From assembly GCA_030829985.1 (NCBI GenBank), contig JAURNW010000021.1:11611-75610 (forward strand): a stretch of 64,000 nt of DNA, written 5' to 3'. Numbering within the stretch: the stretch's first letter is position 1; every line of letters starts with the position of its first letter. Below are positions 1 to 64,000 of the stretch, in pieces. The notes beneath the pieces were generated by a model. The model worked only from the letters and a program-made list of their open reading frames with translations. It was not told the DNA's origin and ran no database searches. A program made the position numbers and the translations under genes. Source of the DNA: Gammaproteobacteria bacterium. Its GTDB lineage: Bacteria; Pseudomonadota; Gammaproteobacteria; Eutrophobiales; Eutrophobiaceae.

Positions 1-124
1 AAATTATGTAAAACACGGGCTGTACATTCAGGCGGACATCACTTATCTTGACGGGTTTTAGTGCGTCAGCACTGAAAAATGGCGTCGAACATCGATAACG
101 AATCAATAATCTGGAGTCTATTTA

Positions 125-1255
125 ATGGGTGTACCTCTAATTCAGCAATTCAGGATGGGAAAATATATCCTAGGCAAAAAATTCAGTGGCGAAAAAAAAT
201 ACCCACTGGTATTGATGCTGGAACCCTTGTTTCGCTGCAATCTGGCCTGTGCCGGCTGTGGCAAAATTGATTATCCGAAAGAGATACTGGATAAACGACT
301 TAGTTATGAAGATTGTATGGCTGCCATCGATGAATGTGGCGCCCCTGTAGTCTCGATTGCGGGCGGCGAGCCGCTGATACACAAAGAAATGAAGCAGATT
401 GTTGATGGCTACATCGAGCGTAAGAAATTTGTTTACCTGTGCACGAATGCCCTGTTGTTGAAGAAACATATTGATGAATACACACCATCACCTTATCTGA
501 CGTTTTCTATCCATCTTGACGGCAACAAAGAACGTCATGATGCTTCTGTATGTCTGGATGGCGTTTTCGATAAATGCATTAGCGTTATCAAACTTGCTCG
601 TGAAAAAGGCTTTCGTGTCACCATAAACTGCACTTTGTTTCAAAATGAAACCGCTGATGAAGTCGCAGAATTCATGGATATGGCAATGGAACTGGGTGTT
701 GAAGGTGTCACTATTTCGCCAGGGTATAATTACGAAAGAGCACCTAAACAGGACGTTTTCTTGAAAAAGACCGAGAGCAAACAACTGTTCAGAGATATAT
801 TCAAACTTGGTATCGGTAAAAAATGGCGCTTTAATCAGTCATCACTGTATCTGGATTTCCTGGCTGGTAACCAAACTTATGAATGTACTCCTTGGGGTAA
901 TCCAACCCGCAACGTATTTGGTTGGCAAAAACCATGTTACTTGTTAGTTGGCGAAGGTTATGCACCAACCTTCTCTGCCCTGATGGAAGAAACTGAATGG
1001 CAAAATTACGGCACTGGCCGTAATCCTAAATGTGCGAATTGCATGGTTCATTGCGGGTATGAAGCTACTGCTGTGAACGACACAGTAAGTCATCCATTTA
1101 AGGCCTTGGGTATATTTCTTAAAGGGCCCAAGACAGATGGAGAAATGGCACCTGAATTACCCGTACTCTATGACGATGATGCAGTAACCGCTCCGAAACT
1201 GGTTTCTGAAAATAAAGCAACAAAGAGTTGCGCTAGTAGTAAACAAGTCGCCTGA
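125..1255 (+). CDS. hpnH: Hopanoid-associated radical SAM protein HpnH (adenosylhopane synthase)
   Basis: 376-aa ORF. It has the radical-SAM cluster motif CNLACAGC near the N-terminus, a GGEPL motif and a Cys-rich C-terminal part (CANCMVHCG). The N-terminus (PLIQQFRMGKYILGKK) matches my memory of HpnH. Its stop overlaps the next start (TGATG at 1253-1257). Confidence 0.85.
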   Translation: MGVPLIQQFRMGKYILGKKFSGEKKYPLVLMLEPLFRCNLACAGCGKIDYPKEILDKRLSYEDCMAAIDECGAPVVSIAGGEPLIHKEMKQIVDGYIERKKFVYLCTNALLLKKHIDEYTPSPYLTFSIHLDGNKERHDASVCLDGVFDKCISVIKLAREKGFRVTINCTLFQNETADEVAEFMDMAMELGVEGVTISPGYNYERAPKQDVFLKKTESKQLFRDIFKLGIGKKWRFNQSSLYLDFLAGNQTYECTPWGNPTRNVFGWQKPCYLLVGEGYAPTFSALMEETEWQNYGTGRNPKCANCMVHCGYEATAVNDTVSHPFKALGIFLKGPKTDGEMAPELPVLYDDDAVTAPKLVSENKATKSCASSKQVA

Positions 1256-2367
1256 TGGAATTAACTCTCCTGGCAGTAATGCCAGGATTGCTTATCTGGG
1301 TCGCCATACTCTTACTGCCTTGGCGACCCTGGAATACCCGGGAATCTCTCGACAGCCAAAGCGCAGAAAATCAGGACTTATCCGATGTCACTGTGCTTAT
1401 TCCTGCTCGAGATGAATCTGAGACAATTACTCAAACTCTTACCGCCCTCAAAGAACAAGGCCATGGATTACAGGTGATTCTGGTCGATGACCAATCCACC
1501 GATAATACAGCTGAGCTGGCCAAGTCGGTCGAACTGGAAAATCTCAAAATAGTCCCCGGTACAACTCTGGCCGAAGGTTGGAGTGGGAAATTATGGGCGC
1601 TGGAACAGGGACGCCAACACATCAAGACCCCCTTCCTCTTGTTATTAGACGCCGATATTGTTTTGATGCCGAATCTTATTCCGACATTATTGAAAGTAGT
1701 TCGCGAAAAGGATTTAAAAATGCTGTCCCTGATGGCTCACTTGAAGATGGAGTCAAACTGGGAAAAGCTGTTAATGCCGGCTTTTATCTTCTTTTTTAAA
1801 TTACTATATCCATTCCATCTATCGAATAAACCAACATCATCTATCGCTGCTGCTGCAGGTGGATGTATCTTGCTTGAATTTAGTGTGCTTGAAAAATTAG
1901 GTGGGTTTAACTGCATCAAAAATGCGTTGATTGACGATTGTTCATTGGCAAAACAGATTAAACAGGAAGGTTATAATATCTGGATGGGTTTAACCCATTC
2001 TGCAATCAGTATCCGTAGTTACAATTCACTTTCGACCATCTGGCAAATGGTTGCAAGAACCGCCTATACCCAACTAGGTTATTCTCCATTGTTATTATTA
2101 GTTTGCACCATGCTGATGGTGGCAGCTTTTGCTTTACCCATTACAGCACTACTACAAACTCAACTCGATATTTTTATAACCGGAATAATCATCCTTGCCC
2201 TGCAAGTCGTCTGTTATATACCGACCTTGCGCTACTATTCAATGAAACCAGTCTATGCATTGACCTTACCATTGATAGGCATACTTTATTTACTAATGAC
2301 ATGGAGTTCCGCTTATCATTATTATTTTGGCAAGGGTGCAGTATGGAAAAACCGTCATTATAATTAA
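1255..2367 (+). CDS. Family 2 glycosyltransferase, hopene-associated HpnB-like, membrane-anchored
   Basis: 370 aa. There is an N-terminal TM segment, the GT2 signatures VLIPARDE and LVDDQSTDNT (DxD-type), and several C-terminal TM segments. It is translationally coupled to hpnH. Confidence 0.65.
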   Translation: MELTLLAVMPGLLIWVAILLLPWRPWNTRESLDSQSAENQDLSDVTVLIPARDESETITQTLTALKEQGHGLQVILVDDQSTDNTAELAKSVELENLKIVPGTTLAEGWSGKLWALEQGRQHIKTPFLLLLDADIVLMPNLIPTLLKVVREKDLKMLSLMAHLKMESNWEKLLMPAFIFFFKLLYPFHLSNKPTSSIAAAAGGCILLEFSVLEKLGGFNCIKNALIDDCSLAKQIKQEGYNIWMGLTHSAISIRSYNSLSTIWQMVARTAYTQLGYSPLLLLVCTMLMVAAFALPITALLQTQLDIFITGIIILALQVVCYIPTLRYYSMKPVYALTLPLIGILYLLMTWSSAYHYYFGKGAVWKNRHYN

Positions 2368-2470
2368 TTGCAACAAAATCCAGTTAAATGCATCTAATTT
2401 TTTATAGCTGAAAACAACTATAAAACCAGCCGATAATTTAACCTATTTATATAACTATGGATTTCACACA

Positions 2471-3106
2471 ATGACTTCACCACACCATTCATTTCAACGA
2501 TTTTTAAGGTATTTTATATATCCAGGAATAGTCTTTTTTAGCACTCATATATGGGCTGAAACTGAGCAGGAGAAAGCGATTCAGGCCCCTGTCAACGAAT
2601 TACATACCTCATTAATCAACATTATGCAGGCTGCTGAGAAACAAAGCTTTCAAGCACGTTATGACGTTATCGAGAAGGTGGTTCTTGAATATTTCGATTC
2701 ACCTCTGATTGCAAAAGTTATATTAGGTCGCTACTGGAAAACGCTTGATGAAAAATCAAAATCGGAATTTATAAATTTATTTAATCGTTTGACCATATCA
2801 ACTTATGTAGACCGATTTGATACTTATAGAGAGCAATCATTTAAAGATATATCTACAGAGAAGATGAAAAAAAATAGATATCTGGTTAAAACAGAATTTG
2901 TGCGTACAGATGATGAACCAGTATCTTTCAATTACATCGTCCAAAAAGAGAATGATAAGTGGAAGATAATCAGTGTCATCGCCAACGGCATAAATGACCT
3001 GTCTCTAAAACGAGCAGACTATTCTGCCATTATCAAGGATCAGGGTTTTGATGCCCTCTTAATCGACCTGAAAGAAAAAATCAGACTTTTGCAGCCTGAA
3101 ATATAA
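2471..3106 (+). CDS. MlaC/Ttg2D-family periplasmic lipid-binding protein (HpnM-like)
   Basis: 211 aa with an N-terminal signal-like hydrophobic segment. The length and sequence pattern (FDSPLIAKVILGRYW, WKIISVI) are typical of toluene-tolerance Ttg2D/MlaC carriers. It lies in a hopanoid gene context. Confidence 0.65.
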   Translation: MTSPHHSFQRFLRYFIYPGIVFFSTHIWAETEQEKAIQAPVNELHTSLINIMQAAEKQSFQARYDVIEKVVLEYFDSPLIAKVILGRYWKTLDEKSKSEFINLFNRLTISTYVDRFDTYREQSFKDISTEKMKKNRYLVKTEFVRTDDEPVSFNYIVQKENDKWKIISVIANGINDLSLKRADYSAIIKDQGFDALLIDLKEKIRLLQPEI

Positions 3107-3203
3107 ACAAAACCAATATTAAAAATTGTTTCCAGCCTTAAGGTATGTCAATATTTGCCGATTGATAATCACAACCTATTTGCACTGCAAGAGAGAGTAG
3201 AAA

Positions 3204-4004
3204 ATGACTGGATGGCGTTTATTTGATTTAGCAAAACTCCTGATTCTTATCGGGATTATGTCGCTGGCAACGGGCTGCGCAACAACACAAAGTATAAATA
3301 ATGACGGTGACCCCGATCCATTAGAACCGGCAAACCGTGTGGTCTTCAATGTAACTGAAACACTTGATAAGCATCTTATTAAACCTATTGCTGAGTCATA
3401 TGTCGATCTAGCTCCCTTACCCGTTAGAACCAGTGTAACTAATTTTTTCAATAATCTAGGCTACTTGAATGTCATCTTGAATGATTTTTTGCAAGGGAAA
3501 TTTGAACAGGGAATAACAGACATGCTTCGCTTTACCTATAATTCAACATTTGGTATTGCAGGTTTATTTGATGTTTCTACACCAATAGGTATGCCTGCAA
3601 ATATTGAAGATTTTGGCCAAACACTTGCTACTTGGGGTGTAGATCAAGGATCGTATCTCTATTTATTGGGACCAACCTCAACACGTGACGTAATAGATCA
3701 AGTGCCAAGCACTCTGTTAAACCCGTTCTTTTATATGTCAGGTATAATTTTCGCCCCAATTAGCGTTATAAATGCTGTGAACACACGTGCCAATCTGCTT
3801 GAAGCATCCAGTATTCGTGACGAAGCAGCGCTGGATACTTATTCATTCACCCGTGAAGCTTATCTACAACAACGTGAGTTTCTTGTCCATGATGGCAATC
3901 CACCTGCCACGGGTTATGACGATATCTTTGATGACGGTGAATTTGCCGATGATGTGTCAGAGTCTGATTCAGATTCAGATTCAGGTATGTTAATCATCGA
4001 ATAA
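3204..4004 (+). CDS. mlaA: MlaA/VacJ-family outer-membrane lipoprotein with acidic C-terminal tail
   Basis: 266 aa. It has a lipobox (LATGC) and VacJ-type core motifs (DPLEPANR, FNNLGY, NSTFGIAGLFD, FGQTLATWG). The C-terminus is Asp/Ser/Glu-rich. Confidence 0.8.
   Translation: MTGWRLFDLAKLLILIGIMSLATGCATTQSINNDGDPDPLEPANRVVFNVTETLDKHLIKPIAESYVDLAPLPVRTSVTNFFNNLGYLNVILNDFLQGKFEQGITDMLRFTYNSTFGIAGLFDVSTPIGMPANIEDFGQTLATWGVDQGSYLYLLGPTSTRDVIDQVPSTLLNPFFYMSGIIFAPISVINAVNTRANLLEASSIRDEAALDTYSFTREAYLQQREFLVHDGNPPATGYDDIFDDGEFADDVSESDSDSDSGMLIIE
3966..3983 (+). repeat. Perfect (GATTCA)x3 hexanucleotide repeat encoding the DSDSDS tail of the MlaA-like protein
   Basis: Read directly from the sequence: gattca gattca gattca. 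Confidence 0.9.
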
Positions 4005-4050
4005 GATAGATTTAGCGACATAACATTATCTTTTTTGAAAACCTACAAAC

Positions 4051-4082
4051 AGTAGCTGCATTATTTAATTAATGCAGCTACT
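4051..4082 (-). terminator. Hairpin with 13-bp perfect stem overlapping the glcF stop codon; likely terminator between the convergent mlaA-like gene and glcF
   Basis: agtagctgcatta (4051-4063) pairs with taatgcagctact (4070-4082) around a 6-nt loop. On the minus strand it is followed by GTTTGTAGGTTTTC. Confidence 0.5.
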
Positions 4083-5278
4083 TCCTCAACCCAGTGTTTG
4101 ACCGGTACCGGACTTTTTGTCTGTAAATGTTTTAGGCAACCAATGTTGGCTGTAAGAATCATCTCTGGTTCACCTGACAGCAAATTTTCAATTTTATTGG
4201 CTTGTAGCTTGCCTGATATTGCTGGTTGCAATAAAGAATAAACACCGGCCGATCCACAGCATAGATGAGCATCTTTTACTTCACGCAAGATGAAACCCAA
4301 CCTGCTTAACAGGCTTTCAGTCACGCCATTTAATTTTTGGCCATGCTGTAATGTACACGGGCTCTGAAAGGCAACGTTTTTGGGCTTGTTTAATTGCAAT
4401 TTTTCTAAATCAAATTCCGATACATACTCAGAGATATCTTTTGTTAAGCCTGAAATTTTTGCTGCCTTGCTGGCATAGACCTCATCTTCACGTAATAAAT
4501 AACCATATTCTTTGATATGTACACCACAACCACTGGCAGAGACAATTATTGCCTCTACGCCTTGCTCAACAAGGGGCCAGTACAAATCAATATTACCTCT
4601 CATAAAGGCTAAGGCCTGTTCTGTTGCCGTAAGGTGCTGACTTAAAGCACCACAACATTGCTCGTCTTTAACACCAATGACAGAAACACCAAGCGCATCT
4701 AATACTTTAGTTACTGACTGATTTATCCCCGGAGCCATTGCTGGCTGCACGCAACCTGAAAATAAAATAACCTTACGTGAATGAACTTTCATCGTTTTAA
4801 GATTAGCTTTCTTTGTATACGCCGGGATCATCGTTTTTATCTTTGAGGGGAGGCAAAAACGAAAAAATTGCCCCGTCCTTAATAAAGGAGTAAATCTATC
4901 TTTATAAGGTAAAGTTTGTAAGATAAAAAATCGGACGAGGCGCTGATGCCAAGGTCGAGTTGTTTTTTGTTCAATATGATGACGTCCTATATCGAGTAAC
5001 TTTCCATATTCAACACCTGAAGGACAGGTAGTTTCACATGCACGACATGTCAAACATCGGTCTAGGTGTTGTAGCGTTCTATCCGATGTTTCCTCTCCCT
5101 CTAACATGGACTTTATCAGGTAAATACGTCCTCTTGGCCCATCAAGTTCGTCACCTAATAATTGATAGGTCGGACATGTTGCGGTACAAAAACCACAATG
5201 CACGCATGACCGTAAAATACGTTCCGCTTCTTTACCTTCGGATGTATCGCTAATTGATTTTTCTATGAATGTTTGCAT
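4061..5278 (-). CDS. glcF: Glycolate oxidase iron-sulfur subunit GlcF
   Basis: 405 aa. It has two 4Fe-4S ferredoxin motifs (CVHCGFCTATCP, CLTCRACETTCP) and two Cys-rich CCG-type repeats. It lies downstream of glcD and glcE. Confidence 0.9.
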   Translation of the reverse strand: MQTFIEKSISDTSEGKEAERILRSCVHCGFCTATCPTYQLLGDELDGPRGRIYLIKSMLEGEETSDRTLQHLDRCLTCRACETTCPSGVEYGKLLDIGRHHIEQKTTRPWHQRLVRFFILQTLPYKDRFTPLLRTGQFFRFCLPSKIKTMIPAYTKKANLKTMKVHSRKVILFSGCVQPAMAPGINQSVTKVLDALGVSVIGVKDEQCCGALSQHLTATEQALAFMRGNIDLYWPLVEQGVEAIIVSASGCGVHIKEYGYLLREDEVYASKAAKISGLTKDISEYVSEFDLEKLQLNKPKNVAFQSPCTLQHGQKLNGVTESLLSRLGFILREVKDAHLCCGSAGVYSLLQPAISGKLQANKIENLLSGEPEMILTANIGCLKHLQTKSPVPVKHWVEEVAALIK

Positions 5279-5283
5279 AAGCT

Positions 5284-6342
5284 CTAGACTGTCGCGTACA
5301 TCTTCCCTGGATTTAATATGCCGTGTGGGTCAAAGGCGTTTTTTAATCCTTTATGTAATGACAATAATCCATCTGTTAAAGGTTGAAACACTTCCTGTTG
5401 ACGATCAGAACCTTTAAACAACATCGCACTGCCGCCTGCGACTGAAGCCATATTAAATATTTCTTCCGCAGAACGGTCAGAATTAAGCCAATACAACCCC
5501 CCGCCCCAATCTATTAAACACGAATCATCAGCCACAGCCACGACAGATGTTAAGGGAACAGATAATCGCCAAACATTATTGTCCGAATTAAAAATGGACG
5601 ATTTGTAATCACGTAATTCATCCCAGAATAACTGCGCTTGTTCTAATACATCCATGCCGATAGCCTCACTTGAAGTCTTGACCACCTTTTCATCTCCCGA
5701 TAAACGGATAAATAACGCTTCACCATCATAACAGGATGCAGATATAGGTATGTTACCAGTGGACAATTCAAGCATCTTCGCCAGGGCTTTTTCGGCTGAT
5801 AATAATTGATGACAGGTCATCTCAAATTCAGGTATTGGCATAACCTTGAGTGAAATGTCCAAAATTACACCTAGTGTTCCATATGCACCTGTCATCAATC
5901 GCGATAGATCATAACCAGCAACATTCTTCATTACCTGTCCACCAAATGTCAGCTCTTTGCCCAAGCCATTTATACAATGGATTCCTAAAACATAATCACG
6001 CACCGAACCTGTATAAGGTCGGCGTGGCCCGCTCAAGCCTGTCGCTACAACACCACCTATTGTGGTGCTGGCATTAATCTGAGGCGGGTCAAAAGCTAAC
6101 ATTTGTCCGTGTTCGGTCAGGGTGTTATTGATCTCACTCAGCGTTGTACCGGATCTAGCTGTAATATACAGTTCTGTCGGCTCATAACTTATTACACCGC
6201 TATAAGAGGACATCTCCAAAGATGTTCCAGTGCTGTTTCTACCTAGAAAAGCTTTGCTATCACCACCCACAATCTTCAATGGCTCACGCTGCTCAATGGC
6301 ATTCGCTAATTGGTCCTGGATGATTTTTATTTTTTCTTGCAT
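5284..6342 (-). CDS. glcE: Glycolate oxidase FAD-binding subunit GlcE
   Basis: 352 aa with an FAD-binding PCMH-type domain pattern. It sits between glcD and glcF. Confidence 0.85.
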   Translation of the reverse strand: MQEKIKIIQDQLANAIEQREPLKIVGGDSKAFLGRNSTGTSLEMSSYSGVISYEPTELYITARSGTTLSEINNTLTEHGQMLAFDPPQINASTTIGGVVATGLSGPRRPYTGSVRDYVLGIHCINGLGKELTFGGQVMKNVAGYDLSRLMTGAYGTLGVILDISLKVMPIPEFEMTCHQLLSAEKALAKMLELSTGNIPISASCYDGEALFIRLSGDEKVVKTSSEAIGMDVLEQAQLFWDELRDYKSSIFNSDNNVWRLSVPLTSVVAVADDSCLIDWGGGLYWLNSDRSAEEIFNMASVAGGSAMLFKGSDRQQEVFQPLTDGLLSLHKGLKNAFDPHGILNPGKMYATV

Positions 6343-6421
6343 TGAACAGTCATCTGATTAATTTAGTTTTAAAGTCATGAATGAAAAAGCTGATTTAAAG
6401 TAATATCAGAAATAAAACATC

Positions 6422-7864
6422 TCAATAACGTTCCAGCTCGGGAAACTTATCCTTGCCTGCGTGTACATGCATCGCTCCAAACTCTGCACATCGGTTTAAA
6501 GTAGGCACCGCCTTGCCCGGGTTTAGCAAACCTTTTTTATCGAACGCTGCTTTTACAGCATGAAACTGTTCCAGTTCATCATCGCTAAACTGGATACACA
6601 TCTCATTTATTTTTTCTATACCGACCCCGTGCTCACCCGTTATGGTACCGCCCATTTCAATACAGAGTTTGAGTATGTCGCTACCAAATGCTTCAGTGCG
6701 TTTTAACTCTCCCGGAATAGCAATATCATATAAAATCAAGGGATGTAAATTTCCATCTCCGGCATGAAAGACATTGATTACATCTAGTTTATATTTTTTA
6801 GATAAATCATTTATACCAGACAATACCTGTGCGATATGTTTTCTTGGGATGGTTCCATCCATACAATAGTAATCCGGTGCAACTCGACCCGCAGCCGGGA
6901 AAGCCGCTTTTCTACCTGCCCAGAATAGATCTGATTCAGCATCATTCTGCGCAACACGTACTTCTGTTGCACCGAATCGAGTAAGCAATTGTTCGACAGC
7001 ATTTAAGCCTGTTTCTACTTCATCCTGAGTACCATCTAATTCACACAATAAGATCGCTTCTGCATCGGTGGGATAACCGGCGTGAACAAAATCTTCAACC
7101 GCACGAACACCTCCCTTATCCATCATTTCCAGACCGGCAGGAATAATGCCCTCAGCGATAACACCCGCAACGGCATTACCGGCTTTCTCAACGTCATCAA
7201 AAGCAGCAAGCAAGACTCTGCTGAAGGGTGGTTTCGGAACCAGTTTTACCGTGACTTCGACTATCACCGCCAACATCCCTTCAGAACCCGTCAATAGGGC
7301 AAGCAGATCGTATCCGGCTGAATCGAAAGCATGGCTACCAACCGTAATTAATTCACCCTCAATAGTGACGAGTTTCAATTGCATAATATTGTGCACTGTA
7401 AGGCCATATTTCAAACAATGAACGCCACCAGAATTTTCAGCTACATTTCCACCAATAGTGCAGGCGATCTGGGATGACGGATCAGGGGCATAATATAAAC
7501 CATGTGATTTCACGGCATCGGAGATAGCGAGATTACGAACACCTGGTTGAACCCGTGCCGTTCGCTGTTCCGGATCAATTTCGATTATCTTGTTAAATTT
7601 AGCCAGAATCAGCAATACTCCTTCTTCGTGGGGCATCGCACCGCCAGATAGGCCGGTACCTGCACCTCTGGCGACAACCGGTATATCGTGAGAATGGCAA
7701 TACGATAATATGGCTTGTACCTGCTCCACAGTATCCGGCAAAACTACACAGCCCGGCATTACCCGATGAGCAGATAGCGCATCACATTCATAAACGCGCC
7801 GCGATTCTTCAGATAGCAATACAGCCCCTGCTGGGAGAATCTCTGTTAATTTACTAAAATTCAT
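6422..7864 (-). CDS. glcD: Glycolate oxidase subunit GlcD (FAD-linked oxidase)
   Basis: 480 aa. It has the FAD-binding motif ARGAGTGLSGGA and an FAD-linked oxidase C-terminal domain. It is the first gene of the glcDEF order. Confidence 0.9.
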   Translation of the reverse strand: MNFSKLTEILPAGAVLLSEESRRVYECDALSAHRVMPGCVVLPDTVEQVQAILSYCHSHDIPVVARGAGTGLSGGAMPHEEGVLLILAKFNKIIEIDPEQRTARVQPGVRNLAISDAVKSHGLYYAPDPSSQIACTIGGNVAENSGGVHCLKYGLTVHNIMQLKLVTIEGELITVGSHAFDSAGYDLLALLTGSEGMLAVIVEVTVKLVPKPPFSRVLLAAFDDVEKAGNAVAGVIAEGIIPAGLEMMDKGGVRAVEDFVHAGYPTDAEAILLCELDGTQDEVETGLNAVEQLLTRFGATEVRVAQNDAESDLFWAGRKAAFPAAGRVAPDYYCMDGTIPRKHIAQVLSGINDLSKKYKLDVINVFHAGDGNLHPLILYDIAIPGELKRTEAFGSDILKLCIEMGGTITGEHGVGIEKINEMCIQFSDDELEQFHAVKAAFDKKGLLNPGKAVPTLNRCAEFGAMHVHAGKDKFPELERY

Positions 7865-8022
7865 AGTGAATCATTTTATGCTTATTTGATTTATTTAACA
7901 GCCGGCTTATATCATCGATAATTTTGCCATTTCTAGAGCACATATAAAACTAGTTAATGATATAATCCCAAGCTTCTGAATGTTGTAGCTAAAGATATTA
8001 CGACCATTAAAACCAAAGTCTC

Positions 8023-9567
8023 ATGAGTGAAGAAATCCTTATCAATGTTACACCTCAAGAAACGCGCGTAGCCGTTGTTGATAATGGTGTATTGCAGGAA
8101 GTACATATTGAAAGGTCACAAAAACGAGGTCTCGTAGGTAATATCTTTAAAGGGCGTGTATCTCGTGTCCTGCCCGGCATGCAAGCAGCTTTCATAGATA
8201 TTGGGCTTGAACGCACAGGATTTCTGCATTCTTCCGATATCGTTGCGAATAATAGCAAATACGATATTGAAAAGCAGGAACTGGAACAAATACAACCGAT
8301 TGAATCAATTATCCATGAAGGAGAAGAAATTCTTGTTCAGGTAGTTAAAGATCCCATTGGCAGCAAGGGAGCAAGATTGACAACACGTCTTTCAATCCCA
8401 TCGCGCTACATTGTGTTCATGCCCGATTATTCAACTATAGGTATTTCTCAAAGAATTGAAGTTGAGGAAGAACGTGAAAGACTAAGAAATATTATTCTAG
8501 GTTATTTATCTGGTATCGAAAAACTGGCGGTTGGTAACGAAGGCAATGTTATCTTACACAGTGTGTTGCGTGAATCTGAAATCTTGAAGAAAGGCGGATT
8601 CATTATTAGAACAGCAGCAGAACATGTGCCAGACGAGGATATTTGTAAAGATATAGAGTTTCTCAGAAAAATCTGGGAATCTATTATGGTACGAGCAAAG
8701 AATACGTTTCCTCCGAGTATAATTTATGAGGACTTACCTCTGGTAATGCGAACCATGCGCGATCTGGTTCACTGTGAAGTTGAAAAGGTGCGTATTGATT
8801 CCAAAGAAACTTATCAGCGTGTTATGGAGTTTTCCAAACACTTTATCCCCGAGTTTCTCGGACGAATCGAATACTATACTGGCGGTCATCCTATACTCGA
8901 TCTGTACTCGGTGGAAGATGAAATTCAACGTTCACTAAACAGAAAGGTACAATTAAAATCAGGCGGCTATTTGATCATTGATCAAACTGAGGCCATGACA
9001 ACCATTGATGTTAATACCGGCGCCTTTGTTGGTCATCGGAATCAGGAAGAAACGATATACAAGACAAATCTTGAAGCAGCGCACACATTAGCCCGACAAC
9101 TTCGTCTACGCAACCTTGGTGGCATCATCATTATTGATTTTATTGATATGAAAGATCCGGAACACGGACGCCAGGTATTACGTTCACTTGAAAAAAATAT
9201 TGAAAAAGATCATTCCAAATCAACTTTAAGCGAACTTACCTCTCTCGGACTCGTGCAGTTAACCCGAAAACGAACCAGAGAAAGTCTGGAACATATTCTA
9301 TGCGAAACATGTCCAACCTGTGATGGCAGAGCATCTATAAAAACGGCGGAAACAATTTGTTATGAAATATTCCGGGAAATATTACGTGAAGTCAGACAGT
9401 TTGATGCAAATAAACTATTGGTTGTTGCCTCACAACGCGTTGTTGACATGCTACTAGATGATGAGTCAACCAGTGTCGCGGAGCTTGAGGCATTTATTGG
9501 CAGGCCAATCAATTTTCAGGTAGAAACATATTACACCCAAGAACAATACGACATCGTTCTGCTTTAA
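8023..9567 (+). CDS. rng: Ribonuclease G (RNase E/G family)
   Basis: 514 aa. It has an N-terminal S1 domain (GNIFKGRVSRVLPGMQAAFIDIG) and a catalytic core (IDQTEAMTTIDVNTG). The rng-yhdP order is conserved. Confidence 0.9.
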   Translation: MSEEILINVTPQETRVAVVDNGVLQEVHIERSQKRGLVGNIFKGRVSRVLPGMQAAFIDIGLERTGFLHSSDIVANNSKYDIEKQELEQIQPIESIIHEGEEILVQVVKDPIGSKGARLTTRLSIPSRYIVFMPDYSTIGISQRIEVEEERERLRNIILGYLSGIEKLAVGNEGNVILHSVLRESEILKKGGFIIRTAAEHVPDEDICKDIEFLRKIWESIMVRAKNTFPPSIIYEDLPLVMRTMRDLVHCEVEKVRIDSKETYQRVMEFSKHFIPEFLGRIEYYTGGHPILDLYSVEDEIQRSLNRKVQLKSGGYLIIDQTEAMTTIDVNTGAFVGHRNQEETIYKTNLEAAHTLARQLRLRNLGGIIIIDFIDMKDPEHGRQVLRSLEKNIEKDHSKSTLSELTSLGLVQLTRKRTRESLEHILCETCPTCDGRASIKTAETICYEIFREILREVRQFDANKLLVVASQRVVDMLLDDESTSVAELEAFIGRPINFQVETYYTQEQYDIVLL

Positions 9568-9577
9568 TTGGTCGTTA

Positions 9578-12500
9578 ATGTTAAATAAAATTCTTACAAG
9601 TCTATACCACTTTTTCTGGTATGCATTTGCATTTATTATTCTGAACGCTGCTGTTGCTGTTACAGTATTACGCCTCGCCTTACCCGAGATTGGTTCTTAC
9701 AAAACAGAAATACAATCATGGGTTAGTAAACAAATGAAACACCCCGTCGTTATCGATAAGATAACTGCAGAATGGCAAGGCTGGACTCCCAATCTTTATC
9801 TCGGCAATATCGATCTCTATACACAAGATAATACGAGTGTTATCACCCGATTTGACTCTGCTCAAATAGGCATTGACCTGATAGATAGTGTTCGAGCGTT
9901 AACAATCATTCCAAGTTATATATCAGTTTCAGGTCTCGACTTTGACATCTTCCGGCATGCAGACGGTTCGATGTCAATTAACAGTGACAATGATCAGGAT
10001 GTAAATCGTGACAAAAATAATAATGCGGCCTTATCAGGCTGGTTATTAAAACAAAAACATATTGTGCTCGAAGACGCATCGGTTACCTGGCATGATGAAA
10101 AAACCCCAGATAAAGATAATGAATTTTCTAATGCCCACATTGAATTAAAAACCGATAAAAACCGTCTGCAACTCGAAGCAAACATCAAGCTACCGGAACA
10201 ATATGGGCAATCATTAAACATCTTACTCGACGTCACCGGCAATATTCTGACTCCTGAGTGGAGTGGCTCCGCCTATTTTGATGCAAAACAATTTAAACCG
10301 AATAACTTACTGGATTTATACCCGATCAAAAGTATAAATGGTTCCGCAAACTTCAAATTATGGACAAGGTGGAAGAAATCCAGATTAGTGGATTTCAATG
10401 GCGAGGCGAACTACTCTGACTTTTTGGTCAAGGCAAACAAATATGACTTACCGGTTAAAAATATAGACTTGAAATTGTTTGGTGAACGTAAAGAGGACTC
10501 CGACTGGTTATTAAATATAATAGTTAATAATTTACAAACTGAACATGGCATGTGGCCATCTTCAAACCACCAATTAATTATTGAAGACGACTCTGATAAT
10601 AAAAACCGTTATAACGCTTATTTTTCTTATCTGAAACTGGAAGAGATATTGCCTGTCCTTATAGCTGGGAACATCATATCTGACCAGTTTAGGGAGACAC
10701 TGGAACAACAAACCATCAGTGCAGAATTGAACAATGTAAGTATCAGCTACAGCCCTGCTTCAAACTCGGAAGAAATACTTCAATTTAATTCCGAATTTAA
10801 AAACCTTGACTATACTTCATCTGATAAGAATTTTTCTATCTTCGGTCTGGAAGGATCATTAAGCATCAATAATGAAAACATACAGGTACAACTTGACACT
10901 GAGCTACCAAAAATAAAATTGGGTGCTCTCTATGATGAACCGCTATTTTTCTCAGCGCTGAAAGCCGATATCGAAATAATAAAGGATGATCCTTATAAAC
11001 TGATCTTGCAAAATCTGGAATTAGCATCCACAGATTTATCGATTTATTCAACCGGTGCCATTCAGCTTGATAAAGCAAATCCTTTTATCGACGTGGTTAT
11101 GCACATTGATGAGACAAACATTGAGAATATTTCAAATTATTTACCTAAACAAACCAAGCCAGAATTAAGAAACTGGTTTAATCAAGCACTAGCTGGCGGA
11201 AAGATTTTATCCAGTGATTTAATCTTCCACGGATACCTTAACGATTATCCGTTTAATAATGCTGAAGGTAATTTCAAGGCTATCTTTAATATTGAAAATA
11301 CGACACTTGACTATAATGAGCAATGGCCTGCTATTGATAATTTTACTGCGGAGATCATTATAATCAATGACGATTTATCCATATCATCACACTCGGGCTA
11401 TATATTTGATGCGAAAATAAATGAGCTTTCAGCAGAGATCAAAGATCTGAGTAATAGCGAACACCAACTGAATATTATTGGTTCGCTGTCAGGACACACT
11501 AGCGACGCGAAAAATTTTATTAGGCAAAGCCCCATTAATGAAAACAAGGCTGTTAGTGAACTAATGAATAACATTGCCGGAGAATTTGCTCTGAACCTGA
11601 AACTGGATATTCCTCTGGGTCATCACAATACCAGTGTTGATGGACTTGTTAACTTTAGCGACACTACGATCGAATCCAATCTCCCCGGCCTTAGTCTGGA
11701 AAAAGTGAACGGTGAGGTACACTTTACTAATCATCAAGTATGGGCCAAAGACATAGATGCACTGTATTATGGTAAGCCAGTTAAACTAAGTATTCCCAAA
11801 ATAGATAAGGATGGGCCCTATTCTGAAATTTTCGAAATATCGGGCCTTGCTGATAAAGCATTTATCCTTAACCAACTTGGTAATTTCTTTCCATCCTTTA
11901 CAGCTACGGGCAAAATCTTAAGCAATTATTTTGATGGTGAAAGCAATTGGGTTTTTACTATCAAAAAGACTGCCCCTGAGAATAATATTAGCGCAAGAGA
12001 CGTTGAATTAAGGTCTGATCTAAACGGCATAGAAATAAACCTGCCTTATCCTTTTGGAAAAAATAAGCTGGAAACCAAACCTTTAATAATTACTACACGT
12101 TTAGCCGACGTATCAATTAACAATATTAACTTTAACTACAATGATAATTTTTTTACCGATGTAATGGTCGATAACAGCAACAACCTGATGATCAACAACA
12201 TCCTCATTGGTCTTGGGCAACAACATCACCAAACTACAGAAAACAGTGACATTTCAATACAAGGAACTTTAGAAAAACTAGACCTGTTTGAATGGGCCAA
12301 TATTATTAATATAGATAACATAGTGACTTCGCAAAATAATAAACCTGCCCCTGTACGTAAAATAGTCGGCAATATTAATATCGGTGAATTCCAAATACTC
12401 GAGAATAGTTTTAATGATATTAATTTGAAATTAAGCAACTCAATTGAAGGCTGGAAAATTTATTTTGATGGTGATGATATAAAAGGTTATGCCCGGTTTT

Positions 12501-13441
12501 TGAAGGGACATAATAATCAAAATGATAAATTGTTAGTCGATCTCGAGACGCTATCATTAGAAAAAAATGAAAATGTGGATAGCTCAAAAAAATCGGATAT
12601 AGATAAAATACCTGAGCTTGATATTAAAGTCGGGCAGTTTACTTATAACAATAATCAACTTGGGGAATTACAACTGGTAACTAACAATATTAAAGATGGC
12701 ATCAACATAAGTAGCCTTGGCATTAAAAAACCAGGTATTAATATAAAAGCGGAAGGAACCTGGCGTCGTATTGATAATATTGACCGTTCTGAATTCAATG
12801 CCCAACTGGAATCAGACTCAATAAGTACAATGCTAAATACCTTTAATTACACCTCTGCAAATATTGAAGATGGAAAAACATTAATTGAAATGAATGCAAG
12901 CTGGATGGATACACCGATGAATTTTTCCATTGAAAAAATAAATGGGGAACTTGATATGCAAATTGAGAAAGGAAGATTTCTTGATATCGATCCATCAGCT
13001 GGTCGCCTGTTTGGACTGCTCAGTATTCAAACTTTACCAAGAAGACTTTCACTGGATTTCACTGATCTTTTCAATAAAGGATTCGCATTCGATAGTATTA
13101 GTGGAAATTTCAATCTGGAACAAGGTCACGCCTATACCAACAACCTTGAATTGATTGGGCCAGCCGCAAATATCACCGTTACTGGGCGTACAGGACTGGT
13201 TAACGAAGATTATGATCAGATCGCAACCATAACACCAAAATTTTCAAATAGTTTACCTGTTGCCAGCGCATTGTTTGGACCAATAGGTGTCGGTGTTGGT
13301 GCTGTCATTTATCTCACCGGTGAATTATTTAAATCTATTCCAGACAGAATTGATGACATATTAAGATATCAATACAGCATCAAGGGAAGTTGGGACGATC
13401 CTGATATCGTAAAAATTAAAAAAGATAGCAAGAGCGGTTGA
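9578..13441 (+). CDS. yhdP: YhdP-family (AsmA-like) large envelope lipid-transport protein
   Basis: 1287 aa. It has an N-terminal TM anchor and a conserved C-terminal segment (GRLFGLLSIQTLPRRLSLDFTDLF, GSWDDPDI). It lies directly after rng, as in other gammaproteobacteria. Confidence 0.85.
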   Translation: MLNKILTSLYHFFWYAFAFIILNAAVAVTVLRLALPEIGSYKTEIQSWVSKQMKHPVVIDKITAEWQGWTPNLYLGNIDLYTQDNTSVITRFDSAQIGIDLIDSVRALTIIPSYISVSGLDFDIFRHADGSMSINSDNDQDVNRDKNNNAALSGWLLKQKHIVLEDASVTWHDEKTPDKDNEFSNAHIELKTDKNRLQLEANIKLPEQYGQSLNILLDVTGNILTPEWSGSAYFDAKQFKPNNLLDLYPIKSINGSANFKLWTRWKKSRLVDFNGEANYSDFLVKANKYDLPVKNIDLKLFGERKEDSDWLLNIIVNNLQTEHGMWPSSNHQLIIEDDSDNKNRYNAYFSYLKLEEILPVLIAGNIISDQFRETLEQQTISAELNNVSISYSPASNSEEILQFNSEFKNLDYTSSDKNFSIFGLEGSLSINNENIQVQLDTELPKIKLGALYDEPLFFSALKADIEIIKDDPYKLILQNLELASTDLSIYSTGAIQLDKANPFIDVVMHIDETNIENISNYLPKQTKPELRNWFNQALAGGKILSSDLIFHGYLNDYPFNNAEGNFKAIFNIENTTLDYNEQWPAIDNFTAEIIIINDDLSISSHSGYIFDAKINELSAEIKDLSNSEHQLNIIGSLSGHTSDAKNFIRQSPINENKAVSELMNNIAGEFALNLKLDIPLGHHNTSVDGLVNFSDTTIESNLPGLSLEKVNGEVHFTNHQVWAKDIDALYYGKPVKLSIPKIDKDGPYSEIFEISGLADKAFILNQLGNFFPSFTATGKILSNYFDGESNWVFTIKKTAPENNISARDVELRSDLNGIEINLPYPFGKNKLETKPLIITTRLADVSINNINFNYNDNFFTDVMVDNSNNLMINNILIGLGQQHHQTTENSDISIQGTLEKLDLFEWANIINIDNIVTSQNNKPAPVRKIVGNINIGEFQILENSFNDINLKLSNSIEGWKIYFDGDDIKGYARFLKGHNNQNDKLLVDLETLSLEKNENVDSSKKSDIDKIPELDIKVGQFTYNNNQLGELQLVTNNIKDGINISSLGIKKPGINIKAEGTWRRIDNIDRSEFNAQLESDSISTMLNTFNYTSANIEDGKTLIEMNASWMDTPMNFSIEKINGELDMQIEKGRFLDIDPSAGRLFGLLSIQTLPRRLSLDFTDLFNKGFAFDSISGNFNLEQGHAYTNNLELIGPAANITVTGRTGLVNEDYDQIATITPKFSNSLPVASALFGPIGVGVGAVIYLTGELFKSIPDRIDDILRYQYSIKGSWDDPDIVKIKKDSKSG

Positions 13442-13527
13442 AAACCTTGATATCTTCACCAATCATAATATCCACATTTCGGGATAATACGTTTAATCCA
13501 AAAAACTAAATTACCAGGGACTTAACA

Positions 13528-13986
13528 ATGCAGTGGAAACCTAATACGACTGTCGCGGCAATCGCTGAACAAGATGGCCGCTTTCTACTTGTAGAAGAAA
13601 CAATCAATGGAAACCCTGTCTTTAATCAACCGGCAGGACACCTGGAAAAAGGCGAAACATTGATAGAAGCCGTAAAACGTGAAGTGATGGAAGAAACAGC
13701 CTGGGAATTTGAACCAACATCACTGGTTGGTGTTTACCTTTATCCAAACCCGCATCAAGCTGATATCACCTATTTAAGATTTTGCTTTTATGGGCACTGC
13801 ATTACAGAAAATAAAGGTCAGGCTCTTGATGAAGGGATAGTTCGCGCTGTCTGGTTAACACTGGAAGATATTGAAAAGGAATATAATCGTATGCGTAGTC
13901 CATTGGTACCGCGTTGTATAGAAGACCATCTCAAAGGAAACAGCTATCCACTTGAACTAATACATCACTATTTAGACAATGACTGA
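13528..13986 (+). CDS. NUDIX hydrolase
   Basis: 152 aa. It has the NUDIX box GHLEKGETLIEAVKREVMEETAW. It overlaps the mnmA start by 8 nt. Confidence 0.85.
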   Translation: MQWKPNTTVAAIAEQDGRFLLVEETINGNPVFNQPAGHLEKGETLIEAVKREVMEETAWEFEPTSLVGVYLYPNPHQADITYLRFCFYGHCITENKGQALDEGIVRAVWLTLEDIEKEYNRMRSPLVPRCIEDHLKGNSYPLELIHHYLDND

Positions 13987-15073
13987 AATTTCCAATAATA
14001 AAATTATCGTTGGCATCTCCGGTGGAGTGGATTCATCGGTAACGGCGATGTTGCTGAAAGAACAAGGCTATGAAGTCGAAGCCTTATTCATGAAAAACTG
14101 GAATGACCAGTCTGAAGATGGTGCCTGCCTCTGGGAAAACGATGTTGAAGATGCCATGTTGGTTTGCGATAAACTCGATATCCCGTTAAATACGGTAGAC
14201 CTTTCATCTGATTATTGGGAAAAAGTTTTCAAAAACTTTCTCAGTGAATACAAAAATGGACGTACACCAAACCCTGATGTTTTGTGTAATCAGGAAATCA
14301 AATTCAAAGCCTTTCTGGAACATGCGGAAGAGCTCGGTGCAAAAAAAATTGCTACCGGTCACTATGCACGAATTGTTGAACAGGATAATACTTTTCAGCT
14401 ATTGAAAGGTATGGATCAGAATAAAGATCAAAGTTATTTCTTATGCCGCTTGAATCAGTCACAACTTCAAAAATCAATATTTCCCATTGGAGAACTTGAT
14501 AAAGCTGATGTGAGGCAACGAGCCGAACGTGCCGGATTAATCACGCATGATAAAAAAGACAGTACTGGAATTTGCTTTATCGGGGAACAACCCTTTCGCC
14601 AATTCCTGAGTCGTTATATTCCGCCAGATCCAGGTTTCATCAAAACTACAGACAAGAAAATAATCGGAAAACATGAAGGTGTCTTCTATTACACCCTGGG
14701 ACAACGACAGGGGCTCGGTATTGGCGGCGTAAAAGGTGCTAGTGATGCGCCATGGTATGTTGTACAAAAAAATATTGAAGACAATGAGTTGATTGTCGCA
14801 CAAGATCATGACCATCCCTTGTTACACAGCCATGGTCTTACGGCCTCTAATATAAACTGGATTTCAGGTAAGATTCCCGATATTCCTTATAAATGTCAGG
14901 CAAAAAATCGATATCGTCAGGCAGATCAGAATTGCATTATTGAAAAAAATGAAAATAGTAGTTTTAGCGTCAGTTTTGAATCATCTCAACGAGCCATTAC
15001 ACCCGGCCAATTCATTGTATTCTATAAGGAAGATACGTGTCTGGGTGGAGGGATAATTGATTCCGTACACTGA
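13979..15073 (+). CDS. mnmA: tRNA 2-thiouridine(34) synthase MnmA
   Basis: 364 aa. It has the PP-loop motif VGISGGVDSSV and conserved catalytic Cys contexts (NPDVLCN, DSTGICFIG). Confidence 0.95.
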   Translation: MTEISNNKIIVGISGGVDSSVTAMLLKEQGYEVEALFMKNWNDQSEDGACLWENDVEDAMLVCDKLDIPLNTVDLSSDYWEKVFKNFLSEYKNGRTPNPDVLCNQEIKFKAFLEHAEELGAKKIATGHYARIVEQDNTFQLLKGMDQNKDQSYFLCRLNQSQLQKSIFPIGELDKADVRQRAERAGLITHDKKDSTGICFIGEQPFRQFLSRYIPPDPGFIKTTDKKIIGKHEGVFYYTLGQRQGLGIGGVKGASDAPWYVVQKNIEDNELIVAQDHDHPLLHSHGLTASNINWISGKIPDIPYKCQAKNRYRQADQNCIIEKNENSSFSVSFESSQRAITPGQFIVFYKEDTCLGGGIIDSVH

Positions 15074-15196
15074 TTTTGCACCAAAATAAATTGTAAATTC
15101 GATTAAACATTGACTCGATCTTCAATTATACTAGCCGGCCTTCGATCTGGTTGCTGAATAAGCATCCCATCCACGAATAAATAAAGGAGAATTGTT

Positions 15197-17815
15197 TTGC
15201 TCGAAGCTTATCGCCAACATGTAAAAGAACGTGCCGACCAGGGTGTCGTACCACAACCATTATCGCCAGAACAAACAGCGGCCCTCGTTGAATTATTAAA
15301 AAATCCACCCGCAGGCGAAGAAGAATTTATACTCGATCTGATTACAAATCGCATTCCTGCAGGTGTTGATCAGGCCGCTTATGTCAAAGCCGGTTTTCTG
15401 GCAGCGATAACCAAGGGAGAAGCAGAATCTCCGTTAATTGATAAGATTAAGGCGGTTGAACTCCTTGGTACTATGCTCGGCGGTTATAATATTGTACCGT
15501 TAATTGATTGTCTTGATGATGACGCTCTTGCCCCGACAGCCGTAAAAGCACTGTCACACACTCTGTTAATGTTCGATGCATTCCATGATGTAAAAGAAAA
15601 GGCGGATGCTGGAAACAAACACGCGATAAAAATCATCCAGTCATGGGCCGATGCAGAATGGTTTACCTCCAAGCCACCACTGGCTGACAAGATTACTGTC
15701 ACAGTTTTCAAGGTTTCAGGTGAAACCAACACCGATGACCTGTCGCCTGCACCAGATGCCTGGTCACGCCCCGATATTCCCCTACATGCACAAGCCATGC
15801 TAAAAATGGAACGTGAAGGTATTACTCCAGACAAGTCAGGTGAAATTGGTCCTATTAAACAAATTGAAACATTAACGGCAAAAGGTTATCCGCTTGCATA
15901 TGTCGGTGATGTAGTTGGAACCGGATCTTCACGTAAATCAGCAACTAACTCCGTGCTCTGGCACATGGGAGATGATATTCCCTTCATCCCGAATAAACGT
16001 GATGGCGGTTATTGTCTCGGCGGCAAGATAGCACCAATCTTTTTTAACACGATGGAAGATGCAGGTGCTCTACCGATTGAATGTGATGTCAGTAAACTGA
16101 AAATGGGCGATATTATCGATATTTATCCTTATGAAGGTAAGGTCAAAAATGCAGAGACAGGCGAAGAATTATGTAACTTTACATTAAAGACTGACATCAT
16201 CCTTGATGAAGTTCAGGCTGGGGGTCGTATTCCTTTAATCATTGGACGTGGTTTAACTACACGTGCACGTGAAGCCTTGGGTCTGGAAACGAGTACCCTA
16301 TTTCGTGTACCTGTACCCGTTAATGATACGGGCAAAGGTTATACTCTGGCACAAAAGATGGTCGGTAAAGCCTGCGGCGTTGAAGGTATTCGTCCAGAAA
16401 CCTATTGTGAACCAAGAATGACCACCGTTGGATCGCAGGACACAACTGGTCCAATGACACGAGATGAATTGAAAGATTTAGCCTGTCTTGGTTTTTCTGC
16501 TGATTTGGTTATGCAGTCATTTTGTCATACAGCGGCTTACCCAAAACCGATTGATGTGAATACACACCATACTTTGCCTGATTTTATCCAGACACGTGGC
16601 GGTGTTGCACTTAGACCTGGTGATGGCATTATCCATTCATGGTTAAATCGTATGTTATTACCGGATACCGTTGGTACAGGTGGTGACTCGCACACACGTT
16701 TCCCAATCGGCATCTCTTTTCCAGCAGGTTCCGGTTTGGTCGCATTCGCCGCAGCAACAGGCGTTATGCCGCTGGATATGCCTGAATCGGTATTGGTACG
16801 TTTTAAAGGTGAAATGCAACCAGGCATTACTCTACGAGATTTAGTCAACGCTATTCCTTATGCCGCAATTAAAAGTGGTGATCTCACCGTGGCGAAAGAA
16901 GGTAAGAAAAATATCTTCTCTGGCCGTATTCTTGAGATTGAAGGCTTACCTAATCTCAAATGCGAACAGGCATTCGAGCTATCCGATGCCAGTGCTGAAC
17001 GTTCAGCAGGTGGTTGTACTATTCGTTTAGGCAAAGAACCCATCATTGAATATCTATCATCCAATATTACCCTGTTGCGTTGGATGATTACCGAAGGTTA
17101 TGGTGACGCGCGTACATTAGACCGTCGAGCTAAAGCCATGGAAGAATGGATTGCAAATCCAGTCTTAATGGAACCTGATGCCGATGCCGAATATGCCAAG
17201 ATATTTGAAATTGACCTGAATGAAATCAAGGAACCGTTACTTGCATGCCCGAATGATCCTGATGATATCAAGCCATTATCCGAAGTAGCTGGCACCAAGA
17301 TTGACGAGGTTTTTATCGGCTCATGTATGACCAATATTGGTCACTTCCGTGCCGCAGGTAAGATGTTGGAAAAATCAGCAACGACCATACCAACACGCTT
17401 ATGGATATCTCCACCGACCAAGATGGATCAACATCAACTGACCGAGGAAGGCTATTACAGTATTTTTGGCAAGGCGGGAGCCAGAACAGAAATGCCAGGA
17501 TGTTCTTTGTGTATGGGCAATCAGGCACGTATCGCTGCCAAATCAACAGCAGTATCTACCTCGACCCGTAACTTCCCTAATCGTTTGGGTGATGGAGCCA
17601 ATGTCTATTTGGCATCAGCGGAAATCGCAGCGGTATCTTCAATACTCGGTCATATACCGACCATGGAAGAATATATGGCGTTTGCTGCTGATCTGAACCC
17701 GATGGCTGCAGATGTTTATCGCTATCTGAATTTTGATGAGATCGAGTCTTTCCAAAAGAGTGCCTCACAAGCGCATTCCAAACTTGAGTCAATTCCGGTT
17801 GCAGTAGTGAATTAA
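15197..17815 (+). CDS. acnB: Aconitate hydratase B (bifunctional aconitase 2 / 2-methylisocitrate dehydratase)
   Basis: 872 aa, collinear along its whole length with E. coli AcnB as I remember it ([39 protein letters not shown]). It uses a TTG start preceded by AAGGAG. Confidence 0.95.
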
Positions 17816-17840
17816 ATGGTTTTATCGTTTTAACAAAACG

Positions 17841-17863
17841 GGCGACTTATAGTCGCCTTTTTT
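17841..17863 (+). terminator. Rho-independent terminator after acnB
   Basis: GGCGACT tat AGTCGCC stem-loop followed by TTTTTT. Confidence 0.75.
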
Positions 17864-17960
17864 GTGCTTGTAATTTAAAGGATTCAATTCAAGCTGAGTA
17901 GACCAAAACACATTATAATAATGTTATGTTTTTAACATTAATAACCAGAGACAAGATTAC

Positions 17961-19478
17961 ATGACTACAATAAAACAAGATGATTTGATTGAGAGCGTTG
18001 CTGACGCCCTGCAATATATTTCCTATTACCACCCGGTTGATTTCATTCAAGCCGTTAATGCTGCTTATAAGAAAGAAGAATCCAAAGCTGCTAAGGATGC
18101 GATGGCACAAATATTAATTAATTCACGGCTCTGTGCTGAAGGTCATCGACCTATTTGTCAGGATACCGGGATTGTTACGGTATTTATAAAAGTAGGCATG
18201 GATGTTAAGTGGGATGCTAAGTTATCTGTTGAAGACATGATCAATGAAGGTGTGCGTCGTGCCTACAATCATCCGGATAATAAATTACGTGCCTCCATCA
18301 TGTCAGACCCGGCAGGCGCAAGAAAAAACACCGGCGACAACACACCCGCTGTCATTCACATGGAAATAGTTAAAGGCGATAAGGTTGATATTCAAGTTGC
18401 AGCCAAAGGTGGTGGTTCGGAAGCAAAATCAAAATTTGTCATGCTTAATCCGTCAGATAATATTGTCGATTGGGTTGTCAAAACTGTACCCACCATGGGT
18501 GCTGGTTGGTGTCCACCAGGCATGTTAGGTATTGGCATTGGCGGTACTGCTGAAAAAGCAATGGTCATGGCAAAAGAAGCCCTGATGGAGCCAGTAGATA
18601 TTCAGGAATTAAAGGCACGTGGAGCAAAAAATAAAGTAGAAGAACTACGACTTGAAATTTATGACCGGGTAAATGATTTAGGTATTGGTGCGCAAGGTTT
18701 AGGCGGACTGACTACGGTACTCGATGTAAAGATAAAAGATTATCCAACCCATGCCGCAAATAAACCAGTGGGAATGATCCCTAATTGTGCAGCAACACGT
18801 CATGCACATTTTGTTTTAGATGGGTCAGGTCCGTCATTACAAACACCACCAAATCTTGATGATTGGCCCAAAGTCACCTGGGATGTTGGTCCTTCTGCAA
18901 GACGTGTCGATCTTGATACAGTGACTGCGGAAGATATCAAACAATGGCAACCGGGAGAAACCATCTTACTGTCAGGAAAGATGCTAACCGGCCGTGATGC
19001 GGCACATAAAAAAATACAGGATTTATTCGATAAAGGAGAACCTTTGCCGGATGGCGTAGACTTCAAAAACCGTTTCATCTATTACGTAGGTCCAGTTGAT
19101 GCCGTACGAGAAGAAGTGGTAGGCCCGGCAGGCCCCACCACAGCAACACGCATGGATAAGTTTACTGAAATGATGCTGGATAAGACCGGCTTGATTGGTA
19201 TGGTGGGTAAAGCAGAGCGTGGGCCTATGGGCATTGATGCGATTAAAAAGCATAAGGCTGTATACCTTATGGCCGTGGGGGGTGCTGCTTATCTCGTTTC
19301 AAAAGCCATTACACATTCAGAAGTGATTGCCTTCCCGGAACTCGGAATGGAAGCAATCCATGAATTTGAAGTTAAAGACATGCCTGTTACTGTAGCGGTA
19401 GATGTCAATGGCAATTCAGTCCATCAAACTGGTCCGCAACAGTGGCAAAAAATCATATTCGATAGAAAGTCAGCCTAA
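17961..19478 (+). CDS. fumA: Class I (Fe-S) fumarate hydratase
   Basis: 505 aa with fused alpha and beta regions. It has the Fe-S ligand context CQDTGIV and a C-terminal beta-type domain (GPTTATRMD). Confidence 0.9.
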   Translation: MTTIKQDDLIESVADALQYISYYHPVDFIQAVNAAYKKEESKAAKDAMAQILINSRLCAEGHRPICQDTGIVTVFIKVGMDVKWDAKLSVEDMINEGVRRAYNHPDNKLRASIMSDPAGARKNTGDNTPAVIHMEIVKGDKVDIQVAAKGGGSEAKSKFVMLNPSDNIVDWVVKTVPTMGAGWCPPGMLGIGIGGTAEKAMVMAKEALMEPVDIQELKARGAKNKVEELRLEIYDRVNDLGIGAQGLGGLTTVLDVKIKDYPTHAANKPVGMIPNCAATRHAHFVLDGSGPSLQTPPNLDDWPKVTWDVGPSARRVDLDTVTAEDIKQWQPGETILLSGKMLTGRDAAHKKIQDLFDKGEPLPDGVDFKNRFIYYVGPVDAVREEVVGPAGPTTATRMDKFTEMMLDKTGLIGMVGKAERGPMGIDAIKKHKAVYLMAVGGAAYLVSKAITHSEVIAFPELGMEAIHEFEVKDMPVTVAVDVNGNSVHQTGPQQWQKIIFDRKSA

Positions 19479-19590
19479 TTATAAATTAGAGACACAAACG
19501 AATTAATTAGCAGAAAGTATGAAATACCAGCGTTTTTATCGCATTTTCGAAAATTATATCAATCAACTTTTCTAAAAGAATATTATAGCG

Positions 19591-21060
19591 ATGAGTAATA
19601 CGAACCTGATAAAACAGAGACCTGTAAAGATTGGGTTGCAAACGACACTAAATATTCTGTTACCTTACTTGGTTGAAAAACTACTAGAACAACTTAAAAG
19701 TATCTGGTTTATCGTCGCTTACCTTTATTTTTTCCAAATCGTTATTCTAGGCTTACCCGTTATTTATGCGACGATGGTCACTGCAGGTATCGCCATTGTT
19801 GCAATTGGTCTGATGTTTTTTATGGAAGGTTTGCGTCTCGGTTTAATGCCTCTTGGAGAAACAATCGGAACACACCTACCACGAAAAACTAAGCTACCTA
19901 TTATTCTATTCTTTGCTTTTCTTATGGGTATTGGCGCCACATTGGCAGAACCAGCAATTGCTGTACTTAAAGCAGCGGGAAGTGGCGTAAAACCAAATCA
20001 GGCACCACTGTTATATAGTTTGCTCAACGACTTCGCACTACAACTTGTCGCAGCCATAGGTATTGGTGTTGGCATTGCCGTAGCGCTAGGAGTATTGCGG
20101 TTTTTCTATAACTGGTCACTGAAGATACTCATCATTCCACTTGTTGTCACTTTGACAGGATTGACCCTATGGTCATTTAATAATGAGATACTGAGTCCGA
20201 TCATTGGTCTGGCCTGGGACTCTGGTGCGGTAACTACTGGTCCTGTCACCGTGCCCTTGGTGCTGGCTCTCGGGATAGGTGTATGTCGCATCGTGGGAAA
20301 TGGAGATATGACGACGGATGGCTTTGGCATTGTTACATTGGCGTCTTTATTTCCAATATTGGCTGTATTAATACTCGGGAACATACACTATTTGCAGGGT
20401 GACTACTATGGCGCACCTAACTATATAGGCCAACTAGAATCCTCTAAAGTGGTGGATACTACACTGCAAGAAACGAGTAAGCCTATTTTAAAGTCTGAGA
20501 TCTTTTCCGAAGCTGAATTTGCTCATTACCTTACAACGAATGAAATACCCGAAGAAACAGAGATCCAATATAAAGGCGGTTCCGTTAATTTGGTGGATGG
20601 ACAAATCGTTCATGATAATGCATCCATTATCATCGTTAAAAAAATCAGTCAGGTGAGACCCTATGATGAGAACAACTGGGATCCTCATAGTAACTTGATA
20701 TCGGACTTGCAAGAAACCGCAACTGCTGCTCTAAAAGCGATACTTCCTCTTTGCCTGTTTTTGTTTCTAACGCTGAAATTTATATTACGAGAAAGATTGG
20801 CAGACTTACAAATTGTATTAATAGGTATCATATTCGCTGTCCTTGGTATGGCGATGTTTGGCTTGGGTATTAACCTTGGTCTAACACCACTAGGAACTCA
20901 ACTCGGTAGTAATATTCCATCGGTGTTTGCCTCAGTTACTCCATGGGGAATGCTCGGACAACAAGGACCTCTAATAAGTGATGGTATTGGCGGCAGGTTA
21001 ATTGCCATTTTGTTTGGTTTTTTCTTGGCTATGGTGCCACACTTGCTGAACCAGCCCTAA
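19591..21060 (+). CDS. DUF1538-family membrane protein: complete first DUF1538 unit, cytoplasmic linker and N-terminal part of a second unit; truncated by an apparent frameshift
   Basis: 489 aa and polytopic. It carries the family signature AWDSGAVTTGPVTVPLVLALGIG. The second unit begins around residue 380 and the frame ends shortly after a T6 run (21018-21023). Confidence 0.75.
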   Translation: MSNTNLIKQRPVKIGLQTTLNILLPYLVEKLLEQLKSIWFIVAYLYFFQIVILGLPVIYATMVTAGIAIVAIGLMFFMEGLRLGLMPLGETIGTHLPRKTKLPIILFFAFLMGIGATLAEPAIAVLKAAGSGVKPNQAPLLYSLLNDFALQLVAAIGIGVGIAVALGVLRFFYNWSLKILIIPLVVTLTGLTLWSFNNEILSPIIGLAWDSGAVTTGPVTVPLVLALGIGVCRIVGNGDMTTDGFGIVTLASLFPILAVLILGNIHYLQGDYYGAPNYIGQLESSKVVDTTLQETSKPILKSEIFSEAEFAHYLTTNEIPEETEIQYKGGSVNLVDGQIVHDNASIIIVKKISQVRPYDENNWDPHSNLISDLQETATAALKAILPLCLFLFLTLKFILRERLADLQIVLIGIIFAVLGMAMFGLGINLGLTPLGTQLGSNIPSVFASVTPWGMLGQQGPLISDGIGGRLIAILFGFFLAMVPHLLNQP

Positions 21061-21092
21061 ATGCGCTTGGCGAAACTGTTGAGAAAATCACG

Positions 21093-21479
21093 GTGGGGGC
21101 ATTCCGTGAATCGTTACTTATGCAATCAGTTGCTTTGGGCGTTGCTATAGGCATAGGCACTGGTGTATGTAAGATTGCATTCAATATCCCACTCGTATAT
21201 TTATTACTACCGCCATATATGTTGTTATGTGTTCTTACCTGGATATCATCAGAGGAATTCGTTAACTTTGGCTGGGACAGTGCCGGTGTCACAACAGGAC
21301 CAATTACCGTACCACTTGTACTCGCAATGGGACTCGGCATCGGCGCAAACGTGCCAGGTGTAAGTGATGGCTTTGGTGTTTTAGCATTGGCTTCGGTTGG
21401 CCCAATCATAACTGTATTAACTGTTGGGCTTTTGGTTGCACGCGCTCAGTCCAAAATAGATAACGAAGACGAGTCATGA
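21093..21479 (+). CDS. C-terminal part of the second DUF1538 unit (continuation of the upstream ORF in another frame)
   Basis: 128 aa carrying the second signature GWDSAGVTTGPITVPLVLAMGLGIG. The same frame is open back to 20982 and reads LGYGATLAEPALNALGE from 21024, which matches GIGATLAEPAIAVLKAAG of the first unit. Confidence 0.75.
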   Translation: MGAFRESLLMQSVALGVAIGIGTGVCKIAFNIPLVYLLLPPYMLLCVLTWISSEEFVNFGWDSAGVTTGPITVPLVLAMGLGIGANVPGVSDGFGVLALASVGPIITVLTVGLLVARAQSKIDNEDES

Positions 21480-22654
21480 TCATTACTCGTCACAATATGT
21501 CTGTTGTCACTATTATTATCGGACGACATCGCGCTAAAAAAGTATTGCAAGATTTGTTTGCGGACGGTATTCACAGTGCATTATTGACAAGTGCGCGTGG
21601 CACACTAATGCAAGATAAATGGTACCAAAGCATATTGTCGATGATTAGACCCGAGTTAGCAGTAATACAAATGATAGTGCCAGATCCGTTTGTTGACCGT
21701 ATTATGGAACGTGCCGCCAGGCTTGCACAACTACATCGTTCAGGCGCTGGCTCTATATTCAGTAAACCTTGTGTGGATTTACATGTTAAAGGCACATTTC
21801 CTCTCTGGCCTATAGATCAAGAGGAATTGCCTGAAGATGATGCATCCAATTATCTTTGTGAAAACCTAACTGCAATCTACTTAATCAGCCAGGGTGAACG
21901 AACCGAGGCAGTTTGTCGCGCAGCAATGAATGCAGGTTCCCACGGACCAATCATCCTGTTCTCAGAAGGTCATGGTCTACGTGATCGTCTAGGCTGGTTA
22001 CGTATTACAAATAAACCCACAAAAGAAATAGTTTCAGTTTTGGTTGAAAATGTTGACGCCGATCTGGTATTTGCTGCTATGGCTGAAGTCGGGCAAGTGG
22101 AACACGTTGGGCGTGGTCTTATCTATCGAATGTCCGTACAAAAGGGACTAATCAATATTGACAGTGTCTACTCTAAAACTCGTCATGCCGCCAGTATTCA
22201 ACAAATCATTCGTGCGATTGATGATATTAAAGGCAATAAAGATTGGCGAGATCAAGATTCAATCGCCATGCATGGAGGTGCAACAGCTGGGTTAGGATTT
22301 ATGTCTAAACTGTCTTCTGAATCAGTATGCAAGCCTCGAACGTTAATTTCAATTTTGGTCTACCGCGATAATTCACATGAAATTTCACGACAAATAATAA
22401 ATATGGGCGCGCCAGGTGCTAACATAAATTATTTCCAGTTTTATACTCAAGCTGATAGCACACAACATCAGGAATTCGCGCAAATAAGTATTATAGTTGA
22501 TGAACCCAGTGCTATTGAATTGGAAAAACGTATATTAAATGAAGTAGAACAGGATTTAATGATCTTTACGCAACCAGTTACACATTCCATCTCTTATGAA
22601 TTACCTATGCAAGATAGTACAACCAGGATGTATCGAGGCGTACCAATTAGTTAG
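21476..22654 (+). CDS. Three-domain PII-like (GlnB-fold) protein, uncharacterised
   Basis: 392 aa. It contains three tandem segments of about 80-95 aa with a beta-alpha-beta, loop, beta-alpha-beta pattern like GlnB/GlnK (for example ELAVIQMIVPDPFVDRIMERAARLAQLHRSGAGSIF versus GlnB [35 protein letters not shown]). Its start overlaps the DUF1538 stop (ATGA). Confidence 0.6.
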   Translation: MIITRHNMSVVTIIIGRHRAKKVLQDLFADGIHSALLTSARGTLMQDKWYQSILSMIRPELAVIQMIVPDPFVDRIMERAARLAQLHRSGAGSIFSKPCVDLHVKGTFPLWPIDQEELPEDDASNYLCENLTAIYLISQGERTEAVCRAAMNAGSHGPIILFSEGHGLRDRLGWLRITNKPTKEIVSVLVENVDADLVFAAMAEVGQVEHVGRGLIYRMSVQKGLINIDSVYSKTRHAASIQQIIRAIDDIKGNKDWRDQDSIAMHGGATAGLGFMSKLSSESVCKPRTLISILVYRDNSHEISRQIINMGAPGANINYFQFYTQADSTQHQEFAQISIIVDEPSAIELEKRILNEVEQDLMIFTQPVTHSISYELPMQDSTTRMYRGVPIS

Positions 22655-22743
22655 ACTCTGAAACAATGACCTTGAAAAGGTTATTACTTAATAAGATGTT
22701 TTAATTAAGACAAAATTAACTATTAACATCTATTAAACCTGTA

Positions 22744-23097
22744 TTATTTTTTAGTCGTTTTTTTCCAAATAGATTCAGCCGAAACCTGATCAATTATCTT
22801 TTTATCTGGTTTAATCCCGGAGTTCTTGTCTGCCTCCTCTTTTTCGATCAGTTCTGCTTTCAATACTGCTTTTTTGACCCGAATTATATTACCATTAACC
22901 TCTTTACCATTAAGGGCTTTCATCGCTGCTTTAGCTTCGCCTATCCTCGGCATCTCGATAAATCCAAAACCTTTTGAGTCACCTGTCTTTTCATCAATAA
23001 CCAAAGAGCAAGACTGAATCCTTCCAAAAGTATCGAACATATTTTTTATTTCTTGCTCTGTCGTTGTACGAGAGAGATTTCGGATTAATAATTTCAT
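22744..23097 (-). CDS. RRM-type RNA-binding protein
   Basis: It has RNP2 (LLIRNL) and RNP1 (KGFGFIEM) motifs and a Lys-rich C-terminal tail. I chose the ATG at 23097; the ORF-track start at 23139 adds 14 non-conserved residues. Confidence 0.8.
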   Translation of the reverse strand: MKLLIRNLSRTTTEQEIKNMFDTFGRIQSCSLVIDEKTGDSKGFGFIEMPRIGEAKAAMKALNGKEVNGNIIRVKKAVLKAELIEKEEADKNSGIKPDKKIIDQVSAESIWKKTTKK

Positions 23098-23539
23098 AGT
23101 ATTTAAATTATAGAACAGGCAATGAAGTTGCGTAAACAACAGTTAGTTTATCTCATTTTCAGGTGACTTGTTTTATGATTCCAGGATAACTAATCAAAAA
23201 GTATTACCCCAAAGATTTATTAGTTAAACTGGTAACGATAAAAGCGGGTAGACTATCTTCATAAATCAGCTTAATAAAAGATAAAAGAATTATTTATTGC
23301 TCAACAAGTATGCACTAAATAGTCTGTTAGCAGGTTCAATATTCAAAACAATTTCTATTAATCCTTGAATTAACAGGCTTTTAACAATAATATTTTTTGC
23401 TGTTAAATATCTTTTTTCCATAATTTGATCAAATTCAGGTCTAATTAAGGTAAATAATCTACCCTAACCGGTATAAATTTAATAAAAAGCTAATTGATTC
23501 GCCTATAATATCGCGCATTTTAGCTGAGGAACTGATTTA

Positions 23540-24385
23540 GTGAAATTTAGCGCAAGTCAATTCAGAGAATGGGATCGCAAGGCGATTACCCTGCTCGGTA
23601 TGTCGGGAGTGGGGAAAACTCGTCTCGCCTGCCTTTTGCGTAAATCACACTGGTTTCATTATTCCGGAGATTACCGGATTGGGACACGTTATCTAAATGA
23701 ATCAATCCTCGATAACATCAAGCAAAAAGCGATGCAGATCCCATTGCTAAAACATTTGTTATTGTCAGATTCGATCAATATTGATAATAATATCTCAATC
23801 GATAACCTGAAGGCTGTATCTAGCTTTCTCGGGCAATTGGGTGATCCTGAAAAAGGTGGTTTAGGCCTGAGAGAATTTAAACGTAGACAGGCATTGCATT
23901 ACAAAGCAGAAGTAGAGGCAATGCTGGATGTGCCCAAGTTTATAAAACGTTCTCATGATGTCTATGGATACGAACACTTTATCAATGATGCTGGTGGTAG
24001 CCTATGCGAACTCGATAAAGATTCTGTCTATGATACGTTAGCCGAGCACACTCTGATTATTTACATCAAGGCAACTAAGCATGATGAACTAGAATTAATC
24101 AAACGCGCTGAACTTGAGCCAAAACCGCTTTATTATCGTGAAGATTTTCTTGATCAACAGATTGCTGAATATCTTGAAGAAAAAAAATTAGGTTATGCTG
24201 CATTGATCGAGCCGGATGACTTTGTGCGTTGGGTGTTTTCAAAACTGTTCTACAATCGTATACCACGTTATCAGACTATTGCTGATAAATATGGCTATAC
24301 CATTAGTACGAATGAAATTTCCAGGGTTAACTCTGAAAAAGATTTTCTTAATCTGATTGAAAGTACTCTTGAACAGAATAATTAA
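23540..24385 (+). CDS. P-loop NTPase with shikimate-kinase-like (NMP-kinase fold) layout, function unknown
   Basis: 281 aa with a GTG start. It has Walker A (LLGMSGVGKT). The later segment NDAGGSLCEL...LIIYIKATKHDELELIKRAELEPKPLY parallels AroK ATGGGSV...[24 protein letters not shown]. It lies 11 nt upstream of metA. Confidence 0.55.
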   Translation: MKFSASQFREWDRKAITLLGMSGVGKTRLACLLRKSHWFHYSGDYRIGTRYLNESILDNIKQKAMQIPLLKHLLLSDSINIDNNISIDNLKAVSSFLGQLGDPEKGGLGLREFKRRQALHYKAEVEAMLDVPKFIKRSHDVYGYEHFINDAGGSLCELDKDSVYDTLAEHTLIIYIKATKHDELELIKRAELEPKPLYYREDFLDQQIAEYLEEKKLGYAALIEPDDFVRWVFSKLFYNRIPRYQTIADKYGYTISTNEISRVNSEKDFLNLIESTLEQNN

Positions 24386-24396
24386 GAGAAAGAATT

Positions 24397-25470
24397 ATGC
24401 CATTAGTTTCCAATAGCGCTTTACCAAGTTTTGAAAGATTGAAACAGGACGGTGAAACAATTATCACTGCTGAACAGGCCTTGCATCAGGATATCCGCGA
24501 GTTACATATTGGTTTGCTAAATATGATGCCAGATGCTGCACTGGAAGCAACTGAGCGTCAATTTTTTAGACTGGTTGGCGAAAGTAACCAGATCGCGCAA
24601 TTTTACTTACACCCATTCACATTGGATAAGCTGGAGAGATGTAAAGAAGCAAAAACGCATATTGAAAACTATTATCAGACGTTTGATCAAATCAAGCAGC
24701 AAGGCCTTGATGCATTAATCATTACAGGTGCCAACATGGTTGGTAGTGAACTGGCGGATCAACCCTTCTGGGAGCCGTTAAGCGAAGTACTTGCCTGGGC
24801 ATATGATAATGTAACGTCAACATTATGCTCATGTTTGACGACACATGCTGTCCTGCAATTTCGCTATAATCAAAAACGCAAGCGGCTGCCCGGTGGCAAA
24901 CGTTGGGGCGTTTACCCGCATCGTGTTGTTGACAGAAAACACCCACTGGTTGCCGGCGTAAATACCCGTTTTGATGTGCCACACTCAAGGTTTAATGAAA
25001 TCTACCCCGAACAGTTTGAACAGGCTGAACTGAAAGTGCTTGTTGTCAGTGAAGATAATGATGTTCACCTTGCTGTGAGTGAAGACGGTTTTCGTCTTGT
25101 TTTTTTTCAGGGTCATCCAGAATATGATTTAATCAGTTTAATGAAGGAATATAAGCGTGAGATTGGTCGATATATTGACGGTAAAATAGACCAGTATCCG
25201 AACTTTCCCGAGAATTATTTTTCATTAAAATGTCAGGCCATTCTTGAGGAGTATCAGGACCATCTGGATTGGGCTTTAAAATCAGAAGCCGAACCACCCG
25301 AATTTCCGGAAGATTTGATTATCCCTTTCCTTGATAATACCTGGCATGATACAGCTGAGGCTGTGATCAATAACTGGATTGGCAAGGTTTACCAAATCAC
25401 TAACACTGATAGGCATCTACCGTTTAATGAGTCAATAAACCCTGATGATCCATTGGGTCTCAAAAAATAA
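24397..25470 (+). CDS. metA: Homoserine O-acyltransferase, MetA family (succinyl versus acetyl specificity not resolved)
   Basis: 357 aa with the MetA signature (LHIGLLNMMPDAALEATERQF, GHPEYD). Confidence 0.9.
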   Translation: MPLVSNSALPSFERLKQDGETIITAEQALHQDIRELHIGLLNMMPDAALEATERQFFRLVGESNQIAQFYLHPFTLDKLERCKEAKTHIENYYQTFDQIKQQGLDALIITGANMVGSELADQPFWEPLSEVLAWAYDNVTSTLCSCLTTHAVLQFRYNQKRKRLPGGKRWGVYPHRVVDRKHPLVAGVNTRFDVPHSRFNEIYPEQFEQAELKVLVVSEDNDVHLAVSEDGFRLVFFQGHPEYDLISLMKEYKREIGRYIDGKIDQYPNFPENYFSLKCQAILEEYQDHLDWALKSEAEPPEFPEDLIIPFLDNTWHDTAEAVINNWIGKVYQITNTDRHLPFNESINPDDPLGLKK

Positions 25471-25504
25471 GGGACACCTTTTAATACTGATGTCATGACT
25501 AATA

Positions 25505-26029
25505 ATGGATAAACAAAAACACCTGAAATATCTGGCTTCATTATTATTGAGCTTAATCTCAATAACTGCTTGCGATAGTGACGTTAATGACTCGACAAAT
25601 ACCTTGCCAATAAGTGCTGCCGTGTCAGTCCAGGAAAAGACAAAGGAACAAGCCTGGCCTGTGATAGAAAACAAGAGTTATTTATTCGATGTCTCAAATC
25701 ATTCAATTGAAGAACTTGAAGCCTTATTAATCAGAGCTGAAGAAGTTTCTCAAACTCATCCTGCCGATTTTGATGATCTTGAAATAGTGATGATTCTTCA
25801 TGGACCGGATATAGACTGGTTTACTCAACAGAATTATGAACACAATCAAAAACTGATCGATCTGGCAGCAAGGCTCGATGCCTATGATGTAATTGATATG
25901 AAGGTCTGTGAAGCCACTATGCAAAAAAGAGGTGTGATACAAGAAGATCTACCAGGTTTTATCGAATCAGTTCCCTATGCTCCGACTGAAATCAAGTACC
26001 GCTTACAAAATGATTATATCAATCTTTAA
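25505..26029 (+). CDS. DsrE/DsrF-like family protein with lipoprotein signal peptide
   Basis: 174 aa with a lipobox (LISITAC). The C-terminal 100 aa resemble the DsrE-like (COG1416-type) pattern: VMILHGPDIDWF...MKVCEATMQKRG...ESVPYAPTEI. Confidence 0.5.
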   Translation: MDKQKHLKYLASLLLSLISITACDSDVNDSTNTLPISAAVSVQEKTKEQAWPVIENKSYLFDVSNHSIEELEALLIRAEEVSQTHPADFDDLEIVMILHGPDIDWFTQQNYEHNQKLIDLAARLDAYDVIDMKVCEATMQKRGVIQEDLPGFIESVPYAPTEIKYRLQNDYINL

Positions 26030-26059
26030 TCTTTTGATTTATCACTTAAGGCATCCGTC

Positions 26060-26572
26060 ATGGTAAAGCAAGAAAAAAGTTTACACATGACTGTACTGAT
26101 GACACCTGATCTGGCTAATTTTTCAGGTAATGTTCATGGTGGATCGATATTAAAATTACTGGACCAGGTCGCATATGCTTGTGCTGCACGTTACTGTAAA
26201 TCTTACGTTGTGACGATCTCTCTGGATCAAGTAACATTTAAAGAACCTATTAAAGTCGGTGAACTTGTCAGCTTCCGTGCACATGTAAATTATGTAGGTA
26301 ATTCATCACTGGAAGTGGGTGTTAAGGTTTTTACTGAAGACCTGCATACCAAAAAAGTTCGCCATACCAACTCTTGCTATGTAAATATGATCGCTATGGG
26401 TGAAGACGGCAAACGTATATCAGCACCGCCCCTGGAACTGGAAAATGAATTTGAGAAAAAACTTTACGAAGCGGCTGTAATGCGTAAAGAATTACGTGAA
26501 GAAGCTGTAAGACGTAATAAAGAAATTACTGACGGTATCCCTGATTATAATTCAGATTTGGATGTTAGTTAA
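26060..26572 (+). CDS. Acyl-CoA thioesterase (hotdog fold, YciA-like)
   Basis: 170 aa with the motif GNVHGGSILKLLDQVAYACA, typical of YciA/BFIT-type thioesterases. Confidence 0.8.
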   Translation: MVKQEKSLHMTVLMTPDLANFSGNVHGGSILKLLDQVAYACAARYCKSYVVTISLDQVTFKEPIKVGELVSFRAHVNYVGNSSLEVGVKVFTEDLHTKKVRHTNSCYVNMIAMGEDGKRISAPPLELENEFEKKLYEAAVMRKELREEAVRRNKEITDGIPDYNSDLDVS

Positions 26573-27524
26573 AATGTGTATATGCTTTTGTATTAATCTC
26601 ACAACGTTCATCATCTTCATTCATAAAATAGAGTTCTGATGTTTTATTGGTAATAGCGCCAATACAATAAATTGGACAAATAGATTTCAAATCCTTTATT
26701 GCAGATTCCGGTATTCCACTCGGAAGCGTAAAACATAATTCATAATCATCCCCTCCGGTTAAAGCCAGTTCCAATGCCAATTCTCGATCTATTTTTTTAA
26801 GGCTATCAGAACAGGGAATATCGGATAGTTTGACTTCAGCACCAACCTTACTCGCATTAAGAATATGACCAAGATCAGCTAACAAACCATCGGATATATC
26901 TATACAACTAGTTGCTATATCGCGTAATACAGTACCTGTTCTTATTCTGGGCACGGGGCAATTTAATCGTTGAATTTCTATCTCGGTAGGTGCTGGAAAT
27001 AATACGCTATCTTGTATATGTCTTAATGCATAAGCGGCTGCGCCGAGATTACCAGTAACATAAATCAAGTCACCTGCATTAGCGCCACTTCGTCTCAGAG
27101 ACTTGCCTTTAGGATTAGTTCCGTGTGCTTGTATAGTAATAGACAATGGACCTTTACTTAGATCGCCACCAATTAGAATTAAGGAATATTCTTCAGCTAA
27201 TTTATTAAAACTTGAGGAGAATTTTTCTATCCATACGATATCTTTTTCAGGCATGGTTAAGGAAAGCGTAATCCAACGTGGTGAAGCACCCATTGCTGCT
27301 ATATCACTTAAATTAACAGCAAGTGATTTAAAGGCAATATCTTCCGGTGTAGCATCATCAAAAAAGTGTACGCCAGAGACCAGGGTGTCCATTGACATGA
27401 CCAGTTCAGAATCATGTGGGACATTAATGATAGCCGCATCATCACCAATCCCTAAAGCCAAATCCCCCTTGCTGGAGGGGTAAGATTGCTTGAAGAATTT
27501 TTCTATTATCTCAAATTCATTCAA
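26565..27524 (-). CDS. thiL: Thiamine-monophosphate kinase
   Basis: 319 aa with AIR-synthase-like motifs (GIGDDAAI, GGDLS, GGDDYEL). It lies directly downstream of nusB. Confidence 0.9.
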   Translation of the reverse strand: MNEFEIIEKFFKQSYPSSKGDLALGIGDDAAIINVPHDSELVMSMDTLVSGVHFFDDATPEDIAFKSLAVNLSDIAAMGASPRWITLSLTMPEKDIVWIEKFSSSFNKLAEEYSLILIGGDLSKGPLSITIQAHGTNPKGKSLRRSGANAGDLIYVTGNLGAAAYALRHIQDSVLFPAPTEIEIQRLNCPVPRIRTGTVLRDIATSCIDISDGLLADLGHILNASKVGAEVKLSDIPCSDSLKKIDRELALELALTGGDDYELCFTLPSGIPESAIKDLKSICPIYCIGAITNKTSELYFMNEDDERCEINTKAYTHFN

Positions 27525-27533
27525 GAGCTGTCA

Positions 27534-27989
27534 CTATCTAACATTGTTGATTTCTGTGGCGCGTAATTCTTTTGCAATCTTATCAAGAATGCCATTGATA
27601 TATTTGTGTGATTGATCTGCACCAAACATCTTGGCTAATTCAATTGATTCATTCACTACTACACGCCAGGGTATTTCAAGATGATGTTCCAATTCATAAC
27701 AACCAATATGTAAAATTGCTCGCTCAATTGCATCAAGTTCTTTTACTGGCCTGTCGATTAAATTAACCAATCTCGAATCAAGTTGACTGCTATTTTTTAT
27801 TGTTCCTCTTAACAGCAATTTAAAATATTCTACATCGGTCTTTGCCAGTGTCTGTTCATCGCTCTCAAATTCAGCAATAACATCGGCAACATCTTTGCCT
27901 GTCATAAACCACCCATATAATGCCTGAACTGTATTGCGTCTGGCCTTGATACGTGCTCGTTTACTAATTGCTGGTGCATTAGCACTCAT
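27534..27989 (-). CDS. nusB: Transcription antitermination factor NusB
   Basis: 151 aa with the NusB pattern (ARRNTVQALYGW, FVNGILDK-like). The ribH-nusB order is conserved. Confidence 0.9.
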   Translation of the reverse strand: MSANAPAISKRARIKARRNTVQALYGWFMTGKDVADVIAEFESDEQTLAKTDVEYFKLLLRGTIKNSSQLDSRLVNLIDRPVKELDAIERAILHIGCYELEHHLEIPWRVVVNESIELAKMFGADQSHKYINGILDKIAKELRATEINNVR

Positions 27990-28465
27990 GATTTTATTTT
28001 TTCCAGTACACTAATCATCTCTAATGCCGCTGCTGCCGCTTCAGAACCTTTGTTACTCTCTTCATCACCAGCCCGATCCAAAGCCTGTTCAACATTGTCC
28101 ACGGTTAATACACCAAAAATAACAGGGATACCGGAATTTATCGCCAACTGGGAAATACCATGCGTACATTCATTTGAGATGAAATCAAAATGCGGTGTCT
28201 CACCCCGGATTATTGCACCCAAGGTGATTACTGCATTAAATTCATTCTTATCAAGCAATGCTTGTACAGCCACCGGAATTTCAAACGCGCCAGGCACTTT
28301 AACAACAGTGATTGCATCTCCTTCAACACCGTTTTGTTTAAGAGTTTTTATAGCACCCGCATATAATTTATCAACGATGAAGCTGTTAAAACGACTGGCG
28401 ACGATAGCAATCCTGGTGGATCCTTCGTAAATCCCTTTTTGTTCAACTATTCTAATAGCAGACAT
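27986..28465 (-). CDS. ribH: 6,7-dimethyl-8-ribityllumazine synthase
   Basis: 159 aa with the motifs IAIVASRFN, VPGAFEIP and GETPHFDF. Confidence 0.95.
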   Translation of the reverse strand: MSAIRIVEQKGIYEGSTRIAIVASRFNSFIVDKLYAGAIKTLKQNGVEGDAITVVKVPGAFEIPVAVQALLDKNEFNAVITLGAIIRGETPHFDFISNECTHGISQLAINSGIPVIFGVLTVDNVEQALDRAGDEESNKGSEAAAAALEMISVLEKIKS

Positions 28466-28483
28466 AGTGTTATATATTATTTT

Positions 28484-29590
28484 TTAATTTACGTATTCAA
28501 TAACTTCAAGACCGAAGCCGGATAAGGCGTGTATGCGTTTAGGTGCACTAAGCACACGCATTTTCCTGACACCCAAATCAGAAAGAATCTGTGCGCCTAA
28601 ACCAATAGTACGTAGATCTTTACTGCTTTCATTATTGCTTGTTTCTTTTTGTTGCTTGTTAGTCTGGTATGACTCGATTTGATTGATCAATTCAATAGGC
28701 TCAAATTGATTACATAAAATAACCAAAATGCCAGAGTCTTCATCAGCAAGACGCCGTAGCACATCATCTACAGGCCAACCTCGATCTTTGGCAAGACTAC
28801 CCGTTAGATCCGATATTGGATTTTCCAAATGAACTCGAACCAATGTTGGTGTCTCAGGATCAATTTTACCTTTCACTAAAGCAAGGTGTAACTTTTTTTC
28901 CAACTTATCCTGATAAGCATGTAGTACAAATTCGCCATACTCGGTTGGTAGAACTGATTCGGTCATGTGTTCGACAGTTTTTTCATTTTCTATGCGATAA
29001 CGAATCAGGTCTGCGATCGTTCCAATTTTAAGTCCGTGCTCCTTGGCAAATATTTCCAGATCAGGGCGCCTTGCCATTGAACCATCATCATTTAATATTT
29101 CGACTATAACGGCTGATGATTGTAAACCGGCTAATCTTGCCAGATCGCACCCGGCCTCGGTATGTCCAGCCCGTGATAAGACACCGCCCGGTTGTGCCAT
29201 TAATGGGAAAACATGACCTGGCTGTACGAGATCTGCTGGTTTAGCTTCTGGGGCTACAGCCTTTTGAATTGTTAATGCACGATCCGCAGCTGAAATACCG
29301 GTAGTCACACCTTCAGCAGCTTCAATAGAAACAGTAAAGTTGGTTGAAAAGTTGGAATTTGAATGACTGGTCATTAGTGGCAAATTTAATTTCTGGCAAT
29401 GCTCACCGGTCAAGGTCAGACAGATCAATCCACGTCCAAAGCGCGCCATGAAGTTGATATCATCCGAACGGACACATGACGCAGCGATAATCAAGTCACC
29501 TTCATTTTCGCGATCTTCATCATCCATCAATATGACCATACGGCCATTACTGATTTCATCTATTATTTCTGACGTGGTATTTAATGACAT
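28484..29590 (-). CDS. ribBA: Bifunctional 3,4-dihydroxy-2-butanone-4-phosphate synthase / GTP cyclohydrolase II-like protein
   Basis: 368 aa. The DHBP synthase part has the motifs [12 protein letters not shown] and HTEA. A RibA-like part forms the C-terminal half. Confidence 0.9.
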
Positions 29591-29621
29591 TATATTTCTT
29601 CAACAATTAAGCAACTGCTAA

Positions 29622-30218
29622 CTATACATTATTATTTATTAACTGATCCAAATAACGTGCAATCAGATCAACTTCTATATTTACTCTGGTGTTTGTATCA
29701 TATTCCGAGAATATTGTTTCAGATAAGGTATGAGGAATGATATTCACAGTGAATTTATTTTCATCAACGGTATTGATAGTCAAGCTGACGCCATCAACTG
29801 TGACGGAGCCTTTTTTCGATAAATACTTGCGCAGTGGAGATGGGATCTCAATCATAAATCGTATTGAGCGTGCATCTTCATCTTTATTTAAAATCCTGCC
29901 TATGCCATCCACATGACCACTGACCATATGACCATTAATACGGTCAGACAACATCATAGCTTTTTCCAGATTGATCCGAGAACCAATTTTCAAAGTTGAG
30001 AAAGTAGTCAATTCTAATGTTTCCTTTGATAAATCAGCTACAAAAGAAGCATTATCTTTCTCTATTATCGTTAGACATGCACCATTTACAGCAATGCTAT
30101 CCCCTACTGTCAAATCAGACAGATCCATATTGCCCGTATTAAATACAAACCGACAATCTCCATCTTTTTCTTCAATAGCACTAATACTACCGGTTGTCTG
30201 AATAATTCCTGTGAACAT
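29622..30218 (-). CDS. ribE: Riboflavin synthase (alpha chain)
   Basis: 198 aa with the N-terminal MFTGII and two lumazine-binding repeats (GDSIAVNGACLT / GSVTVDGVSLT). Confidence 0.95.
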   Translation of the reverse strand: MFTGIIQTTGSISAIEEKDGDCRFVFNTGNMDLSDLTVGDSIAVNGACLTIIEKDNASFVADLSKETLELTTFSTLKIGSRINLEKAMMLSDRINGHMVSGHVDGIGRILNKDEDARSIRFMIEIPSPLRKYLSKKGSVTVDGVSLTINTVDENKFTVNIIPHTLSETIFSEYDTNTRVNIEVDLIARYLDQLINNNV

Positions 30219-30232
30219 AACGATAAATTACC

Positions 30233-31318
30233 TTATAGAGCCAACGTGAAACGCAGGTCTTTTCCCACTTGCCGAACATCTTTTATTTCAATATCTTTTG
30301 CTAGACTGAGACTTTCAATTTTTTTTAATTTTAATAATGGATTAGCATCATGTCCAAGTAGTAAAGGTGCCATATAGACAATCATTTCGTCAATTAAACC
30401 CTGTTCAATTAAGGCGCCATTCAAGTTGGAACCTGCTTCAACCATTAGTTCATTAATCTCTTTTTCTTTTGCCAGATGCGAAAAAACATTCTTTAACCAT
30501 ATCGGAGAACTTCGCAAGACAACAACCTCAGCATCCATATTTTCAAATTCTTTAATACGATCTTTATTATCATTCTGTGTATAGATAATTATTTTGCCGG
30601 GAATAGTAAAAATTTTCGCTTTTGTGGGTGTCTTAAGTTGTCTATCAACTATCACTCGTACTTCTTGTTTAAAATAAAAGTCCAGTTCTCGTGCATTTAG
30701 CGATGGATCATCATGTATTACAGATTCAGCGCTGGTTAATATTGCACTACTCGAAGCACGCAAACGATGCACATCTCGACGAGACTGTTCCGAACTAATC
30801 CATTGGCTTTCTCCATTAGCCAGAGCTGTACGCCCATCCAGACTCATTGCCATCTTACTACGAGTATAGGGCAAGCCGAATGTCATGCGTTTGATGAAAC
30901 CGGGATTAAGTCGATGAGCCTCTTCTTCCAGCAAACCTTGTCTGATACTTATGCCTGCATTTTCCAATTTCGTTATACCTGAACCTGAAACAGATGGGTT
31001 TGGATCGACCATAGCAACAACGACATTACTCACCCCGGCATTAATTAACGCATCTGCGCAAGGTGGAGTCTGACCATGATGAGAACACGGCTCAAGTGTC
31101 AGGTAAACAGTACAACCGCTAGCGTCACTACAGTTTTTAAGTGCATTTATTTCAGCATGCCCTTCACCGGCAACTGCATGCCAACCTTCTGCCATAATTT
31201 GATTATCTTTAGTAAGTAAACAACCGACCCGTGGGTTCGGATCACAGGTATAGCGACCACGCTTTGCCAATTGAATAGCATGGGACATGAATTGAAAATC
31301 TTGTGCGGTCCACGTCAA
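30233..31318 (-). CDS. ribD: Bifunctional riboflavin biosynthesis deaminase/reductase RibD
   Basis: 361 aa. It has the CMP/dCMP deaminase zinc motifs HAEINAL and [11 protein letters not shown], plus a C-terminal reductase domain. Confidence 0.95.
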
Positions 31319-31827
31319 CTCTCATCACCATCAGTATTGAGTAGATCCAGTTGACTCTCTTTTAGCTCTGGCGGTAATTCATGCTCAAGTCTTTCTATTT
31401 CTTCGAGAAAGGCTCGTACATCCTCAAAACTTCTGTAAACAGAAGCAAAACGTACATAGGCAACTTGATCTATGCCTCGTAATTGTTCCATTACCCAGTC
31501 ACCGACCTGGAGTGATTTAACTTCACGATCACCGGTCGCGCGTAATTTATGCATAATATTCGAAACTGCGAGTTCTACCCGTTCCATTTCAACCGGACGT
31601 TTTTCAATCGCCCTTAAAATACCACCTCGCAATTTCTCTTCCTTGAAAGGTTCGCGTCGACCATCTGATTTGATAATCCGCGGGAAATTAAGCTCAGCTG
31701 ATTCATAGGTTGTGTAACGTTCTTTACAATTCGTACATTCACGACGGCGACGAATTTGATCACCCTCACCTACAAGGCGAGAATCTATTACTCGTGTATC
31801 AGGATCAGCACAGAATGGGCAACGCAT
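31315..31827 (-). CDS. nrdR: Transcriptional repressor NrdR
   Basis: 170 aa with a zinc ribbon (CPFC...CTNC) and an ATP-cone. It overlaps the ribD start by 4 nt. Confidence 0.95.
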
Positions 31828-31861
31828 ACTTTGTCTCTATTATTTCAATTTCTAAATATAT

Positions 31862-31900
31862 GAGGGATTGGTATAGCCCATCAGGCATAATCAATCCCTC
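31862..31900 (-). terminator. Stem-loop between glyA and nrdR (possible glyA terminator or attenuator)
   Basis: A perfect 9-bp stem, GAGGGATTG / CAATCCCTC, encloses a 21-nt loop. On the minus strand it is followed by ATATATTTAG, which is a weak U-tract. Confidence 0.4.
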
Positions 31901-31925
31901 ACATCAACAAATATTTACAGTACTA

Positions 31926-33194
31926 TTATTTCAAATCATCATTAAATTCATACAAGGGACGACTCTTGCAAAGCTCAATGACTTCCGCTTTAACTCGTTC
32001 AACAACAGATTCATCACCCATATTATCCATAATGTCGCAACACCAGTTAGCAACCTGCTTCGAATCTGCTTCATCAAATCCGCGCGTTGTAATAGATGGC
32101 GTACCAATACGGATACCACTGGTTACGAATGGAGATTGCGGATCATTTGGGACAGCATTTTTATTTACGGTTATATTGGCACGACCTAAAGCTGCATCCA
32201 CTTCTTTACCTGTCAAACCTTTCTCAACCATATCTACCAGAAACAGGTGATTGTCCGTGCCGCCGGAAACAATCTTCAGCCCGCGCTCAACAAAGGTTTC
32301 TGCCATCACATTGGCATTCTTTTTAACCTGTTGTATATAAGTCTTGAATTCAGGCTGCATAGCTTCTTTAAAAGCAACCGCCTTAGCAGCAATGGTATGC
32401 ATCAATGGACCACCTTGATAGGCAGGAAATACCATAAAGTTGACTTTTTTCTGAATATCTTCATTAGCTTTACCCATTATCAGGCCTGAACGTGGGCCAC
32501 GTAATGTTTTATGTGTGGTAGTGGTGGTTACATCAGCAATCTGCACCGGACTCGGATACTCGCCGACCGCGACTAAGCCGGCAATATGCGCTATATCTGC
32601 CAACATTAATGCGCCGACCTTATCAGCGATTTCACGAAACCGCTGCCAGTCAACAACTCTCGAATAAGCAGAAAAACCGGTAATAATTAATTTTGGCTTA
32701 TGTTCTACTGCTAAACGTTCTGCTTCATCATAATCAATTACACCCTCTGGGGTTAAACCATACTGAACAGCGTTATAGATGCGGCCGGAAACATTTACAT
32801 TGGCACCATGAGTCAGATGTCCACCGTGCGCCAGACTCATACCCATAATATGATCACCGGGTTGCAATAAAGCATGATAAACTGCTCCATTGGCCTGTGA
32901 ACCCGAATGTGATTGAACGTTGGCCCAATCCGCGCCAAATAATTCCAGGGCGCGATCGATAGCAAGTTGCTCTACAACATCGACGTATTCACAACCACCG
33001 TAATAGCGTTTGCCTGGATAACCTTCCGCGTATTTATTAGTCAATACTGAACCCTGACATTCCAATACCCTTGGACTAGCCATATTCTCAGAGGCAATCA
33101 GTTCAATGTGATCTTCCTGTCGACGACGCTCACCTTCCATAGCAGCAAAAAGTTCATCGTCAAACCCTTGCACTTTAGTATCTTTAGTAAACAT
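31926..33194 (-). CDS. glyA: Serine hydroxymethyltransferase
   Basis: 422 aa with the PLP-lysine motif [14 protein letters not shown]. Confidence 0.97.
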
Positions 33195-34115
33195 AAATAA
33201 CCCTCAATTTATAAATTAAAAAATGTTGAAATAATGAATTCGATCTATTGTTACTTATAATTTTTCATATCTTGCTGGCACGAAATATTCCAGGTGCGAG
33301 CCAGATGAACTACCTGAGATTTCTATATCGATAAGATTGTGTTCATAAAACAACTGTTCTTGTTTCTGGTTGACGTCTTTTTATTATAGTTTGTTGCGTC
33401 ACCAAATTGCTCGATAGAAACATCATTCCCCTTACAAGTATTACAAGTGGTGGCGAATACAGGCAAAAAACATCTGCCAAGTCATTGAGTAAATACTCTC
33501 AAATTAGTATCGCTTTCAAGAGGCTCAATTCTAGCAAATACCCCCGCCTATTGACTACCTAAGATAATGAAAATTATAGGGTTTTATTTTATCTGAATAA
33601 TGTTATTTTTATGAACAATATTCTTAATTCAGCACTATTTGCCAAGGACTTTTGATTTTTGCAATTTTTGAGATAAGACACCATAAAAAATAAATATATT
33701 CATATAAAACAATATGATAGGAAATAATTGCTATATAAAAAAATAGAAGTATTAATGATAATAATGAGCTAATTTGACCAAGATTAAGTAATAATCAAGC
33801 GACTAGTTGATTGGAAGAACGAAAGGGTACCCCTGAAATAACTGATTAGAGACGTTACTTCATTAAACAAAGAAAGCTATCCAGCACATATCGGAATTAA
33901 TTAGCGCAAGGCTTTATAACCCTTCTAAAACTATTCATCATCCGTATTAAGTTTTTATCCAGTTATATTATTTATCCCTGATCAGAGTGAGCATAAAGTT
34001 TACCTTACCATAATAACTTGCCTTGAACGCATAAACGGTCTCGACCATATAAATTACAAACCAAACATCATCTGAATTATAATCCAACGTTCATTAACAT
34101 TGCTTCGGTGGAACC

Positions 34116-34994
34116 GTGTCAGAAACAGATAAATTACTAAAACGCCTGGACTCACTATTAAACAAGATTGAGCCCTTGATTCCAGACATACCAGATGGAA
34201 TCAATACATTTAATGGTGGTGCGTTTCGGTGGCAACGTTATGGTCATACAGGTCTTTTCCATAAAATCAGTCACCCAACTAAAATCAAGTTGTCCGATCT
34301 GCAATGTATTAATCGACAAAAAGAAAAAATTGATTGCAATACTCGACAGTTTCTCGGCAATTTACCCGCAAATAATGTTTTGTTATGGGGGCCAAAAGGA
34401 ACAGGTAAATCTTCTTTGATTAAAGCCTTACTAAGTGAATATCAAAACCAGGGGTTGAATCTGATTGAAGTTGAAAGAAAGGACCTTGGCGATCTGAGAT
34501 TAATCATTGAACAGCTTAGTAGTAAACAAGGACATTTCATTTTGTATTGTGATGATCTCTCTTTCGAAGCTGATGACCCCAGCTACAAAGCTATAAAAGT
34601 TGTGTTGGATGGTTCACTCAGTAATACGCCCGATAACATTTTGATTTATGCCACGTCTAATCGCCGTCATCTAGTACCGGAAATGATGAGTGATAATGTT
34701 GCCAGCAAAAACATACACGGCGAATTACATCTGAACGAATCAATAGAAGAAAAGCTATCCCTTTCCGAGCGCTTCGGAGTCTGGCTTTCATTTCACCCTT
34801 TCAATCAGGTTCAATATCTGGAAATAGTTGATTACTGGTTAAACAAACTTGGTTTCGTCGGTCAAGATATGGATATGGTACGCAAGGCATCCCTGAAATG
34901 GGCGCTTGAGCATGGGTCTCGTAGTGGTCGTTCCGCAGCACAGTTCGCCAAAGACTGGACCGGGCGTCAACAATTAAAGAACAGAAACACCTGA
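34116..34994 (+). CDS. AAA-type ATP-binding protein, DUF815 family
   Basis: 292 aa with a GTG start. It has Walker A (LWGPKGTGKSSL) and Walker B (ILYCDDLSF). The layout is typical of DUF815 proteins. Confidence 0.7.
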   Translation: MSETDKLLKRLDSLLNKIEPLIPDIPDGINTFNGGAFRWQRYGHTGLFHKISHPTKIKLSDLQCINRQKEKIDCNTRQFLGNLPANNVLLWGPKGTGKSSLIKALLSEYQNQGLNLIEVERKDLGDLRLIIEQLSSKQGHFILYCDDLSFEADDPSYKAIKVVLDGSLSNTPDNILIYATSNRRHLVPEMMSDNVASKNIHGELHLNESIEEKLSLSERFGVWLSFHPFNQVQYLEIVDYWLNKLGFVGQDMDMVRKASLKWALEHGSRSGRSAAQFAKDWTGRQQLKNRNT

Positions 34995-35009
34995 TAATTA
35001 GCCAAACTT

Positions 35010-35564
35010 ATGTCAAAACAACAGATTTCTGCTGAGCAAGCCCAGGATGCACTAACTACCGCCGAGTTACTCTACAGTGAAAACGAAGTGGAGCAAGCCA
35101 TTGCTACTATGGCTGAATCAATAACGAATAAATTACAATACACCGAACCATTGCTACTACCGATTATGATCGGTGGCATAGTATTGGCAGGAAAACTGAT
35201 ACCACAACTCAACTTTCCATTACACGTCGATTACATTCATGCGACTCGTTATCGAGGAAATACATCGGGCAGTGAATTAAACTGGTTAAAGAAACCAGGG
35301 CAATCCTTACAAGATAAAACTGTTTTATTGATTGATGATATTCTTGATGAAGGCATTACACTTGCGGCAATTATTGAGAATTGTTATGACGCTGGTGCGC
35401 ATAATGTTTTGACCGCTGTTTTAGCTGAAAAAAAACTCAATCAGGATAAACCAATCAAACATGCAGATTTTACCGGATTAAATGTCCCAGACCGTTATGT
35501 CTTTGGTTATGGCATGGATTACCATGAATATCATCGCAACTTGAATGGCATATATGCATTATGA
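35010..35564 (+). CDS. hpt: Hypoxanthine/guanine phosphoribosyltransferase-like PRTase
   Basis: 184 aa with the PRPP-binding motif VLLIDDILDEGITL. Its stop overlaps the next start (ATGA). Confidence 0.75.
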   Translation: MSKQQISAEQAQDALTTAELLYSENEVEQAIATMAESITNKLQYTEPLLLPIMIGGIVLAGKLIPQLNFPLHVDYIHATRYRGNTSGSELNWLKKPGQSLQDKTVLLIDDILDEGITLAAIIENCYDAGAHNVLTAVLAEKKLNQDKPIKHADFTGLNVPDRYVFGYGMDYHEYHRNLNGIYAL

Positions 35565-36301
35565 CTAAACTCGCAATAATAGGCGGCAGTGGACTGACAC
35601 AGTTGCCAGGATTAACAATCATTGATGAGATCGAAGTAAATACGCCATGGGGTAAAACCTCTGCACCGATCACCGTTGGTAAGATCGATGATACTGAAAT
35701 ACTGTTTCTACCTCGTCATGGTAATCCACATACGATTCCACCACACAAAATAAATTATCGGGCCAATCTTTGGGCATTACATAAATCAGGTATAAATGAA
35801 ATTATAGCCGTCAATGCCGTTGGTGGTATCACCTCATCAATGGGGCCTTGTCGTATTGTTATTGCAGATCAGTTAATAGATTACACTCATGGTCGTGCTG
35901 ATAGTTTCTATGAAGATGACCTTGAAGTAGTTAAGCATATCGACTTTACTTATCCTTACTCTGAAGCATTACGACAACTATTGATACAGGCTGCGGTAGA
36001 AACTAATATTGAAATTGTTTCCAAAGGCACGTACGCAGTAACACAAGGGCCAAGACTGGAGACAGCGGCAGAGGTTAGTCGACTGGAAAAAGACGGTTGC
36101 GATATCGTTGGCATGACCAGTATGCCCGAGGCAAGTCTGGCCAGAGAATTAGACATCGAGTACGCCTGTTGTTCTCTAGTGGTTAACTGGGCAGCTGGTA
36201 AAACTGATGAAATCATTACTATGGAGATTATAGAAAATAATCTCAAAGATGGCATGGGTAAAATACAAAATTTAATAAGCGCTGTAATTAATAATAAGTA
36301 A
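35561..36301 (+). CDS. mtnP: S-methyl-5'-thioadenosine / S-methyl-5'-thioinosine phosphorylase (MTAP family)
   Basis: 246 aa with a PNP/MTAP family pattern (IIGGSG, LPRHG..H.IPPH.INYRAN, VGMT). Confidence 0.85.
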   Translation: MTKLAIIGGSGLTQLPGLTIIDEIEVNTPWGKTSAPITVGKIDDTEILFLPRHGNPHTIPPHKINYRANLWALHKSGINEIIAVNAVGGITSSMGPCRIVIADQLIDYTHGRADSFYEDDLEVVKHIDFTYPYSEALRQLLIQAAVETNIEIVSKGTYAVTQGPRLETAAEVSRLEKDGCDIVGMTSMPEASLARELDIEYACCSLVVNWAAGKTDEIITMEIIENNLKDGMGKIQNLISAVINNK

Positions 36302-36492
36302 TGAATCAACTAGCGAGTGAAACTATTTCGTGTCCATATTGTGGCGAAGCTATAGAGGTTCTAATTGATTGCAGTGTTGCAGAACAGGATTACATAGAAG
36401 ATTGTGAAGTCTGCTGTAGACCAATTAATTTAAATGTTTCTCTGGACCAAAACGGCAGACTTGCTGTACATCCTGGACATGAAAACGAATAG
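36301..36492 (+). CDS. CPXCG-motif cysteine-rich small protein
   Basis: 63 aa containing CPYCG ... CEVCCRP. Its start overlaps the mtnP stop (TAATG). Confidence 0.7.
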   Translation: MNQLASETISCPYCGEAIEVLIDCSVAEQDYIEDCEVCCRPINLNVSLDQNGRLAVHPGHENE

Positions 36493-36520
36493 TCATAAGT
36501 ATAATGAAATTACAGTTTCC

Positions 36521-36991
36521 ATGAAATACAACTATCTTATATTACTTGTTTTTATGTTACCCGCTTGCCAGGGTGATACGCTTAATTGGGATAAAGTCAA
36601 CGCTGAGATACAGCAAAAATTTCCCGATGTAAAACATATCTCTATAGATGAACTAAACGCTAAGGATAATAAAACCATACTGCTAATTGATGTAAGGGAA
36701 GAGGAAGAATTTGCAGTAAGCCATATTCCCGGTGCGCTAAATCTTAAGAACCCGAAAATGATTGCCAAACTTGCTGCTCAATCCAGAAAAGATGTCGTTG
36801 TCTATTGTTCCGTCGGTTATCGATCAGCAATAATGGCGAAAGAGTTAAATAAACTTGGAATAACAAATGTAGCTAATCTGGAAGGTTCCATCTTTGTCTG
36901 GGCCAATGCAGGTCTACCACTTGTCGATCAATATGGCAACACCCGCAAAGTCCATCCTTATGATGAGCATTGGGGTCAGTTATTAGACTGA
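36521..36991 (+). CDS. Rhodanese-domain lipoprotein
   Basis: I chose the ATG at 36521 (MKYNYLILLVFMLPAC, with a lipobox). It has the rhodanese active-site loop YCSVGYRS. The ORF-track start at 36434 would overlap the CPXCG gene. Confidence 0.75.
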   Translation: MKYNYLILLVFMLPACQGDTLNWDKVNAEIQQKFPDVKHISIDELNAKDNKTILLIDVREEEEFAVSHIPGALNLKNPKMIAKLAAQSRKDVVVYCSVGYRSAIMAKELNKLGITNVANLEGSIFVWANAGLPLVDQYGNTRKVHPYDEHWGQLLD

Positions 36992-37006
36992 GTCACACTA
37001 AACGAC

Positions 37007-37804
37007 TTAGCCTGCTTCTTGTTCAAGAAGTTGGACTTGAACATTCTGTGTGATCGGAAACACCTGGGGACCGAACTGATTAAATACAGCAACATCAGCA
37101 GCATCACGCCCATAACCAATAGTGACATAACCACCTTTGAGTACCTCCTGAGTCGCATCAAAGGTATACCAGCGTCCCCCAACGTAAGCTTCAAACCATG
37201 CATGCAGATCCATAGGTTCAAGACCGTAAAGGTAACCGACCACTAATCGAGCAGGAATACTGAGGCTACGACACAAGGCAATTCCTAAGTGTGATAAATC
37301 CCGACAAACACCTGATTGTCTTAAATTTACTTCAACCGCAGATATTGAGCTATCGCTAGTTCCTGGCTCATAACGAATTGTCTTACGCAACCATGTTTCG
37401 ATGGCTGCAATTTGATCATAACCACACAGGTGACCTGCCGTAATTGAAGTTGCCATCTGTCCAAACAATTCCGATTCACAGTAGCGGCTGGGCAATAAGT
37501 AATTGAGTACTGCATCAGGCAGATTCTGGACCTCTATAAATGGTGCTCCAGGTGCTTGATCAAGATAATCATCGGTCATTACTTCTGCAGCGGTATAGAC
37601 CTCAAAAATCCCCGGAGGAGCGACCAATCGCTGGCAGAGATTACCGTAATTATCGGCGAACTCGAACGCAGGGACGCTTGGCACAAGTCTGTATTCTTCT
37701 TTTGCTAGCCATTGTTGCGCACCGCTACGTGGTCGTAGCATTAAAATGAAGGGTGTCGGCACAGCAATATCAAACGTTAGATCACAACTTGCACGTAACC
37801 ACAT
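37007..37804 (-). CDS. Transglutaminase-like family protein
   Basis: 265 aa. An N-terminal Bact_transglu_N-like region is followed by a transglutaminase core with a catalytic Cys context (GVCRDLSH) and downstream His and Asp residues. Confidence 0.75.
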
Positions 37805-37877
37805 ATATTAGGTAGCTCCACTTTTGGGTGTAGAATTGAAAAACAGATTTATATTTCCTGAACTGGATTGTCTGCTA

Positions 37878-38573
37878 CTAAAGGCGACTAACCTGAAGTA
37901 TCACGCCTAACATTGGATGATCAAAATAATGGCGTTCATTAAGCTTTATCTTGCGAGTTTCTTTCATTTTGATAATGGTTTTATCCGTAGTCCCTGTAAA
38001 TGATTCTTCACTGGTGCGAAGAATTTTATTCTCCGAGGGCAGATCTTTGAAATAAGACAGATCGATATCGGCATGCAAATAAAAACCACTTCTGATCCTG
38101 ATTGCACCGTCAATAATTTTATTCGACATCATTATTTCATCCAGAAAATCCGGTTCTGTATCAGTCATGTTCAATTCGGCTACGGGAATAGTATTCTCAC
38201 CATCCAGTTTAACCAAGTGGACAAAGCGTGATTCTCTACGCTCGGTTGCGGGTTGTTGCCAGGAGAGATGAATTAATGGTCGATATTCACTGGATAGTTT
38301 TAAAAAGCGATATACACCACCTAGTCTATTGCGACTGTTATTCAAGACCTTATAAGGTATCAAGCCCTGTCCAGAAGGTGAAACACCATCATCTGTCTGT
38401 AATTCAATCAGATTATTTCTCAGCGTAAATACTTCATTTTCCCATTGCTCCCCATCCAGATTTGGATAAAGCCTGTCAAATACAATAACTTCAACCTGAT
38501 ACCAGGATTCTGCCTGAGCAATGTGTGAAAAAATCAGAAACGATAGTGCAATCCAGAGTTTAATAGATTTCAT
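37878..38573 (-). CDS. csiV: CsiV-family periplasmic protein
   Basis: 231 aa. After the signal peptide comes the characteristic WYQVEVIVF start. It lies immediately downstream of mfd, as in Vibrio-type genomes. Confidence 0.6.
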   Translation of the reverse strand: MKSIKLWIALSFLIFSHIAQAESWYQVEVIVFDRLYPNLDGEQWENEVFTLRNNLIELQTDDGVSPSGQGLIPYKVLNNSRNRLGGVYRFLKLSSEYRPLIHLSWQQPATERRESRFVHLVKLDGENTIPVAELNMTDTEPDFLDEIMMSNKIIDGAIRIRSGFYLHADIDLSYFKDLPSENKILRTSEESFTGTTDKTIIKMKETRKIKLNERHYFDHPMLGVILQVSRL

Positions 38574-38580
38574 ATGTGTA

Positions 38581-41500
38581 TTATGCCGCGATCTTTAATG
38601 CAATTTCATTAAAAAGATATTCTAGTATCTCGAAACGTGATTCACTATCTGGTAATTCTTTGCTAATTCTTAACTTATCCTGCCCGTCAAGTTTATAACT
38701 ACGCGGATCTGATTGTATTAACTGAATAATACGACCCGGATCAATATTAGCCTTGGGCTGAAAGAAAATACGGCCCCCATTTTGTCCAAGATCGATTTTA
38801 CGAATGCCCAATGGTTTTGCTAATTGTTTTAGGTTACTAATTTCAAACAAATTCTTAAGCGCATCAGGCAACAAACCAAATCGGTCAATCATTTCTTCTT
38901 TCATTTCATTTAATTCTGAATCTGATTTCGCACTGGCAATTCGTTTGTACATGATCAGTCGCATATGTACATCCGGCAGAAAATCTTCCGGGATCAAGGC
39001 AGGAATGTGCAGATCAATTTCTGCACCATGGTCAAGGGGACGATCCAGTTCCGGTTGTTTTCCTTCTTTCATTGCTTGAACCGCCCTGTCCAATAGTTCC
39101 ATATACAAACCAAACCCTATTTCTTGAATATGCCCACTTTGACCTTCACCGAGTATTTCACCAGCGCCTCTTATCTCAAGATCATGTGTTGCCAGTGTAA
39201 ATCCAATACCTAATTCTTCCAGCGCTTCAATGGCTTCAAGACGTTTTATAGCATCAGCAGTTATTGCTTTACGTGGTGGGACAATTAAATAAGCATAAGC
39301 ACGATGATGTGAACGCCCTACCCGCCCACGTAATTGATAGAGCTGAGCCAAACCAAATTTATCCGCACGATCGATAATAATAGTATTTGCACTGGGTACA
39401 TCAATGCCGGTCTCTATAATGGTAGTGCAGACCAGAACATTAAAACGTCGGTGATAAAAATCAAGCATAATCGATTCAAGTTGCTTTTCAGGCATTTGTC
39501 CATGTGCAAACTCAACGCGTGCTTCGGGTAATAATTTTTCAATTTCTGCAGCGGTCTTTTCTATCGATTTTACTTCATTATGCAAATAGAATACTTGTCC
39601 TCCTCGCTTTATCTCTCGCAACATTGCTTCTTTGAGTAAAATATCACTACGCTCTCGCACAAATGTTTTTACTGCCAATCGCCGTGATGGTGGAGTCGCT
39701 ATAATTGAGAGTTCACGTAGATCCGACAAGGCCATGTTTAAAGTTCTCGGTATCGGTGTTGCGGTCAGGGTCAAGACATCGATTTCTGCGCGCAGGGATT
39801 TAAATTTTTCTTTTTGACGTACACCAAAACGATGTTCTTCATCAATAATGATGAGTCCAAGATTTTTAAAATCAATATCGTTCTGTAATAATTTATGTGT
39901 ACCTATAACTATGTCTGCCTTACCATCAGACATTGCTGTTAAGGCAATGCCCTGCTCTTTCTTAGAACGAAACCGGGATAATAATTCTATCCTCACTGGC
40001 CAATCGGAAAAACGATCAATAAAATTTTGATAATGTTGCTGTGCTAACAAGGTGGTAGGTACCAATAAGGCAACCTGCTTTCCATTTTGAACGGCAATAA
40101 ATGCCGCACGCATTGCCACCTCTGTCTTACCAAAGCCCGCATCACCACAGACAAGTCTATCCATAGGTTTATCGTTACGCATATCCGCTATCATGGCCTC
40201 TATAGCATCAGATTGCCCGGGTGTTTCTTCAAATGGAAACTTTTGGGTGAAGGCATAGTAAGCATCTTGATCAAATTCATAAGACTGACCCTGTCTTGCA
40301 GCACGACGAGCGTGTAATTCCAATAACTCTGCAGCCACATCATAAACTTTCTCTGCTGCCTTACGTCTGGCCTTCTGCCATTGTCCGCTACCCAATTTAT
40401 GTAAAGGTGCATGTTCCGGATCGACACCGGTATAACGTGAAATTAATTCTAATGCTCCGACAGGCACATAAAGTTTATCGCCATCAGCGTATTCCAGATG
40501 AATGAATTCACCGGGTATCCCTCCTGCATCAATGGTAATCAATCCGCAATAACGGCCGACACCATGATCTTCATGTACAACGGGCGCACCAACCCTCAGT
40601 TCAGTCAGGTTACGAACAACGGCTTCTGCATCTTGCTGTTTGCGTTTACGCAGACGCCGTTGCATTACGCGTTCACCAAATAACTGCGCCTCGGTAATAA
40701 TGGCAATATTCGGATCATGCATAATCAAACCATTTTCAATCGGCATAATTGCAATGCCAAAACTAACATCACCGTTTAGAAAACTATCCCAGTTTTCAAC
40801 TTTGGTCGGCACACCATATTGTTTAAATAACTCCATTATCGTTTCTCGTCGACCCTGAGTTTCAGCAGCGATTAAAACGCGACCTTCAAAATCAGCAATA
40901 AAACGTTTTACTAATGAGAGTGGATCTTTAGCACGGGCATCAATTGAAAGGTTTGTCGGTAACTCGGAGTCATACTCAATCAGCTTTAACCCTGATTCAG
41001 TTGTAAGATTAGCAATATAGATCTGGGTATAAGGCTTTAATGCCGTATAAAGGTCATTGATATTAAGAAATACATCACGTGGCGGCAAAATAGGTCTTTC
41101 AACATCATAACGTTCTTGTTCGTAACGTGATTCGATATCATGCCAGAATAATTCAGCTGCATCCTGTACCCCTTCATCCAGGACCAGGATCGCATCGTCA
41201 TGTAAATAATCAAATATGAGGCTGGTCTCTTGATAAAATAGAGGCAAATAATATTCAATACCTGCCGGTGCAAGTGATTGACTAACATCACGATAGATAG
41301 GACATTGAGCTGGATTGCCTTCAAAACGCATACGCCAATTTTCCCGAAAACGCGCAATCCCTTCATCTACCAGTGCTACTTCCCGTGCCGGCAATACACG
41401 TATAGATTCAATTTTATTTATCGAGCGTTGTGAATCTATATCAAAGGTACGGATACTATCGATTTCATCATCAAATAAATCGATTCGAAATGGGTGCATT

Positions 41501-42054
41501 GCACCCATAGGGAAGATATCCAACAGGGAGCCTCTTGTTGAAACTTCGCCATGTTCACTCACCTGATCGACAAAGCGATAACCTTGTTGAGTCAGCTGTT
41601 TTCTAAATTCATCAAGACGAATAGTTTGTCCTGAATCCAGTACCAGACTATTAGCCGTTAAATAATCTTTTGGTAACAAACGATGCATAACAGTCGTTAT
41701 TGGAACAATCAGAATACCTTGCTTCATATCAGGTAAATCAAACAGTGTTTGTAAACGCTCTGAAATAATATCCTGATATGGAGAAAAGAGATCGTATGGC
41801 AAGGTTTCCCAGTCTGGGAGGGTAATTACTGGAATTGAGCTGCTCGTGCCCAGATACACTTTTAATTCATTGATCAGGTTCACTGCGCTAATTGTGTTAG
41901 CAGTTATAACAACAATTGGTTTTTGTTCCTGAGTTGCCATATTGGCAATGACCAGTGATCTGGCACTACCGTATAAACGACTCCAGTTTATTTTTGACTG
42001 GCCTGCTCCGGGCAACTTTGGAGACAATACATTTTGTCGCGTAGGCACTGTCAT
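38581..42054 (-). CDS. mfd: Transcription-repair coupling factor Mfd
   Basis: 1157 aa with a UvrB-homology N-terminus, a helicase Walker A (GDAGFGKTEVA), DEEHRFG and a TRG motif region. Confidence 0.97.
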   Translation of the reverse strand: MTVPTRQNVLSPKLPGAGQSKINWSRLYGSARSLVIANMATQEQKPIVVITANTISAVNLINELKVYLGTSSSIPVITLPDWETLPYDLFSPYQDIISERLQTLFDLPDMKQGILIVPITTVMHRLLPKDYLTANSLVLDSGQTIRLDEFRKQLTQQGYRFVDQVSEHGEVSTRGSLLDIFPMGAMHPFRIDLFDDEIDSIRTFDIDSQRSINKIESIRVLPAREVALVDEGIARFRENWRMRFEGNPAQCPIYRDVSQSLAPAGIEYYLPLFYQETSLIFDYLHDDAILVLDEGVQDAAELFWHDIESRYEQERYDVERPILPPRDVFLNINDLYTALKPYTQIYIANLTTESGLKLIEYDSELPTNLSIDARAKDPLSLVKRFIADFEGRVLIAAETQGRRETIMELFKQYGVPTKVENWDSFLNGDVSFGIAIMPIENGLIMHDPNIAIITEAQLFGERVMQRRLRKRKQQDAEAVVRNLTELRVGAPVVHEDHGVGRYCGLITIDAGGIPGEFIHLEYADGDKLYVPVGALELISRYTGVDPEHAPLHKLGSGQWQKARRKAAEKVYDVAAELLELHARRAARQGQSYEFDQDAYYAFTQKFPFEETPGQSDAIEAMIADMRNDKPMDRLVCGDAGFGKTEVAMRAAFIAVQNGKQVALLVPTTLLAQQHYQNFIDRFSDWPVRIELLSRFRSKKEQGIALTAMSDGKADIVIGTHKLLQNDIDFKNLGLIIIDEEHRFGVRQKEKFKSLRAEIDVLTLTATPIPRTLNMALSDLRELSIIATPPSRRLAVKTFVRERSDILLKEAMLREIKRGGQVFYLHNEVKSIEKTAAEIEKLLPEARVEFAHGQMPEKQLESIMLDFYHRRFNVLVCTTIIETGIDVPSANTIIIDRADKFGLAQLYQLRGRVGRSHHRAYAYLIVPPRKAITADAIKRLEAIEALEELGIGFTLATHDLEIRGAGEILGEGQSGHIQEIGFGLYMELLDRAVQAMKEGKQPELDRPLDHGAEIDLHIPALIPEDFLPDVHMRLIMYKRIASAKSDSELNEMKEEMIDRFGLLPDALKNLFEISNLKQLAKPLGIRKIDLGQNGGRIFFQPKANIDPGRIIQLIQSDPRSYKLDGQDKLRISKELPDSESRFEILEYLFNEIALKIAA

Positions 42055-42067
42055 CTAGATAAAAAAC

Positions 42068-42772
42068 TTATTCTGCTGAATTTATATCAGCATTAATTGC
42101 ATTCAATGCAGCAAGCGGATCTTCAGCGCGTGTAATAGGTCGACCAATAACAAGGTAATGACTGCCAGCATTGATTGCTTCTGTTGGCGTCATTACACGT
42201 TGTTGATCATCTTTACTGGAATCTGCCGGGCGTATTCCAGGTGTAACAAGACAAAACTCTTTTCCTAATTGAAGACTCAAATCAGTTGCTTCCATGGCTG
42301 AACAAACAACACCGTCCAGACCGGAAGATTTCGCCAATTTAGCTAAAAGTATCACCTGTTCCTTTACAGTATTCGTAATAGCAAGTTCATGTATGTCATT
42401 ATCATTAATGCTGGTTAAAACAGTAACAGCAATAAGTAACGGTTTATGCGTTGATTTCTCCAATGCGTCACGCGCAGCTTCCATCATGCTTCTGCCTCCA
42501 GATGCATGAACATTAAGCATCCATACGCCTAAATCTGCTGCTACCCGACATGCACTGGCAACGGTATTGGGTATATCGTGATATTTAAGATCAAGAAAGA
42601 TATCAAAATCCATTTTAATGAATTTTTCAATCAACGCAGGTCCTTCGCGTGTAAAGAGTTCTTTGCCAACCTTGAGTTTACAGCTGGTTGGATCCAGTTT
42701 TTGGCAAAGTTCCAGTGCTTGTTTAGCCGCTGGGAAATCCAGTGAAACGATAACGCGATTATTATTATTCAC
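42068..42772 (-). CDS. pyrF: Orotidine 5'-phosphate decarboxylase
   Basis: It has the motifs [15 protein letters not shown] and VIGRPI. I chose the GTG at 42772 (8-nt overlap with the lapB stop). The ATG at 42856 from the ORF track would overlap 92 nt of lapB. Confidence 0.85.
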
Positions 42773-43943
42773 CGGCCACACCAAAGACAGGTTTGACTGT
42801 ATCCCAATTTTTACAGCCAGGGCACATCCAGTGCATTTGCTTGGCATCAAAACCACAACTATTGCATTTATACATGGATCGGCTATCGATTAATTGACCG
42901 GTTAGTTCTTTAATTGTCTTTAGGTGATCATATGTTTCACCCTCAGATCTCGATAATGCGTACTCGATAAGACGATCGACGCCTTTAACAGTAGGCCGAC
43001 TTTTTAGTTCATCCGAGATGAAACGAATTGCGGCATTTTCACCTTCCCGTTCAGCAATTAATTCTGTCAACATTAATAAGGAACTGATGCCACCATAGAT
43101 GTTTACCAACATTCTCAGATATTCAACAAACTCATCCACACGATCCAGTTTTCGATAACAATCAAATAATGGTCCAATAATTTCTGTAATGTAATCACTG
43201 TCCTGTGCTTCAATCCGTTTATATGATTTTATCGCCAGCTTTTCCTTTCCAATGCGTTGAAACATTTGCGCTTCAATTAAACTTGCACGTACGCAACCTG
43301 TATTAAAACTGATTGCACGTCGTATGTTATCTTTTACAACACGCATATTTCCTTCACGTAATGCTGACTCAGCACGTTCACAATAAAACTGGGCAATAAC
43401 CGGATTTAAAGAATCACCTGAAATAAGTTCAAGTTTTCTGGCAATGTTAATTGCATTTTCCCAATCTTTTTCCTGTTGATATATTTCCAACAACTCAGAG
43501 TACGCCTGATTCAGGTGTAAGTCAGAATTGACTAATTCAAGAAATAAACCTTCTGCACGATCCAGTAAACCTAAACGCATGTAGTCCATACCTAACTCAA
43601 GCAAGGCATGTGCTCGTTGTTCACGATTAAGTGTAGGCCGAGCAATCAAATTTTGATGAATCCTGATCGCACGATCAACTTCACCGCGACGACGAAATAG
43701 ATTTCCAAGTGCCAGGTGTGTCTCGACAGTTTCACTATCAACCTCAAGCATACGAATAAAAACTTCAATAGCCTTGTCTGGTTGCTCATTTAATACAAAA
43801 TTCAGTCCCTTAAAATACTCGGGATAAATTGAACTTGAAGATTGTTTATTTTTTGAATCAATAGTGCGTCTGGCAATCCACCAACCGCTAAAAGCAGCGA
43901 TCGGTAATAATAACCATAGCAAGTACATCTGTGATTGCATCAA
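42765..43943 (-). CDS. lapB: Lipopolysaccharide assembly protein LapB (YciM)
   Basis: 392 aa with an N-terminal TM, TPR repeats and a C-terminal rubredoxin-like zinc site (CNSCGF...CPGC). Confidence 0.9.
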
Positions 43944-43945
43944 TA

Positions 43946-44233
43946 CTAGTCCCTGACCGGCATGACACGAAGGTTGTTGATTTCTTTTTCGCTATTCTTG
44001 ATTTGTCTTTCCAGTTTCGACTTTTCTCGCTTCAATTTGATTAACATCGGTAAACTGGCAACAACACCTAGCATCGAACCAATAAACAAGACAATGACTA
44101 CCAACCAGGACATCGGTAGATTAATGGCACCGACATAATAATTTAATTCTATTAATTGATTATTTTTCAAATGAAAAGCTAAACCAATCAGCAAAATTAC
44201 AAATACAAGAATCAATTTCGCAATACGGGACAT
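43946..44233 (-). CDS. lapA: Lipopolysaccharide assembly protein LapA (YciS, DUF1049)
   Basis: 95 aa with two TM segments and a basic coiled C-terminus. It lies directly upstream of lapB. Confidence 0.8.
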   Translation of the reverse strand: MSRIAKLILVFVILLIGLAFHLKNNQLIELNYYVGAINLPMSWLVVIVLFIGSMLGVVASLPMLIKLKREKSKLERQIKNSEKEINNLRVMPVRD

Positions 44234-44470
44234 GGTATCTCCATCAGTATATCCATCAAGATTAAACCTAACTCATAGATAAAAATCTATGAATATAATT
44301 TTAGTATTCAATCAGATTATCGATTAGTCACAAAGAAAAGTATTTAACTTTTTAGTCCATCATTCCAGAAAAGACCACTACTTATACACAATAGACAGTC
44401 TGTCCAAACATGACAAGATCAACAACAGAAGATTTAATGCAGATAAACTATTTAGTATTTGAGTGACTAT

Positions 44471-44770
44471 TCAGTCAGTAATCGGGCTATGACAATTATT
44501 GACCCGTTCGCGCATTTGTTTACCAGGTTTAAAATGCGGGACATGTTTAGCTGGTAAGGATACTGGTTCGCCGGATTTTGGGTTTCGCCCGACTCTTGGT
44601 GGACGATAATGTAGTGAAAAGCTACCAAATCCACGGATCTCAATGCGTTCGCCATTTGAGAGCGTCGAAGACATATGCTCAAGGATTGTTTTAACCGCTA
44701 ACTCAACATCCTTATAAGCCAGTTGAGATTGCCGTCTAGCCAGTATTTCGATAAGTTCAGATTTTGTCAT
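44471..44770 (-). CDS. ihfB: Integration host factor subunit beta
   Basis: 99 aa beginning MTKSELIE, with the motif [22 protein letters not shown]. Confidence 0.95.
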
Positions 44771-44976
44771 GCTTGTTTATCTCGGTCAGTGTGTTTCAGA
44801 CTCCCCGCCCAAACACGTCCAAGCCATTGTTATTATTCCTAAATCCTATCAGAAGATGAACAATTTGTAACAGCAATTTTTCATATTCTTCACTAAATAA
44901 AGCATATCTGATGCTTTTTTTCTGCTTAACGGCAAATAACTGTGATTATTACGTCCTTAAAGCGCATCTAAATATC

Positions 44977-45003
44977 AAAACCGGAACATCCTTGTACCGG
45001 TTT
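44977..45003 (-). terminator. Rho-independent terminator after rpsA
   Basis: The minus strand reads AAACCGG tacaaggatgtt CCGGTTTT. It is preceded by a second AT-rich imperfect hairpin at about 45007-45040. Confidence 0.55.
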
Positions 45004-45041
45004 AATGGTTTGAAATATCTTTAATTATATTTCAAAACCAC

Positions 45042-46712
45042 TTAATTATTGTCTAAATGCTCCTTCAAAAGGTCGCCCAACTTGGCTCCGCCACCTGATT
45101 CCGGCGCATAATCCTTAACAGTCGCTTGTTCATCATCAGACTCTTTTGCCTTGATTGACAAGTTAATAGACCGTTTCTTGCGGTCTATCGCAGTTATCTT
45201 AACTTCAATTTCTTCGCCTTCTTTTATAACCGAACGAGCATCATCGATAGGCTTTTCAAGGGAAATTTCACTCGCCTTTAAAGTACCTTCAACTCCATCA
45301 CCCAAAGCAATCGTCACATATTTCACATCTACATCCTGTGCGATACCTTTAACAATCGTTCCTTTTGGATTTTCGGCTACAAAACTTGAGAAAGGATCTC
45401 TTTCCAGTTGTTTAACACCAAGTGAAATTCGCTCTCTTTCTGCATCAACAGCCAGAACAACGGTCTCGACCTCTTCACCCTTGCTAAAATTACGGATTGA
45501 ATCATCAGCATTTTCAGCCCAGGTAACATCCGACAAATGCACCAGACCATCGATACCACCATCAAGCCCAATAAAGATACCAAAGTCTGTAATCGACTTA
45601 ATGACACCAACTACGCGATCACCTTTATTATGAGTTGCAGCAAATTGTTCCCATGGATTTGCCTGGCATTGTTTCATGCCAAGAGATATACGTCGTCGTT
45701 CCTGATCGATGTCGAGGATAATCACATCGCATTCCTGACCAATATGGACTAATTTTGATGGGTGTACATTTTTGTTTGTCCAGTCCATTTCTGAAACATG
45801 CACTAAACCTTCAACACCTTCTTCTAACTCAACGAAGCAACCATAATCAGCTAAATTGGTGACCTTGCCATGCAGACGAGCACCTTCTGGATAACGACGG
45901 GTTAAGTCTAGCCATGGATCTTCACCCATTTGTTTCAAGCCAAGGGATACGCGGTTCTTGTCGCGATCATATTTCAATACCTTAACTTCTATTTCATCAC
46001 CAATATTCACGATCTCACTAGGATTTTTAACACGCTTCCAGGCCATATCAGTGATATGCAGTAAACCATCAATGCCACCTAGATCAAGGAAAGCACCGTA
46101 ATCGGTAAGATTCTTAACAACGCCCTTGACCAAAGCACCTTCTTTCAGGGACTCGAGTAAAGCATCGCGTTCTACACTGCTTTCATTCTCGACAACAGCA
46201 CGGCGTGAGACGACAACATTGTTTCGCTTCTGATCGATTTTAATAACTTTAAATTCAAGCGGCTTCCCTTCAAGATAAGAGGTGTCACGAACTGGTCTTA
46301 CATCAACCAGTGAACCAGGCAAGAAGGCGCGAACTTTATCAACATCAACTGTGAAACCACCTTTTACACGTTCAGTAATTACACCGATGATGGTTGCATT
46401 TTCTTCATGTGCTTTTTCAAGTACCGTCCAGGCAATTTTACGTTTTGCTTTTTCACGAGAAAGACGAGTGACACCATAACCATCTTCGATAGAATCAAGT
46501 GCAACATCAACGGCATCACCAACGGCGACTTCAAGTTCGCCATGTTCGTCATAAAATTGATCTATGGGGATAATTCCTTCGGATTTTAGGCCTGCATTGA
46601 CTATGATATTGTCAGAGGTGACTTCAACGACTATGGCACTGATGATTGCGCCGGGGCGCATTTTATTTTCTATTTGGCTTTGTTCAAATAATTCTGCAAA
46701 ACTCTCGCTCAT
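45042..46712 (-). CDS. rpsA: 30S ribosomal protein S1
   Basis: 556 aa with six S1 repeats. Confidence 0.97.
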
Positions 46713-46795
46713 GAAAGGTGATTCCTGAAACCTGCTAATATAACGGCAGGACTATATGTTAAGTTAATGTTTAGCCAAGCACTCATCGCGAGTGA

Positions 46796-47497
46796 TTAGC
46801 CACCTGTTTTTGGCAAACCCGGAATTCTTTTACACACTAATTCTGAAATATTTGCCACGACTGTATTAATATCCAATTTACTTGTATCTATTACAATCGC
46901 ATCTTCCGCAGGTTTTAGAGGCGATATAGAACGGGTACTATCACGTTCATCTCGCTCGGCAATATCAGCGGAAAGGCCGCGGAGATTAGCACTAATACCC
47001 TTTTCCTTCAACTGTTTATACCGCCTTTTAGCCCTCTCCTCAGCACTCGCTGTTAAATATATCTTTAGAGTTGCATCAGGGAAAACGACAGTACCCATAT
47101 CACGGCCATCGGCAATCAAGCCAGGGGTTTGATGAAAAGCTCGTTGTCTGGCCAACAAAGCCTTACGGACAGTAGCTATCGGCGCAATTATAGAAGCTGC
47201 ATTGCCGCATGTTTCTGTACGGATTTCTTCGGTAACATACTCCCCGTCTAGTAATACATTGACCAGGGATCCAGCTTCAGCGACTTTGAATTCGACATTT
47301 AAATTCTCCGCCAACTGCTCTAACGCCACATCGTCATCCTTATCTATACCCTGTTTCTCTGCTGCTAATGCCAGGACGCGGTACAAGGCACCACTATCCA
47401 GAAAATGCCAATGCAACCACTCAGCCAGATAACTACAGATGGTGCCTTTTCCAGTACCGCTGGGGCCATCAACTGTAATGATGGGGATATTAGACAT
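46796..47497 (-). CDS. cmk: (d)CMP kinase
   Basis: 233 aa with the P-loop motif DGPSGTGKGT. It overlaps the aroA stop by 8 nt. Confidence 0.95.
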   Translation of the reverse strand: MSNIPIITVDGPSGTGKGTICSYLAEWLHWHFLDSGALYRVLALAAEKQGIDKDDDVALEQLAENLNVEFKVAEAGSLVNVLLDGEYVTEEIRTETCGNAASIIAPIATVRKALLARQRAFHQTPGLIADGRDMGTVVFPDATLKIYLTASAEERAKRRYKQLKEKGISANLRGLSADIAERDERDSTRSISPLKPAEDAIVIDTSKLDINTVVANISELVCKRIPGLPKTGG

Positions 47498-48803
47498 AGT
47501 CGATATCCATACCGGCTTGTCTGGCTAAATCGACAAACCCGGGGAATGATGTCGAAACATTGTCACAATCATTAATCAACATACTTTCCGCAGAAATCAT
47601 TCCGGCAACAGCAAAAGCCATGGCAATGCGATGATCACCATGACTATTTATTTCGCCACCATCAAATTGACCACCCTGAATGACCATGCCATCTTCGGTT
47701 GCCTCAGCCTCGATCCCGGTCGCCATGAAACCGTCCAGCATCGATTGTATGCGGTCACTCTCTTTAACCCGTAATTCAGCAGCACCCGTCAGACGTGTTT
47801 CCCCTTTAGCACAAGCTGCTGCCACCAAAATTGCTGGAAACTCATCGATTGCAATTGAGACACAGTCTTCAGGAATAGCAATACCGCTTAATTCACTACT
47901 CTTTATATGGATATCAGCAACGGGTTCTCCTGACTGAACTCGTTCATTTTCGAGTGTAATATCAGCACCCATCATCTTCATTACCTTGAGCATGGCATTG
48001 CGAGTCGGGTTCACTCCAACGTTTTCCAGTATCAGATCAGAACCAGGCACTAATGTCGCTGCTACAATAAAAAATGCTGCTGAAGAAAAATCTGCTGGGA
48101 TGATTATTTCTGTACCGATCAGCTTATCTGCTTTGTCACAAGCTATTCTGCTTCCTTCTCTACGCAGTTGATGAGTAAAAGTGTTCAACATACGTTCGGT
48201 ATGATCCCGGGTAGGTTCGTTTTCGATAATGGTAGTTGTGCCTTCGGCATACAATCCTGCTAACAATAAACAAGATTTTAATTGAGCACTGGCTATTGGT
48301 AATTCATATTCAATGCCGTGTAACTGACGACCGCCAGTAATTTTTATCGGTAATGTACCTTTGTCGGTACAGTCAATCTCTGCATTCATGCTCCGTAATG
48401 GTTTAATTACCCGCAGCATCGGTCTTGTCATTAATGATTTATCGCCTATCAATTCTGAATTAAATGATTGAGCTGACAATAAGCCTGTCATTAGTCGTAC
48501 GGAGGTGCCTGAATTACCCAGATCCAGTGCGCCCGTGTGTCCATTCAGTCCATGTAAACCGACACCTTTAACTCGAACCAGTTTTCCGTCGTTTACTATT
48601 TCAACGCCCATCTGTTGAAATGCTTTTGCAGTCGCTAATGTATCTTCACCTTGCAAGAAACCATGAATCTTAGTTTCTCCTTCAGCAATTGCGCCTAACA
48701 TCATGGCCCGATGCGAAATGGATTTATCTCCGGGCACAGTGACTCGACCACTAAGAACACCACCGGGTTTAATTCGAAACCTTGAACCTCTTTTTGAGCT
48801 CAT
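47490..48803 (-). CDS. aroA: 3-phosphoshikimate 1-carboxyvinyltransferase (EPSP synthase)
   Basis: 437 aa with the motifs LGNSGTSVRL and DHRIAMAF. Confidence 0.95.
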   Translation of the reverse strand: MSSKRGSRFRIKPGGVLSGRVTVPGDKSISHRAMMLGAIAEGETKIHGFLQGEDTLATAKAFQQMGVEIVNDGKLVRVKGVGLHGLNGHTGALDLGNSGTSVRLMTGLLSAQSFNSELIGDKSLMTRPMLRVIKPLRSMNAEIDCTDKGTLPIKITGGRQLHGIEYELPIASAQLKSCLLLAGLYAEGTTTIIENEPTRDHTERMLNTFTHQLRREGSRIACDKADKLIGTEIIIPADFSSAAFFIVAATLVPGSDLILENVGVNPTRNAMLKVMKMMGADITLENERVQSGEPVADIHIKSSELSGIAIPEDCVSIAIDEFPAILVAAACAKGETRLTGAAELRVKESDRIQSMLDGFMATGIEAEATEDGMVIQGGQFDGGEINSHGDHRIAMAFAVAGMISAESMLINDCDNVSTSFPGFVDLARQAGMDIDYV

Positions 48804-48833
48804 GTTGATTTGTTATCCGATAAAGACTAACAA

Positions 48834-49724
48834 CTACTCGTTAGAAATAGCCGACTTATTTCTTGATTCAGAAAACTTGTCTCGGGCATTTTTGGCACGT
48901 TTAAAAATAGTTAGCAATTGTTGGCTATCCGATTTTTCGATAGCGTTTTTGATTTGATTAATATGCTGGGAAAAGCTATCTAATGAATTTAATAAGGCAT
49001 CTCTATTAGAAAAACAGATGTCATGCCACATCTCAGGACTACTAGAAGCAATACGTGTAAAGTCAGCGAAACCACCTGCTGCATACTTGAATATCTCTTC
49101 GCGTTCCTGCATCCCTGCCAGACAATCAACCAGAGCATAGGCCAGCATGTGTGGTAAATGACTGGTCGCTGCAAGGACATCATCATGATGTTTAACATCA
49201 AGATTAATCACATCGGCGCCGACTGCCTGCCACATATCGATAATTAACTGATGCGCTTTGGAATCCGTTTCAGGTAATGGCGTTAGTATTACGCGATGGT
49301 TAATGAACAACTCGGCAAATGAAGCTTCAACACCACTTTGCTCTGTTCCGGCAATCGGATGTCCTGGCACAAAATAAGGAAATTTATCACCCATGCTTCT
49401 TTTCGCAGCATCCACCACACTGCCTTTGGCACTGCCTACGTCCGTGAGTACTGCACCTGCTTTCAAAGAGTCAACAATTTTAGGCAGCAATTTTTCTGTG
49501 GTCGATAATGGCGTGCCAATAACAACTACATCAGCACCACTTACTGCTTCATGTATATTTAATGAATAATCATCAATTACATCCAACTCGATGGCTTTTT
49601 TCAAACTGTCTTCATTTCGGTTACAACCAGTTACCCGATTGACCAGTTTGGCCTTACGTAAAGCACGCGCAAGCGAACCACCAATAAGTCCAACACCAAT
49701 GATACTAAGATGATCAATTAACAT
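48834..49724 (-). CDS. tyrA: Prephenate/arogenate dehydrogenase
   Basis: 296 aa with a Rossmann motif (IGVGLIGGS) and a prephenate dehydrogenase core (HPIAG). Confidence 0.9.
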   Translation of the reverse strand: MLIDHLSIIGVGLIGGSLARALRKAKLVNRVTGCNRNEDSLKKAIELDVIDDYSLNIHEAVSGADVVVIGTPLSTTEKLLPKIVDSLKAGAVLTDVGSAKGSVVDAAKRSMGDKFPYFVPGHPIAGTEQSGVEASFAELFINHRVILTPLPETDSKAHQLIIDMWQAVGADVINLDVKHHDDVLAATSHLPHMLAYALVDCLAGMQEREEIFKYAAGGFADFTRIASSSPEMWHDICFSNRDALLNSLDSFSQHINQIKNAIEKSDSQQLLTIFKRAKNARDKFSESRNKSAISNE

Positions 49725-49727
49725 CGT

Positions 49728-50831
49728 TTATGCTGCCATAATTTTAGTAAGCTCATTTATAAAACGAGCATTTTCTGATTCAAGACCAATACTGATACGT
49801 AAATGATTCGGCATACCATAGTTTGCTACAGGACGGACAATGACTCCGGCCTTGAGTAAAGCATGATAGATCTGATCTGCCGGCTGCTCAAAATCAATAC
49901 ATATAAAATTGCCTTTGGACGGGATAAAATCCAGCCCCAAACTATCAAATGCTTTTATCAGCATAGTCATGCCAGATTGATTGTTAGTCACACTACGATC
50001 AATATATTCTTTATCTTGTAAAGCGGCTTCAGCAGCAACTAATGCCAAACTATTGTTGTTGAAAGGTTGGCGCACTCGGTTTAATAAATTTGCAATATCC
50101 GGATGAGACAAGCCATAACCTACACGTAGACCCGCTAAACCATAGGCTTTGGAAAAAGTTCGAGTTACAATCAAATTATTAAATTCATTTAACCACAAAC
50201 TGCTATCAGGATAATTCGCTTCGATACGTGCATATTCAAAATAAGCTTCATCTACCAAAACAATGACATGCTCAGGTACATTTTCAAGCAGTGATTTTAG
50301 TTCAAGACTGTTAACCCAGGTGCCGGTTGGATTATTCGGATTGGCGATAAACATTAATCGTGTTTTATCAGTCACTGCATCCAACATAGCGGCCAAATCA
50401 TGCCCCCAGTCTTTCGCCGGAACCACAACATGTTCTGCACCAACTGCCTGAGTGACGATAGGGTAAACCGCAAAAGAATGCTGTGAGTAAATAACCTGAT
50501 GTACATTGGTAACAAAGGCACGCGCAACCATTTCCAGAATATCATTTGAACCGTTACCTAATGTAATACAGTCTGCCGCAATACTATGTTTATTTGCCAG
50601 AGCCTGCTTTAGCTTAAAACCATTACCATCCGGATAACGCGATAAATCTGTTGTCGCCGCAATAACGTCTAATACATGTTGACCAGGTCCGAATGGATTT
50701 TCATTGGAAGCGAGTTTTATAATCTCATCAACACCAAGTTCGCGCTGTAATTCGTCAATAGGCTTGCCTGGTTGATAAGGCTGCAGACCCGAGACACCTG
50801 GTGTTGCGAGCGTTAAGAGATCACAGGACAT
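49728..50831 (-). CDS. hisC: Histidinol-phosphate / aromatic aminotransferase (HisC family)
   Basis: 367 aa with the PLP-lysine context FSKAYGLAGLRVGY. It lies within the aromatic amino-acid cluster. Confidence 0.9.
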   Translation of the reverse strand: MSCDLLTLATPGVSGLQPYQPGKPIDELQRELGVDEIIKLASNENPFGPGQHVLDVIAATTDLSRYPDGNGFKLKQALANKHSIAADCITLGNGSNDILEMVARAFVTNVHQVIYSQHSFAVYPIVTQAVGAEHVVVPAKDWGHDLAAMLDAVTDKTRLMFIANPNNPTGTWVNSLELKSLLENVPEHVIVLVDEAYFEYARIEANYPDSSLWLNEFNNLIVTRTFSKAYGLAGLRVGYGLSHPDIANLLNRVRQPFNNNSLALVAAEAALQDKEYIDRSVTNNQSGMTMLIKAFDSLGLDFIPSKGNFICIDFEQPADQIYHALLKAGVIVRPVANYGMPNHLRISIGLESENARFINELTKIMAA

Positions 50832-50900
50832 ATAAATTCATTCCTAAACATTTGATATTTTGTTTCAAGACAGCACGTAAAGAGGATTAATAAACTAATT

Positions 50901-51986
50901 TTAAAGTACGGCCTTAGGATAAGAGCCAAGTAACTTGACCATCGCAGCATGTTCGTCAAGCTCTGCCAATGCTTTTTTAACTGATTCATCATCGGCATGG
51001 CCTTCAATATCCACGAAGAAAACATAATCCCACATCTCACGGCGTGATGGTCTGGATTCTATCCGCGTCATACTAACGCCATTATCTGCAAAGCAACTCA
51101 ACATCTTATGTAAAGCGCCTGGTTTATTCGGTGTTGAGAAAATCAAAGAGGTTTTATCATTGCCACAAGCTCGACACATCTCTTTACCGATTACCAGAAA
51201 ACGAGTGGTATTATCCGGTTCATCCTCAATGTTATTGGCAAGATTATTCAACATATATAATTCGCCTGCGGCACTACTCGCGATGGCCGCAACATGTTCT
51301 TTATTACTGGCAATCAGGGCAGCTTCTGCATTACTGCTAACCGCGATACGTTCTGCCTTGTTCAAATGTGTATCCAGCCATGCACGACATTGTGCCAACG
51401 ATTGTTGATGTGAATAGACAGTTGTTAATTCATCATAAGAATTATCTTTACTCAATAAATGATGGTGGATACGTAATTCCACCTCACCACAGATACTTAA
51501 GCTAGAGTGATGTAACATATCCAGCGTGTGATTGACTACGCCTTCAATGGAGTTTTCCACCGGAACGACACCATAATGTGATGCTCCCGATTCAACTTCA
51601 CGGAAGACCTGATCGATAGTACCAAAGGCCGTTGTGTTAACCGAATGACCAAAATGCTTCAATGCGGCAGATTGGGTAAATGTACCTTCCGGACCTAAAT
51701 AGGCTATATCGAGCTGCTGCTCCAATGCCAGACAGGCAGACATAATTTCCCGAAACAGGCGCGCCATCTCTTCTTCAGATAAAGGCCCCTTATTTTGTTC
51801 AATAACCTTTCTTAATATTTGTGCTTCACGCTCCGGGCGATAAAAGCTGGCCGCTTCTGTAGATTCATTTTTTACTTCTGCAACTGCTTGCGCAAGACGC
51901 GCGCGATCACTGATTAGATCTATTAGCTGTTTATCTACTGCATCTATATCGATACGCAATTGCGTTAATTTTTTTTCATCGGCCAT
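50901..51986 (-). CDS. pheA: Bifunctional chorismate mutase / prephenate dehydratase (P-protein)
   Basis: 361 aa with an N-terminal CM domain, a PDT domain (YLGPEGTF, TRF) and an ACT domain (ESRPSR). Confidence 0.95.
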   Translation of the reverse strand: MADEKKLTQLRIDIDAVDKQLIDLISDRARLAQAVAEVKNESTEAASFYRPEREAQILRKVIEQNKGPLSEEEMARLFREIMSACLALEQQLDIAYLGPEGTFTQSAALKHFGHSVNTTAFGTIDQVFREVESGASHYGVVPVENSIEGVVNHTLDMLHHSSLSICGEVELRIHHHLLSKDNSYDELTTVYSHQQSLAQCRAWLDTHLNKAERIAVSSNAEAALIASNKEHVAAIASSAAGELYMLNNLANNIEDEPDNTTRFLVIGKEMCRACGNDKTSLIFSTPNKPGALHKMLSCFADNGVSMTRIESRPSRREMWDYVFFVDIEGHADDESVKKALAELDEHAAMVKLLGSYPKAVL

Positions 51987-52249
51987 GGTTGGGTACCAAG
52001 CTGGTTTTAGTTATTTTTCAAAGTCTGACAGCATACGGTAGAGATCGACACTTGTTAAGGAGCCTCTAATATAATTCGTCAAATTCTTCTGTAAGACCGG
52101 GCAATCACTCTATTTAATCGCTTAAAAAACCATTATAAACACATGTCTATCGATGGACTATTCGAGAATCTGGAAATCTTCTTGCAATGACTAAGGATCC
52201 TGTTTGTTATAAAGACCCTGAAATGGATGAATGCTAGCCTTAGCGGATA

Positions 52250-54808
52250 TCAATCCTCTGGTTCTTGTTCGTCTTCCGTATACTCAACAATACATTCGAG
52301 TCCAGCTAAATGTTCTGATTCATTCAGATTTACCAATCTCACGCCCTGAGTATTACGACCAAAAATCGAGATATCTTTTACCGGTGTTCTAATCAAAGTA
52401 CCCTGATCGCTGATCAACATAATCTCATCATCATTTTCAACCGATACAGCTCCGACAACTGGTCCATTTCGTTCAGAGACCTGAATAGAAATAACACCTA
52501 CGCCACCACGCGATTTTTGCGGGTAATCTTCAACTGCCGTACGTTTACCATAACCATTTTCAGTAGCCGTAAGGATAGTCACATCTTTATTCTCAACAAT
52601 GATTAAAGAAATAACATGTTGCTCTTTTTTCAAACGAATACCACGTACACCTTTAGCCGTTCTGCCTGTTTCTCTGACATGAGACTCTGGAAAACGAACC
52701 ACCTTGCCAGTATTGCTAAATAACATAATGTCGTGCTTGCCATCGGTTATCTCAACACCGATAAGTTTATTTCCTTCGGCTAATTCAATAGCACGCTTGC
52801 CGCTTGGACGAGGTCTTGAAAATTCTTTTAGTGATGTTTTCTTGACGGTGCCATCTGCCGTTGCCATAAAGATAAATTTATCTTCTGCATATTCGCGGAT
52901 GGGCAAGATAGCGTTAATCTGTTCACCATCTTCAAGAGGTAAGAGATTAATTATTGGTTTACCGCGCGCTGTACGACTGGCCTGAGGTAAATCATAGACC
53001 TTGAGCCAATACACTTTACCGCGATTGGAAAAACATAAGATTGTGTCATGGGTACTTGCGATAAATAATTTATCAATAAAATCTTCATCTTTTACCGAGG
53101 TAGCGGATTTACCACGACCGCCTCGTTTTTGTGAACGATAGGTATCCATCGGTTGCGATTTGGCATATCCCGCATGTGATAAGGTTACGACAACGTCTTC
53201 TTCCGTGATCAAATCCTCCATACTAAGATCTTCCTGTGTATGGACGATCTCGGTTTTACGCTCATCACCATAGCGTTCCAGAATATCTTTTAATTCATCG
53301 CGAATTACTTCCATCAACCGTTCTGGACGTGACAATATATCTAATAAATCCGCTATCGCGTCTAATAAATCCCCATACTCATTCAGTATCTTGTCTTTTT
53401 CCAGACCAGTTAATTTTTGCAAGCGTAATTCGAGTATGGCCTGTGCTTGCTCTGGAGATAAACGGTAACCCGCATCAGTCAAACCATATTCTTTCGGCAA
53501 ATAATCGGGCCGTGATGCCTCCGCGCCAGCACGGCTTAGCATTTCTACGACAGCACCAGACTCCCAGGTTTCTGCCAATAAACCAGCCTTGGCATCCGCC
53601 GGACTTGGAGATTGTTTAATGAGTGCGATAACAGGATCGATATTGGCTAATGCAACTGCAAGGCCTTCTAACAGGTGCGCTCGAACACGTGCCTTACGTA
53701 AATCAAAAATAGTCCGACGGGTAACGACTTCACGACGGTGACTAATAAAGGCTTCGAGTAAATCTTTCAGATTCATCAATCGTGGTCGGTTATCGGCCAA
53801 GGCAACAATATTAATACCAAACACACTTTGCATCTGAGTAAACTTATACAGGTTGTTTAAAATCACTTCCGCGACTTCGCCGCGACGAATCTCGATAACA
53901 ACACGCATGCCATCTTTATCCGACTCATCACGCAGTTCTTTTATACCGGTTAATTTTTTGTCTTTTACCAGTTCCGCTATCTTTTCAACCAGACGCGCTT
54001 TATTAACCTGATAAGGGAGCTCATGGATAATGATTTTGCTGCCTGATTCATGCTCCTCAATTTCAGTTCGGGCACGAACATAAATACGACCACGTCCCGT
54101 TTCATAGGCTTCCTTGATGCCAGATGAGCCATTAATAATGGCTGCTGTAGGAAAATCCGGCCCGGGGATATATTGCATCAAATCCAGAATTGTTAACTCC
54201 GGGTTTTCAATCAAGGCTAAACAAGCCGACACAACTTCTGTCAGGTTGTGTGGTGGAATATTGGTTGCCATTCCCACCGCAATACCGCTGGAACCATTAA
54301 CAAGCAGGTTAGGAATTCGGGTTGGCATAACCACAGGTTCATGTTCTGAACCATCATAGTTAGGTGAAAAATCAACTGTTTCTTTATCAAGATCTTCCAG
54401 AATTTCATGCGCAATTCGTGTCATGCGAACTTCTGTGTAACGCATTGCCGCGGGAGAATCGCCGTCTACCGAGCCGAAGTTACCCTGACCGTCCACCAGC
54501 AAATAGCGTAAAGAAAAAGGCTGCGCCATACGCACCATTGTGTCGTAAACAGCAGTATCACCATGAGGATGATACTTACCAATAACATCACCGACGACGC
54601 GGGCTGATTTCTTATAAGGTTTATTATAGTCATTGCCCATTACTTTCATCGCAAACAACACACGACGATGTACTGGCTTGAGCCCATCACGGACATCAGG
54701 CAAGGCGCGGCCGACGATAACACTCATGGCATAGTCCATATAGGACTGCCGCATCTCGTCTTCTATATTTACGTGCGAAATTGCACGAGCGAAATCAGAA
54801 TCGGACAT
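52250..54808 (-). CDS. gyrA: DNA gyrase subunit A
   Basis: 852 aa with the active-site motif AAMRYTE, the [19 protein letters not shown]-terminal beta-pinwheel repeats and an acidic tail. Confidence 0.98.
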
Positions 54809-54937
54809 AAATTATTGATGGAAAAGGGAGTAAAAAAAGCCTTAATTTCTTGTAATTTTTCAAGCCGAAATTCTAACATAATTCAGCCATTTACCCTACT
54901 TAAATTTTACATCTAGGCACTTATTTTCGGGCTTGAT

Positions 54938-55993
54938 TTATCCGAACATTGCAAGCATTTTTTTCGTGTCCGGTGCTTGTACAATTCCCTTTTCCGTGAC
55001 TATGGCATCGACCAGTTTTGCCGGGGTAATATCGAATGTTGGATTAACCGCTTCTATATTATCCGGGGCAATTCGCGTCCTGTTAAAATCCGTCACTTCT
55101 TCAGTGTTTCGGTATTCAATCGGAATATTTGCACCACTTTCAATCTGCATATCAATCGTAGAGGAAGGAGCGACAACCATCACTTTAACACCGTGATACC
55201 TGGCCGAAACAGCATGTGAATAGGTACCAATCTTATTGGCAACATCACCATTTGCTGCAATACGATCTGAACCGACGATAAGCCAGGCTATTTTTTGACT
55301 CGCCATCAAGCTTGCGATAGCTGAATCAATAACCAGATTCACCGGGATATGCTCCTGTTGAAGTTCCCAACTGGTCAAACGAGCACCTTGAAACCAGGGT
55401 CGAGTTTCAGAAGCAAACACTTTCTGAATGCTTCCTTTATTGAATGCTGACCTGATGACACCTAATGCGGTGCCATAACCACCAGTTGCCAGCGCACCCG
55501 CATTACAATGGGTGATCACCAGACTATCAGGCATAATCAATTCAGCGCCTAAGCGGCCCATCTCATGATTTGCGGCAATATCTTCATCATGTATTTGCTT
55601 TGCACGTTCCAGTAATATCGCTTCCGGCTCGCCTTCAATACCATTGAAGACTTTACGCATTTCTGTAATAGCCCAATGTAGATTTACTGCGGTTGGTCTT
55701 GCCGCTGACAGTGTTGAGAGGTCAGTTTCTATACTTTCACACCAGGAATCAGACGCTTCACGCCAGGCCAAACGCGCTGCCAGAACTACTGCATAGGCCG
55801 CCGCAATTCCAATCGCAGGTGCGCCACGGACTACCATGTCCCTGATAGCAGCGGCCACAGCTGTAGCTGAATCGTAATTGAGATAAATTATTTCACCGGG
55901 TAATTTCCTTTGATCCAATAAAGTTAACCTTCCTGCATTCCATTTAACCGCAGTGAACTTTTCGTTTGGATAATCTGATTTATTACTGTTCAA
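54938..55993 (-). CDS. mtnA: S-methyl-5-thioribose-1-phosphate isomerase
   Basis: 351 aa with an eIF-2B alpha/beta/delta-like MtnA pattern (VRGAPAIG, HCNAGALAT, VGSDRIAANGD). Confidence 0.9.
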   Translation of the reverse strand: MNSNKSDYPNEKFTAVKWNAGRLTLLDQRKLPGEIIYLNYDSATAVAAAIRDMVVRGAPAIGIAAAYAVVLAARLAWREASDSWCESIETDLSTLSAARPTAVNLHWAITEMRKVFNGIEGEPEAILLERAKQIHDEDIAANHEMGRLGAELIMPDSLVITHCNAGALATGGYGTALGVIRSAFNKGSIQKVFASETRPWFQGARLTSWELQQEHIPVNLVIDSAIASLMASQKIAWLIVGSDRIAANGDVANKIGTYSHAVSARYHGVKVMVVAPSSTIDMQIESGANIPIEYRNTEEVTDFNRTRIAPDNIEAVNPTFDITPAKLVDAIVTEKGIVQAPDTKKMLAMFG

Positions 55994-56055
55994 TTCGTTT
56001 TATCCTGTCAATGAATTATCATAGTGTAAATTAAAATAAGGATGCCGTTTTCAAG

Positions 56056-57366
56056 ATGAAAATAGATACCCTGATTCATGCAAAATGGATTATACCGGTT
56101 GAGCCGGAAAATACCGTCTATGAAAATTATTCTATCGCCATTAATGGTGACAAAATAGAAGCGATACTCCCGTCTGATGCCGCGCGTAAAAAATTTACCG
56201 CGACAACAGAACTCAACATGGACCAACATGCGCTCATTCCCGGTTTAATCAATGCGCATACCCATGCAGCGATGAGCTTATTACGTGGACTGGCTGATGA
56301 TCTGCCTTTAATGGAATGGCTTAATAATCATATCTGGCCAGCAGAACAAAAATGGGTGAATTCTGAATTCGTCAAGGACGGAACCGAGCTTGCAATAGCT
56401 GAAATGATCCGTGGCGGCACCACCTGCTTTAATGATATGTACTTCTTTCCTGATCAAACAGCAAAAGTCTGTGCGGATGTGGGCATGCGTGTCGTTGTCG
56501 GCTTGATCCTGATCGACTTTCCTACTGCCTGGGCCGATGATGCGGATGAATATATACTTAAGGGCGAACAGGTACATGATACCTACCGCCATAATCCGTT
56601 GGTTAATACTGCCTTTGCACCGCATGCTCCATATACGGTTTCCGATGAACCGTTACAACGAATCAATATACTCGCAGAAGAACTCGACATACCAATCCAT
56701 ATGCATATCCATGAAACTGCATTTGAAGTTTCGCAAGGTATTGAGCAACACGGCAAACGACCATTACAACGTTTAACCGAACTCGGTGTTGTCAGTTCAC
56801 GTATGGTGGCAGTACACATGACACAACTGGAACAAGCTGAAATAGGCGAACTCGCCAAACTCGGCGTCAGTGTTGCACATTGTCCCGAATCAAATTTGAA
56901 ACTTGCCAGTGGCTTCTGCCCGGTCGGCGCACTTGTGAAAGCTGGCGTTAATGTTTGTATCGGTACCGATGGTACAGCCAGCAACAATGATCTGGATATG
57001 ATCGGTGAAATGCGAACTGCTGCTTTACTTGCGAAAGGTGTTGCCAATGACCCAACCTGTCTTGATGCACACACAACATTAAAAATGGCAACTCTCAATG
57101 GCGCCAGGGCTCTTGGCCTGAACGAATCAATTGGTTCCTTAAAGAAAGGCAAACAAGCCGATATCGTAGCAATCAACCTTAGTCAACTCGAAACCGTACC
57201 AATGTACGATCCGGTTTCACAAATCGTTTATGCGGGTAATCGGGAACAGGTCAGTGACGTCTGGATTGCCGGCAAGCAACTATTAAAGGATAGAAAATTA
57301 ACCACTTTGGAATATTCCAGGGTGATGAATAAAGCAAAGGCCTGGGAAAAAAAAGTTAAAGGGTGA
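56056..57366 (+). CDS. mtaD: 5-methylthioadenosine / S-adenosylhomocysteine deaminase (TRZ/ATZ amidohydrolase)
   Basis: 436 aa with the metal-ligand motif INAHTHAAMS, plus HMHIHET, HCPESN and GTDG. Confidence 0.85.
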   Translation: MKIDTLIHAKWIIPVEPENTVYENYSIAINGDKIEAILPSDAARKKFTATTELNMDQHALIPGLINAHTHAAMSLLRGLADDLPLMEWLNNHIWPAEQKWVNSEFVKDGTELAIAEMIRGGTTCFNDMYFFPDQTAKVCADVGMRVVVGLILIDFPTAWADDADEYILKGEQVHDTYRHNPLVNTAFAPHAPYTVSDEPLQRINILAEELDIPIHMHIHETAFEVSQGIEQHGKRPLQRLTELGVVSSRMVAVHMTQLEQAEIGELAKLGVSVAHCPESNLKLASGFCPVGALVKAGVNVCIGTDGTASNNDLDMIGEMRTAALLAKGVANDPTCLDAHTTLKMATLNGARALGLNESIGSLKKGKQADIVAINLSQLETVPMYDPVSQIVYAGNREQVSDVWIAGKQLLKDRKLTTLEYSRVMNKAKAWEKKVKG

Positions 57367-57397
57367 TATTTTTAATAAAAGGAAATGCACTTACTCT

Positions 57398-58063
57398 TTA
57401 ACTATGGAACTTACCCGAATACTCATTCCATCGATTAACAATCTCACAAAAAATTAATGCCGTCTGTTCCGCATCATAACGTGCGGAATGTGCTTCCTTG
57501 CTATCCCATTCCAGCCCTGCTTCAACGGCGGCACGTGATAGTACCGTTTGGCCATAGGCAAGGCCTGCCATGGTTGCAGTATCGAAGGTGCTGAAGGGAT
57601 GAAATGGATTGCGTTTGATCTGTGCGCGTTCAACAGCAGCATTTAAAAATCCCAGATCAAATGAGGCATTGTGCCCGACAAGTATTGCTCGACTACATTT
57701 ATGTTCTTTTATCTTTTTCCGAATTGGTTTGAATACTTCATGCAATGCCTCGGTTTCACTGACTGCGATCTGTTTACGAAAAGGATGATTAGGGTCAACG
57801 CCGATAAAATCCAGTGATGCCTGATCAAGATTTGCCCCTTCGAATGGATTGACATGTTTGGATACAATCTCATCAATACACCATTGCTGTTCATCATTGA
57901 CTGTCACTGTTACAGCAGCTATTTCTAATAATGCATCTGTGGCAGCGTTGAAACCTGCTGTCTCCACATCAACGATAACCGGCAAAAAGCCGCGAAAGCG
58001 TTTTGCGACTAACGATGTTTTCTTCGTGTCTGTTTCGTTTAATTCTTCAATTGCCATGAACAC
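57398..58063 (-). CDS. rnt: Ribonuclease T
   Basis: 221 aa with DEDDh exonuclease motifs ([22 protein letters not shown]). The GTG start at 58063 is uncertain, and an ATG at 58057 is an alternative. Either start overlaps the pyrC 3' end. Confidence 0.9.
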
Positions 58064-59073
58064 GTTCCACCTGCAAGAAAGGGAACCAGTTCATTATCAC
58101 CAAGAGGTAATATCGCTGGTATAGTTTGATCCTGTTTTATTAATGTAATCATTTCCTGGTTACGTGGTAAGCCGTAATAATCGGCACCATAGTGGCTACT
58201 AAATGCTTCCAGTTTGTCTAGCTTGTCTGCAGCATCGAATGCTTCCACATACATTTCAATTGCAGCATAAGCTGAATAGATACCAGCACAACCACAACTG
58301 GTTTCTTTCGTGTTTCGTGCATGCGGCGCACTATCCGTGCCGAGAAAAAATTTTGAATTACCACTTGTTGCGGCTTCTAGTACTGCCAATCGGTCAGCTT
58401 CGGCCTTTAACACAGGCAAACAGTAATGATGTGGCTGCAAGCCACCTTTAAATAAATCATTTCGATTTAATAGCATATGTTGTGGTGTAATCGTTGCGGC
58501 GATATTGTTGCTTGATTGTGTAACAAAATCGACTGCAGCACGTGTCGTAATATGTTCAAAAACGATTTTTAAATCAGGGAAGTTCCTCACCAGCGGCGCT
58601 AAAACACGATCAATAAAGACTGATTCACGATCAAATACATCGACATCATTATCAGTTACTTCGCCATGCACCAGAAGTGGGAGCCCCTTTTCCATCATTG
58701 CTTCAAGCGTGGAGTAGGTTTTGCTGATATCTGTGACACCCTGGTCAGAGTTGGTTGTTGCTCCGGCAGGATAGTATTTTAGTGCCTTGATCATATTAGA
58801 CTCCGCGGCCTCCATGATAACTTCTGTAGAGGTATTGTCCGTAAGATATAAAGTCATCAAGGGTTCAAAATTATATTTTTTGTCTACGCACTGTAAAATA
58901 CGATCTCGATAAGCCAGGGCCATTTCTGTATTAACTACCGGTGGTTTAAGATTAGGCATGACTATCGCACGCGCGAATTGCGCAGCGGTATGATTTACTA
59001 TGTTGGCCAATACAACACCATCTCGTAGATGAAGATGGAAATCGTCGGGTTTTGTTATGGTTAATGTTTGCAT
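58039..59073 (-). CDS. pyrC: Dihydroorotase (class II, homodimeric type)
   Basis: 344 aa with the motifs [13 protein letters not shown] and GTDSAPH. Confidence 0.95.
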
Positions 59074-59138
59074 ATCGATAACAAATTATTACATATTAAC
59101 GCTGAAAGGTATCTAGACACTTTAATAGAGAACTCATT

Positions 59139-60179
59139 ATGGAATACACAAAACTGGGCAGAACTGATATTGATGTGAGTCGAATCTGTCTCGGCACCAT
59201 GACCTGGGGCGAACAAAACACTGAAGTCGAGGCACATGAACAACTGAATTATGCTGTAGATGCCGGGATTAATTTTATTGATACAGCAGAAATGTATCCG
59301 GTACCGCCCAGGGCAGAGACGCAAGGACTAACTGAAACTTACATTGGTTCCTGGCTGGCGAAAAGACAGGATCGCGACAAATTAATCATTGCCAGTAAAG
59401 TTTGTGGTCAAGATTTATTCGTACCTTATCTGCGAAACGGTCAGGCTAAACTGGATAAAAAAAATATCCACGAGGCATTGAACGCATCACTAAAACGACT
59501 AAAAACAGATTATATCGACCTTTATCAAACGCATTGGCCGGATCGTGATACCAATTATTTCGGCAAGTTGGGTTATTACCATGCCCCGGCAAAAGACGGG
59601 ACATCTATCGCCGAGACTCTGGATGTAATGAATGACCTGGTAAAAACAGGCAAGATTCGCATGGTGGGTATTTCCAACGAGACGCCATGGGGTTGTGCCG
59701 AATACTTGCGTATTGCTAATGAACAGAACTTGGCAAGAATAGTCAGTATCCAGAATCCCTATAACTTATTGAATCGTACCTTTGAGATTGGCCTCTCCGA
59801 ATTTGCTCATCGTGAACAAACTGGCCTGCTAGCCTATTCCCCGCTCGCCTTTGGTGTCTTAAGTGGTAAATTTTTAAATGGCGCCAGACCGGAAGGTACG
59901 CGTCTGGTTTTGTGGGATCGATTTTCCCGTTATTCAAACACGGAAGCTATTAAAGCAACCGAGGCCTACGTCAAATTGGCGCAGGAAAATGAGCTGGATC
60001 CAGCTCAAATGGCCCTCGCTTATGTTAACAGTCGCCCGTTTTTGACCAGTAATATTATTGGCGCCACGTCGATAGAACAGTTGAAGAGTAATATTGGGAG
60101 CATTGACATAAAACTTCCAAAAAATATCATACGGGCAATTGAATCTATCCATGAAAAAATTCCAAATCCATCCCCATAA
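59139..60179 (+). CDS. NADP-dependent aldo-keto reductase (Tas-like)
   Basis: 346 aa with an AKR pattern (LGTMTWG, GINFIDTAEMY, DLYQTHWPD, ISNE). Confidence 0.85.
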   Translation: MEYTKLGRTDIDVSRICLGTMTWGEQNTEVEAHEQLNYAVDAGINFIDTAEMYPVPPRAETQGLTETYIGSWLAKRQDRDKLIIASKVCGQDLFVPYLRNGQAKLDKKNIHEALNASLKRLKTDYIDLYQTHWPDRDTNYFGKLGYYHAPAKDGTSIAETLDVMNDLVKTGKIRMVGISNETPWGCAEYLRIANEQNLARIVSIQNPYNLLNRTFEIGLSEFAHREQTGLLAYSPLAFGVLSGKFLNGARPEGTRLVLWDRFSRYSNTEAIKATEAYVKLAQENELDPAQMALAYVNSRPFLTSNIIGATSIEQLKSNIGSIDIKLPKNIIRAIESIHEKIPNPSP

Positions 60180-60248
60180 TTTATTTTTCGGTGATTTTCT
60201 ACCTATTAAACTATGTATAATCAATACACATTAAATAATATTGTTTGA

Positions 60249-61631
<1,383 letters not shown>

Positions 61632-61660
61632 TAGAACCGAGCGGAGAGAAGTAAACAGAC

Positions 61661-62176
61661 ATGAAAAATCTGGATGATTACATCTTGGGAGAGTCAACAG
61701 ATCAAGTCGTTAGGGTTGAGACACGACAGGATAATGCAGCCGCTGCACTCGCTCTGGTTAAACAATGCAAACAGAAGCTCGCCATCATCTCCCATGAACT
61801 GGATCCTTTTGTTTTTGACCAGCCGGAATTTGTCGAAGCCGTAAGACAATTGGCTCTAAAAGGACGAAATGTCGATATTCGTATTCTGGCGTTTGAACCT
61901 CAAATAATCGTTAGAAGAGGCCATAAGCTTGTCGATTTGGCTGGAAAAATAAGTAGCTATATCGAAATACGCAAACCTTCCTCACAATATAAATCATTCA
62001 ATGAAGCAGTATTGATCGCTGATGAAGTGGGTTACCTGTTCCGTGAAAGCATTGAGCGTTACAAAGGAAGATTAAACTTCAACAGCCGCCGTGAGTCGAA
62101 GCATATGCTGGATGTATTTAATGCGATGTGGGAAACAGCTATATCCGATCCAAATTTTAGAAGAATGCACATTTGA
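61661..62176 (+). CDS. Hypothetical protein, possibly a degenerate PLD-like domain lacking the HKD motif
   Basis: 171 aa. The pattern LALKGRNVDIRIL...FNEAVLIADEVGYLF resembles a PLD/cardiolipin-synthase repeat, but with F and E where H and K would be. Its stop overlaps the next start (ATGA). Confidence 0.35.
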   Translation: MKNLDDYILGESTDQVVRVETRQDNAAAALALVKQCKQKLAIISHELDPFVFDQPEFVEAVRQLALKGRNVDIRILAFEPQIIVRRGHKLVDLAGKISSYIEIRKPSSQYKSFNEAVLIADEVGYLFRESIERYKGRLNFNSRRESKHMLDVFNAMWETAISDPNFRRMHI

Positions 62177-63036
62177 TAAAACTGATTCTACTTGTTCTGA
62201 CTACTCTTATTATTGCTAGCCCTGCAACTATGGCAGAAGCAATGAAAATTGAAACCATTCCCATGAATAGCAGGCCAGTGGAAGATGTCATCCCGGTACT
62301 TAGATCATTAGTCGTAGAAGGCGGCACCGTCACCGGAATAAATAATAAATTAATCATCAAAACCACACCTTCCAATCTCAAACAAATAAAAGAAGTCCTG
62401 GCTCAAATTGACCATGCTCCACGGCGATTGATAATCAGCGTCAAACAAGATGTCGGCGGTAATGTCAGTACCCGTGAAAGTGAATTATCCGGACGCTATG
62501 GTACAGGTGGCGTCAAAATAGAATCACATGACTCAGGCCGAGGCGGCACCATTATTCAAGGGCAAGATAGTGATGGCAATGTGATTCGCTATCGTCAACT
62601 GGAAACACAATCACCAGGACAAGATAGAAACGTATTTCGTGTACAGGCACTGGAAGGTAACCCGGCTTTTATTAATACTGGCCAATCTGTGCCCATACCA
62701 AATCAAACTGCTTATGTGACAGGCAGCGGTGTCGTTGTTCAGGATGGCGTTGAATATCAAGATGTGTCATCCGGATTTTATGTGCTGCCCAGATTGCAGG
62801 GTGACAATGTTACACTGCTAATTGCGCCACATCTGACACGTATTAGTCCAAACCAAACAGGTATTTTTGATATTCAAAACGTCGAAACCACCGCCAGTGG
62901 TCGTTTAGGCGAATGGATACACATCGGCGGCATCTCCCAAGAGTATAATAATGAGCGTAAAAGAAACCTGATAGGCACAAAAGAACGTGGGCAAGAGCAT
63001 CGGAATATATTGGTTAAGGTGGAAGAATTAAAATAG
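62173..63036 (+). CDS. Small secretin-like protein (signal peptide, one Secretin_N/NolW-like domain and a truncated secretin core)
   Basis: 287 aa. The signal peptide ends ATMA-EA. The N-domain pattern is VEDVIPVLRSLV...NKLIIKTTPSNLKQIKEVLAQID. Core-like segments are FYVLPRLQGDNVTLLIAPHLTRIS and GEWIHIGGIS. The usual VPxLGDIPxLGxLF segment is not seen. Confidence 0.55.
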   Translation: MIKLILLVLTTLIIASPATMAEAMKIETIPMNSRPVEDVIPVLRSLVVEGGTVTGINNKLIIKTTPSNLKQIKEVLAQIDHAPRRLIISVKQDVGGNVSTRESELSGRYGTGGVKIESHDSGRGGTIIQGQDSDGNVIRYRQLETQSPGQDRNVFRVQALEGNPAFINTGQSVPIPNQTAYVTGSGVVVQDGVEYQDVSSGFYVLPRLQGDNVTLLIAPHLTRISPNQTGIFDIQNVETTASGRLGEWIHIGGISQEYNNERKRNLIGTKERGQEHRNILVKVEELK

Positions 63037-63109
63037 TTTCGCGTGTTTTACCATAGGCTGATAAAATAGCAGCCTCACTATCCTTCAATAAATAGTTATC
63101 TAAGACTTG

Positions 63110-64000
63110 ATGTTAATACTACCAGGCGGCAAGGCTCTTTCCGACTTTCGTGTAAATAAACTTCTTTCCGCCTTGCAATCATGCATTCCGGAAATTGTTT
63201 CCGTACAGTCACACTATATTCATTTTGCCCAGACGAATACGGATCTTGACCATAATGAGATTCAACAACTTAATGCACTATTAAACTACGGTTCGGCAGT
63301 GAGTAACACTGACTCTGAAACTGCTAAATTAATCGTTATACCAAGGCCAGGCACAATTTCACCCTGGTCCAGCAAGGCAAGCGATATTGTTCATAACTCT
63401 GGCCTACACAAAATAAATCGTATTGAACGAGGTAAATTCTATTCATTTAAACTAGGTAACGGTAATACGCTTAATGAGGAACAAATAACACTCATCAAAC
63501 CGTTATTACATGACCGCATGACGGAAATTCTTATTGATGAGGATCATGAAGCTGTTGTTTTATTTGCCACTACCGAACCGGCTGAGTTGAATCAGGTTGA
63601 TATCCTTAAAGGTGGTATAAGTGCATTGGAAACGGCTAATGTCAAAATGGGTCTCGCCTTATCTATCGAGGAAATCAATTACTTATTCACTTCATTTGAA
63701 ACACTGGGACGTAATCCAACCGATGTCGAACTGATGATGTTCGCGCAGGCAAACTCGGAACATTGTCGACATAAGATATTTAATGCGGAATGGACTATCG
63801 ATAATGTGAAGCAAGAACACTCCTTATTCAAGCTGATAAGACAGACGCACGAAGCCAATCCCGGGAATGTGTTATCGGCATACCATGATAATGCTGCAGT
63901 CATGTCTGGTTTTAGTGGTGCGCGCTTTTTTACAGATCCCGATACGAATCAGTATGGTTATCACGACGAAGCTATACATATATTAATGAAGGTCGAAACC
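63110..64000 (+). CDS. purL: Phosphoribosylformylglycinamidine synthase, large single-chain type (5' part; continues beyond the window)
   Basis: The open frame runs from the ATG at 63110 to the window end (297 codons). It translates to MLILPGGKALSDFRVNKLL...IVIPRPGTISPWSSKASDI, the typical PurL N-terminus. Confidence 0.9.
   Translation, partial: MLILPGGKALSDFRVNKLLSALQSCIPEIVSVQSHYIHFAQTNTDLDHNEIQQLNALLNYGSAVSNTDSETAKLIVIPRPGTISPWSSKASDIVHNSGLHKINRIERGKFYSFKLGNGNTLNEEQITLIKPLLHDRMTEILIDEDHEAVVLFATTEPAELNQVDILKGGISALETANVKMGLALSIEEINYLFTSFETLGRNPTDVELMMFAQANSEHCRHKIFNAEWTIDNVKQEHSLFKLIRQTHEANPGNVLSAYHDNAAVMSGFSGARFFTDPDTNQYGYHDEAIHILMKVET

Follow-up and report, generated by a model that had tools for sequence, protein, structure and literature searches.

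PII-type regulators are classically tied to nitrogen and carbon transporters, as in the GlnK-AmtB, SbtB-SbtA and PII-NrtBCD systems, and a PII protein typically has several targets. GlnK forms homotrimers of 112-aa subunits and docks on the trimeric channel AmtB; SbtB, which binds adenine nucleotides, is likewise homotrimeric, and its target SbtA is a trimeric carrier with 5+5 inverted repeats. The side-by-side paralogues NifI1 and NifI2 are heteromeric PII-like regulators of nitrogenase, which together form one joint regulator. In the almost unstudied DUF1538 transporter family, UmpAB of Halomonas zhaodongensis gives vesicles of E. coli KNabc a pH-dependent Na+(Li+,K+)/H+ antiport activity, and the active cloned fragment, as described, contained nothing besides umpAB but a truncated ORF1 and an MFS gene (PMC5484666). 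No functionally studied DUF1538 member besides UmpAB was found in the searchable literature, in agreement with the initial annotation of the locus described here, which had named UmpAB as the only pair with an assigned function.

Here, we analysed a 64,000-nt stretch of gammaproteobacterial DNA (the window), in which a DUF1538 membrane protein gene overlaps a gene for a PII-like protein. The membrane gene and its junction with the second gene present the following features:

19591..21479, plus strand: fused gene for a membrane protein with two DUF1538 repeats, 629 aa if intact; in the window, a 1-nt deletion leaves a 489-aa ORF (19591-21060) and puts the rest (21021-21479) out of frame
19711..20382, plus strand: DUF1538 repeat 1, UmpA-like, aa 41-264, PF07556 positions 1-210 of 211
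20212-20280, plus strand: signature AWDSGAVTTGPVTVPLVLALGIG (motif WDSGAVTTGPVTVP) of repeat 1, which also carries GATLAEPA
20383..20715, plus strand: inserted soluble linker domain, aa ~265-375, ~110 aa, subfamily-specific
20716..21479, plus strand: DUF1538 repeat 2, UmpB-like, aa ~376-629, with the frame break inside the repeat
21018..21023, plus strand: T6 homopolymer, site of the 1-nt deletion and junction of both frames; T7 in all other assemblies
21270-21344, plus strand: signature GWDSAGVTTGPITVPLVLAMGLGIG (motif GWDSAGVTTGPITVP) of repeat 2, where GATLAEPA lies in the shifted frame
21476..21479, plus strand: ATGA stop/start overlap of both genes (translational coupling)

The two signature peptides and the double Pfam match expected from the initial annotation were both recovered. 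PF07556 scores 215.9 bits on 19591-21057 (first copy) and 149.3 bits on 21021-21476 (rest of the second copy), both above the gathering score of 22.6 bits. The membrane protein is 58-72% identical across phyla, and each repeat has seven predicted transmembrane segments (~14 in the whole protein), with one (F/W)-D-S-G-x-V-T-T-G-P motif at a helix break and one A-E-P motif. Residues E120/P121, E487/P488 and D563, as well as a basic residue at each of positions 170 and 528, are universal across a set of 93 diverse DUF1538 members; the A-E-P and D-x-G-x-V-T-T-G-P residues (E120/P121, E487/P488, D210 and D563) are kept in 92-93 of these 93 members, a figure in which the conservation of the repeat-1 D..TTGP partly reflects the ascertainment of the set. 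The K+R bias is opposite between the repeats in 5/6 homologous loops, so that, judging from charge, the most likely topology is one of 7+7 inverted repeats, the N- and C-termini both being cytoplasmic. No solved structural relative, and no solved transporter with the same fold, was found for this protein.

Since this charge distribution favours 7+7 inverted repeats, the soluble linker of ~110 aa already noted between them would lie outside the cell; the linker itself stands as first described, with the addition that it is probably extracytoplasmic. It consists of a variable acidic stretch followed, in the AF2 model, by a helix (307-316) and four beta strands within 323-350, and has no relatives in Pfam or the PDB that our searches could find. 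In the window's subfamily the linker measures 64-211 aa, against 26-51 aa in other DUF1538 proteins, and a second loop insertion, probably also outside the cell, is present in repeat 2.

The membrane protein had been read as one continuous ORF, but its frame is broken in the window at the T6 run (21018-21023). The frame-1 ORF ends at a TAA (21058-21060) after 489 aa, and the remaining part of the second DUF1538 copy is read in a different frame, which stays open between 20982 and the TGA at 21477-21479. Adding one T to the T6 run restores ...LFGFFLGYGATLAEPA... and the 629-aa protein. The T7 run and the intact 629-aa ORF are shared by three assemblies made independently from the same organism (identity 99.93-99.98%) and by an 85%-identical relative (L001), with L001, L082 and L084 as the orthologues carrying the intact ORF. 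Among relatives the run varies between 2 and 7 T, always in frame, and is not conserved. A programmed frameshift at this site was rejected, given the T7 run and intact ORF in the other assemblies and in L001. We consider it unlikely that the module is truly inactivated in this strain, by a real T7 to T6 mutation or as a slipped-strand on/off variant, even though the break is present in the window sequence itself and an ENA assembly record (P0075) holds a 489-aa truncated product identical to the window ORF. Three substitutions also separate the window from L082, which marks the window as a distinct strain or sample. Nevertheless, both indels between the window and L082 over 21 kb sit in T homopolymers, as is typical of errors in sequencing or assembly, T7 is found in three other assemblies, a 7-nt run that relatives do not keep is short for a phase-variable tract, and the downstream portion of the membrane gene shows no further decay. 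The break is a private 1-nt homopolymer deletion, most likely introduced during assembly, and it is foreign to the biology of the DUF1538 family.

The comparison with other loci changes what is unusual about this module. The initial annotation took DUF1538 genes to occur usually as two adjacent genes of ~240 aa and saw in the fused membrane halves a special condensation. However, both repeats lie in one ORF in 72/80 and 71/73 loci of two samples (both motif-ascertained and counting loci with enough downstream DNA), so that fusion is the norm across the ~150 sampled loci. Likewise, in ~150 other DUF1538 loci whose downstream DNA is long enough, two PII-like domains or one large PII-like ORF follow in all but ~7 cases, the usual partner being two domains encoded as one gene or two. 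The linker and the partner co-vary: a long inter-repeat insert goes with a large PII-like partner in 14/14 loci, and a short linker with two PII-like domains in 128/130. The window's subfamily is therefore set apart by its ~110-aa insert together with a ~400-aa partner of three PII-like domains with a helical insert.

This partner is organised as follows:

21476..22654, plus strand: gene for a 392-aa protein with three PII-like domains (ORF, Pfam, AF2, Foldseek, hhalign)
21497..21790, plus strand: PII-like domain D1, aa 8-105, with a conserved T-loop ARGTLxRDRWYQ and a GAGxxF B-loop
21866..22156, plus strand: PII-like domain D2, aa 131-227, the best-conserved unit (mean column identity 0.73)
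21968..22024, plus strand: D2 T-loop GHGLRDRLGWLRITNKPTK, aa 165-183, the most conserved stretch (column identity 0.85)
22157..22336, plus strand: helical insert between D2 and D3, aa 228-287, with a conserved RHAAxMQQIIxAIDxLKGxxxWRDQ
22337..22594, plus strand: PII-like domain D3, aa 288-373, divergent; T-loop short, glycine-rich B-loop absent

The proposal of three PII-like units in a 392-aa ORF is confirmed. The AF2 model (pTM 0.78) shows three beta-alpha-beta-beta-alpha-beta domains, whose homology is indicated by hhalign probabilities of 97.4% (D1-D2), 95.5% (D2-D3) and 88.4% (D1-D3), and Foldseek retrieves GlnK/GlnB with probability 1.0 and TM-scores of 0.6-0.77 normalised to the target. 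The Pfam P-II model (PF00543, gathering score 25 bits) gives 41.2 bits on the whole protein and 26.4 on D1 alone; on single domains, D2 remains below the cut-off (17.2 bits) and D3 has no match. The family profile matches Arabidopsis PII (2o66) in the D3 region with an E-value of 4.7e-4. All 73 relatives (73/73) are 345-413 aa long. From the pTM of the model, the three domains may pack as a pseudo-trimer. The idea of three fused PII protomers thus holds as regards three homologous units, but not as a simple fused homotrimer: D1 and D3 are divergent, and D2 is the shared unit: in almost all other DUF1538 modules, its profile reaches 30-100 bits on one PII unit.

The T-loop of D2 contains the invariant residues G165, G167, L168, R169, L172, G173, L175 and T178 and has a low pLDDT in the AF2 model, as expected of a flexible loop; it is the candidate contact or plug element. 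The helical insert, with helices at 241-252, 256-260 and 274-279 (AF2) and invariant A239, Q243, A247, D249, W257 and R258, has no Pfam match. None of the three domains keeps the canonical PII ligand residues (GlnB Q39, K58, K90, R101 and R103): of the ATP/ADP/2-oxoglutarate site only G87 and G89 are kept, in D1 and D2, while K58 is replaced by A or E and K90 by S or L, with neither R101 nor R103 present. All modules conserve the glycine-rich B-loops of D1 and D2 (GxG-phi-phi-F/Y), together with an [ED]K[ED] motif.

The two genes are tightly associated. The ATGA overlap at 21476-21479, from which translational coupling had been proposed, is real and has equivalents in 49/78 related loci (4 nt in 32/78 and 1 nt in 17/78). 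The fused DUF1538 gene lies directly upstream of the PII-like gene, on the same strand, in 79/79 testable loci, a conserved adjacency as in the PII-regulated transporter modules GlnK-AmtB and SbtB-SbtA, and the membrane gene with its triple-PII partner is present in 153 species genomes. No other conserved neighbour was detected, nitrogen- and carbon-assimilation genes being unlinked in ~300 loci, and searches for a linked output gene (kinase or transcription factor) or for a riboswitch hinting at the function of the module found none. The DUF1538 family is hosted by gut Clostridia, Bacteroidales, methanogen-related archaea and marine Proteobacteria, and DUF1538 and PII-like pairs also span Verrucomicrobiota and Spirochaetes.

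We put a probability of roughly 0.55 on the reading in which a single-chain PII pseudo-trimer gates an ion transporter. The regulated, PII-gated transporter of the initial annotation stays the best reading, but a GlnK-like or SbtB-like effector should not be assumed, because the canonical PII ligand residues are missing. The conservation of the pair in more than 150 bacterial species points to a probable transporter that carries a metabolic switch of its own. The membrane partner, with an UmpA-like followed by an UmpB-like repeat, would act as the ion transporter, in which the four buried acidic residues and the glycine/threonine-rich helix breaks may form the ion-binding centre; by analogy with UmpAB, it most likely moves monovalent cations against protons. 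The soluble partner, whose translation is coupled to that of the membrane gene, would be a cytoplasmic pseudo-trimer built from three diverged PII-like domains. It would bind a small effector in the cytoplasm and attach in a 1:1 ratio to the transporter's cytoplasmic face, chiefly through the invariant D2 T-loop GLRDRLGWLRIT; this docking would switch transport off or on. More tentatively, the soluble protein could be a covalent hetero-trimer with specialised protomers, an asymmetric 1:1 regulator of a 7+7 carrier responding to an effector other than ATP, ADP or 2-oxoglutarate, where D2 would make the contact or form the plug, D1 would add a second sensor or contact, and D3 with the helical insert would act as a scaffold.

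The same architecture might carry a small solute other than a monovalent cation (for example bicarbonate, ammonium or an organic ion); the PII-like protein would then signal the corresponding metabolic state, as in SbtB/SbtA or GlnK/AmtB. PII regulators classically attach to nitrogen and carbon transporters, and the scores of the membrane protein are far below the UmpA/UmpB equivalog cut-offs. The hosts of the DUF1538 family, from gut Clostridia and Bacteroidales to methanogen-related archaea and marine Proteobacteria, are also so diverse that one function need not fit all, and the UmpAB activity rests on a single heterologous complementation study (PMC5484666). This reading is nonetheless doubtful: no nitrogen- or carbon-assimilation gene is linked in ~300 loci, many hosts are heterotrophs, so that inorganic carbon uptake cannot be the general role, and the universal buried Asp/Glu pairs suit cations and protons better than anion binding.

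Two further readings concern the role of the PII-like protein. If the absence of the canonical ligand-binding residues and the degenerate D3 were taken at face value, it would have lost ligand sensing and would serve the transporter as an obligatory gating or structural subunit, much like the cytoplasmic rings of Trk/Ktr systems; the near-absolute co-occurrence and translational coupling likewise suggest a fixed stoichiometry. However, the cloned umpAB fragment is active without any PII gene (PMC5484666), so that the membrane part works alone, at least in the umpAB clade, and the conserved B-loops of D1 and D2 with the [ED]K[ED] motif suggest a retained binding pocket, which makes the loss of sensing improbable. 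We regard as very unlikely that the pair is a sensor, in which the membrane protein detects an external solute or ion gradient and the PII-like protein acts on other targets. The gain of an extra, probably periplasmic, domain and of a second outside loop insertion in this subfamily, the several targets typical of PII proteins and a fold not found in any solved transporter are compatible with sensing, but the extremely conserved membrane core carries paired acidic motifs of the kind typically seen in ion-coupled carriers, the module has no kinase, transcription factor or other output gene linked to it, and UmpAB has transport activity (PMC5484666).

If the proposal of specialised protomers in a PII-gated transporter is true, the subfamily would represent a new mode of PII signalling, acting on a carrier fold without a solved relative, and DUF1538 with its PII-like partner may rank among the most widespread PII-target pairs still uncharacterised. 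Among the closest systems are the common DUF1538 modules, exemplified by Vescimonas fastidiosa KI236_RS10550/KI236_RS10555, annotated as 'DUF1538 domain-containing protein' and 'P-II family nitrogen regulator'. They share with the window a two-repeat ORF followed by an overlapping PII-like gene, one D2-type PII unit and identical AEP and D-x-G-x-V-T-T-G-P motifs. In contrast to their 26-51-aa linker and two PII-like domains (one ~230-aa gene or two genes), the window's subfamily has a 64-211-aa linker, the repeat-2 loop insertion, a third PII-like domain and the helical insert.

UmpAB (NF041627 and NF041628) resembles the membrane protein in its PF07556 domains, its seven predicted transmembrane segments per repeat and its pair of homologous halves in the same UmpA-like then UmpB-like order. 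However, the NCBIfam UmpA model gives 217.6 bits (aa 27-265) and the UmpB model 166.1 bits (aa 378-612), far below the curated equivalog cut-offs of 490 and 500 bits; therefore, the substrate may differ from that of UmpAB. UmpAB also consists of two separate subunits forming a heterodimer, whereas the window orthologues are a single 629-aa chain with a ~110-aa insert, and its published description includes no PII partner, in contrast to the dedicated triple-PII partner found here.

The paired-paralogue pattern of NifI1/NifI2 is also seen in the two-gene DUF1538 modules, but the NifI target is a soluble enzyme, the subunits are unfused, and no close sequence relationship to the window partner is apparent. 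The two P-II family chains of PDB 9p1x, perhaps NifI1/I2, match the family profile weakly (E 0.0033 and 0.22), and this entry was not found with DUF1538-associated PII sequences as queries. With SbtB-SbtA, the module shares a non-canonical PII-like protein encoded directly downstream of a membrane transport gene; beyond the PII fold, no similarity in sequence or fold was found between either window partner and SbtB or SbtA. The likeness to GlnK-AmtB lies in a PII-fold protein encoded beside, and co-expressed with, a membrane transport protein, and in a conserved arginine-containing T-loop as the likely contact element, and Foldseek hits of the 392-aa protein include GlnK in the AmtB-GlnK complex (2ns1, probability 1.0). 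Unlike GlnK, a homotrimer of ~112-aa subunits, the window partner is a single chain of three unequal domains, lacking the conserved ATP/ADP/2-oxoglutarate residues and any linkage to nitrogen genes. Finally, GlnK-AmtB and SbtB-SbtA are both a trimer on a trimer, whereas the window would set a pseudo-threefold partner against a pseudo-twofold, two-repeat membrane protein.

Direct translation and ORF listing placed both DUF1538 signature peptides and the ORF of the 392-aa PII-like protein at the positions proposed in the initial annotation, and confirmed the ATGA overlap between the two genes at 21476-21479. The proposal that the membrane protein is encoded by a single ORF was not borne out in the window, where the gene is divided between two frames:

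19591-21060 (+), frame-1 ORF of 489 aa, ending at the TAA stop 21058-21060
21018-21023 (+), run of six T (T6) at the junction of both frames
up to 21477-21479 (+), rest of the second DUF1538 copy in a different frame, ending at a TGA stop
21476-22654 (+), 392-aa PII-like protein

One extra T, or one base read twice, restores LFGFFLGYGATLAEPALNALGE, in agreement with the GATLAEPA motif of the first copy, and results in a 629-aa protein. An 85%-identical relative (L001, Thiotrichaceae UBA973) carries GGTTTTTTTCTTGG with seven T (T7) and an intact 629-aa ORF. T7 is likewise found in three further assemblies that represent essentially one organism with the window (L082, L083, and L084; 99.93-99.98% identity), the 629-aa gene being called in L082 (8115-10001) and L084. 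Across 21 kb, the window and L082 differ by three substitutions and two indels, both in T homopolymers; the second indel (19529-19533, T5 versus T4 in L082) falls in the 112 nt that separate the fumarase gene from the DUF1538 gene. More distant relatives have runs of 2-7 T, with the FGFFLGYGAT peptide in frame in every case.

The break site formally corresponds to an X_XXY_YYZ slippery heptamer. Nevertheless, a programmed -1 frameshift at T_TTT_TTC is ruled out by the T7 of the same-species assemblies and by the relatives, in which 2-7 T are always in frame; judging from these alignments, the slippery-type site is not a conserved recoding signal. The frame break is private to the window's assembly, and an assembly or sequencing error is its most likely cause. 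Less probably, it is a recent real mutation, in which case the module would be truly inactivated in this strain. In another relative (L006, 4291-6177), the DUF1538 gene is split into 448 and 180 aa at a position different from that in the window; therefore, frame breaks of this long hydrophobic gene recur among MAG assemblies.

The assignment of the membrane protein to DUF1538 is supported by Pfam, with PF07556 matching the first ORF (215.9 bits) and the shifted remainder (149.3 bits). Relatives of the intact protein, nearly all of 607-655 aa, are found at 58-72% identity across Gammaproteobacteria, Verrucomicrobiota (including the cultured Cerasicoccus), and Bacteroidota, showing far stronger conservation than the PII-like partner (33-60%). 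In NCBIfam, the N-terminal half matches UmpA (217.6 bits) and the C-terminal half UmpB (166.1 bits), neither coming close to its equivalog cut-off (490 and 500 bits, respectively). The AF2 model (pLDDT 78.3, pTM 0.77) presents about 10 helices in each repeat, broken at the AEP and TTGP motifs, and a linker folded into a small domain (one helix, four strands). No similar solved structure was found by sequence, where only chance LHC matches were obtained, or by fold (best E 0.11, TM-score < 0.2), and the linker domain has no relative in Pfam or PDB. E120/P121, E487/P488, D563, and a basic residue at each of positions 170 and 528 are universal across a set of 93 diverse DUF1538 proteins with two repeats; the conservation of D..TTGP in repeat 1 carries no weight because this motif belonged to the search pattern.

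Five of six homologous loops have an opposite bias in lysine and arginine counts in the two repeats (0.3 vs 3.8, 3.0 vs 1.2, 0.6 vs 2.5, 2.6 vs 1.0, and 1.6 vs 0.2), the N- and C-termini are strongly basic, and the inter-repeat junction is acidic. Under the positive-inside rule, these features favour an arrangement of 7+7 inverted repeats with both termini inside and the central linker outside. The linker domain of about 110 aa would then be extracytoplasmic, and would not serve the partner for docking. A second insertion peculiar to the subfamily (ASVTPWGMLGQQGPLISDGIGG; aa 447-468, approximately 20929-20994, +) occupies the loop between helices 2 and 3 of repeat 2; most other DUF1538 proteins lack it (alignment occupancy 0.17-0.28), and, as the linker domain, it is predicted on the outer side.

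The PII affiliation of the 392-aa protein was recovered both by Pfam (PF00543, P-II, 41.2 bits) and by Foldseek, which matched GlnK/GlnB structures with a probability of 1.0 per domain. Database searches retrieved 73 clusters of relatives, all of 345-413 aa, from MAGs and metagenomes and named "hypothetical protein" or "P-II family nitrogen regulator", and an exhaustive profile search yielded 240 representatives (50% identity clusters) at E <= 1e-30 and 1426 at E <= 1e-3. The family profile matches many PII chains, including Arabidopsis PII over the D3 region (E 4.7e-4). In the AF2 model (pLDDT 79.5, pTM 0.78), three beta-alpha-beta-beta-alpha-beta domains are delimited as follows:

Domains of the 392-aa PII-like protein in the AF2 model
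D1, aa 8-105
D2, aa 131-227
helical insert between D2 and D3, aa 241-279
D3, aa 288-373

The hhalign probabilities (D1-D2 97.4%, D2-D3 95.5%, D1-D3 88.4%) indicate three homologous units, and the high pTM suggests that they are packed in a fixed manner, which in the model can be read as a PII-type pseudo-trimer. Their conservation is uneven, with a mean column identity of 0.73 in D2, 0.60 in D1, and 0.48 in D3. The T-loop of D2 (GxGLRDRLGWLRIT) has a column identity of 0.85, that of D1 (ARGTLxRDRWYQ) is conserved, and the insert helix RHAAxMQQIIxAIDxLKGxxxWRDQ is almost invariant, the insert having no relative in Pfam or PDB. The GxG-phi-phi-(F/Y) B-loop is kept in D1 and D2, together with an [ED]K[ED] motif on strand 3 of D2. 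In alignments with E. coli GlnB and GlnK, Q39, K58, K90, R101, and R103 are kept in none of the three domains; therefore, conservation does not extend to the canonical ATP/2-oxoglutarate site. PDB 9p1x, which contains two different P-II family chains and possibly corresponds to NifI1/I2, was considered as a structure of DUF1538-associated PIIs and rejected as unrelated, because queries with these PIIs do not match it. In L001 (6001-7182, UBA973 MAG), the PII-like ORF stops at 374 aa while homology to the window protein runs on to residue 392, probably because the frame shifts or stops early close to the 3' end in that assembly.

Relatives of the 392-aa protein are encoded in 153 of the 185,579 species genomes scanned, including those of cultured Sinimarinibacterium and of a Verrucomicrobiales isolate. 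Of the 80 loci kept, 79 have a full-length two-repeat DUF1538 ORF directly upstream and in the same orientation, the sole exception being cut by a contig end. Among 78 loci, 32 have a stop/start overlap of 4 nt and 17 one of 1 nt, the remainder lying mostly within 11 nt. No conserved third gene was detected in the 79 family loci or in 120 wider DUF1538 loci, where the only recurring neighbour is a generic ABC ATPase cluster (13 loci). Likewise, no Rfam family or riboswitch was found in or near the window's module, nor any riboswitch upstream of 18 other DUF1538 loci, and the promoter and terminator scan did not exceed the shuffled background. Downstream of the module, the window contains:

22744-23139 (-), single-RRM RNA-binding protein, convergent with the PII-like gene
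23540-24385 (+), 281-aa ORF, Walker-A-like motif GMSGVGKT, not assigned to any Pfam family (AAA_18 at 15.6 bits, below the cut-off)
24397-25470, homoserine O-succinyltransferase-like gene
25505-26029 (+), DsrE/DsrF-like protein (30.2 bits), N-terminus of lipoprotein type (LISITAC)

The RRM gene also follows the module in the 85%-identical L001, and not in more distant relatives. The Walker-A ORF ends 12 nt before the homoserine O-succinyltransferase-like gene, a pairing that is the same in L082-L084, where the ORF is called as 217 or 281 aa. The N-terminus of the DsrE/DsrF-like protein is unusual, as this sulfur-relay fold is normally cytoplasmic.

The wider DUF1538 family was sampled with a DNA pattern for D-x3-VTTGP-x-TVP (120 loci) and a GC-biased version of it (106 additional loci). 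Both samples are thus ascertained by one motif, from scans that give loci in a fixed order and rich in gut MAGs; architectures were counted only where 1.3 kb or more of DNA was present downstream (80 and 73 loci, respectively). Both repeats occur in a single ORF in 72/80 and 71/73 loci, so that these motif-ascertained samples do not match the expectation of two adjacent genes as the usual form, split pairs being rare in both. Cultured carriers of DUF1538 genes include Pseudomonas, Sinimarinibacterium, Cerasicoccus, and Faecalibacterium. A short linker (26-51 aa) followed by two PII-like domains, encoded by one gene of about 230 aa or by two genes, is found in 63 and 65 loci, respectively; KI236_RS10550 and KI236_RS10555 of Vescimonas fastidiosa are an annotated example of this common form. 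Where the linker is long (64-190 aa), one large PII-like ORF follows in 14/14 loci, generally of about 370-410 aa, some stop-to-stop frames reaching 584 aa. Searches with the D1, D2, and D3 profiles recovered a D2-like unit (30-100 bits) in nearly every module, the other unit being divergent. In proteobacterial two-gene systems, the D2-like unit is encoded by the proximal gene; in clostridial systems, it corresponds to the distal gene or to the C-terminal domain. In Opitutia and related loci (L131, 5496-8000; L188, 5667-7733), the inter-repeat inserts are longer still (121-211 aa). A stop-to-stop frame of 835 aa in L131 includes a PII-like match and is cut by the locus end, which might point to a fusion of membrane and PII parts or to an overlooked stop.

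Together, these observations show that the double-repeat DUF1538 membrane protein and the PII-like protein form a self-contained, translationally coupled, and co-evolving pair, to which the window's subfamily has added a putatively extracytoplasmic insert and a third PII domain. Within the searchable literature, UmpAB of Halomonas was confirmed as the one DUF1538 member whose function has been studied; the protein, a heterodimeric Na+(Li+,K+)/H+ antiporter, was identified by E. coli KNabc complementation and vesicle assays (PMC5484666). An ion-coupled carrier is the best-supported candidate function for the membrane protein, with cation/proton antiport as the sole experimental precedent. No member of the DUF1538 samples reaches the UmpA or UmpB cut-off and the true Halomonas umpAB locus is not among them, the GC-biased scan for it having returned mostly gut MAGs again. 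In a less likely reading, the cargo would be something other than a monovalent cation. The umpAB clone, as described, lacked a PII gene and UmpAB was active without one (PMC5484666), which argues for a regulatory rather than essential partner. Less probably, the PII-like protein would be an obligatory subunit, or the pair would be a sensor.

As a regulated ion-coupled carrier, the membrane protein would be bound 1:1 at its cytoplasmic face by the single-chain PII pseudo-trimer, the conserved T-loop of D2 could serve as contact or plug, and a small-molecule effector would control the association.

Few signal integrators in biology are as widespread as the PII proteins, and, to our knowledge, all well-understood PII pairs with a channel or secondary carrier (GlnK-AmtB, SbtB-SbtA) consist of a symmetric trimer on a trimeric target. 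A PII-type regulator hard-wired to a membrane family with a single functional report and no solved structure is a new pairing, and three fused, individually diverged protomers offer a natural experiment on asymmetry and site specialisation in PII signalling. Since PII-like partners accompany essentially all sampled DUF1538 genes, thousands of genes from gut, marine, and archaeal genomes would gain an annotation once a single module is understood, and a new, regulated pathway of ion homeostasis could come to light. The literature searched yielded no paper on the DUF1538-PII association or on a single-chain triple PII, the Borrelia BB0017 and Methanococcus matches being unrelated to either. A strong and widespread association has thereby gone unstudied, and the fusion into one asymmetric PII chain is unusual, while the function of the pair is inferential.

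The general idea of a PII-type regulator on a membrane transporter extends a known paradigm. Compared with UmpAB, the halves of the membrane protein miss the equivalog thresholds. In contrast to canonical PII proteins, the partner is not a homotrimer of 112-aa subunits and the ligand residues are not conserved. The module would resemble GlnK-AmtB and SbtB-SbtA in outline, while being a member of neither family.

What the first reader, a model, noticed from the sequence alone, without database searches (positions are those of the whole stretch)
21476..22654. Single polypeptide with three tandem PII-like domains (a possible covalent pseudo-trimer)
Seen in the sequence: residues 9-100, 131-221 and 289-370 (nt about 21500-21775, 21866-22138 and 22340-22585) each follow the GlnB-type order beta1, alpha1, beta2, loop, beta3, alpha2, beta4.
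- Unit 1: VVTIIIGRHRAKKVLQDLFADGIHSALLTSARG...ELAVIQMIVPDPFVDRIMERAARLAQLHRSGAGSIF.
- Unit 2: LTAIYLISQGERTEAVCRAAMNAGSHGPIILFSEGHG...EIVSVLVENVDADLVFAAMAEVGQVEHVGRGLIY.
- Unit 3: LISILVYRDNSHEISRQIINMGAPGANINYFQF...AQISIIVDEPSAIELEKRILNEVEQDLMIF.

The three units are highly diverged from each other, and the third has a shortened T-loop-like segment.

Established knowledge: canonical PII proteins are homotrimers with ligand sites at the subunit interfaces.

Inference: one chain with three divergent protomers would give three non-equivalent clefts and T-loops. I do not recall this architecture being characterised.
Basis: partly seen in the sequence, partly recalled or inferred. Interest (0 to 1): 0.7.

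Follow-up and report, generated by a model that had tools for sequence, protein, structure and literature searches.

The report
Three-in-one PII protein beside a transporter
One gene encodes three diverged copies of the PII signalling fold in a single chain, and it always sits directly after a DUF1538 membrane-transporter gene, so it is probably a built-in, asymmetric version of the trimeric PII regulators that control other transporters; no paper found here describes this.

Summary
ORF 21476-22654(+) encodes a 392-aa protein with three PII-type units (residues 8-105, 131-227, 288-373).

- Homology: the units match each other by profile-profile comparison (E 1e-11 to 1e-6).
- Fold: each unit models as a PII fold. 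Unit 3, modelled alone, finds only PII or PII-like structures.
- Loops: units 1 and 2 keep long T-loops and GxG B-loops. Unit 3 has lost both.
- Extra element: a conserved helical segment (about 236-282) lies between units 2 and 3.

The single-chain pseudo-trimer is supported only indirectly. The full-length model has pTM 0.78, and the strongest coevolution signals link different units and link the helix to units 1 and 3. I had no coordinates to check the geometry.

The gene overlaps (ATGA) a fused double-DUF1538 gene, the family of the UmpAB Na+/H+ antiporter. The pair recurred in all 85 loci with enough upstream DNA, in at least three phyla.

My best reading is a ligand-sensing regulatory subunit of that transporter, working like GlnK-AmtB or SbtB-SbtA. 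It is not a GlnB/GlnK: K90, R101 and R103 are absent. I rate it a new variant of a known kind.

The parts
21476..22654 (+). Gene for the 392-aa triple PII-like protein (stop codon included)
   Evidence: ORF. It is 100% identical to P0001. 73 full-length relatives of 345-413 aa were found.
21497..21790 (+). Unit 1 (residues 8-105): PII fold with a long T-loop and a GxG B-loop (L86, G90, G92)
   Evidence: DSSP. Pfam P-II 25.2 bits when scanned alone. hhalign vs E. coli GlnB gives E 9e-6. Conservation.
21596..21652 (+). T-loop of unit 1 (residues 41-59, RGTLMQDKWYQSILSMIRP). R41 is the majority residue in about 90% of 192 family members.
   Evidence: pLDDT falls to about 70 here, as expected for a flexible loop.
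21866..22156 (+). Unit 2 (residues 131-227): the most conserved unit. It carries the family signature G165-x-G167-L-R169-D170-R-L-G173-x-L-R-I-T, then K183-E184, then a P-G-R-G B-loop (211-214; V211 in the window).
   Evidence: The signature stays at 80-90% conservation at most positions although overall identity falls to 18-30%. A stand-alone DUF1538-linked PII (L092) matches this unit at probability 99.6%, E 2e-24.
21968..22024 (+). T-loop of unit 2 (residues 165-183, GHGLRDRLGWLRITNKPTK), the candidate contact with the target
   Evidence: Highest conservation in the protein. Lowest pLDDT within the unit, 51-66.
22181..22321 (+). Conserved helical insert between units 2 and 3 (residues 236-282). 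A239, Q243, A247, D249, W257 and R258 are about 90% conserved.
   Evidence: Helices at 241-252, 257-266 and 274-279. It couples to unit 1 strand beta1 (V11-I244, z 6.5; V11-S240, z 5.0) and to unit 3 (G253-T324, z 5.7; G253-E375, z 5.4; I241-I339; I251-T365).
22337..22594 (+). Unit 3 (residues 288-373): PII fold with a 7-residue beta2-beta3 loop and no GxG B-loop. It keeps the G311-A-x-G314 motif at the alpha1-beta2 junction.
22595..22651 (+). C-terminal tail (residues 374-392) with a YRG motif shared by close relatives
   Evidence: Alignment. Modelled as short strands with pLDDT 58-72.
19591..21479 (+). Partner gene: a fused double-DUF1538 membrane protein, 629 aa when intact. In the window it is split into ORFs 19591-21060 and 21093-21479. 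Its stop codon overlaps the triple-PII start codon (ATGA at 21476-21479).
   Evidence: Pfam PF07556 hits both ORFs. The intact 629-aa gene in 99.9%-identical contigs scores E 2.4e-111 with two repeats. It lies directly upstream on the same strand in 85 of 87 loci.
21018..21023 (+). T6 homopolymer where the window lacks one T compared with near-identical contigs (T7). This causes the frameshift in the DUF1538 gene.
   Evidence: blastn against L005 and L007.

Best explanation
The gene encodes a single-chain PII-like protein. An ancestral DUF1538-associated PII-like subunit has been triplicated and fused, so the usual PII trimer is most likely built from one polypeptide as a covalent pseudo-trimer.

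- Unit 2 keeps the ancestral, highly conserved T-loop and B-loop.
- Unit 1 keeps modified versions of both.
- Unit 3 has lost both and serves mainly as scaffold.
- A conserved helical segment after unit 2 packs against units 1 and 3.

The protein is made together with the fused double-DUF1538 membrane protein encoded directly upstream; the two genes overlap by four bases. That protein belongs to the family of the UmpAB Na+(Li+,K+)/H+ antiporter.

I propose that the triple-PII protein acts as the transporter's cytoplasmic regulatory subunit. By analogy with GlnK-AmtB and SbtB-SbtA, a small-molecule ligand bound in the inter-unit clefts would set the conformation of the unit 1 and unit 2 T-loops, which dock on the transporter and gate it.

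**Shown:** three PII folds; the conserved two-gene module; the conservation pattern.

**Inferred:** the intrachain trimer; physical binding to the transporter; gating through the T-loops.

**Unknown:** the ligand and the transported substrate.
For: **Three PII units.**

**Compact single body.** pTM is 0.78 with unit cores at pLDDT 87-96.

**Coevolution** (mean-field DCA on 255 sequences, effective number 206).
- The top coupling overall is D74 (unit 1, helix alpha2) with K223 (unit 2, C-terminal hairpin), z 12. It is D/E paired with K/R in most sequences, and both charges are lost together.
- The second coupling is R58 (S in most members) with E144, also unit 1 to unit 2, z 7.8.
- K183 (unit 2, aligned at or next to GlnB K58) couples with S373 (unit 3, aligned with GlnB R101), z 5.0. 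When K183 is lost, a K or R appears at 373: (K,T) becomes (Q,K), (E,R) or (D,R). As I recall, canonical PII pairs K58 of one subunit with R101/R103 of its neighbour in one cleft (from memory, not checked here).
- About half of the top 100 couplings link different units or involve the linker.
- The single linker helix couples to unit 1, unit 2 and unit 3.
- As a positive control, the intra-unit couplings fall where the ferredoxin-like sheet order 4-1-3-2 predicts (beta1-beta4: T12-F95, A133-M219; beta2-beta3: Y319-A335).

**Gene partnership.**
- ATGA overlap with the upstream gene.
- DUF1538 lies directly upstream in 85 of 87 loci. The other two have under 600 bp of upstream DNA.
- The same holds for a 27%-identical member.
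- No other neighbour is shared by more than 8 of 80 loci.

**Fusion series.** DUF1538 genes elsewhere are followed by:
- one stand-alone PII carrying the unit 2 signature (L092);
- two PII genes (L094);
- a tandem double PII (L091).

**Precedent.** PII-family control of transporters is described in the abstract of 10.1101/2023.08.10.552651. DUF1538 antiporter activity is shown in PMC5484666.
Against: - No coordinates or predicted-error map were available, so pseudo-threefold geometry was never measured.
- Direct unit 1 to unit 3 couplings are few: 2 of the top 100 (R82-L349 and S89-F334). Ring closure therefore rests on weak signals.
- The test that compared the unit 1-2, 2-3 and 3-1 coupling maps gave correlations of only -0.007 to 0.024, against a null standard deviation of 0.012.
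- Coevolution cannot tell contacts within one chain from contacts between chains.
- The tandem double-PII form (L091) shows that the number of fused units is not always three.
- The GlnB nucleotide-binding residues K90, R101 and R103 are absent from all units, so ligand binding is unproven.
- The window's DUF1538 gene is frameshifted.
- The DUF1538 protein scores far below the UmpA/UmpB equivalog cut-offs (153 vs 490 bits), so its substrate is unknown.
Confidence: 0.6

Rival explanations
1. The three units do not form a trimer within one chain. Three chains associate instead, with each unit pairing with its own kind (three stacked or side-by-side PII trimers) or with units swapped between chains. 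The assembly still regulates the DUF1538 protein.
For: - Canonical PII proteins are homotrimers.
- A tandem double-PII partner exists in Subdoligranulum, and it cannot close a three-unit ring on its own.
- A stand-alone single PII partner exists in L092.
- Coevolution cannot separate contacts within a chain from contacts between chains.
- Direct unit 1 to unit 3 couplings are sparse.
Against: - The strongest couplings link different units, not equivalent positions within one unit. At alpha2 versus the C-terminal segment, the z scores are 12 (unit 1 to 2) and 4.6 (unit 2 to 3), against 2.6-4.7 for same-unit pairs.
- Conservation is uneven. Unit 3 has lost its T-loop and B-loop but keeps the alpha1-beta2 glycine motif, which suggests it no longer needs a full binding cleft of its own (my inference).
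- One linker helix couples to all three units.
- pTM of 0.78 for the monomer.
Confidence: 0.2
2. The protein is an obligatory structural or gating module of the DUF1538 transporter: a permanent cytoplasmic cap needed for assembly or ion conduction. It is not a ligand-responsive PII-type switch.
For: - The gene pairing is strict and the genes overlap.
- The canonical basic residues that bind nucleotide are lost in all units.
- Most invariant residues lie in the unit 2 loop and the linker helix rather than in cleft positions.
Against: - UmpAB alone confers antiport in E. coli without any PII partner (PMC5484666).
- The GxG B-loops and the residue aligned near K58 (K183) are conserved in units 1 and 2. 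The 183-373 charge swap suggests the unit 2/unit 3 cleft is under selection.
- All characterised PII-family partners of transporters respond to ligands (my knowledge; abstracts listed).
Confidence: 0.15
3. It is an ordinary nitrogen-regulatory PII (GlnB/GlnK type) that senses ATP/ADP and 2-oxoglutarate, as some database labels say ('nitrogen regulatory protein PII', 'P-II family nitrogen regulator').
For: - The Pfam P-II hit is above the gathering score.
- Source annotations use these names.
Against: - K90, R101 and R103 are absent, and the GDGK B-loop motif reads GAGS, GRGL and QDLM in the three units.
- The T-loop sequences are unrelated to GlnB.
- No NCBIfam model matches.
- No amtB, glnA or nif genes were identified in the ORF list for window 15000-29000, and no neighbour was conserved across loci. 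The only conserved neighbour is DUF1538.
Confidence: 0.03

Closest known systems
GlnK-AmtB (a PII trimer that plugs the ammonium channel with its T-loops)
   Same: - PII fold with long beta2-beta3 T-loops.
- The gene is co-transcribed with, and adjacent to, a membrane transporter gene.
- The expected logic is the same: a ligand sets the T-loop conformation, which controls transporter activity.
   Different: - Here three diverged units sit in one 392-aa chain instead of three identical 112-aa subunits.
- Only two units have T-loops.
- K90, R101 and R103 are absent.
- The partner is a fused two-repeat DUF1538 protein, not AmtB.
SbtB-SbtA (a PII-like carbon sensor that controls a bicarbonate transporter)
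   Same: - A non-canonical PII-like protein encoded next to its transporter.
- SbtB structures are among the nearest folds to unit 3: 5o3q, 5o3p and 7egk at probability 1.00.
   Different: - SbtB is a homotrimer that binds adenine nucleotides and has a redox-sensitive C-terminal R-loop.
- No such loop, and no evidence of nucleotide binding, was found here.
- The transporter family is different.
NifI1/NifI2 (a 2:1 PII heterotrimer that inhibits methanogen nitrogenase; PDB 9p1x)
   Same: A naturally asymmetric PII trimer with non-equivalent T-loops and asymmetric ligand occupancy (PMC12439982). Its chains appear among the sequence hits of the family profile.
   Different: - NifI1 and NifI2 are separate polypeptides in a 2:1 ratio, encoded in nif clusters, and they target NifDK.
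- Here three different units would be joined covalently at 1:1:1, and the partner is a transporter.
[quoted passage not shown]
UmpAB, the DUF1538 two-component Na+(Li+,K+)/H+ antiporter of Halomonas zhaodongensis
   Same: The upstream partner carries two PF07556 repeats, each related to UmpA or UmpB.
   Different: - The two halves are fused into one 629-aa chain, with a hydrophilic insert of about 110 aa between them.
- Scores are far below the equivalog cut-offs (153 vs 490 bits).
- The UmpAB paper does not mention a PII partner (0 occurrences).
Stand-alone and two-domain PII-like proteins encoded after DUF1538 genes (L092, L094, L091)
   Same: - They occupy the same operon position.
- They share the unit 2 signature (GxGLRxRLG, PEKE, PGxG). 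L092 matches unit 2 at probability 99.6%, E 2e-24.
   Different: - They have one or two domains instead of three.
- They lack the helical insert and the degenerate third unit.
- All of them are uncharacterised too.

Membership tests
PII superfamily (GlnB-like fold, Pfam PF00543) | Ferredoxin-like beta1-alpha1-beta2, T-loop, beta3-alpha2-beta4 fold with a C-terminal strand | tested here: met
   - All three units show this pattern in DSSP.
- Foldseek finds PII monomers at probability 1.00 for the full model.
- Unit 3 modelled alone has 50 of 50 top neighbours that are PII or PII-like.
PII superfamily (GlnB-like fold, Pfam PF00543) | Sequence match to the P-II profile above the curated cut-off | tested here: met
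   - Whole protein: 41.2 bits against a cut-off of 25.
- Scanned separately, unit 1 scores 25.2, unit 2 scores 17.5 and unit 3 gives no hit.
- A profile of unit 3 hits PDB PII chains at E 4.2e-5.
PII superfamily (GlnB-like fold, Pfam PF00543) | Trimeric assembly with ligand clefts between subunits | tested here: inconclusive
   - pTM 0.78 and the inter-unit couplings D74-K223 and K183-S373 point to a ring made of different units.
- No coordinates were available.
- Unit 1 to unit 3 signals are weak, and the map-correlation test was marginal.
Canonical GlnB/GlnK nitrogen regulators | ATP/ADP-binding residues: B-loop G87-D-G-K90 and C-terminal R101 and R103 | tested here: not met
   In the alignment to E. 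coli GlnB, the B-loops read GAGS (unit 1), GRGL (unit 2) and QDLM (unit 3).
Canonical GlnB/GlnK nitrogen regulators | Conserved 19-residue T-loop with the Y51 uridylylation site, or S49 | tested here: not met
   The T-loops are RGTLMQDKWYQSILSMIRP, GHGLRDRLGWLRITNKPTK and a 7-residue stub. They show no resemblance to GFGRQKGHTELYRGAEY.
Canonical GlnB/GlnK nitrogen regulators | Genomic link to amtB, glnA or nif genes | tested here: not met
   - The window neighbours are aconitase, fumarase, DUF1538 and an RRM protein.
- The only neighbour conserved across 80 loci is DUF1538.
Transporter-coupled PII-like regulators (GlnK-AmtB, SbtB-SbtA type) | Encoded next to, and co-transcribed with, the transporter it controls | tested here: met
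   - ATGA overlap of stop and start codons.
- The pair is conserved in 85 of 87 loci and in a 27%-identical member.
Transporter-coupled PII-like regulators (GlnK-AmtB, SbtB-SbtA type) | Ligand-dependent docking of the T-loop on the transporter | not testable with these tools
   This needs a complex structure, pull-downs or transport assays. The only evidence here is the extreme conservation of the unit 2 T-loop.
NifI1/NifI2 heteromeric PII | Two separate PII polypeptides forming a 2:1 heterotrimer, encoded in a nif cluster | tested here: not met
   This is a single polypeptide with three distinct units, and there is no nif context. NifI features are taken from PMC12439982.
UmpA/UmpB equivalogs (for the partner gene) | Score above the NCBIfam equivalog cut-offs NF041627 (490 bits) and NF041628 (500 bits) | tested here: not met
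   The scores are 153.3 and 97.7 bits against cut-offs of 490 and 500. Membership of the wider PF07556 family is met at E 2.4e-111.

The most novel reading that the evidence does not exclude
A natural covalent PII heterotrimer. Three diverged PII units and a helix that I speculate lies centrally form one rigid asymmetric body. It has two different functional T-loops and ligand clefts and one dead cleft. It gates a pseudo-twofold DUF1538 cation/proton transporter in 1:1 stoichiometry, in response to a ligand that is not the canonical ATP/2-oxoglutarate pair. This would be a PII architecture and a PII-regulated transporter class that no paper found here describes.
Probability: 0.3. Interest if true: 0.75.

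Novelty: new variant of a known kind. Interest (0 to 1): 0.62.

Why it matters
- **A natural test of asymmetry.** PII proteins are a textbook case of symmetric homotrimeric signal integrators with anticooperative sites. A natural single-chain version, whose three protomers have diverged into two signalling units and one scaffold unit, would show how asymmetry changes PII signalling. So far this has been seen only in the NifI1,2 heterotrimer.
- **A new regulated transporter family.** The finding links the largely uncharacterised DUF1538 membrane family to PII-type regulation. Only one member has been studied (UmpAB), and sequence search found no related solved structure. This would add a third transporter-gene-linked class beside AmtB and SbtA.
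- **It is common and testable.** The module has at least 325 clusters at 50% identity and occurs in 152 species genomes, mostly marine and sediment Gammaproteobacteria. It occurs in cultured Sinimarinibacterium strains, so experiments are feasible.
- **Practical value.** A monomeric PII scaffold with individually addressable sites could help protein engineers and biosensor design.

Tried and rejected
1. **Pseudo-C3 test on coupling maps.** I put the unit 1-2, 2-3 and 3-1 DCA maps on GlnB numbering and correlated them. Same-direction correlations were -0.007, 0.024 and 0.021 against a null standard deviation of 0.012. Same-unit controls gave only 0.06-0.08. The test is too noisy to decide, so I do not use it as support.
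2. **"Two T-loops for the two DUF1538 halves."** This attractive idea is weakened because some fused DUF1538 genes are followed by a single stand-alone PII, presumably a homotrimer (L092). I keep it only inside the novel case.
3. **Conserved neighbours as a clue to the substrate.** No neighbour is shared by more than 8 of 80 loci. TrkA/TrkH lie next to one distant member, which is anecdotal.
4. **Solved DUF1538 structure.** There is none; only chance hits to Lhcb proteins.
5. **Annotated plasmid records.** There was one hit, in an unannotated stretch. It was useful only because it revealed the tandem double-PII form.
6. **Literature.** Searches for DUF1538, UmpAB, tandem, fused or pseudo-trimer PII, and PF07556 found nothing on this architecture or on a DUF1538-PII link. 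The Borrelia BB0017 'PII-like' lead is a different family, YitT/DUF2179.
7. **Single-chain three-domain analogue in the PDB.** Foldseek with the full model found none. The multi-domain hits (chlorite dismutase, BMC proteins, designed cages) have TM of 0.34 or less.
8. **Model coordinates.** They are not exposed to the scripting sandbox, so the geometry could not be measured.
Full report
**1.

Window 21476-22654(+) is one uninterrupted 392-aa ORF. An AlphaFold2 model built on 57 family members has mean pLDDT 80.5 and pTM 0.78. It shows the PII pattern three times: beta-alpha-beta, loop, beta-alpha-beta, then a C-terminal hairpin. The loops between beta2 and beta3 are about 17, 15 and 7 residues, so the third T-loop is indeed short.

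The repeat is not a by-eye artefact. Sub-profiles cut from the family alignment match each other in register:

| Comparison | Probability | E-value |
|---|---|---|
| Unit 1 vs unit 2 | 97.4% | 1.1e-11 |
| Unit 2 vs unit 3 | 94.4% | 9e-8 |
| Unit 1 vs unit 3 | 90.5% | 1.4e-6 |

Identity in these comparisons is only 15-18%.

**2. Each unit is PII-like**

- Pfam P-II scores 41.2 bits for the whole protein, against a cut-off of 25. Scanned separately, unit 1 reaches 25.2 bits, unit 2 reaches 17.5, and unit 3 gives no hit.
- The family profile hits PDB PII chains through unit 1, and independently through unit 3 (Arabidopsis PII 2o66, residues 292-398).
- A profile of unit 3 alone finds PII proteins for 12 of its 13 PDB matches at E up to 1, best E 4.2e-5. 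The exception is a Cas2 at E 0.24.
- Unit 3 modelled alone has pLDDT 89.1. All 50 of its top Foldseek neighbours are PII or PII-like: TTHA0516, GlnK, SbtB, CutA and DUF3240.
- The full model finds GlnK, GlnB and other PII monomers at probability 1.00 and TM 0.6-0.77. No single PDB chain covers more than one unit convincingly.

**3. What is conserved**

I aligned 192 full-length members whose identity to the window protein goes down to 18%.

- **Unit 2 is by far the most constrained.** Its signature is G165-x-G167-L-R169-D170-R-L-G173-x-L-R-I-T, then K183-E184, then a P-G-R-G B-loop at 211-214, then G224 and N227.
- **Unit 1** keeps R41 at the base of its T-loop and a B-loop with L86, G90 and G92.
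- **Unit 3** has no B-loop glycines and only a stub of a T-loop. It keeps G311-A-x-G314 at the alpha1-beta2 junction.
A239, Q243, A247, D249, W257 and R258 are each about 90% conserved.

The phosphate-binding residues K90, R101 and R103 are absent from all three units. Only the GxG of the B-loop (units 1 and 2) and a lysine aligned at or next to K58 (K183, unit 2) survive. The protein is therefore PII-like, but not a GlnB/GlnK.

**4. Is it a covalent pseudo-trimer?**

I could not read model coordinates, so I did not measure the geometry. Three lines of indirect evidence favour the pseudo-trimer.

This is my inference from how pTM is defined.

(b) *Coevolution.* I ran mean-field DCA on 255 sequences, effective number 206.
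- The top two couplings of the whole protein link unit 1 to unit 2. D74-K223 has z 12: it is D/E paired with K/R in most sequences, and both charges are lost together. R58-E144 has z 7.8.
- K183 in unit 2 (aligned near GlnB K58) couples with position 373 in unit 3 (aligned with GlnB R101). The charge swaps sides: (K,T) becomes (Q,K), (E,R) or (D,R). As I recall, in canonical PII K58 of one subunit and R101/R103 of the neighbouring subunit line the same cleft. I did not check this against a structure here.
- Helix alpha2 of one unit couples to the C-terminal segment of the next unit for 1 to 2 (z 12) and for 2 to 3 (M202-T369, z 4.6).
- The linker helix couples to unit 1 strand beta1 (V11-I244, z 6.5), to unit 3 (G253-T324, G253-E375, I241-I339, I251-T365) and to unit 2 (Y232-I244). 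One helix touching all three units fits a 1:1:1 body.
- Intra-unit couplings fall where the ferredoxin-like sheet order predicts, which serves as a positive control.

(c) *The fusion series.* See section 6.

There are real caveats.
- Unit 1 to unit 3 couplings are sparse (2 of the top 100).
- A global comparison of the three coupling maps was marginal.
- Coevolution cannot distinguish contacts within a chain from contacts between chains.

I put the intrachain pseudo-trimer at about 0.7.

**5.

The start codon overlaps the stop codon of the upstream gene (ATGA at 21476-21479). That gene encodes a fused double-DUF1538 membrane protein. It carries two PF07556 repeats and is distantly related to UmpA and UmpB, scoring 153 and 98 bits against equivalog cut-offs of 490 and 500.

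UmpAB of Halomonas zhaodongensis is the only characterised DUF1538 system. It is a two-component Na+(Li+,K+)/H+ antiporter (PMC5484666). Sequence search found no related solved structure.

The pairing is very consistent.
- In 85 of 87 related loci the fused DUF1538 gene lies directly upstream on the same strand. The two exceptions have under 600 bp of upstream DNA.
- The same holds for a member only 27% identical that has no Pfam hit above cut-off.
- No other neighbour is shared by more than 8 of 80 loci.

This is a self-contained two-gene module.

**6. Distribution and evolution**

The fusion is not restricted to one lineage.
- 152 species genomes encode relatives. Most are Gammaproteobacteria MAGs, and the closest is Thiotrichaceae UBA973 at 85% identity.
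- Verrucomicrobiales and Limisphaerales also carry it, as do the cultured Sinimarinibacterium flocculans DSM 104150, Sinimarinibacterium sp. CAU 1509 and the non-MAG record Verrucomicrobiales bacterium BCK34.
- An exhaustive search with unit 2 found 325 clusters at 50% identity. Most of the top 150 are 360-417 aa (about a fifth are shorter, many apparently fragments), and the hit usually lies at about residues 120-260. Several show three matched stretches.
- One member comes from Candidatus Marinamargulisbacteria.

Other DUF1538 genes are followed by different numbers of PII units:
- one stand-alone 124-aa PII that carries the unit 2 signature (L092; probability 99.6%);
- two separate PII genes plus a SpoIIE-type phosphatase (L094);
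- a tandem double PII (Subdoligranulum, L091).

Unit 2 therefore looks like the ancestral type. Triplication and fusion would have fixed the trimer in one chain and allowed units 1 and 3 to diverge. This is my inference.

**7. Mechanism**

My best explanation is that the protein is the cytoplasmic regulatory subunit of the DUF1538 transporter. It would work like GlnK on AmtB or SbtB on SbtA. A ligand bound in the unit 1/unit 2 and unit 2/unit 3 clefts would set the conformation of the two T-loops, and perhaps of the W257-R258 helical segment. These would dock on and gate the transporter.

- *Shown:* the folds, the gene coupling and the conservation pattern.
- *Inferred:* physical binding, gating, and two live clefts plus one dead cleft.
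- *Unknown:* the ligand and the transported ion.

The rivals are a homotrimer of chains with same-unit PII rings (0.2), a constitutive structural cap rather than a switch (0.15), and a canonical nitrogen PII (0.03; refuted by residues and context).

**8. Comparison with what is known, and novelty**

The system works like the transporter-coupled PII and PII-like regulators. It fails the membership tests for GlnB/GlnK (residues, T-loop, context) and for NifI1,2 (separate chains, nif context).

[quoted passage not shown] Seven literature searches found nothing on triple PII fusions or on a DUF1538-PII link. Database names are only 'hypothetical protein' or 'nitrogen regulatory protein PII'.

I rate it a new variant of a known kind, with interest 0.62. 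A PII specialist would find a natural single-chain, asymmetric PII notable. The module is common, experimentally tractable, and opens up an uncharacterised transporter family. The key structural claim remains inferential.

**9. Side observation on the partner gene**

In the window the DUF1538 gene is split into ORFs 19591-21060 and 21093-21479. The cause is one missing T in a homopolymer: T6 at 21018-21023, against T7 in contigs that are 99.9% identical and carry an intact 629-aa gene. This is most likely a homopolymer sequencing error, but a real pseudogene cannot be excluded.

Noticed in passing
window 21018-21023 (within 19591-21479): The DUF1538 partner gene is frameshifted by one missing T in a T-run: T6 in the window, T7 in the 99.9%-identical contigs L005 and L007, where the gene is an intact 629 aa. 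This is probably a homopolymer sequencing or assembly error, but it could be a real pseudogene.
   Followed up: yes
window 19533: The window has one extra T compared with contig L005, in the intergenic region upstream of the DUF1538 gene. It is a second homopolymer-type indel within 13 kb, which fits error-prone assembly.
   Followed up: partly
L005 4115-6001 (equivalent to window 19591-21479), protein residues about 265-375: The fused DUF1538 protein has a hydrophilic insert of about 110 aa between its two repeats of roughly seven transmembrane segments. Each repeat carries the motifs GATLAEPA and (W/F)DS(G/A)(A/G)VTTGP. I did not work out the topology or the role of the insert.
   Followed up: partly
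L094 3217-7336: In an unrelated metagenome contig, a fused DUF1538 gene is followed by two separate PII-like genes (127 and 111 aa) and then a SpoIIE/PP2C-type phosphatase (543 aa). By analogy with the PphA phosphatase acting on cyanobacterial PII, DUF1538-linked PII proteins may be controlled by phosphorylation.
   Followed up: no
L091 3857-6120 (Subdoligranulum variabile plasmid OY725879.1): A 517-aa fused DUF1538 gene is followed by an unannotated tandem double PII-like ORF of about 238 aa. This is an intermediate fusion state. Its oligomeric arrangement is unclear and bears on the pseudo-trimer question.
   Followed up: partly
L088 7128-9154: Next to a distant member of the module (27% identity), TrkA and TrkH potassium-uptake genes lie on the opposite strand. 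This could hint at a role in cation homeostasis, but it was seen at only one distant member (two near-identical contigs).
   Followed up: no
window 22744-23139 (-): A small RRM-type RNA-binding protein gene lies convergent to, and immediately downstream of, the triple-PII gene. Its counterparts in close relatives hit PF00076 RRM_1. It keeps this position in the closest relatives (L002-L007) but not more widely.
   Followed up: partly
L002 1159-3783: In one related ENA contig the aconitase B gene is broken into about six short called genes, while sister contigs carry one 871-aa gene. This is another sign that some assemblies of this organism group carry many indel errors.
   Followed up: no
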